Made by a program: the position numbers and the translations under genes
From: an uncultured virus (IMG/VR IMGVR_UViG_3300035656_000018)
Lineage: Duplodnaviria > Heunggongvirae > Uroviricota > Caudoviricetes
Length of the DNA: 23,921 bases
Virus record (IMG/VR): IMGVR_UViG_3300035656_000018
Direction: 5' to 3' (one strand)
The notes under the pieces: generated by a model
Told to the model about the DNA's origin: nothing
Databases searched by the model: none
The model's input: the letters and a program-made list of their open reading frames with translations, nothing else
In this document: positions 1-23,921 of the stretch, in pieces
How the letters are laid out: each line of letters starts with the position of its first letter
Numbering within the stretch: position 1 is the stretch's first letter

Positions 1-2
1 CT

Positions 3-689
3 CCTTATAGAGATGCTTTGTTACCAGATTATAAGGGACATAGGAAAAATATTTCAGTAGATTATGAATCTCTTCAATCTCAAAAACGTATTATTATGGG
101 TATGCTTAAGCTCCTAAGAATTAAATATGTTTTTGATAAGCATAATTCTACTAAATATGAAGGAGATGATTTCTTAGCATACCTAGTTTTAAATAAAAAA
201 CCCACTGAGAAGGTAATCATAATATCATCCGATAAGGACTTTAATCAACTTATCGGTAAAGACGTAAAGATAAACAATCCAAGAAAAGATGAGATGATTC
301 ATCAGGGTAATTGTAAGGAACTATTCGGATATTCTCCTGAAGAAACAGTAGATTACCTTTCAATGGTGGGGGATACTTCGGATGATATTAAAGGTATACC
401 AGGTATTGGTCCTGTAAAAGCTAGGAAAATATTGGACGAATATGGTACTTTGGATAAATTTCTAGAGCATCATCATCAAACTTCTCATGTAGAGATTGCA
501 GAAAGGAATAAGAAGCTTATAGATTTAAGATTATTTCAAAAAGAAGTACCATTATCCAAGTTACCTATGAAAAAGTTTGCTAATAAGGAGATAAAATACA
601 AGAAATTCAAAGAAGTCTGTATCGAATACTCTTTAGCATCCTTTATGACAAATGAATTTATGAAACCATTTAAAGATTTGTTATCATGA
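3..689 (+). CDS. 5'-3' exonuclease / flap endonuclease (PolA N-terminal-like), 5' end outside window
   Basis: Frame is open from position 3 (PYRDALLPDYKGHR). Motifs YEGDD, SSDKDFNQL and GDTSDDIKGIPGIGPVKA (H3TH) are typical of the 53EXO/FEN family. Confidence 0.93.
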   Translation, partial: PYRDALLPDYKGHRKNISVDYESLQSQKRIIMGMLKLLRIKYVFDKHNSTKYEGDDFLAYLVLNKKPTEKVIIISSDKDFNQLIGKDVKINNPRKDEMIHQGNCKELFGYSPEETVDYLSMVGDTSDDIKGIPGIGPVKARKILDEYGTLDKFLEHHHQTSHVEIAERNKKLIDLRLFQKEVPLSKLPMKKFANKEIKYKKFKEVCIEYSLASFMTNEFMKPFKDLLS

Positions 690-1264
690 AAAGAATTATG
701 TTTGTAGGGCCAAGTGGAATAGGAAAAACCACTTTGGCAAAGTTCATAGAAACCAAATATGGTATACCCTTTATATCTGGTAGTATGTCAGATTTAATGC
801 CAGATACAAAAGAGATGCACCATGCTGAGTTTTTACACCAAGAATGTGGAGAACTCATAAACAAGGATTATCAATTGTTGAATCTGAGAAATAAGCTTTT
901 CAAGGATAAAGAAACTTTTGTAACAGACCGTAGTTATGTAGATTTAGCAGCTTATTTCATATATAAACAATCTACTCATATCCCAGAATGTGAAGTAGAT
1001 GCTTTCTTAGATATATGCAAAGATCTTACAGTTCAACAATGTGATTTATTAATATACCTTCCCTTGAGTATGTACAATATGAAAGAATGGCCAATGGAAG
1101 ACAATAAGAAGAGAATCATAAATAGATATTATCAGGCTCAGATGTCAGATATAATGGGTAACCTGTTAACTCAGTGGAGTACTTTAAGTGTAATAGATAT
1201 ATTAGTAGTACCCCAATTAGATTTCTACGACAGAATACACATGATAATGTCAAGATTAGATTAA
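686..1264 (+). CDS. P-loop nucleotide kinase-like protein (dNMP/thymidylate kinase or AAA_28-like)
   Basis: N-terminal Walker A GPSGIGKTT and FVTDRSYVD motif; ATGA overlap with the upstream gene. Confidence 0.75.
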   Translation: MKRIMFVGPSGIGKTTLAKFIETKYGIPFISGSMSDLMPDTKEMHHAEFLHQECGELINKDYQLLNLRNKLFKDKETFVTDRSYVDLAAYFIYKQSTHIPECEVDAFLDICKDLTVQQCDLLIYLPLSMYNMKEWPMEDNKKRIINRYYQAQMSDIMGNLLTQWSTLSVIDILVVPQLDFYDRIHMIMSRLD

Positions 1265-1265
1265 T

Positions 1266-2231
1266 ATGAAGAAACAAGTAATAGCAATAGTCTTCTCGGA
1301 TTTGCACCTGAATTTATGGGCGAAGTTCAATGAAGACAATAAAAGAACCCTGAATCATTTCGGGGTTTTGTCGATTATACAAGAGCAATGTAAAAAGTAT
1401 AATTGTCCGGCATTATTCTGTGGGGATTTCTTTCATAAGCCAGAAACCATGGACCAAAGTTTAGCAAAGATATGTTATAATGAATTTAATAAACTGGATA
1501 GACTAAATATACTGGCTATAACAGGAAATCATTGCACAAAAGAATTAAGTCAGATTAATAAACATCCTTTTAGTTGGCTTTATTTAGTGGAGAGGTATGG
1601 TATAGAAATTATGGATTATCACCATAGACCCATATCTGCCTATCATAAAAATATTATTGTTCATGGAGTTCCTTATGTAGATCATAATATAGGTTTATCG
1701 GATTACTTAAAGAATCTAAAATTAGAAAAAGGTAAGAAACATATCCTTATGCTTCATACTGATTATCCTGGAGCAAAAGATACTGATGGTAGGGAGATTG
1801 ATTCAGTAGAAAATCTAAATCTGAATGTACTGAATAGGTTTGATTTAATCCTTTGCGGTCATATACACAAACCACAAAGATTATCAAAGAAGGTTTATAT
1901 GATTGGTGCTCCTTTACAACAAAGAAGAACCGATAAAGATTGTAAACTGGGATATTGGAAACTTTATTCGGATTTATCTATGGAATTTATAGAACTGAAA
2001 GGATTCCCAAAATTCGTAGATGTTGAATCCGAAGATGAAATTAAGGATGATGGCAATTATTATACCATTTTACCCAAGAAAACTAGTATTCAAGTAAATA
2101 CAAACCATAAGATTACTAAGCAAGTTTCTAAGAAAACTCTAGCAAAAAGGTATTTAAGGGAGAAAGGCATAAAGGATGATGCTAAGAAACAACTTTTAAT
2201 TGATACTTTAAACAAAGCTGAATCATGTTGA
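1266..2231 (+). CDS. sbcD: SbcD/Mre11-like metallophosphoesterase nuclease
   Basis: Motifs SDLH, GDFFH, GNH, LH and GHIH; adjacent to an SbcC-like ATPase. Confidence 0.9.
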   Translation: MKKQVIAIVFSDLHLNLWAKFNEDNKRTLNHFGVLSIIQEQCKKYNCPALFCGDFFHKPETMDQSLAKICYNEFNKLDRLNILAITGNHCTKELSQINKHPFSWLYLVERYGIEIMDYHHRPISAYHKNIIVHGVPYVDHNIGLSDYLKNLKLEKGKKHILMLHTDYPGAKDTDGREIDSVENLNLNVLNRFDLILCGHIHKPQRLSKKVYMIGAPLQQRRTDKDCKLGYWKLYSDLSMEFIELKGFPKFVDVESEDEIKDDGNYYTILPKKTSIQVNTNHKITKQVSKKTLAKRYLREKGIKDDAKKQLLIDTLNKAESC

Positions 2232-3937
2232 CATTTACAAGGTTAAATATACAGGGATTCTGTTCTATAGATTCCTTCAGTTTACAATTAAACCAAGATT
2301 GTACGGTTCTTATCAAAGCTCCTAATGGTTTTGGGAAATCAACTTTACTGAATGCCTTGGTATGGGCATTATATGGGAAAAATATAAAGGGAGTATCTGA
2401 GGTAAATACTTGGAAAGAATACCAACCTAAAGATTATAAGGGAACCATGGTAGAAGTATTTTTTCAGAAAAACCAGGATTCATATAAGGTAATCAGATGT
2501 CAAAAATTTAAAGATTACCTAGAGGATGGTGCTAAAGGAAATGATAGACTTATCATCATTAAAAATGCCGAGATTATTAATATTAAGGGTAAGAATGAAC
2601 TACAGAATGCAATCAATAAAGAATTAGGATTATCCTATCTGTTATTCATGAACTCTATCATGTTCGGTCAGGGTATTAAGAGATTAATCCAAGAATCTAA
2701 TTCGGATAAGAAAAAGCTTTTTGAGGAAGTATTCGATTTAGAATACCTAAATTTAGCAAAGGGTATAGCTAATCAAGATAAGGCAGTTATCTTAAATGAG
2801 ATTAATCAATTAGAATCCGAATCCCTTTCACTAAAGAAAGAATTAGAGGCCAATAAAGAAGCTTACTTTGATTTGAGGTCAAGGGAGAAATCCTTTAAGA
2901 AAGATCTCAGAGAAAAATCTAGGAAACTAAAGGAAGAACGGAAAGACCTAACTGCGTTACTTATTGCAAAACAAAAACATATTTCAGATGAAGTAGATGT
3001 AGCAATAGAACAAAAGGTAAGAAATCAAACCAAAGCAGTACAAGAGATAAAGAATCGAATTAAGATAAACAAGGAAACTCTAAGTACTCCCTTAAATGAA
3101 CTGGTGGATGAGTCCATAGAGTTAATAAAGAATAAACAATATAAGAAAGCCTTGAAAATGCTTACTCCCATCAGTAAAGCATTTAAAGAAAGGGAAGAAC
3201 TTCAAAGCTTATATGAAGAATCCGTAGAGAGGTTAGATGAACTAGAATTTAACTGCAGTAAGTATAAGACTCTAGTTAAAGAATGTTCCGATATTGCTTC
3301 AGATTTGGCAGATATAGACCAGGAAATAAAAGACCTTAAGAATCAGAAACTAAAGGTAATGTCTACTAAATACAAAGAAAGACTAAAAAAGATTCGTAAG
3401 GATTTAAGAAAGGTAGATGAAGATTACCATAACCGAGAACTAGAGTTAGAGAATTATAATTGGTTGATAAATGACCCTCTTGGTAACAATGGAATCAAGG
3501 CATATCTATTTGATTCATCCCTACATTTATTAAATCGTACTCTAGCTAGTTATTCAGAAGTATTAGGTTTTAGAATTGAGTTTAACATTGATCTTAATTC
3601 AACTAGAAAGGATTTTGTTACTCTTATAGAAAGGGATAATCACATTATTGATTATGATGAACTGTCAGGAGGTGAAAAGACTTTGGTAAATCTATGTATG
3701 GCTTTCGCAATGCACGAATCTTTAACTGCAAGTAAGGGTATTAATCTGGCATTCTTAGATGAAGTATTTGAATCTCTAAGTTCTGATAACATAGAATTGG
3801 TAATAAACCTAATAAAACACATATTCAACGGTAAATCATTATTTTTAATAACACATCACGACTCATTACCTTTATCAAATACTAAGATCCTGCAAGTAGA
3901 GAAAATCAAGGGCCTTAGTTATTATAAACCACTATGA
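2225..3937 (+). CDS. sbcC: SbcC/Rad50-like ABC ATPase with coiled coil
   Basis: Walker A APNGFGKST, Q-loop FGQG, central coiled coil, signature LSGGE, Walker B FLDE, H-loop LITH. Confidence 0.92.
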   Translation: MLTFTRLNIQGFCSIDSFSLQLNQDCTVLIKAPNGFGKSTLLNALVWALYGKNIKGVSEVNTWKEYQPKDYKGTMVEVFFQKNQDSYKVIRCQKFKDYLEDGAKGNDRLIIIKNAEIINIKGKNELQNAINKELGLSYLLFMNSIMFGQGIKRLIQESNSDKKKLFEEVFDLEYLNLAKGIANQDKAVILNEINQLESESLSLKKELEANKEAYFDLRSREKSFKKDLREKSRKLKEERKDLTALLIAKQKHISDEVDVAIEQKVRNQTKAVQEIKNRIKINKETLSTPLNELVDESIELIKNKQYKKALKMLTPISKAFKEREELQSLYEESVERLDELEFNCSKYKTLVKECSDIASDLADIDQEIKDLKNQKLKVMSTKYKERLKKIRKDLRKVDEDYHNRELELENYNWLINDPLGNNGIKAYLFDSSLHLLNRTLASYSEVLGFRIEFNIDLNSTRKDFVTLIERDNHIIDYDELSGGEKTLVNLCMAFAMHESLTASKGINLAFLDEVFESLSSDNIELVINLIKHIFNGKSLFLITHHDSLPLSNTKILQVEKIKGLSYYKPL

Positions 3938-3960
3938 TCCATAAACAATACAATGAAATT

Positions 3961-4476
3961 ATGGCAAATAGTAAAAAGAAAGGTTCAAGATTTGAACTCA
4001 AAGTCTCAAAATGGTTTACGGAATGGACTTCTTTCAAATTCGGCAGAACACCCTACTCTGGTGCAAATCATCAGAGTAGGGATTTGTCTTCTGATATTAT
4101 GTGTCAGGATGAAAGACATGCTCACAGATGTAAAATCTCAGTAGAATGTAAAAACTACAAGGATATCAAATTTGAGCATGTATTACTTGGTAATAAATCC
4201 TGTGATATATTAAAATTCTGGGAACAAGCAAGTAAAGATGCTAAAAGGGCAAAGAAGGTACCCATCTTATGTATGAGATACAATTCAATGCCTGCAAATG
4301 AGTTTTTCTTTGTAGTAGGTGTTAAACTTGGAGATATTATTGCCCAGTATGTTACTAAGGTAATGTATATCCAAGTACCTGGGAATACTCTTATGGTATT
4401 CATGGCTAGTGAAATATTAAAAGTACCGTACAAGATGATTCACAAACAAGCTAAGTTAATCGTAAAAAATCAGTAA
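3961..4476 (+). CDS. Holliday junction resolvase (Hjc-like PD-(D/E)xK nuclease)
   Basis: MANSKKKGSRFE...R.PYSGA...SDI...VECK pattern; start moved to ATG 3961. Confidence 0.85.
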   Translation: MANSKKKGSRFELKVSKWFTEWTSFKFGRTPYSGANHQSRDLSSDIMCQDERHAHRCKISVECKNYKDIKFEHVLLGNKSCDILKFWEQASKDAKRAKKVPILCMRYNSMPANEFFFVVGVKLGDIIAQYVTKVMYIQVPGNTLMVFMASEILKVPYKMIHKQAKLIVKNQ

Positions 4477-4477
4477 T

Positions 4478-5194
4478 ATGAAAAAACGTATCCCATACTC
4501 CTATGTAATCTTCTACCTAGAAAGAAAGTATTATCACCTTATCGAGAAAGAGTTAAAAGAAAAGGGATACGAAAATATCAAGGTTATTATCCCAACTCTA
4601 GATATACTTAAGAGAACAGTAAAGGGTAAGATGGTATTTGAATCTGTTCCTATACTTTTCAATTATGGTTTTATGAGAATGCCCACAGAGAATGCTTTCT
4701 CAAGGCCTTTTTTAAATAAACTAAAACGAAATATCTCAGGTATAAGAACCTTTCTTAAATCTACCGAGACAATGCACGAAAGAAAAAAGAAGGTACGTAT
4801 TGATAATGCTGAAGACTTCGATGATTTTTCATTAGTTGCAACTTGTTCTAGAAAAGATGTAAGAAGGTTCATAAGATTAGCAAAAGCAAATAAGAAATAC
4901 TCTGTTGATGATCTTATGAATGTAAAACCTGGTGATTATATCGTTTTAAAAGGGTATCCCTATGAAGGTATAGATGCTACAGTATTAGATGTAAATTACT
5001 CTAATAGAACAGTAAAAGTACTAATTTACCCAGAACATGGTAAAATGGAAGTAACTCTTGATTTTGATAGTGTTCTTCACAGTGTATATCAGGATTCAGA
5101 CCCAGATAAATTACATTGTAATAACTTTGACTATGACCCAAATTCTATTACTTCTGAAAAGATAGAAGAGAACATTAATAAAAGGAGGCGTTAA
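4478..5194 (+). CDS. NusG-family (NusG/RfaH/UpxY-like) transcription elongation/antitermination factor
   Basis: NGN-like N-terminus (YVIF...VIIP...VPILFNYGF...GIRTFL) and C-terminal KOW (VKPGDYIVLKGYPYEGIDATVLDVN...VKVLI...VTLDFDSV). Confidence 0.85.
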   Translation: MKKRIPYSYVIFYLERKYYHLIEKELKEKGYENIKVIIPTLDILKRTVKGKMVFESVPILFNYGFMRMPTENAFSRPFLNKLKRNISGIRTFLKSTETMHERKKKVRIDNAEDFDDFSLVATCSRKDVRRFIRLAKANKKYSVDDLMNVKPGDYIVLKGYPYEGIDATVLDVNYSNRTVKVLIYPEHGKMEVTLDFDSVLHSVYQDSDPDKLHCNNFDYDPNSITSEKIEENINKRRR

Positions 5195-5195
5195 T

Positions 5196-6167
5196 ATGAA
5201 TGAATATCAAAAGAAAGCATGGGACTGTTTGACTCCAACTGAGCAGCAGTCCCTTTTTCTTCAGTTATCAGAGAGTAAATCCTCTTGGGAAGCTGGAGAG
5301 ATATTAAAATTATCTCATTATAAGTACCTAGAAATAAAAGAAAGGTCTGAAAAGTTCTTCCGATTATTTTCGGATTTCTTCGAAATACATGAGTCAATAT
5401 TTAGACCAGATTGCCCATGTGAAAGAAACTTCCAGGATTATATCGAGGCTTGCATAGAAAAAAGGATGAAAAGGAAAGAGGCTCTACTAAATACTGGAGA
5501 TGCCTCCCAATTAGTTCCTAAGGTAAATACTCGTAATCTAGAAAGAAATATAAGAAGACTACAAGGTTCAGATAATGAATGGGATAAACATTCTCTAGGT
5601 TTGATATTAGAATTCGATAGATGGAATAACTTTAGGATATTACCCAGGCAAGTACAGCAACCCTCTGCTTTCAAAAGAAGAGCCAATAAGAAAGAAAAGA
5701 TTTATATCAACTACTTATTAGAGAAAGTACCAGAATGGGTTCATACTAAACTAAGAGAAAGGTTTAAGTATAAGGTAAAGCCTAGTATAAAGAAATGGTG
5801 GGTATGTTTAATATCTGAAGATTTATATACTGATGGATATTTATTACTTCCCGTAAGACCTACAGATGAGGTAATGAGGGAATTCAGTAAATTCTACATG
5901 TATATATTCGAGGATAAGGATGATGCAGATACATTTGGATTCATGGTATCTAAATTCAATGCCAAGACTACTACTGTAAAACTAGGTCAGAAGTTTTGGC
6001 CAGAATATAGATTATGTATCGAAAAGGCTTTGAATTACAATCAGGTAAATAACATGGATTTCAATGTGAAGCAATTGGATATGGCCTATAACACTCACAT
6101 AAAACGAAAACCAAAGAAGAAACCTCAACCAGGAGCTGCTAGAGTGAAAGAAGACTCCTTCTATTGA
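5196..6167 (+). CDS. Protein with N-terminal sigma70 region-4-like HTH; putative transcription regulator
   Basis: AWDCLTPTEQQSLFLQLSESKSSWEAGEILKLSHYKYLEIKERSEKFF fits the sigma4 pattern (L.p.e..l.L.....s..E....L..s). The remainder is unrecognised. Confidence 0.55.
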   Translation: MNEYQKKAWDCLTPTEQQSLFLQLSESKSSWEAGEILKLSHYKYLEIKERSEKFFRLFSDFFEIHESIFRPDCPCERNFQDYIEACIEKRMKRKEALLNTGDASQLVPKVNTRNLERNIRRLQGSDNEWDKHSLGLILEFDRWNNFRILPRQVQQPSAFKRRANKKEKIYINYLLEKVPEWVHTKLRERFKYKVKPSIKKWWVCLISEDLYTDGYLLLPVRPTDEVMREFSKFYMYIFEDKDDADTFGFMVSKFNAKTTTVKLGQKFWPEYRLCIEKALNYNQVNNMDFNVKQLDMAYNTHIKRKPKKKPQPGAARVKEDSFY

Positions 6168-6168
6168 T

Positions 6169-6232
6169 CCTCAGCTAATATTAAAATAATAAGTAGAATA
6201 TTTTTCTATATAATATATAAGTATTATATTTG
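6169..6232 (+). promoter_or_regulatory. Bacteroidota-type promoter with upstream CCTCAGC box
   Basis: CCTCAGC at 6169-6175; -7 TATATTTG at 6225-6232; the -33 position reads TTTT rather than TTTG. Confidence 0.8.
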
Positions 6233-6272
6233 CATCAGAAAATTAATTAGACAAAATTTTAATATAGACAAT

Positions 6273-6551
6273 ATGAAGAATACCAACTTAGACATCCGCT
6301 TTAACAAAGCAAATAATATCCTCAACCAATTCAGTGATAGCTGGGAGGATGATAAATTGAACCTATTACCTAATTTCCCAAAAATTAAGGATATGGTATC
6401 AAACCACATTACTCAAGAGAATTACTTATGGTTAATCACTTATGATTTACCTAATGATCTCTTCGATAAGATTGATAACATGGGATTAGTTCCCTATAAG
6501 TATGTAACTCATGAAGAATTAACTCAAACCTATTACAATCAAAGATTTTAA
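6273..6551 (+). CDS. hypothetical protein
   Basis: 92-aa ORF directly behind a promoter and conserved leader. Confidence 0.75.
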   Translation: MKNTNLDIRFNKANNILNQFSDSWEDDKLNLLPNFPKIKDMVSNHITQENYLWLITYDLPNDLFDKIDNMGLVPYKYVTHEELTQTYYNQRF

Positions 6552-6555
6552 AACT

Positions 6556-7131
6556 ATGGCAAAAAAGAAAAAAGATAAACCAGCTCCATCAAAGGAAAAA
6601 CAAAATTTCCTAGGAGCTGCAGGTAGAAACATGAAGTACAAGGATCTCAAAAGAAAGGCGGTAATCCTTGGTATGCCTTTTCCTGATGCTTGTGCTGCAG
6701 GAGTATTTGATTTAATCAAGTATATCAGTAACTCTACTAACAAACCCGATAAATCCTTAATTGACCAGTATGATGAATGGGCAGATAAACAATTGGAAGC
6801 AATTGGTTATGATAAAACTGACCCAATCCGTAATTCAAGATTAAGATTAGGATTCTTAGGAGAAGAGGGAGAAGATGGTATTCGAAAATTAAAAAGAGTA
6901 CCAGGTATAAAGAAACCCAAAGAAAAGAAACCTCCAAGAGAAAGGGATTCTTTTAATCTAATCAAGGGTACTAAGAAATCCTACTGTTATGAATTAACCG
7001 AAAAGGGATTTGACCAAGAGAGAGTAGTAAGGAGAATGAAAAAGAAATTCCATGATGCTAATGAGAAATCCATTCAACTCTGGTACAGGGCTGCAAAAAG
7101 GAAATTAAATGGTAAAACTAGCAAGAGATAA
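6556..7131 (+). CDS. basic hypothetical protein, possible nucleic-acid binding
   Basis: MAKKKK start, Lys-rich; Rho_N/HeH-like segment MKYKDLKRKAVILGM...DLIKYI. Confidence 0.75.
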   Translation: MAKKKKDKPAPSKEKQNFLGAAGRNMKYKDLKRKAVILGMPFPDACAAGVFDLIKYISNSTNKPDKSLIDQYDEWADKQLEAIGYDKTDPIRNSRLRLGFLGEEGEDGIRKLKRVPGIKKPKEKKPPRERDSFNLIKGTKKSYCYELTEKGFDQERVVRRMKKKFHDANEKSIQLWYRAAKRKLNGKTSKR

Positions 7132-7687
7132 TCGGAAAATATACCCAGACTTAATATATGTATGGACTTGGAGGCCTGATGAATATTGGGGATGGACCAA
7201 ATACCAATATGCAACAGAAAGTAAATACCGAACCGAGAAGTTGTTATATAAAAAACATATATGTGGTTTAGGATTCTTTTCAAGATACCATGCTAGAAGA
7301 ACCATAACTCTTTTATTAGGAGTAGATGCCAATTTATACATTCATACTATCAAGGGTAAGAATCTTATAAAACAAGGCATAACTGATTTACCCAAGAAAG
7401 GTCATCAATCGATATTCTTTAAGGGTAAGCCAACTAAAATACGAAGATTTATCTTTCCTGCTGAAGCAAGAATGGATAAACATAGGAGAAGGCATTTTGT
7501 AGTAAGAATGAATAAAATTTATAAGAAACATGGAAGAAGGGCATTCAACAGGGCATACCAAATTGCATTATACGGGTATAGGGATGAATTCTCACCTGAA
7601 TATCGAAAGCAAAAGAGATTACAGGTCCATTCTGCTATCCTACAGGAGATACAACAAGCTGAGTCAAGGGGAAAAGAACCAATTTAA
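7109..7687 (+). CDS. basic hypothetical protein
   Basis: 192-aa Arg/Lys-rich ORF in operon context. Confidence 0.7.
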   Translation: MVKLARDNRKIYPDLIYVWTWRPDEYWGWTKYQYATESKYRTEKLLYKKHICGLGFFSRYHARRTITLLLGVDANLYIHTIKGKNLIKQGITDLPKKGHQSIFFKGKPTKIRRFIFPAEARMDKHRRRHFVVRMNKIYKKHGRRAFNRAYQIALYGYRDEFSPEYRKQKRLQVHSAILQEIQQAESRGKEPI

Positions 7688-8096
7688 CCTTGATTGCTTG
7701 AATCATCCTCCTAGGATTTGGCAAATAGCCCTGTTCCTTACCAAGGTATATCATATTAAGTTTAATCGTATCTTATTCAAAAAGGCCTACGATTTCTTAG
7801 ATGACTTTGGAGAAGCTTCTCTGAAATTTCAGAATCAGGTTATTATCCCAGATAAATATCTCATAAGAGAATTACAATGGGAACTATGGAAACCTCTATC
7901 TGATTATAAAATAAGGAATAAGTATGCTTACTTCATGACCAATAGGAAACTAGATTCAGAAATTTGGGTCTACCCAATAAGATTTTCTGATAACTATGAA
8001 ACTTCGAAAAAAGGAAAATATCAATCATACACAGAAATGATGGGTAAATTGGGTTTTCCAGGTTTAACTAAAATATCATATAGCGATGAACACTAA
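7584..8096 (+). CDS. hypothetical protein
   Basis: ORF 7530-8096; start uncertain (ATG 7584 chosen); overlaps the upstream gene. Confidence 0.65.
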   Translation: MNSHLNIESKRDYRSILLSYRRYNKLSQGEKNQFNLDCLNHPPRIWQIALFLTKVYHIKFNRILFKKAYDFLDDFGEASLKFQNQVIIPDKYLIRELQWELWKPLSDYKIRNKYAYFMTNRKLDSEIWVYPIRFSDNYETSKKGKYQSYTEMMGKLGFPGLTKISYSDEH

Positions 8097-8310
8097 ATTA
8101 GAACAACATGGACCATATAATCCATTTGAGGGTAAATCCTTTAAGGTATTAACCTATAATCAAGTGGATCAGGTTATAAATTCTGAAGTAATTGAGATAA
8201 CTTCACAAGAACAGTTTAATACCGTTCTAGAAAACATAAAACAATTTAATAATGCACATGAATCTTTGGGACCATTCCTAAAGAAGTATAAAAAGCTTAT
8301 AACTGAGTGA
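8086..8310 (+). CDS. hypothetical protein
   Basis: 74-aa ORF overlapping the upstream stop. Confidence 0.65.
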   Translation: MNTKLEQHGPYNPFEGKSFKVLTYNQVDQVINSEVIEITSQEQFNTVLENIKQFNNAHESLGPFLKKYKKLITE

Positions 8311-8350
8311 TTAACTATATTCATTAACAAACCATTAAAATTAAACAATT

Positions 8351-8878
8351 ATGGCTAAGAAAAAAGAAACTAAGAAAGTTGAACTTAAAGAAGTATCTAG
8401 AGTAGAAATCAACGGTAATATCATTATTACTTACGAAGATGGCTCTGTAAAGATTATCCCGGCTCCCATTATGTTGACTGCAGACCAGGCATCCGAAATC
8501 TTCGGTTCAGAAGAAGACGAAGACGAAGAAGAGGAGGAAGAATCCGATGATGAGGATGAAGAAGAATCGGAAGATGACGAAGATGAAGATGATTCTGAAG
8601 AGGATGAGGAAGACGAAGAAGATGAGGACGAGGATGATTCCGATGAAGATGAAGAAGACGAGGAGGAAGAAGAGGAAGAACTGACTGGAGAAGCTCTTGC
8701 TGAAATGGACTTCGAAGAATTGGAAGATGTTTGCGATGACAAAGACCTTGATACTGATCCAGACGACTTCGATGAAGAAGACATCGAGAAACTTCGTAAG
8801 GCAATTGCCAAAGAATTAGGTATCAAATTGCCGGCTAAGAAGGAAGCTAAGGGTAAAGGTAAAAAGGGTAAAAAATAA
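8351..8878 (+). CDS. highly acidic (poly-D/E) protein with basic termini
   Basis: Long D/E tract, MAKKK start, KGKGKKGKK end, A-rich leader. Confidence 0.8.
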   Translation: MAKKKETKKVELKEVSRVEINGNIIITYEDGSVKIIPAPIMLTADQASEIFGSEEDEDEEEEEESDDEDEEESEDDEDEDDSEEDEEDEEDEDEDDSDEDEEDEEEEEEELTGEALAEMDFEELEDVCDDKDLDTDPDDFDEEDIEKLRKAIAKELGIKLPAKKEAKGKGKKGKK

Positions 8879-8896
8879 CCCATTTACCTAGCATAA

Positions 8897-8920
8897 AGGG
8901 TAGGAGATGATCCCTACCCT
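8897..8920. other. intergenic hairpin without a + strand U-tract
   Basis: AGGGTAGG (8897-8904) / CCTACCCT (8913-8920), followed by A's. Confidence 0.55.
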
Positions 8921-8995
8921 AAAAATTAACTACTATTAGGTTATGTAGAAGTCACAACTTATTTATAACACAACTTTTAAAAACTTATTAAGATT

Positions 8996-9397
8996 ATGGC
9001 AAAGAAAAAAGAAAACACCAAGAAAAAGGGTGCTAAGGAAAAAGATCCTGAAAAAGAAGCTAAACGCAAAGCTCGTATGGAAGCTATCAAAAACCGTCCT
9101 GCAGGTCAAAGACCGAACGGTAAACAAATCGATGTTATCAAGATTTCTGATAACTCAGAAGTTCAGAATTTCGGTTATGCAATCAAAACAAAGAAAGGTG
9201 CTCAGGGAGTATTGGTAACTTCAGTATTGGTAGTAGATGGTGCTCCAGTAAACACATCGGTTGCTTTTGTTCCCGGAGAATTGGCAATTAAGTCAAAGAA
9301 AGGACATGGTATTATCACTACTCCGAAGTCAAAGAAAGAAAAAGACACTGACGAGGAAGTAGATGAAGAAGAAACTTCTGAAGAAAACGAAGATTAA
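8996..9397 (+). CDS. hypothetical protein, Lys-rich N-terminus and acidic C-terminus
   Basis: 133-aa ORF with MAKKK start and a beta-rich core. Confidence 0.8.
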   Translation: MAKKKENTKKKGAKEKDPEKEAKRKARMEAIKNRPAGQRPNGKQIDVIKISDNSEVQNFGYAIKTKKGAQGVLVTSVLVVDGAPVNTSVAFVPGELAIKSKKGHGIITTPKSKKEKDTDEEVDEEETSEENED

Positions 9398-9431
9398 ACT
9401 CCATAACGATTATACATTATATCAATTATCC

Positions 9432-9470
9432 AAAGCCCATTGCCTCACAAAGGTGATGGGCTTTTTTATT
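9432..9470 (+). terminator. intrinsic terminator
   Basis: AAAGCCCATTGCCT-cacaa-AGGTGATGGGCTTT stem (with G-U pairs) running into TTTTTTATT. Confidence 0.85.
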
Positions 9471-9480
9471 TTCATAACCT

Positions 9481-9690
9481 ATGGTAACCAAAGAGGAGAT
9501 AAGAAAGAATATACAAATCATTGCACTTAATAATCTGATAGAAGATTATACTTCATTTCTAGAAGTATGCAAAAATCCCTTAGAAAGGGAATTAACAGAA
9601 AACATAATATCAGAAGCTAAGGAAATGATTTTAGAATATCAATCCCAAATAAAAAGGCCACAATGGAAAAAAGATCCTTCTCATCCTTAA
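9481..9690 (+). CDS. hypothetical protein
   Basis: 69-aa helical ORF. Confidence 0.6.
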   Translation: MVTKEEIRKNIQIIALNNLIEDYTSFLEVCKNPLERELTENIISEAKEMILEYQSQIKRPQWKKDPSHP

Positions 9691-10037
9691 TTTCACAGAT
9701 TGCCGAAATATACAAGGATATCAAATACTATAAATACCAAGCCCATATATCCTTGCAGCAAAGTAAGATGGGTGAATATAGGAAACACCAAGCCCATATT
9801 ATGTATCAGAAAAGAAAACTTTATTCTTTATCACAAAGAGTAAAAGATATTCTTAACAATCCAGTTCTAGAAGTGAAATATATATGGGGAAATGAAACTA
9901 AAACCAGTATTTTCTCAGGATTAACTCAAAGAGAGATATCTGATTATCTTCATACTTGTGCAATGGTAAAAGGGATTGAATTAAAAATCCTAGAAATCAA
10001 GGAAATCCCTACCTTTAATTCGGATTCATTTCTATAG
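9663..10037 (+). CDS. hypothetical protein
   Basis: 124-aa ORF. Confidence 0.65.
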   Translation: MEKRSFSSLISQIAEIYKDIKYYKYQAHISLQQSKMGEYRKHQAHIMYQKRKLYSLSQRVKDILNNPVLEVKYIWGNETKTSIFSGLTQREISDYLHTCAMVKGIELKILEIKEIPTFNSDSFL

Positions 10038-10067
10038 GTAAATATAAACTCATAAATTAATAAAGAT

Positions 10068-10625
10068 ATGACAAAGAAAGTAAAACCTGCTAAAAAAGCA
10101 AAGAAACCGGCTGATAAGACTCCGGAAATCACAAAAGCTGCAAAGGCTTTGGAAAACTACCTGAAAGAAAATAACCTGGATCCTGCAAAGGATTGGTCAA
10201 AGGACAAAACTCATGGTAAGGCAGTAAAAGAACTTATGGCAAAACTTAACAAGGAAAGAGATAAAGTTGCTGCCCAATATCCTGAGAAAGACACTGCTAA
10301 TCAGAAGAAGCTGGTAAAAATGAAAAAGGCTTCTGAAGATGAAAAGAAAGCTAAGAAGGAAGCTAAAGCAAAAGAGAAAAAGGAAAAAGCTAGTTCAGGT
10401 AGAACAGCAACTAAATACGATTATCCTTTGGTAGACGGAAGAGAAATGACTTCCGAAGAAAAGAAGAAATATCGTATGGCTCAGAGAAAATTGGCTGCAG
10501 GTAAGACTCCAAAAGAATCTAAGCCGAAGGAAGAACCTAAGAAGGAATCCAAAAAGGATAAGCCTTCTAAGAAAGATAAAAAGGCCAAAGATTCTAAGAA
10601 GAAAAAGGCCAAAGACGAGGATTAA
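10068..10625 (+). CDS. Lys/Ala-rich basic protein (histone H1-like composition)
   Basis: KKVKPAKKAKKPA and KKDKKAKDSKKKKAK tracts; KYDYP...KKKYR motif. Confidence 0.8.
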   Translation: MTKKVKPAKKAKKPADKTPEITKAAKALENYLKENNLDPAKDWSKDKTHGKAVKELMAKLNKERDKVAAQYPEKDTANQKKLVKMKKASEDEKKAKKEAKAKEKKEKASSGRTATKYDYPLVDGREMTSEEKKKYRMAQRKLAAGKTPKESKPKEEPKKESKKDKPSKKDKKAKDSKKKKAKDED

Positions 10626-10666
10626 TTTCCATTCTTATATTTGTTTTGTTAGTTATTAGTAGTTTT

Positions 10667-10700
10667 GGGCCTGGCAATAATCTTTGTCCAGGCCCTTTTT
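10667..10700 (+). terminator. intrinsic terminator
   Basis: GGGCCTGG (10667-10674) / CCAGGCCC (10688-10695) followed by TTTTT. Confidence 0.8.
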
Positions 10701-10712
10701 ATCTCTAAAGTT

Positions 10713-11558
10713 ATGAAAGAAGAAAAAGAAATATTCAAACCCAAACTGCGTATCACTACACTTTCAGAAAATGGTAATCCTTTATCTGATAGATTAGTAG
10801 ATGCTTGCACTGAGATGTATGCCGGTCCAAAGGTACAACATAAAGGTCCCATAAGAATAGAAGTAACCCTTGTTAATCAACAAGATATTTCTCAATTCAA
10901 AGAATACTTGGATAAATTATCTGGTAACTTACCAATCAAAGAATCTGCAGGTAGAGGAAGACCCTCTAATACTCAATCTAAAGAATTGGAATCCCCAAGA
11001 GAAGATATCCTTGCTGATGTAGAAAAGATGGTAAATGAAGGCAAAAGCCAACAGGATATTATTAAGTATCTTAGAGATCTTGGATTTGTATTCATCCTTA
11101 CAGAGGATTTCCTTTATCATTTCCCGGAATTTAAATTCGATAAGAAAGATGTGGGAGAACCCACCAACAATGGCCAATATCTCGATTCTTATTCATGGAT
11201 GGCAAGATGTATAAAGAGAGCAAAAGATCCTAAGACAGATAAATTTGACCCTATGATTCTATTTGGGTTCAGTATTCTGCAAGGTCCCTCAAAGAAGATC
11301 GTTCCCTATCTGTATAAGGAAAGGAAGAAACCCTTTAGGGCTCAGACTGGTAAAACTACTATCTCATTCTCTCAGGCAGAATTCACTAAGTTACCCAAGT
11401 ATATGTTAGAGGCAGAACGAATTAAATTCTCTACAGAACAAAGGCAATTGCTTATGACTCCGGATAAGAAACCCTCTAAGTTCTTCTTAAGATGGGCATC
11501 AGATGCCATATTCCCAGATTCAATCAAGGAAAAGATGGCTGAGATCTTGAAGAGATAA
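10713..11558 (+). CDS. hypothetical protein
   Basis: Long ORF; start moved to ATG 10713, downstream of the hairpin. Confidence 0.8.
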   Translation: MKEEKEIFKPKLRITTLSENGNPLSDRLVDACTEMYAGPKVQHKGPIRIEVTLVNQQDISQFKEYLDKLSGNLPIKESAGRGRPSNTQSKELESPREDILADVEKMVNEGKSQQDIIKYLRDLGFVFILTEDFLYHFPEFKFDKKDVGEPTNNGQYLDSYSWMARCIKRAKDPKTDKFDPMILFGFSILQGPSKKIVPYLYKERKKPFRAQTGKTTISFSQAEFTKLPKYMLEAERIKFSTEQRQLLMTPDKKPSKFFLRWASDAIFPDSIKEKMAEILKR

Positions 11559-11569
11559 TCCACTACCTA

Positions 11570-11612
11570 CCTCAGCAATATTTGCATATTATATATAAAT
11601 TTTATATATTTG
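11570..11612 (+). promoter_or_regulatory. Bacteroidota-type promoter with CCTCAGC box
   Basis: CCTCAGC at 11570-11576; TTTG 11581-11584, 20 nt spacer, TATATTTG 11605-11612. Confidence 0.88.
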
Positions 11613-11637
11613 TATAACGAAATAAATAATAAGAAAA

Positions 11638-12000
11638 ATGGATGCAGAAACCAAAACGGTTATTAAGAACATTGCCCAAATCCAAGTTGAGGCACTAACT
11701 CATATCTCTAAAAATTTAGAGGATACCGATCATTACCTTCTTAAAAAACTTCTTCAGATTGAAGAAGGAGAAATAAGAGGAGTATTAGATAATATGATAA
11801 AACTCTATTCAGATATGATAGAATATCCTCAACTTATAAAAACTCTTACAGAGTATCAATTATACGTCTGCTCTCATATCCTATGGAAAATGGAGGAAGA
11901 ATGGATAACAGATAATTCTCAAGGAGTTTTGGGAGCATGGGCAATCATTCAAAAATATACCAACGTATTACATCCGGAGTTAACACTTTTAAAACTTTAA
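11638..12000 (+). CDS. hypothetical protein
   Basis: 120-aa ORF directly after a promoter. Confidence 0.75.
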   Translation: MDAETKTVIKNIAQIQVEALTHISKNLEDTDHYLLKKLLQIEEGEIRGVLDNMIKLYSDMIEYPQLIKTLTEYQLYVCSHILWKMEEEWITDNSQGVLGAWAIIQKYTNVLHPELTLLKL

Positions 12001-12003
12001 ATT

Positions 12004-12270
12004 ATGGACAGAGAAGAATATCTTGAATCAGTTACCATGAATACTGGTATTAAAATGAATCCAGTAGAATCTTCTAATATAGAAGGTATTGGGTATGACA
12101 ACAAAAACAAACACTTATGGGTTGCTTTTAAGGGCAACAAAGTTTACCAGTATGATTTAGTTCCCAGAAAAACTTTCGAAGAACTAATGAATGCCGAATC
12201 TAAAGGGAAATATCTTAATTCTCATATCAAAGGACAATATGAAGCTACAGGATATGAACTCAAAAACTAA
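12004..12270 (+). CDS. KTSC domain protein
   Basis: VESSNIEGIGYD...LWVAFKGNKVYQY..VP...FEELMNAESKGKYLNSHIK matches KTSC. Confidence 0.92.
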   Translation: MDREEYLESVTMNTGIKMNPVESSNIEGIGYDNKNKHLWVAFKGNKVYQYDLVPRKTFEELMNAESKGKYLNSHIKGQYEATGYELKN

Positions 12271-12853
12271 ACATATTATTTTTCCGTTTTCCATTCTGGG
12301 AGTTACTCTTTTGGGATTCACTATTGCCAACACCAATAGTACCCGGAGGGTAACTCCTCCTTATGTAAAGGAGAGTAGAGAAGATTCTATTAGAAATGTA
12401 AAACGGTATGAGGAAAGCAAAAGAAGAGATTCTATATTCTTTGCTAAAGTAGATTCTATAAAGAAACTAAAGGATTCTCTTAGTAATCGGAGATTATACC
12501 AATATGCTTTCCTAGTAAGAGTTACTCCAGATAATATAATATTTACCGCAAGGAAATCTGGTTATCAACAAGTAACTTTAGATGCTCATTATACTAAACC
12601 CAGAGTATATTACCAAGTATTCACTTCCGATAAACCTTTATCACCGGAGGAAGCTTCTGCTTATGCTGAAAAATATGAATATGATCCCAGTAAGGTAACT
12701 ATATTAACCGTAGAACAGTATAATCAGAGATATGGTAAATCTTCATCTATTTCAGAATATGATATCTTTACTGAAGGTCTAGATTCCTACTATGATGATC
12801 CTGAAAACCTAGATGAGAACCCAGATGAAATCTTTGATTTCCTACTCGACTAG
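12254..12853 (+). CDS. membrane-anchored or secreted hypothetical protein
   Basis: Start at ATG 12254 gives an N-terminal hydrophobic helix IIFPFSILGVTLLGFTIA, followed by repeated DSI/DSL. Confidence 0.7.
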   Translation: MNSKTKHIIFPFSILGVTLLGFTIANTNSTRRVTPPYVKESREDSIRNVKRYEESKRRDSIFFAKVDSIKKLKDSLSNRRLYQYAFLVRVTPDNIIFTARKSGYQQVTLDAHYTKPRVYYQVFTSDKPLSPEEASAYAEKYEYDPSKVTILTVEQYNQRYGKSSSISEYDIFTEGLDSYYDDPENLDENPDEIFDFLLD

Positions 12854-12857
12854 AGAT

Positions 12858-12920
12858 CCTCAGCTATTGATAAAATAAAGTAGAATTATTTTTCTATTTA
12901 AAAAATAGTTCTTATATTTG
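12858..12920 (+). promoter_or_regulatory. Bacteroidota-type promoter with CCTCAGC box
   Basis: CCTCAGC at 12858-12864; TATATTTG at 12913-12920; the -33 position reads TTTT. Confidence 0.8.
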
Positions 12921-12962
12921 CATAGAGAAATTAATTAAGTAACATTTTTAAATTAGTCAATT

Positions 12963-13412
12963 ATGAAAAAAGTAAATTTGAACAAGGTAACCGAGTTAAT
13001 TAACAACCAAGTATCTAACTCATTGAAGGAAGTTAAGGCTTCTAAAACACAAAAGCCAAAAGAAACTAAAGAATCTAAGGCTAAGGAAGAACCCAAAGCA
13101 AAATTGGTAAAAACTACTACCAAGAAAGCTTCTACTAAAAAGGAAGAAGTTGTCAAGGAAGTTGCCAAACAACAGAAACCCAATATCATCGAACAAGTAA
13201 TCTCCAATCGGGAAGTGAAATACATTTACCCAGATGATGTTACTGATACTCTTTCAAGAAAGAAATGGAGACAACAAACCCGTAATGAACTTCGTAAATT
13301 AGAAAGGGAAATGCTCCGAATCCAAGATCATAACTCTAAAGAATACAAGTCTGCCCAAAATAAATATATTACCTTCCAGAAAAAAGTATTGAAGGTAGAT
13401 GAAGCAGTATAA
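12963..13412 (+). CDS. Lys-rich basic protein
   Basis: Lys-rich linker and KYIYP...RKKWR motif. Confidence 0.8.
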   Translation: MKKVNLNKVTELINNQVSNSLKEVKASKTQKPKETKESKAKEEPKAKLVKTTTKKASTKKEEVVKEVAKQQKPNIIEQVISNREVKYIYPDDVTDTLSRKKWRQQTRNELRKLEREMLRIQDHNSKEYKSAQNKYITFQKKVLKVDEAV

Positions 13413-13430
13413 TTAATCCTTTGTTAACCC

Positions 13431-13483
13431 GGGACTGGGAATCATTTGAGGGCAATCAATATTCCCAGTCCCATATTTATTTT
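13431..13483 (+). terminator. strong hairpin, probable terminator or attenuator
   Basis: GGGACTGGGAAT (13431-13442) / ATTCCCAGTCCC (13461-13472) followed by ATATTTATTTT. Confidence 0.7.
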
Positions 13484-13487
13484 GGTT

Positions 13488-13838
13488 ATGGACTATCGAA
13501 TATTCTCCGATAAGGAGATGGAAAAACAGGAAAAGGACATGGTAGAACTTCACAAGAGATGTGTAAAGAATTACCTTGTTCAAAGATCTCTCAAACACGG
13601 AAAGATTAAAAAATTCTTTATCGTATATGATTATTATCTAGGCACTGAGAATATAAGAAATTACTTTTTCAGGCCTATAGATATGTTCGTAAGGTTTTTA
13701 TTGTTGGGTAAACTTGAAGAAATAGAAGACTATGTCAAAGCTGATTCTAGAAAGAAGAAAAGAAAACATAAGAGAAATAAAAGTATGGTATCTTCAGAGT
13801 CAAAAACTATACGAAGAAAAAATGGTAGAGATAAATAA
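13488..13838 (+). CDS. hypothetical protein
   Basis: Start moved to ATG 13488, after the hairpin. Confidence 0.65.
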   Translation: MDYRIFSDKEMEKQEKDMVELHKRCVKNYLVQRSLKHGKIKKFFIVYDYYLGTENIRNYFFRPIDMFVRFLLLGKLEEIEDYVKADSRKKKRKHKRNKSMVSSESKTIRRKNGRDK

Positions 13839-14055
13839 GACCAGCAAGGTATTATTTTCTGGGCCAGTATCTTCTATGGTTGCTTGTTGGAGAAATGCTT
13901 TACTCTTGGTAAGAAGATCTTATAGGATATCGAAAGAATCTAGAATTTCTTTAAGAAACCTTCAACATAGTACTAGGGATATTAATGCAGTAAATGACTT
14001 AGAATTAGGTCAAGGTGTTAAATTTATAATCATTGAATTATGTTTCGAGAAATAG
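13732..14055 (+). CDS. hypothetical protein
   Basis: 107-aa ORF overlapping the tail of the upstream ORF. Confidence 0.55.
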   Translation: MSKLILERRKENIREIKVWYLQSQKLYEEKMVEINKTSKVLFSGPVSSMVACWRNALLLVRRSYRISKESRISLRNLQHSTRDINAVNDLELGQGVKFIIIELCFEK

Positions 14056-14393
14056 TAAAAGATGTATATATCGGTAAATCACAACTGGGGATCTGGGTAA
14101 ATGGGAAAAGGGTCCCCAAAGAAACTCTGGTAAAGGATATTGCCTTACCAACCCTACTGGGAAATAAATTGCCAGATTATGGTACCATAGGAAATTTTAC
14201 CCAGTGGGAATTCGAAGTTAACCCAGGAGGCAATCACAAATTATTTATCACAGGTATACCCAAAAAAACTTATGACTTGGATTTATACCGATTAAAAGGG
14301 AGATTATGGTCATCCTATTACGAGGATGATAAAAGGGGATACTTATTTCAGGTATTACCTTATGATGTTAAACACCTAGAAACAGAGATATAA
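14040..14393 (+). CDS. hypothetical protein
   Basis: 117-aa ORF. Confidence 0.7.
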   Translation: MFREIVKDVYIGKSQLGIWVNGKRVPKETLVKDIALPTLLGNKLPDYGTIGNFTQWEFEVNPGGNHKLFITGIPKKTYDLDLYRLKGRLWSSYYEDDKRGYLFQVLPYDVKHLETEI

Positions 14394-14397
14394 TATA

Positions 14398-14793
14398 ATG
14401 GAAACAAAAGATTACGTAAAGATATTTAGACTAGATCAAGAGAACTTCCAATTTAATAGAGGGGAGTTTATGAATAAAATGGGAGAAGATTTACTAGAAG
14501 TATGCCAAAGGCAACAAAAGATAAACCCAGTAACTGGTCACATATATTATTCAGATTTTAAAAAGGTAGTAAAATACTTCGAGGATAAATTTAATGAAAT
14601 CAGTCGGCAAAGTATAAGACCTTTATCCCAGAATTTATGGAAGGCATTCTTTGCAACTCAGGTAGTGCCCCTAAGAAAACTCTGGTACCCAAAAACACAA
14701 AAAAGGATAGAGGAAATGAAAAATAACTCTAGTGAACAAGACAAAAAATCCTCGAGAGGTAAAAAAGGCAATTATGGCAAAGGAAATCGTTGA
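14398..14793 (+). CDS. hypothetical protein
   Basis: 131-aa ORF. Confidence 0.7.
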   Translation: METKDYVKIFRLDQENFQFNRGEFMNKMGEDLLEVCQRQQKINPVTGHIYYSDFKKVVKYFEDKFNEISRQSIRPLSQNLWKAFFATQVVPLRKLWYPKTQKRIEEMKNNSSEQDKKSSRGKKGNYGKGNR

Positions 14794-15079
14794 CCTTCAT
14801 GGCAATATTTTTAAGGTAATTAAAGGTTGGGAATTTTATAACAAGGTTCCCAACCTTGAAGGAAATTATACCTGGATATTTACTAGGGATAGGATTACCG
14901 ATACTCAATTCATTTTGGCTTTAAATGAAGAACTCAATATAGCAGTTGGTTATTGGTATTCTAATATTTATCAACTATACGTAGCTCGTCCTCTTAAAAG
15001 GATTGGATACGATGAATCTAAGGATATAAGAAAAGAATATTTGTATAATGGCAAAAGACAACATAAAAAGATTTCCTAG
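14774..15079 (+). CDS. hypothetical protein
   Basis: Start moved to ATG 14774. Confidence 0.65.
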   Translation: MAKEIVDLHGNIFKVIKGWEFYNKVPNLEGNYTWIFTRDRITDTQFILALNEELNIAVGYWYSNIYQLYVARPLKRIGYDESKDIRKEYLYNGKRQHKKIS

Positions 15080-15956
15080 ACCTATGGGAACTACTGCAAT
15101 GGCAGCAGAATACCAAAAGAGTCAGAATCTTGAAGATTTACAAAAGGTATACAACTACATTATCAATCACTGGTTGATGGGTAATGGTATGCTATGTGGG
15201 ATTATGTATGATATTAATACCTTCTCAACAAAGACAGGTATAGATATCAATTACATACGAGTATTTATGAGAGATAGATTATTGCAATCTAAGCTCTGGG
15301 ATAAAGAAAGACAGGAAGAAATGCTACAAGCTCTATTGGGAGAACAAGTAGCATGGGCTTTAGAGGATAGAATGGAGATATCCCATCAGGTAAACATCCT
15401 AAGGGAATCTCAGGGAGGGCATTACACTCCATTCATATCGGCTGAATTGAATAAAGCTCTTAAGATGAAACTGGATTCTTCTACTTCATTACAGTCTATC
15501 ATACGTACATTTATGGGTGGAGGAACTACCAATATCTTTAATCAATTTGGAGATACCCAGAATAATCAATTAAATCAGAACCAAGGCATATCAATAGATG
15601 AAGCTAGAAAGATTATCCTAGAATCTCAAAAGATAATGGATAAGCCACAGGAAGCCAAATTATTGGCAGATCACTATGATTTATCTTCTTTACCCGAGGT
15701 AGTTGCTACTAAGCAAGAGGGAATTGATACTACCAAAGAGGGCCTTACTTTGAATACTGCAGAGATGAGGCAAATTACTGATGATTATAAGGGAGCTATG
15801 GAACTCTCTTCAAGAGAACACCATGAATTAAGAAGAGAGATAGAGGCTAACATAGATCCCGAGGATCCAGACCCAGAAATGGATATCTATTTAGATGAGG
15901 AGCAATATGAAGAAAAAGAGCCTACCTCAATAGCTGAACAATTCCTCAACAGGTAA
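15048..15956 (+). CDS. hypothetical protein, possibly terminase small subunit-like
   Basis: HTH-like DINTFSTKTGIDINYIR, helical middle, GGTTNIFNQ segment and acidic tail. The gene is well supported; the function is speculative. Confidence 0.4.
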   Translation: MAKDNIKRFPRPMGTTAMAAEYQKSQNLEDLQKVYNYIINHWLMGNGMLCGIMYDINTFSTKTGIDINYIRVFMRDRLLQSKLWDKERQEEMLQALLGEQVAWALEDRMEISHQVNILRESQGGHYTPFISAELNKALKMKLDSSTSLQSIIRTFMGGGTTNIFNQFGDTQNNQLNQNQGISIDEARKIILESQKIMDKPQEAKLLADHYDLSSLPEVVATKQEGIDTTKEGLTLNTAEMRQITDDYKGAMELSSREHHELRREIEANIDPEDPDPEMDIYLDEEQYEEKEPTSIAEQFLNR

Positions 15957-15997
15957 TCGAGGTTTATTGCATAATTAATTTATTATTCTTAAATTTG
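15944..15997 (+). promoter_or_regulatory. Bacteroidota-type promoter with variant CCTCAAC box
   Basis: CCTCAAC at 15944-15950; ATTG 15966-15969, 20 nt spacer, TAAATTTG 15990-15997. Confidence 0.8.
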
Positions 15998-16019
15998 CAT
16001 CAAAATAAATAATAAGATT

Positions 16020-16214
16020 ATGGATAAAACCACATTAAAACAGCTTAAACCAGGTACACTATTCAGATTAAAAGATTCTGAATCCAGTCCAGTATGGGTA
16101 AGAGATCATTATGATAGGTCTTCTAAAACTTATGCTTGCCATAAATACGAAGACTACAATCATGAAGCTTTCTTCAAAGGAACCAGAACAGTATTCATTA
16201 ATTTTACATATTAG
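16020..16214 (+). CDS. small hypothetical protein
   Basis: 64-aa beta-rich ORF directly after a promoter. Confidence 0.75.
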   Translation: MDKTTLKQLKPGTLFRLKDSESSPVWVRDHYDRSSKTYACHKYEDYNHEAFFKGTRTVFINFTY

Positions 16215-16219
16215 ACATT

Positions 16220-16901
16220 ATGAACATCAAAAACCTATTCAACAGATTTCGTAAACGGGAACCAGAGTTAAGTTATTCCCTGAATCTAATCTACCTAGAA
16301 GATACTAAGGTAGTATTCAACCAGAATATACAATGTGCTAAAGACCTAGAGAATTACCTATCGGCTTATATGAGACTATTTGGCATGTATTCAGATAAGC
16401 CTTATGTACTAATCTATCAGGAATACANNNNNNNNNNGCAGATACTGGGTATATGACAAAGAACCTTACCTATTATACTACAAGGTACCACTCATAGTTA
16501 ACCTCAGTAGAAATCTATCAGGAAAATCAGACATGGTAATAACCAAAGAAAAATACCAAGCTGCTAAGGCTTTAGTTCCAGCCCATGAAGTATCTGATAG
16601 ATTCAAGATACCAGAATATATTACTGGAGTCTTTACAGATATCTGGTATAAATGCCAAGGATATATGGATACGGACCATGTTGGTTTAGAGGAGATACTG
16701 GAATTGATGCAGCACAATTGGTTAAAGGAATTTGAATTATTAGTATTCAAAAGGAATTATGATACAGATATGTTATTCCTTAATCATTCTCTTACCTATA
16801 TCTTGGACCAGACAGAAGAAGAGGGCCGAAGAATATGTATTCAAAACATTATCGAACGTAACATAAATCAAGAAAATCAAGATGAAAACGAAACAATTTA
16901 A
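16220..16901 (+). CDS. hypothetical protein, probably a single gene split by an N gap
   Basis: The 16533-16901 frame is open back to the gap at 16428-16437 (RYWVYDKEPYLL...). A true gap length divisible by 3 would fuse it to ORF 16220. Confidence 0.65.
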
Positions 16902-17187
16902 CGTAAGCCAGTCTAGAATATATCCAGATATCAGGGATAAATATCTGGATTATATGGGAGAACAATATAATATGTTCATTTCGGATGATACTCTAAAGAA
17001 TGATCTCAGAGAAATCCTTCGAAAGGGTACTAATAAAACTATCCATTTCAATATCCTAGAAAAGAACTCAGATCTCTTGGTATTTGAAACCTCTGAATAC
17101 AGTAAGCTATTAGAGTTCACTAACCATTATCTCTGGATATTCAGGCTAGTAAACGATAAATGGAATTTAATCCGATACAGAGTATAA
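16882..17187 (+). CDS. hypothetical protein
   Basis: 101-aa ORF followed by a terminator. Confidence 0.7.
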   Translation: MKTKQFNVSQSRIYPDIRDKYLDYMGEQYNMFISDDTLKNDLREILRKGTNKTIHFNILEKNSDLLVFETSEYSKLLEFTNHYLWIFRLVNDKWNLIRYRV

Positions 17188-17191
17188 ATTC

Positions 17192-17219
17192 GAAAGGCAG
17201 ACTACTATCTGCCTTTCTT
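17192..17219 (+). terminator. intrinsic terminator
   Basis: GAAAGGCAGA-ctacta-TCTGCCTTTC followed by TT. Confidence 0.75.
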
Positions 17220-17234
17220 AGCGTTTACACATAT

Positions 17235-17287
17235 CCTCAGCTTAGTATTCCAGGGTTTGCATATATAAAATAAAGTAGTTATATTTG
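17235..17287 (+). promoter_or_regulatory. Bacteroidota-type promoter with CCTCAGC box
   Basis: CCTCAGC at 17235-17241; TTTG 17256-17259, 20 nt spacer, TATATTTG 17280-17287. Confidence 0.9.
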
Positions 17288-17329
17288 CATCAGAAAAAGA
17301 AATTAATAACTATTTAAAATTTTAGACTT

Positions 17330-17689
17330 ATGAAAAATAATGAAACCTTCCAAACCACACAACATCTAGACAAGTTAGTTACTAACCTAGGTCTTCAAAT
17401 CCAAGAATTATTTTCCTTAGACTTAGAGGAAATCCTAGATTACAGCAACAATCTAATGAATCTATTAGTTAATGCCTACGTTGAAAACCAATGCTTAGCA
17501 TTATCTGCAATGATATCTAAACAGGACGGATTTGCAATATACTCTTTCTTATTTCAAACTCCCGATACTTCTAATGGTGCTGCAGATGCTCTGGTAAACT
17601 TTGCCATGAACTTTACCGATGGAGAAGCTAATATCAAATCTATCAACAGAATATCTTCAAACATAATGCAAATCACATTTACAGTATGA
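17330..17689 (+). CDS. hypothetical protein
   Basis: 119-aa ORF directly after a promoter. Confidence 0.75.
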   Translation: MKNNETFQTTQHLDKLVTNLGLQIQELFSLDLEEILDYSNNLMNLLVNAYVENQCLALSAMISKQDGFAIYSFLFQTPDTSNGAADALVNFAMNFTDGEANIKSINRISSNIMQITFTV

Positions 17690-18000
17690 CACCCATAAGA
17701 AGACTTTTAAATATCGTACAATTTGATCTAGCCGAGAAACTAAACTTGGCTAGATTAAGATGGTACCATCTTAATCATCAGGATCAATGCCTTCAATCAG
17801 TAATTTATGGTAATCCTGATAATTGTACCTTGTTCAGACTAAGGGGAGTACTTACTAATTTGCTTAGAGCTAACTTCTTAAGTTACTACATATTAGCAGA
17901 TACTCCTGAATCTCTATCTATTTCAATACAAGGTAATGCTATCATTACATTTGTGATAACTAAAGACAATTACATAACTTTTACAATAACGAAATTATGA
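17686..18000 (+). CDS. hypothetical protein
   Basis: ATGA-coupled ORF. Confidence 0.7.
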   Translation: MTPIRRLLNIVQFDLAEKLNLARLRWYHLNHQDQCLQSVIYGNPDNCTLFRLRGVLTNLLRANFLSYYILADTPESLSISIQGNAIITFVITKDNYITFTITKL

Positions 18001-18293
18001 GCACAACTCCATACCCAGGTCCAGATGAAGTAATTATACCATCTCGTATATATTTCGATGAAGGTAAGAGAATAGATGTTAAAGTATGGCCTAAGACCCT
18101 TCAATTAACAGGTCCCACTAAGGATTTAAACAAGGTATTCAAAACCCTTGAAGAATACGATGATTGGTGGCATCAGTTTAAGAAAAAGAATCCAGATGCC
18201 TTCCGTAAAGATGCGAAATATGTAAAATCCATTAATGGCCTCTTCCTTATCCAGAAAAGGCTCTATCAGATACCCAATAGAAGCCTCAGCTAA
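17997..18293 (+). CDS. hypothetical protein
   Basis: ATGA-coupled ORF. Confidence 0.7.
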   Translation: MSTTPYPGPDEVIIPSRIYFDEGKRIDVKVWPKTLQLTGPTKDLNKVFKTLEEYDDWWHQFKKKNPDAFRKDAKYVKSINGLFLIQKRLYQIPNRSLS

Positions 18294-18337
18294 GTATTCT
18301 GGGATATTGCATATTTAAAAATAAAGTATTAAATTTG
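18284..18337 (+). promoter_or_regulatory. Bacteroidota-type promoter with CCTCAGC box
   Basis: CCTCAGC at 18284-18290; ATTG 18306-18309, 20 nt spacer, TAAATTTG 18330-18337. Confidence 0.87.
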
Positions 18338-18382
18338 CATCAGAGAAAAGAAATATATTATTCATTTAAAATTTAGGCAATC

Positions 18383-18772
18383 ATGAACTTGAACAACATT
18401 ACAACAGCCCTTAAAACCGGTATCACAATTTACCAATATGAACAATGGCAAAATACTGGTTCAGTCAACCTAATGCAAAAGGAATCCCACATGCTTTCCA
18501 AGATTTGGCTTAAGACAAATATCCATAACCCAGATTCTTTGGATAAACCCTTTATCCAACTCTCTGCTACTTTTACTTCAGAATTCGATATTCAAGAATA
18601 CAACGAATGGTTAAGGGCTAACCAGTACAAATTATATCCATTGCTACTAGATATTCTCAAGATATCACTAAAGGATGCTTACGATAATTATTCCAATACT
18701 TCTAACATTCATTACGAAGGAGGGAAATTCCCAAGTATGCTTACCATTCAATTATTTAACTTAGAATTCTAA
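18383..18772 (+). CDS. hypothetical protein
   Basis: 129-aa ORF directly after a promoter. Confidence 0.75.
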   Translation: MNLNNITTALKTGITIYQYEQWQNTGSVNLMQKESHMLSKIWLKTNIHNPDSLDKPFIQLSATFTSEFDIQEYNEWLRANQYKLYPLLLDILKISLKDAYDNYSNTSNIHYEGGKFPSMLTIQLFNLEF

Positions 18773-18776
18773 TGTC

Positions 18777-19043
18777 ATGAAACTAACCATAACAACCCTA
18801 GTAATCGTAGAAGGCTCTTATATCCAAGGAATTTTCCATTCCTTGGAAGAGCATCCAGGTAAAGCTTACCAAGAACTGGTAGACCAAGTAGAAAACGAAT
18901 ATGGTTATGATGCCGATAAAGATCATGTACCATTACATTTCAAAACTATCCAAGACATAGAGAATTACTTTGAACTTGTACACATAGAGACTCAAGAACT
19001 TACATCAACTGGATTTAAAACAGCAATCTTTAAAAATGAATAA
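18777..19043 (+). CDS. hypothetical protein
   Basis: 88-aa ORF. Confidence 0.7.
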   Translation: MKLTITTLVIVEGSYIQGIFHSLEEHPGKAYQELVDQVENEYGYDADKDHVPLHFKTIQDIENYFELVHIETQELTSTGFKTAIFKNE

Positions 19044-19395
19044 TATGGAACCAATCATAACAGTAAACGAATACCCTATCGGATGGGAATGGTTAGACAG
19101 AGTACCTCTAGAAGACTTTACTTGGCTAATCGAAATATTCTCTACTATAACTGATAACACTGATACTTATGACTTTGCTACCTTCGATAAGGAAGCAACC
19201 AATGGAGAACCTCCTTATCCAGTAATCGAAATCGATAGAAAAGGATTAGCCTACTTCATGAACGATGATCAAGGCTATGAACCAGGTATATCAATGTACG
19301 GTCATTACATAGCATGTAAATCCCTAGATATATCTTCAGAAGAGGAATACATGAATCAATTAACGGACATAGAACTAATCTGTAACGAATTATGA
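19036..19395 (+). CDS. acidic hypothetical protein
   Basis: 119-aa ORF; alternative start at 19045. Confidence 0.72.
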   Translation: MNNMEPIITVNEYPIGWEWLDRVPLEDFTWLIEIFSTITDNTDTYDFATFDKEATNGEPPYPVIEIDRKGLAYFMNDDQGYEPGISMYGHYIACKSLDISSEEEYMNQLTDIELICNEL

Positions 19396-19628
19396 GAACA
19401 GCATTATACTACATAGGACTAGGGCTTATCCTAGTCCTATTCCTTAATTCCTCGGGGCCTAACTTAGATACATTCATACCAGGCAACCCATGGGAACATT
19501 ATTGCAAATATGAATTGCACAAGCATCCATTCCATACTAATGAGAAGGAATATAACTATTTCCTTGATACTTTTACTAGCACGGATAAATATGAACAAAT
19601 AATGGAGATATATGCTAACCCAAGGTAG
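19392..19628 (+). CDS. small protein with N-terminal transmembrane or signal helix
   Basis: ALYYIGLGLILVLFL; ATGA-coupled. Confidence 0.7.
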   Translation: MRTALYYIGLGLILVLFLNSSGPNLDTFIPGNPWEHYCKYELHKHPFHTNEKEYNYFLDTFTSTDKYEQIMEIYANPR

Positions 19629-19893
19629 ATTTCTAATTTCATATCAGGTATTCGATAATATACAGGTAAATAATATCGGACAAACGCATGTACGTGAGAT
19701 ACTAAAGGATACTCAAGCCTTTACCATCAATTATCGAACAGAACAAATAAGAGATTACCTCAGATATCCTGGGGAGGAACTAATATCTGAACATCTACAT
19801 ATGATTAATGCCCTGAAGGAAATCCAGAACTATTGGAATCTTACTTCAGAAAAAGTCATCATAACAGATATCATACCCATTCCTCAGCCATGA
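19612..19893 (+). CDS. hypothetical protein
   Basis: 93-aa ORF. Confidence 0.65.
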   Translation: MLTQGRFLISYQVFDNIQVNNIGQTHVREILKDTQAFTINYRTEQIRDYLRYPGEELISEHLHMINALKEIQNYWNLTSEKVIITDIIPIPQP

Positions 19894-19934
19894 TAACCAT
19901 GGTTTGCATATATAAAATAAATATATTACTTTTG
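19882..19934 (+). promoter_or_regulatory. Bacteroidota-type promoter with CCTCAGC box
   Basis: CCTCAGC at 19882-19888; TTTG 19903-19906, 20 nt spacer, TACTTTTG 19927-19934. Confidence 0.88.
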
Positions 19935-19980
19935 CATCAGATAAATTAATTTAAGTATTCACTTTAAAAACTTTAGATTT

Positions 19981-20211
19981 ATGAAAAATAATGAATTATT
20001 AAAAAAGTATGCCGGTATCTCAACCCGTATCCGCAGAATCTTTGCTTATCACTACGACCAAATCCAACGGGAAGTACAAACAGAAATTTCAACACTTACC
20101 CCAGAATTACAGGGACAATTTATGGACTTAGTCATTGAATACATGGAAGAATCCATTAACTGGCCCGATCCCGATGACCAAGAAGCATTCGAAAAACAAT
20201 TACTCGGATAA
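19981..20211 (+). CDS. hypothetical protein
   Basis: 76-aa ORF directly after a promoter. Confidence 0.72.
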   Translation: MKNNELLKKYAGISTRIRRIFAYHYDQIQREVQTEISTLTPELQGQFMDLVIEYMEESINWPDPDDQEAFEKQLLG

Positions 20212-20215
20212 TGCC

Positions 20216-20437
20216 ATGAAAACAATTGCCTACATCATGAGTACCTATCACATAGGTACTCATAACTCAGATATCAGGGATGTACTCAAATCCTATATCA
20301 TTGCCAGATACTATGGATGGGAACCAAAAGAGGAAGACCTAGAGGAAATCATTTCCCATACATCCTATTTCAATATCCACGTAGATGATGCTATCTACGA
20401 AGTCCTAACAATGCCAAGAGAAGAAATAACCATCTAA
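20216..20437 (+). CDS. hypothetical protein
   Basis: Start moved to ATG 20216, just after the upstream stop. Confidence 0.68.
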   Translation: MKTIAYIMSTYHIGTHNSDIRDVLKSYIIARYYGWEPKEEDLEEIISHTSYFNIHVDDAIYEVLTMPREEITI

Positions 20438-20449
20438 AACAAAGAACTT

Positions 20450-20971
20450 ATGAAAACATTAGAAAATATTCAAGACCTTAAGAAATTACTTCTTAATCCC
20501 TATACCATTTATACTTATGACTATGCTGGTGGACTCATTATTAATGACACTATCGACTACATCGAGATTTACGAAATCGAGATAGAAGACGAACCCTTTG
20601 ACGAGTTCCTTGGTAATATTATTACCTATGCTTCAGAGTATGACTTATTCGAAAACTTGAGAGAAAATCTTATTCGCATGGATTTAACCAAAGGTGCTGA
20701 TGACCAATACTATGATTATTCCCCTTCTCAGGTAGAGGCTATCCTATTCGGAATCCTTCAATTAACTCCAGAACACCAAGATATAATCGTAATTGATCTC
20801 AAAAAACACCTAAAATCCTTTATTCAAGATAAAGACCAAGCGGAAGAGATGATAACCCAATATACCTGTTATTACAATGCCATCAAGAGATGGGAATCCA
20901 ATCACAAGGAAACAGAAATCCTTCATCAACTTGAGATATCAAACCTACTCGAACAATTAAAAAATAACTAA
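20450..20971 (+). CDS. acidic hypothetical protein
   Basis: 173-aa ORF. Confidence 0.78.
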   Translation: MKTLENIQDLKKLLLNPYTIYTYDYAGGLIINDTIDYIEIYEIEIEDEPFDEFLGNIITYASEYDLFENLRENLIRMDLTKGADDQYYDYSPSQVEAILFGILQLTPEHQDIIVIDLKKHLKSFIQDKDQAEEMITQYTCYYNAIKRWESNHKETEILHQLEISNLLEQLKNN

Positions 20972-20975
20972 AACA

Positions 20976-21395
20976 ATGAAAACAACAAATCCTTCATCAA
21001 GAATCACCCTCAGTCAGAAGGGTAATCAAATACTAACCTGCAAAGTATACAAAGAGCCCAACTATATATTATCTATGTCCAATGAAGAAATATTAGAACT
21101 CATCTCTGGACTAGACTATATGGGTAACATACCAACGGTACCAGACCTAGAGAAACCAATAGAAATCCAAGTCTCAACCACCCGACAAATATCCTTAGAA
21201 CAAAACAAAGAAGTCCAAACCAAAATCAAAGAGATAATATACAATAACCTCTATGATACTCTAATAGATGAACTAAAGGGTACCATCTCTAGGTTCCAAG
21301 CCCAGTATAACATCCAAGAGATAAACCCATACCTACAGGATATACTTCAGAACCCAGAAGATCTAGTATCCCTCTCCCAACACCACAAAAGATAA
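20976..21395 (+). CDS. hypothetical protein
   Basis: 139-aa ORF followed by a hairpin. Confidence 0.75.
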   Translation: MKTTNPSSRITLSQKGNQILTCKVYKEPNYILSMSNEEILELISGLDYMGNIPTVPDLEKPIEIQVSTTRQISLEQNKEVQTKIKEIIYNNLYDTLIDELKGTISRFQAQYNIQEINPYLQDILQNPEDLVSLSQHHKR

Positions 21396-21403
21396 ATAAA
21401 AAG

Positions 21404-21437
21404 AATACCTAGAGCCTAGAAAACTCTAGGTATTTCT
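21404..21437 (+). terminator. probable intrinsic terminator
   Basis: AATACCTAGAG (21404-21414) / CTCTAGGTATT (21424-21434) followed by TCT. Confidence 0.7.
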
Positions 21438-22350
21438 GTGTACACAAACCAAGTAATAATCAATTACCTCCCAAACAAAATAAAACCAAGTATACAGATA
21501 CTAGGTACACAACCCACCTAACCCACTCCCAACAAAGAAATATACAAATAATATATAATTAAGGTACACAATAAACCTACCTATATCATATACACCTAAT
21601 CTGAATATACAGATATCACTAACTAAGATACAAATCCCCTATATCACAATCAATATATAATACACATAACTAATACTAATATACATATCTTAGGATCTTG
21701 GTTTCCCTTCTTTTCTGTGTACCAACGGGGGTTTTTCGAAAAAGTCAGGAACATACCCATTTGGCTGCCCATCTACTATACCAAACACTATAGCTCTCAA
21801 AATTTAAAGTACTAAATCCTTGAGGCCCCAGAGGCCATTTTAGGCAATAAAATCACCATACATGGCCCCTCAAATCACAGAAAAGCAAAAAGTACACTCT
21901 GGCAATAGTTTTTGAGATACGTATATGAGCCTTTTTGACACGTAGCTATTTTAGTAACGCCTATATATAATATACTAATATGGGTGGGATTTAGATACGT
22001 ATGTATTTTAGCTTCACACGTGTAATTGAAAAGTGTTCTGTTTGGCTAGTTTGTGTAATCTAGGATTTAGGTTGTGATTTTGTGTACCTAGACTCGGATT
22101 TTAATTGCCAAGAGGCTAGGATTTATATAAAAATTGTGTACCTAGAGGGGCCATTTTAGGTCTGGGATTTTATAAAACTGGGTACACAATTACACCATTA
22201 ATGGCCCTAGGATTTAATAATAATCTAGGCAATCAAGGGGCCAATTTTAATTGCCATCCTAGTAATATTGTTGTTAATTGCATAAGTATTTATATTATGG
22301 TTATTTTAGATAATTCTAGGACATTAGGGGCCTTCGAAAGGCAATCAAGG
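21437..22350. repeat. non-coding region with short direct and inverted repeats (candidate origin or packaging site)
   Basis: No ORF. TTGTGTACCTAG at 21501-21512(-), 22080-22091 and 22134-22145; ATTTTAATTGCCA twice; AGGCAATCAAGG twice; AGATACGTAT-N13-ACACGT twice. Confidence 0.65.
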
Positions 22351-22352
22351 AT

Positions 22353-22384
22353 ATTGCATAATTAAAAAATAGTTCTTATATTTG
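22353..22384 (+). promoter_or_regulatory. Bacteroidota-type promoter without a full CCTCAGC box
   Basis: ATTG 22353-22356, 20 nt spacer, TATATTTG 22377-22384; core shared with the promoter at 12913. Confidence 0.87.
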
Positions 22385-22427
22385 CATAGAGAAATTAATT
22401 AATTATTCATTTTTAAATATAGACAAT

Positions 22428-22796
22428 ATGAAAGATTTTAAACTGTACACTAAATTCAATTTTGCAAAATGCGTTCACCTCTCCCTGCTCTCAGTTCCCG
22501 AAGGTAACCTATGCTCTTCTCCTGAAGGTATATCAGACTTCATTAAGCTTTACTTACAAGAGTTACAAGATAATACCATTATTCCCGATTACTTAACTCT
22601 AGTATCAATCCAAACTATCGAAAACGAAGAAGCCGGAGTACATATATTAACCTTCGCTAAAAATAGTACAGAACATTTCGATGACGATGACACTGCCAGT
22701 ATCACTTGCTTCGAATGCTTACGGGATACTTTCGAAGATTCTATCGTTAACGAATTCGGAAGCCTTTACACTGTATCAATTGACTTTAACTTTTAA
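22428..22796 (+). CDS. acidic hypothetical protein
   Basis: 122-aa ORF directly after a promoter. Confidence 0.75.
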   Translation: MKDFKLYTKFNFAKCVHLSLLSVPEGNLCSSPEGISDFIKLYLQELQDNTIIPDYLTLVSIQTIENEEAGVHILTFAKNSTEHFDDDDTASITCFECLRDTFEDSIVNEFGSLYTVSIDFNF

Positions 22797-22808
22797 AATA
22801 TCCTAACC

Positions 22809-23177
22809 ATGGCAACAAAACAAGTAATCATCTCAAACATTAAATCTAATCTCAGTACTGAACCTCTGGTTAACGATCCAGAGGTTCATCCCGATTATCC
22901 TTCAGTCCCAGTAAATCAGATAACCAATAAGATCATCACTAATCTTATTAACTACTTACCAGAGTACCCCTGGTACGAATACATATATAATTCAAATGAC
23001 CAATTCGACGAAAACTTACCAGAGCTAATAAATGCTGGCAATCACCTTCTCAGTATTTACATTAATACAGACGATTGCCTAATCGAATTTTCTACTGAGC
23101 AACCCGATTCTTCAGATAACCTTTACTACTATCCCTTTACTACAGCTGGTATATACTTCACAGTATACTTCGATTAA
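22809..23177 (+). CDS. acidic hypothetical protein
   Basis: 122-aa ORF followed by a terminator. Confidence 0.75.
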   Translation: MATKQVIISNIKSNLSTEPLVNDPEVHPDYPSVPVNQITNKIITNLINYLPEYPWYEYIYNSNDQFDENLPELINAGNHLLSIYINTDDCLIEFSTEQPDSSDNLYYYPFTTAGIYFTVYFD

Positions 23178-23195
23178 AACTAACCTAGTAATATT

Positions 23196-23228
23196 GCCCA
23201 GGCCTAACTAAGGTACCTGGGCTTTTCT
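23196..23228 (+). terminator. intrinsic terminator
   Basis: GCCCAGG (23196-23202) / CCTGGGC (23216-23222) followed by TTTTCT. Confidence 0.75.
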
Positions 23229-23739
23229 ATGTACATACCTAAGAGGCCATCTATAGACTTCATATAATTACCTAAGAGGTACTAGAGCTTTACTACACAT
23301 ATACTTACTAGCCTTATATAAGAACCCACTAGGCCTATCTATAGATCTTATAAGGCTTACCTAAGTACGCTAACTATCGACCATATATGGCCTTCAGGTA
23401 ATAGGCATATAATATACAGATATTCTATAGCCACTTAAAAGGCCCTCCGAAAATCCCCTAGAATCTTCTGGCCATGGGGATTTAGTACGAGGATTACCAA
23501 GAGGATATAGTAATGGAACCATAGATGGCCTTAACTTGTTATCATATAGGTATTATATAGCGGACAACGTGCGGGCAATTTAGGCCGCCCGGAGGTTAAT
23601 GGGTGGAAATTTGATAAAAATTTTTGATAATAAATAATGTATGCGCAAATAATAAAATTTTTGAGATATGCAAATATTTTCAGAAAATAAATATTAAAAT
23701 AATAAAATTCATTTTTAACAAAAATATTTCGAGAAAAAT

Positions 23740-23770
23740 TTTGTAGATTAAAAAATAGTTCTTATCTTTG
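23740..23770 (+). promoter_or_regulatory. Bacteroidota-type promoter, repeat copy 1
   Basis: TTTG 23740-23743, 19 nt spacer, TATCTTTG 23763-23770. Confidence 0.75.
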
Positions 23771-23921
23771 CATAGAGAAACAGAGAGAGGTCTAAAATTT
23801 AATGAGAAAAATTTTCAAAAAAAAATCTTTGAAAATTTTGCATAATTAAAAAATAGTTCTTATCTTTGCATAGAGAAACAGAGAGAGGTCTAAAATTTAA
23901 TGAGAAAAATTTTCAAAAAAA
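23747..23921 (+). repeat. 98-bp-period tandem repeat containing a promoter
   Basis: 23747-23823 is identical to 23845-23921 (77 bp, cut by the window end). Confidence 0.9.
23837..23868 (+). promoter_or_regulatory. Bacteroidota-type promoter, repeat copy 2
   Basis: TTTG 23837-23840, 20 nt spacer, TATCTTTG 23861-23868. Confidence 0.8.

Follow-up and report, generated by a model that had tools for sequence, protein, structure and literature searches.

In E. coli, the upstream contacts of RNA polymerase lie upstream of the −35 element, at class I CAP-type sites and at the alpha-CTD subsites of UP elements. We know of no such upstream site described for a Bacteroidota phage. Phage T4 middle promoters work by sigma appropriation and have a MotA box, at about −30, in place of the −35 element. 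The RfaH ops element lies in the transcribed leader, downstream of the promoter, and is read on the non-template strand. A further class, the PeSL cassettes of T4-like phages, was reportedly treated by Arbiol and co-workers in 2010. According to Comeau et al. (2014; PMC4122927), these promoter–terminator cassettes of T4-like phages separate small variable ORFs and are exchange points between strains. Within the Bacteroidota, the promoter motifs of the primary sigma factor are TTTG at −33 and TAnnTTTG at −7, as quoted in PMC2483708, and the crAss-like phage phi14:2 is described as having tripartite middle promoters, used by host RNA polymerase, in which a third conserved block accompanies the two sigma elements (Drobysheva et al., bioRxiv 10.1101/2020.03.07.982082).

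The phage studied here is an uncultured Bacteroidota phage with a genome of about 85 kb; annotated sheath, tube and baseplate genes show that it is a myovirus and not crAss-like. The whole stretch of DNA analysed, hereafter the window, comprises 23,921 nt and has its genes and boxes all on one strand. At the right end of the genome lie seven small-gene operons, each headed by a promoter cassette that bears the heptamer CCTCAGC or, in one case, CCTCAAC. The initial annotation had reported six CCTCAGC copies on the + strand only, which was borne out: there are six exact copies, all on the + strand, whereas 100 dinucleotide-preserving shuffles of the window gave a mean of 0.89 and a maximum of 4, none reaching six. 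Its box-to−7 distances (56, 35, 55, 45, 46 and 45 bp for the exact copies and 46 bp for the variant) were reproduced exactly. The box at 6169..6175 starts 2 bp past the stop codon of the upstream gene, and the −7 element TATATTTGCAT (6225..6235, + strand) follows at 56 bp. For the box at 11570..11576 the distance is 35 bp, its −7 element (TATATTTGTAT) starting at 11605 and a −33 element, TTTGCAT, at 11581. The copies at 12858..12864 and 17235..17241 precede −7 elements at 12913 and 17280 by 55 and 45 bp, respectively. The copy at 18284..18290 has its −7 element at 18330, a distance of 46 bp, and overlaps the last two codons of ORF 17997–18293 (CTC AGC TAA); that at 19882..19888, 45 bp before 19927, overlaps the end of ORF 19612–19893 in a different frame (CCT CAG CCA TGA). 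The one-mismatch variant CCTCAAC at 15944..15950 (+ strand) is 46 bp away from its −7 element, at 15990, and overlaps the last codons of ORF 15048–15956. The variant is not specific to promoters, with four further window copies in coding sequence (6123, 6320 and 11827 on the + strand and 11686 on the − strand).

All seven box-linked sites carry TAnnTTTG(C/T)AT on the gene strand, 30–54 bp ahead of an ORF started by ATG. The sequence 24 bp before the start of the −7 element, which corresponds to a 20-bp spacing, is TTTG at three of the seven sites, ATTG at two and TTTT at two. As had been proposed, the box is not part of this canonical −33/−7 promoter; it starts 11–32 bp upstream of −33. We took as strong promoter-like sites those that match TAnnTTTG[CT]A[TA] and have A or T at 20 or more of the 30 bases upstream. 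The window contains ten of them, of which six have the exact box, one has the variant and three have neither. These three are of the same type; the one at 22377..22387 (+ strand) has a palindrome, GCCTTCGAAAGGC, at 22330–22342 in place of the box, and the other two start at 23763 and 23861.

Conservation at the seven sites forms an island, with a pairwise identity of 0.96 for the box against 0.29 and 0.34 for the 14 bp upstream and downstream of it. At three sites the heptamer overlaps the 3′ end of an ORF, the ORFs being unrelated and the frames different, and at the other four it is outside any ORF, so that its conservation does not depend on the coding frame. Nor does it depend on RNA structure: no structure is shared at the box, and the folds of six of the seven sites are no better than those of shuffles (z from −0.68 to +0.46). 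A terminator-like hairpin is found at 17192..17217 (+ strand; z −2.51, equalled by 1 of 200 shuffles) and is kept in relatives; it has TTTCTT directly 3′ of the stem and lies 17 bp before the 17235 box, which is outside the stem. At six of the seven sites the stop codon of the upstream gene is within 12 bp of the box, which implies that in these compact intergenic regions the position of the box is constrained from both sides.

For a whole-genome scan, as suggested in the initial annotation, we used G002, a complete 84-kb genome of the same species. It contains nine copies of CCTCAGC, where about three are expected by chance (0.89 per 23.9 kb, scaled up). Six of the nine are linked to promoters and the remaining three lie antisense within coding sequence; the copies beyond chance are therefore all promoter-linked, and one of them flips strand with its promoter. 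This copy, on the minus strand at 45570–45576, precedes a TATATTTGCAT promoter of that strand by 57 bp, a placement whose chance we put at about 0.005 by a rough hand estimate. A second minus-strand promoter of G002 (4781) has CCTCAGA at 56 bp. In the window and in G002, minus-strand copies included, every promoter-linked copy is co-oriented with its promoter. Nine of the 11 strong promoters of G002 have the box (six exact) or a one-mismatch form (three), the counterpart of the 19882 box reading CCTCAAC. The exact heptamer ranks first among its 210 letter permutations in the promoter-upstream regions both of the window and of G002.

The box-to−7 distances in the window fall into three classes (35, 45/46 and 55/56 bp), to which G002 adds 57 bp. 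They place the box 11, 21–22 or 31–32 bp upstream of the −33 element, or about one, two and three helical turns, with centres that fall by arithmetic near −43, −53 and −64. Such whole-turn distances imply that the box is on roughly the same face of the DNA as the −33 element. The helical phasing originally noted is real (p about 0.01) but weaker than claimed, because the seven sites represent only three to four independent layouts. A Rayleigh test with a period of 10.5 against a uniform distribution over 30–60 bp gives p = 6e-5 if the seven sites are taken as independent, p = 0.008 for the three homologous layouts (35; 45/46; 55/56) and p = 0.009–0.03 when a fourth, from the related genome, is added. 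Related contigs, comprising 21 related unique sequences among the 60 matches listed, have distances of 45, 46, 55 and 56 bp only. The phasing could be a by-product of the A/T tracts with a period of about 10 bp that lie upstream of Bacteroidales promoters.

In relatives with 76% protein identity, the exact box is found at one of ten, one of ten and one of seven promoters. The only site at which these relatives keep it is the counterpart of that at 17235, where the distance has shifted from 55 bp there to 45 bp here. At the same positions the relatives otherwise have CCTCGGA, CCTCCGT/CCTCTGT/CCTCAGT/CCTCCCT and CCTTAGC/CCCGAGC, one to three mismatches from the box, and these degenerate forms are mostly 55–56 or 43–44 bp from the −7 element. 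In the promoter-upstream windows of one relative (G003), CCTC is the most enriched 4-mer (6 of 12 against 1.28 expected), and in those of another (G004) it ranks fifth (6 of 13 against 1.42), an enrichment that is weak once corrected for 256 k-mers; in a further one (G005) CCTC is not one of the eight 4-mers listed as most enriched. In more distant relatives the core promoter is unchanged and is preceded by other GC-rich boxes, as would be expected if the boxes co-evolve with lineage-specific factors; boxes in relatives include TCCTCGAGAGGA, GGCCTTGAAAATA and CTGGGA.

We regard CCTCAGC as a candidate protein-binding promoter element specific to this lineage, a reading to which we give a probability of about 0.5. 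It would act in cis, as a DNA element of the phage's own promoter cassettes, which appear to be promoters of the Bacteroidota primary-sigma type (TTTG/ATTG/TTTT, 20 bp, TAnnTTTGCAT). A sequence-specific protein, most likely phage-encoded and lineage-specific, would read the asymmetric 7-bp sequence as a monomer-type site. The bound protein would occupy the region of RNA polymerase's upstream contacts, and the strength or timing of the box promoters would depend on it; we infer an effect of this kind, which may be activation or shut-off. The initial annotation's proposal of a protein that binds one DNA face and contacts RNA polymerase is supported in part, by the non-random count, the strand and the spacing of the box. 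Against such a regulator, the promoters already match the host consensus and should fire without an activator, and three of the ten in the window have no box. The even cover of the RNA-library contigs that contain the phage is uninformative on transcription.

The arrangement may be likened to that of CAP-type and UP sites, in that the box is upstream of −33, locked in orientation and at whole-turn distances, with its centres near −43, −53 and −64. It differs in being GC-rich, 7 bp long and asymmetric with no dyad partner, and in belonging to a phage of a Bacteroidota host. With the MotA box it shares the character of a short, asymmetric, phage-specific box at many promoters that in other respects depend on the host's primary sigma factor. 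A T4 middle promoter of the MotA type is nevertheless not what we see, as the box does not replace the −33 element, whose position is retained, and is situated 11–32 bp further upstream; no MotA or AsiA annotation was found among the 97 proteins scanned with PHROGs (36 from the window and 61 from G002). Phage phi14:2 likewise infects Bacteroidota and adds an extra block to host-RNA-polymerase promoters, a likeness of general layout; the present phage differs in being a myovirus and not crAss-like.

No box-binding protein was identified among the window and G002 proteins scanned with PHROGs and Pfam. A protein with a sigma-region-4-like HTH is encoded just upstream of the first box (5196–6167), but its N-terminal domain does not vary within a family that numbers at least 851 proteins, which makes it an unlikely reader of a lineage-specific box. 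Twelve of the 106 G002 ORFs of at least 50 aa are without a homologue in three relatives. Pfam gave no significant match for 11 of these 12, nor for the 219-aa minus-strand gene.

The box might instead be the conserved 5′ edge of a mobile, PeSL-like promoter cassette, kept by recombination or gene conversion and with no regulatory role. The homology of the paralogous cassettes starts at the box, the exact box is lineage-restricted and the core stretches are near-identical between loci (95% for 22351–22394 and 23835–23878). The promoter cores may also be points of recombination between strains: a contig from another sample joins 11589 to 12909, promoter to promoter, and loose contig ends from other samples fall at 12898/12931, 17262/17307, 11605 and 18320; some of these joints and ends may reflect cross-alignment of paralogous cassettes. 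As in PeSLs, small variable ORFs are set apart by repeated promoter cassettes of early type, which may serve as inter-strain exchange points. However, gene conversion copies contiguous tracts, yet identity is 96% in the box and only 34% in the 14 bp that follow it, so that we have an isolated conserved heptamer and not a contiguous conserved composite. Moreover, the box is kept at the orthologous 17235 site despite an altered downstream architecture (45 versus 55 bp), and in another clade (L169/L126/L145/L141) the minus-strand promoter retains it with both flanks different. The composite of terminator stem-loop and early promoter that defines a PeSL is not found here, the stem-loop being present at only one of the seven sites. 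We consider this explanation unlikely. A still smaller chance is given to a signal read by polymerase elongating from the upstream operon, on the non-template strand or in the RNA, for pausing, a boundary, termination or ops-like loading of a NusG/RfaH factor. The phage does encode a NusG/RfaH-fold protein at 4478–5194 (Foldseek E-values of 6.9e-11 to NusG and 1.6e-8 to RfaH, with a weak UpxY match at 8.7e-4); genes and boxes in the window are co-stranded, so that for any read-through transcription the box would be in the non-template strand, and the upstream stop codon is nearly always close by. Like ops, the box is a short, strand-specific, GC-rich element. Against this, the NusG-like protein is conserved family-wide (214 homologues) and the box is not, a terminator hairpin stands ahead of the 17235 box and six of the seven site folds are at shuffle level. 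Known ops sites are downstream of promoters, in the transcribed leader, and CCTCAGC is upstream. The G002 copy at 45570–45576 lies between divergent genes and has no gene upstream that points the same way, so it cannot act there on read-through RNA; the box is therefore unlikely to be an RfaH-type ops site.

Two further explanations were weighed. In one, a strand-specific nick or a base modification would be programmed at the box, in virion or replicating DNA. CCTCAGC, which is the BbvCI/Nt.BbvCI recognition site, is asymmetric, strictly strand-biased and at non-coding positions. Direct terminal repeats, a feature of some nicked phages, are present in the genomes of relatives, and the heptamer appears in a nicking-endonuclease review (PMC3017599). 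Such a mark would nevertheless leave the fixed 35/45/55-bp spacing and the strand flip with the promoter without a reason. Furthermore, no restriction or nicking enzyme or methyltransferase annotation was found among the 97 proteins scanned by PHROGs or 17 by Pfam; the PHROGs scan took in 61 of the 101 G002 ORFs of at least 70 aa, and most of the other 40 lie in the window-equivalent region covered by the 36 window proteins. We think this reading very improbable. The other is that the box protects the right end of the genome from a host exonuclease, following the orientation logic of RecBCD and Chi, and the window copies are indeed all within ∼18 kb of the genome end, on the strand whose 3′ end is there. 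It can hardly be correct, as the copies occur solely upstream of promoters, at fixed distances, those on the minus strand track minus-strand promoters rather than the genome end, and relatives hold one copy per genome, at a promoter.

Read as a promoter element, the box would be a short handle, locked in orientation and DNA face, at most of the strong promoters of one lineage, with other boxes in sister lineages. It could guide a search for the regulator, whether through pull-down or through phylogenetic profiling of the box against gene content, and might provide portable, phage-controlled promoter parts for Bacteroides engineering. If it is instead a strand-specific nick mark or a polymerase boundary, it would represent a different, likewise undescribed, phage feature. 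To our knowledge, almost nothing is known of how phages of the Bacteroidota, the dominant gut phylum, program RNA polymerase. We tentatively suggest, as a broader possibility that we hold with less confidence than the element itself, that these Bacteroidota myoviruses of gut and wastewater, a large family, may have in every lineage a short docking box of its own, one to three helical turns upstream of a host-type promoter, and that a rapidly evolving phage factor would read it and retarget or time the host sigma-A RNA polymerase. Takeover would then follow a MotA-like principle with the −33 element kept, and the system would be the first of its kind defined for the phylum's phages.

The 23,921 bp window contains six copies of the heptamer CCTCAGC (6169, 11570, 12858, 17235, 18284 and 19882), always on the + strand, which also carries all of the long ORFs. 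These are the six positions reported in the initial annotation, and the number lies above that in 100 dinucleotide-preserving shuffles (mean 0.89 copies, maximum 4). The same annotation placed each box ahead of a TAnnTTTG −7 element, and this was borne out: every copy fronts a regular TAnnTTTG(C/T)AT unit (starting at 6225, 11605, 12913, 17280, 18330 and 19927) at the claimed distances of 56, 35, 55, 45, 46 and 45 bp, respectively, and the one-mismatch variant CCTCAAC at 15944 lies 46 bp from its element at 15990. CCTCAAC alone is not diagnostic, because four further copies fall within coding sequence. The sequence 24 bp before the −7 start is TTTG at three sites, ATTG at two and TTTT at two, and as candidate promoters the box-linked units match the Bacteroides consensus at −7 (TAnnTTTG) and, in part, at −33 (TTTG), as quoted in PMC2483708. 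When a strong promoter-like site is defined as TAnnTTTG(C/T)A(T/A) with at least 20 of the 30 upstream bases A or T, the window contains ten, six with the exact box, one with the variant and three (22377, 23763 and 23861) without a box; the promoter at 22377 has the palindrome GCCTTCGAAAGGC (22330–22342). Among the 210 letter permutations of the heptamer, the true word ranks first in exact matches to the promoter-upstream regions of the window and of a same-species genome.

The 323-residue protein encoded at 5196–6167 has 221 relatives in IMG/VR, which form one group of about 100% identity and another of about 76%, in genomes of approximately 84–88 kb, some with direct terminal repeats. We compared one genome of the same species (G002; 84,368 bp) and three from the 76% group (G003–G005). 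A scan of the whole of G002, as proposed in the initial annotation, upheld the promoter linkage, with the box changing strand together with the promoter. G002 has nine copies of CCTCAGC. Five, on the + strand, are sites of the window; the 19882 site reads CCTCAAC. Three minus-strand copies lie antisense inside coding sequence, approximately the number expected by chance (0.89 from the shuffles, scaled to 84 kb), and as regards restriction avoidance the non-promoter copies are neither depleted nor in excess of this level. The remaining copy, also on the minus strand, precedes by 57 bp a minus-strand TATATTTGCAT promoter that sits in the divergent intergenic region between a 219-residue minus-strand gene and a + strand DnaB-like gene; a second minus-strand promoter, at G002 4781, has CCTCAGA at 56 bp. 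Since minus-strand boxes precede minus-strand promoters, the box tracks the promoter and not the genome strand. Nine of the 11 strong promoters in G002 have a box (six exact and three with one mismatch), and the two without are of the terminal-repeat type. A scan of host genomes for box plus promoter gave seven matches, six of them in records titled after members of the Bacteroidota, and is uninformative on its own.

Helical phasing of the box, as originally proposed, was upheld in part. The distances do cluster at the helical period, with a Rayleigh test (period 10.5) giving p = 6e-5 for the seven as independent points, but the sites represent three homologous layouts rather than seven independent ones, for which p = 0.008. 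Addition of the 57 bp minus-strand layout as a fourth gives p = 0.009–0.03 depending on the period. The box starts 11, 21–22 or 31–32 bp upstream of the −33 position, or about one, two and three turns. In an IMG/VR scan for CCTCAGC-N20-50-TAnnTTTGCAT, the 60 unique sequences listed comprised 39 unrelated coding matches, spread over 27–55 bp, and 21 from this phage group, with spacings of only 45, 46, 55 and 56 bp. At the 17235 site and its orthologues the spacing differs by one turn, being 45 bp in the window's species and 55 bp in the 76% group. The phasing could stem from promoter architecture instead of face-specific contact.

The interpretation that would fit these data best is that the box is a DNA-level promoter element recognized in a single orientation and from one face of the helix, to which we assign a probability of about one half. 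Against it, we note that the host consensus is already present in these promoters, that three of the ten in the window have no box and that the exact word is for the most part missing from close relatives. When the seven window sites are aligned by the box, pairwise identity averages 0.96 within it, compared with 0.29 and 0.34 in the preceding and following 14 bp, respectively. At three sites (15944, 18284 and 19882) the box runs over the final codons of unrelated ORFs, in differing frames, and at the remaining four it lies 2–48 bp past a stop codon. RNA folds of each site (the box with 45 bp of upstream and 15 bp of downstream sequence) were no better than those of shuffles at six of the seven; at the seventh (17190–17256; z = −2.51) there is a terminator-like hairpin, which stops 17 bp before the box and excludes it. 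A consensus terminator scan found no terminator at the boxes and, together with the six unremarkable folds, this led us to reject an RNA-structure or terminator reading. A signal to the elongating polymerase, or to a NusG-like factor travelling with it, is quite improbable: the divergent setting of the minus-strand box in G002 means that no co-directional gene can transcribe into it, and at 17235 a putative terminator precedes the box.

Strain variation bears on another explanation. Six RNA-labelled runs contain the stretch; the four examined, as Logan contigs, cover genes and intergenic regions evenly, reveal no transcript starts, ends or strand, and most likely represent DNA carry-over. In one contig 11589 is joined to 12909, a promoter-to-promoter link, and loose contig ends fall at 11605, 12890–12931, 17262/17307 and 18320. 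Promoter cores are thus where contigs from other samples break and re-join, and the cassettes around them seem to be points of strain exchange; some of these joins and ends may reflect cross-alignment between paralogous cassettes. In this they would resemble the PeSL cassettes of T4-like phages (PMC4122927), but unlike those cassettes a stem-loop is found here at one site only. The PeSL-like joins and breaks would suit a box that is simply a cassette edge maintained through recombination, yet its conservation as an island between divergent flanks speaks against this, and we consider it unlikely. The strand-specific nick or modification site offered as an alternative in the initial annotation would leave the spacing unexplained and seems very improbable, and a Chi-like signal is scarcely credible.

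Two transcription-type proteins are encoded on the + strand just before the first box. The first (238 residues; 4478–5194) has a NusG/RfaH/Spt5 fold (model mean pLDDT 67), with 38 PDB matches at E ≤ 0.001, including NusG (9a56_B; E = 6.9e-11) and RfaH (8phk_P; E = 1.6e-8) in Foldseek. It also shows a weak UpxY match and KOW-domain matches to NusG/Spt5, and two homologues are named NusG at source. Its layout is an NGN domain, a low-confidence insert of about 60 residues and a KOW domain. The family has at least 214 homologues and is conserved across the phage family; with the genes of the genome nearly all facing one way, this suggests antitermination or read-through control. The second is the 323-residue protein (5196–6167; pLDDT 83), in which an N-terminal domain of about 60 residues resembles σ region 4. 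The match to 3vfz_A (probability 1.00; TM 0.71 relative to the target) falls short of significance, with E at 0.6, and gives no more than a hint of the fold. The putative helix–turn–helix lies at the N-terminus, and the remaining fold is unmatched. This protein, which has at least 851 homologues and a nearly invariant N-terminal domain, might read the family-wide TTTGCAT promoter words. Family-wide conservation makes both proteins poor candidates for recognizing a lineage-specific box. Of the 106 G002 ORFs of at least 50 residues, 12 have no homologue in G003–G005; Pfam gave no significant domain in 11 of these or in the 219-residue minus-strand gene, and Pfam, PHROGs and NCBIfam gave no significant match for the small ORFs; these searches nominated no binder of the box.

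Megablast against deposited phages gave no match, and distant blastn found only two uncultured records (67–73% identity). A PHROGs scan of 61 of the 101 G002 ORFs of at least 70 residues, which left out the window-equivalent region and three ORFs across piece borders, identified terminase, portal, major head protein, sheath, tube, tape measure and baseplate, together with a replication module (DnaB, primase, helicase, PolA, SSB, UvsX, FEN and SbcCD). From this predicted gene content, the phage is contractile-tailed and not crAss-like. The window forms the right ~21 kb of the genome: the last part of the replication module is followed by seven operons, each with a box-bearing promoter at its head and made up of small ORFs that belong to no known family, and then by a non-coding repeat region and the terminus. 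Small, very lysine-rich proteins starting MAKKK or MTKK (among ORFs 6556–7131, 8996–9397, 10068–10625 and 12963–13412) and an extremely acidic protein with long D/E runs (8351–8878) are all encoded in operons behind box-bearing promoters, and no family is known for any of them. A run of ten Ns (16428–16437) lies inside ORF 16220–16456, where contigs from four runs are seven bases shorter.

The window ends in a tandem 98 bp repeat (23720–23915) with a box-less TATCTTTGCAT promoter in each unit; such units also open G002 (1724 and 1821), and the window therefore reaches the genome terminus or terminal repeat. Non-coding stretches 21396–22430 and 23178–23700 contain repeated words in both orientations, namely TTGTGTACC/GGTACACAA (21504, 21563, 22080, 22134 and 22181) and ACCATnnnTGGCC (21855, 22194, 23380 and 23518), which resemble iterons, an origin or sites for packaging. 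In relatives, the conserved box of the 17235 type is preceded by a related GTGTACAC-like word. The conserved word TTTTAA(A)AT(A)TAGAC (TAGAC or near variants) closes the leaders 3–6 nt before ATG (6265–6275, 16212–16222, 17323–17332 and 22420–22430). It is common to species across the family and, in a phylum that does not use Shine–Dalgarno sequences, may signal where translation starts. At the DnaB-like helicase gene (G002 45640–45667; locus L083) a −7-like TATATTGC lies just 3 nt before ATG, which may point to a transcript with no leader or a very short one; apart from this, strong TAnnTTTGCAT promoters are missing from the replication and structural modules.

Among the 76% relatives, the exact box precedes one of ten promoters in G003, one of ten in G004 and one of seven in G005. 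The sole site is the 17235 orthologue, where hairpin, ~20 bp spacer and box form one conserved block. Other orthologous sites have forms one to three mismatches from the box at the same place: CCTCGGA or CCTCGGC for 6169, CCTCCGT, CCTCTGT, CCTCAGT, CCTCCCT or CCTCACT for 11570, CCTTAGC, CCCGAGC or CCTGGGC for 12858, and CCTTAAGC for the minus-strand promoter. Most of these degenerate boxes lie 55–56 or 43–44 bp ahead of the −7 element. In windows upstream of promoters, CCTC shows the strongest enrichment of any 4-mer in G002 (8/9; 0.87 expected) and G003 (6/12; 1.28 expected), ranks fifth in G004 (6/13; 1.42 expected) and is absent from the eight most enriched listed for G005, the enrichment in the relatives being weak after correction for 256 words. 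More distant relatives, 31–55% identical to P0112 (a query protein itself 57% identical to the window protein), keep TTGCA-N17-TATATTTGCA(T/A) promoters after the orthologous gene; CCTCAGC precedes none of those listed, and a few of the loci have copies elsewhere. Other GC-rich words recur just upstream, with TCCTCGAGAGGA and TCCGAAGAAAAA in locus L242, GGCCTTGAAAATA in L254 and CTGGGA in L251 and L255. The degenerate forms and these other words therefore indicate that the exact heptamer is lineage-specific.

In the papers that matched, CCTCAGC was not linked to any phage promoter and appeared in enzyme-site or unrelated contexts. Among the papers listed, nothing was found on upstream boxes of Bacteroides phage promoters; the promoter lists of the phi14:2 preprint may hold comparable motifs. 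The box, of which we found no published description, would be an upstream promoter element, a known kind; on sequence comparison its exact form is particular to the window's lineage and overlies a CCTC-type element that is older and looser, with sister lineages apparently relying on different boxes.
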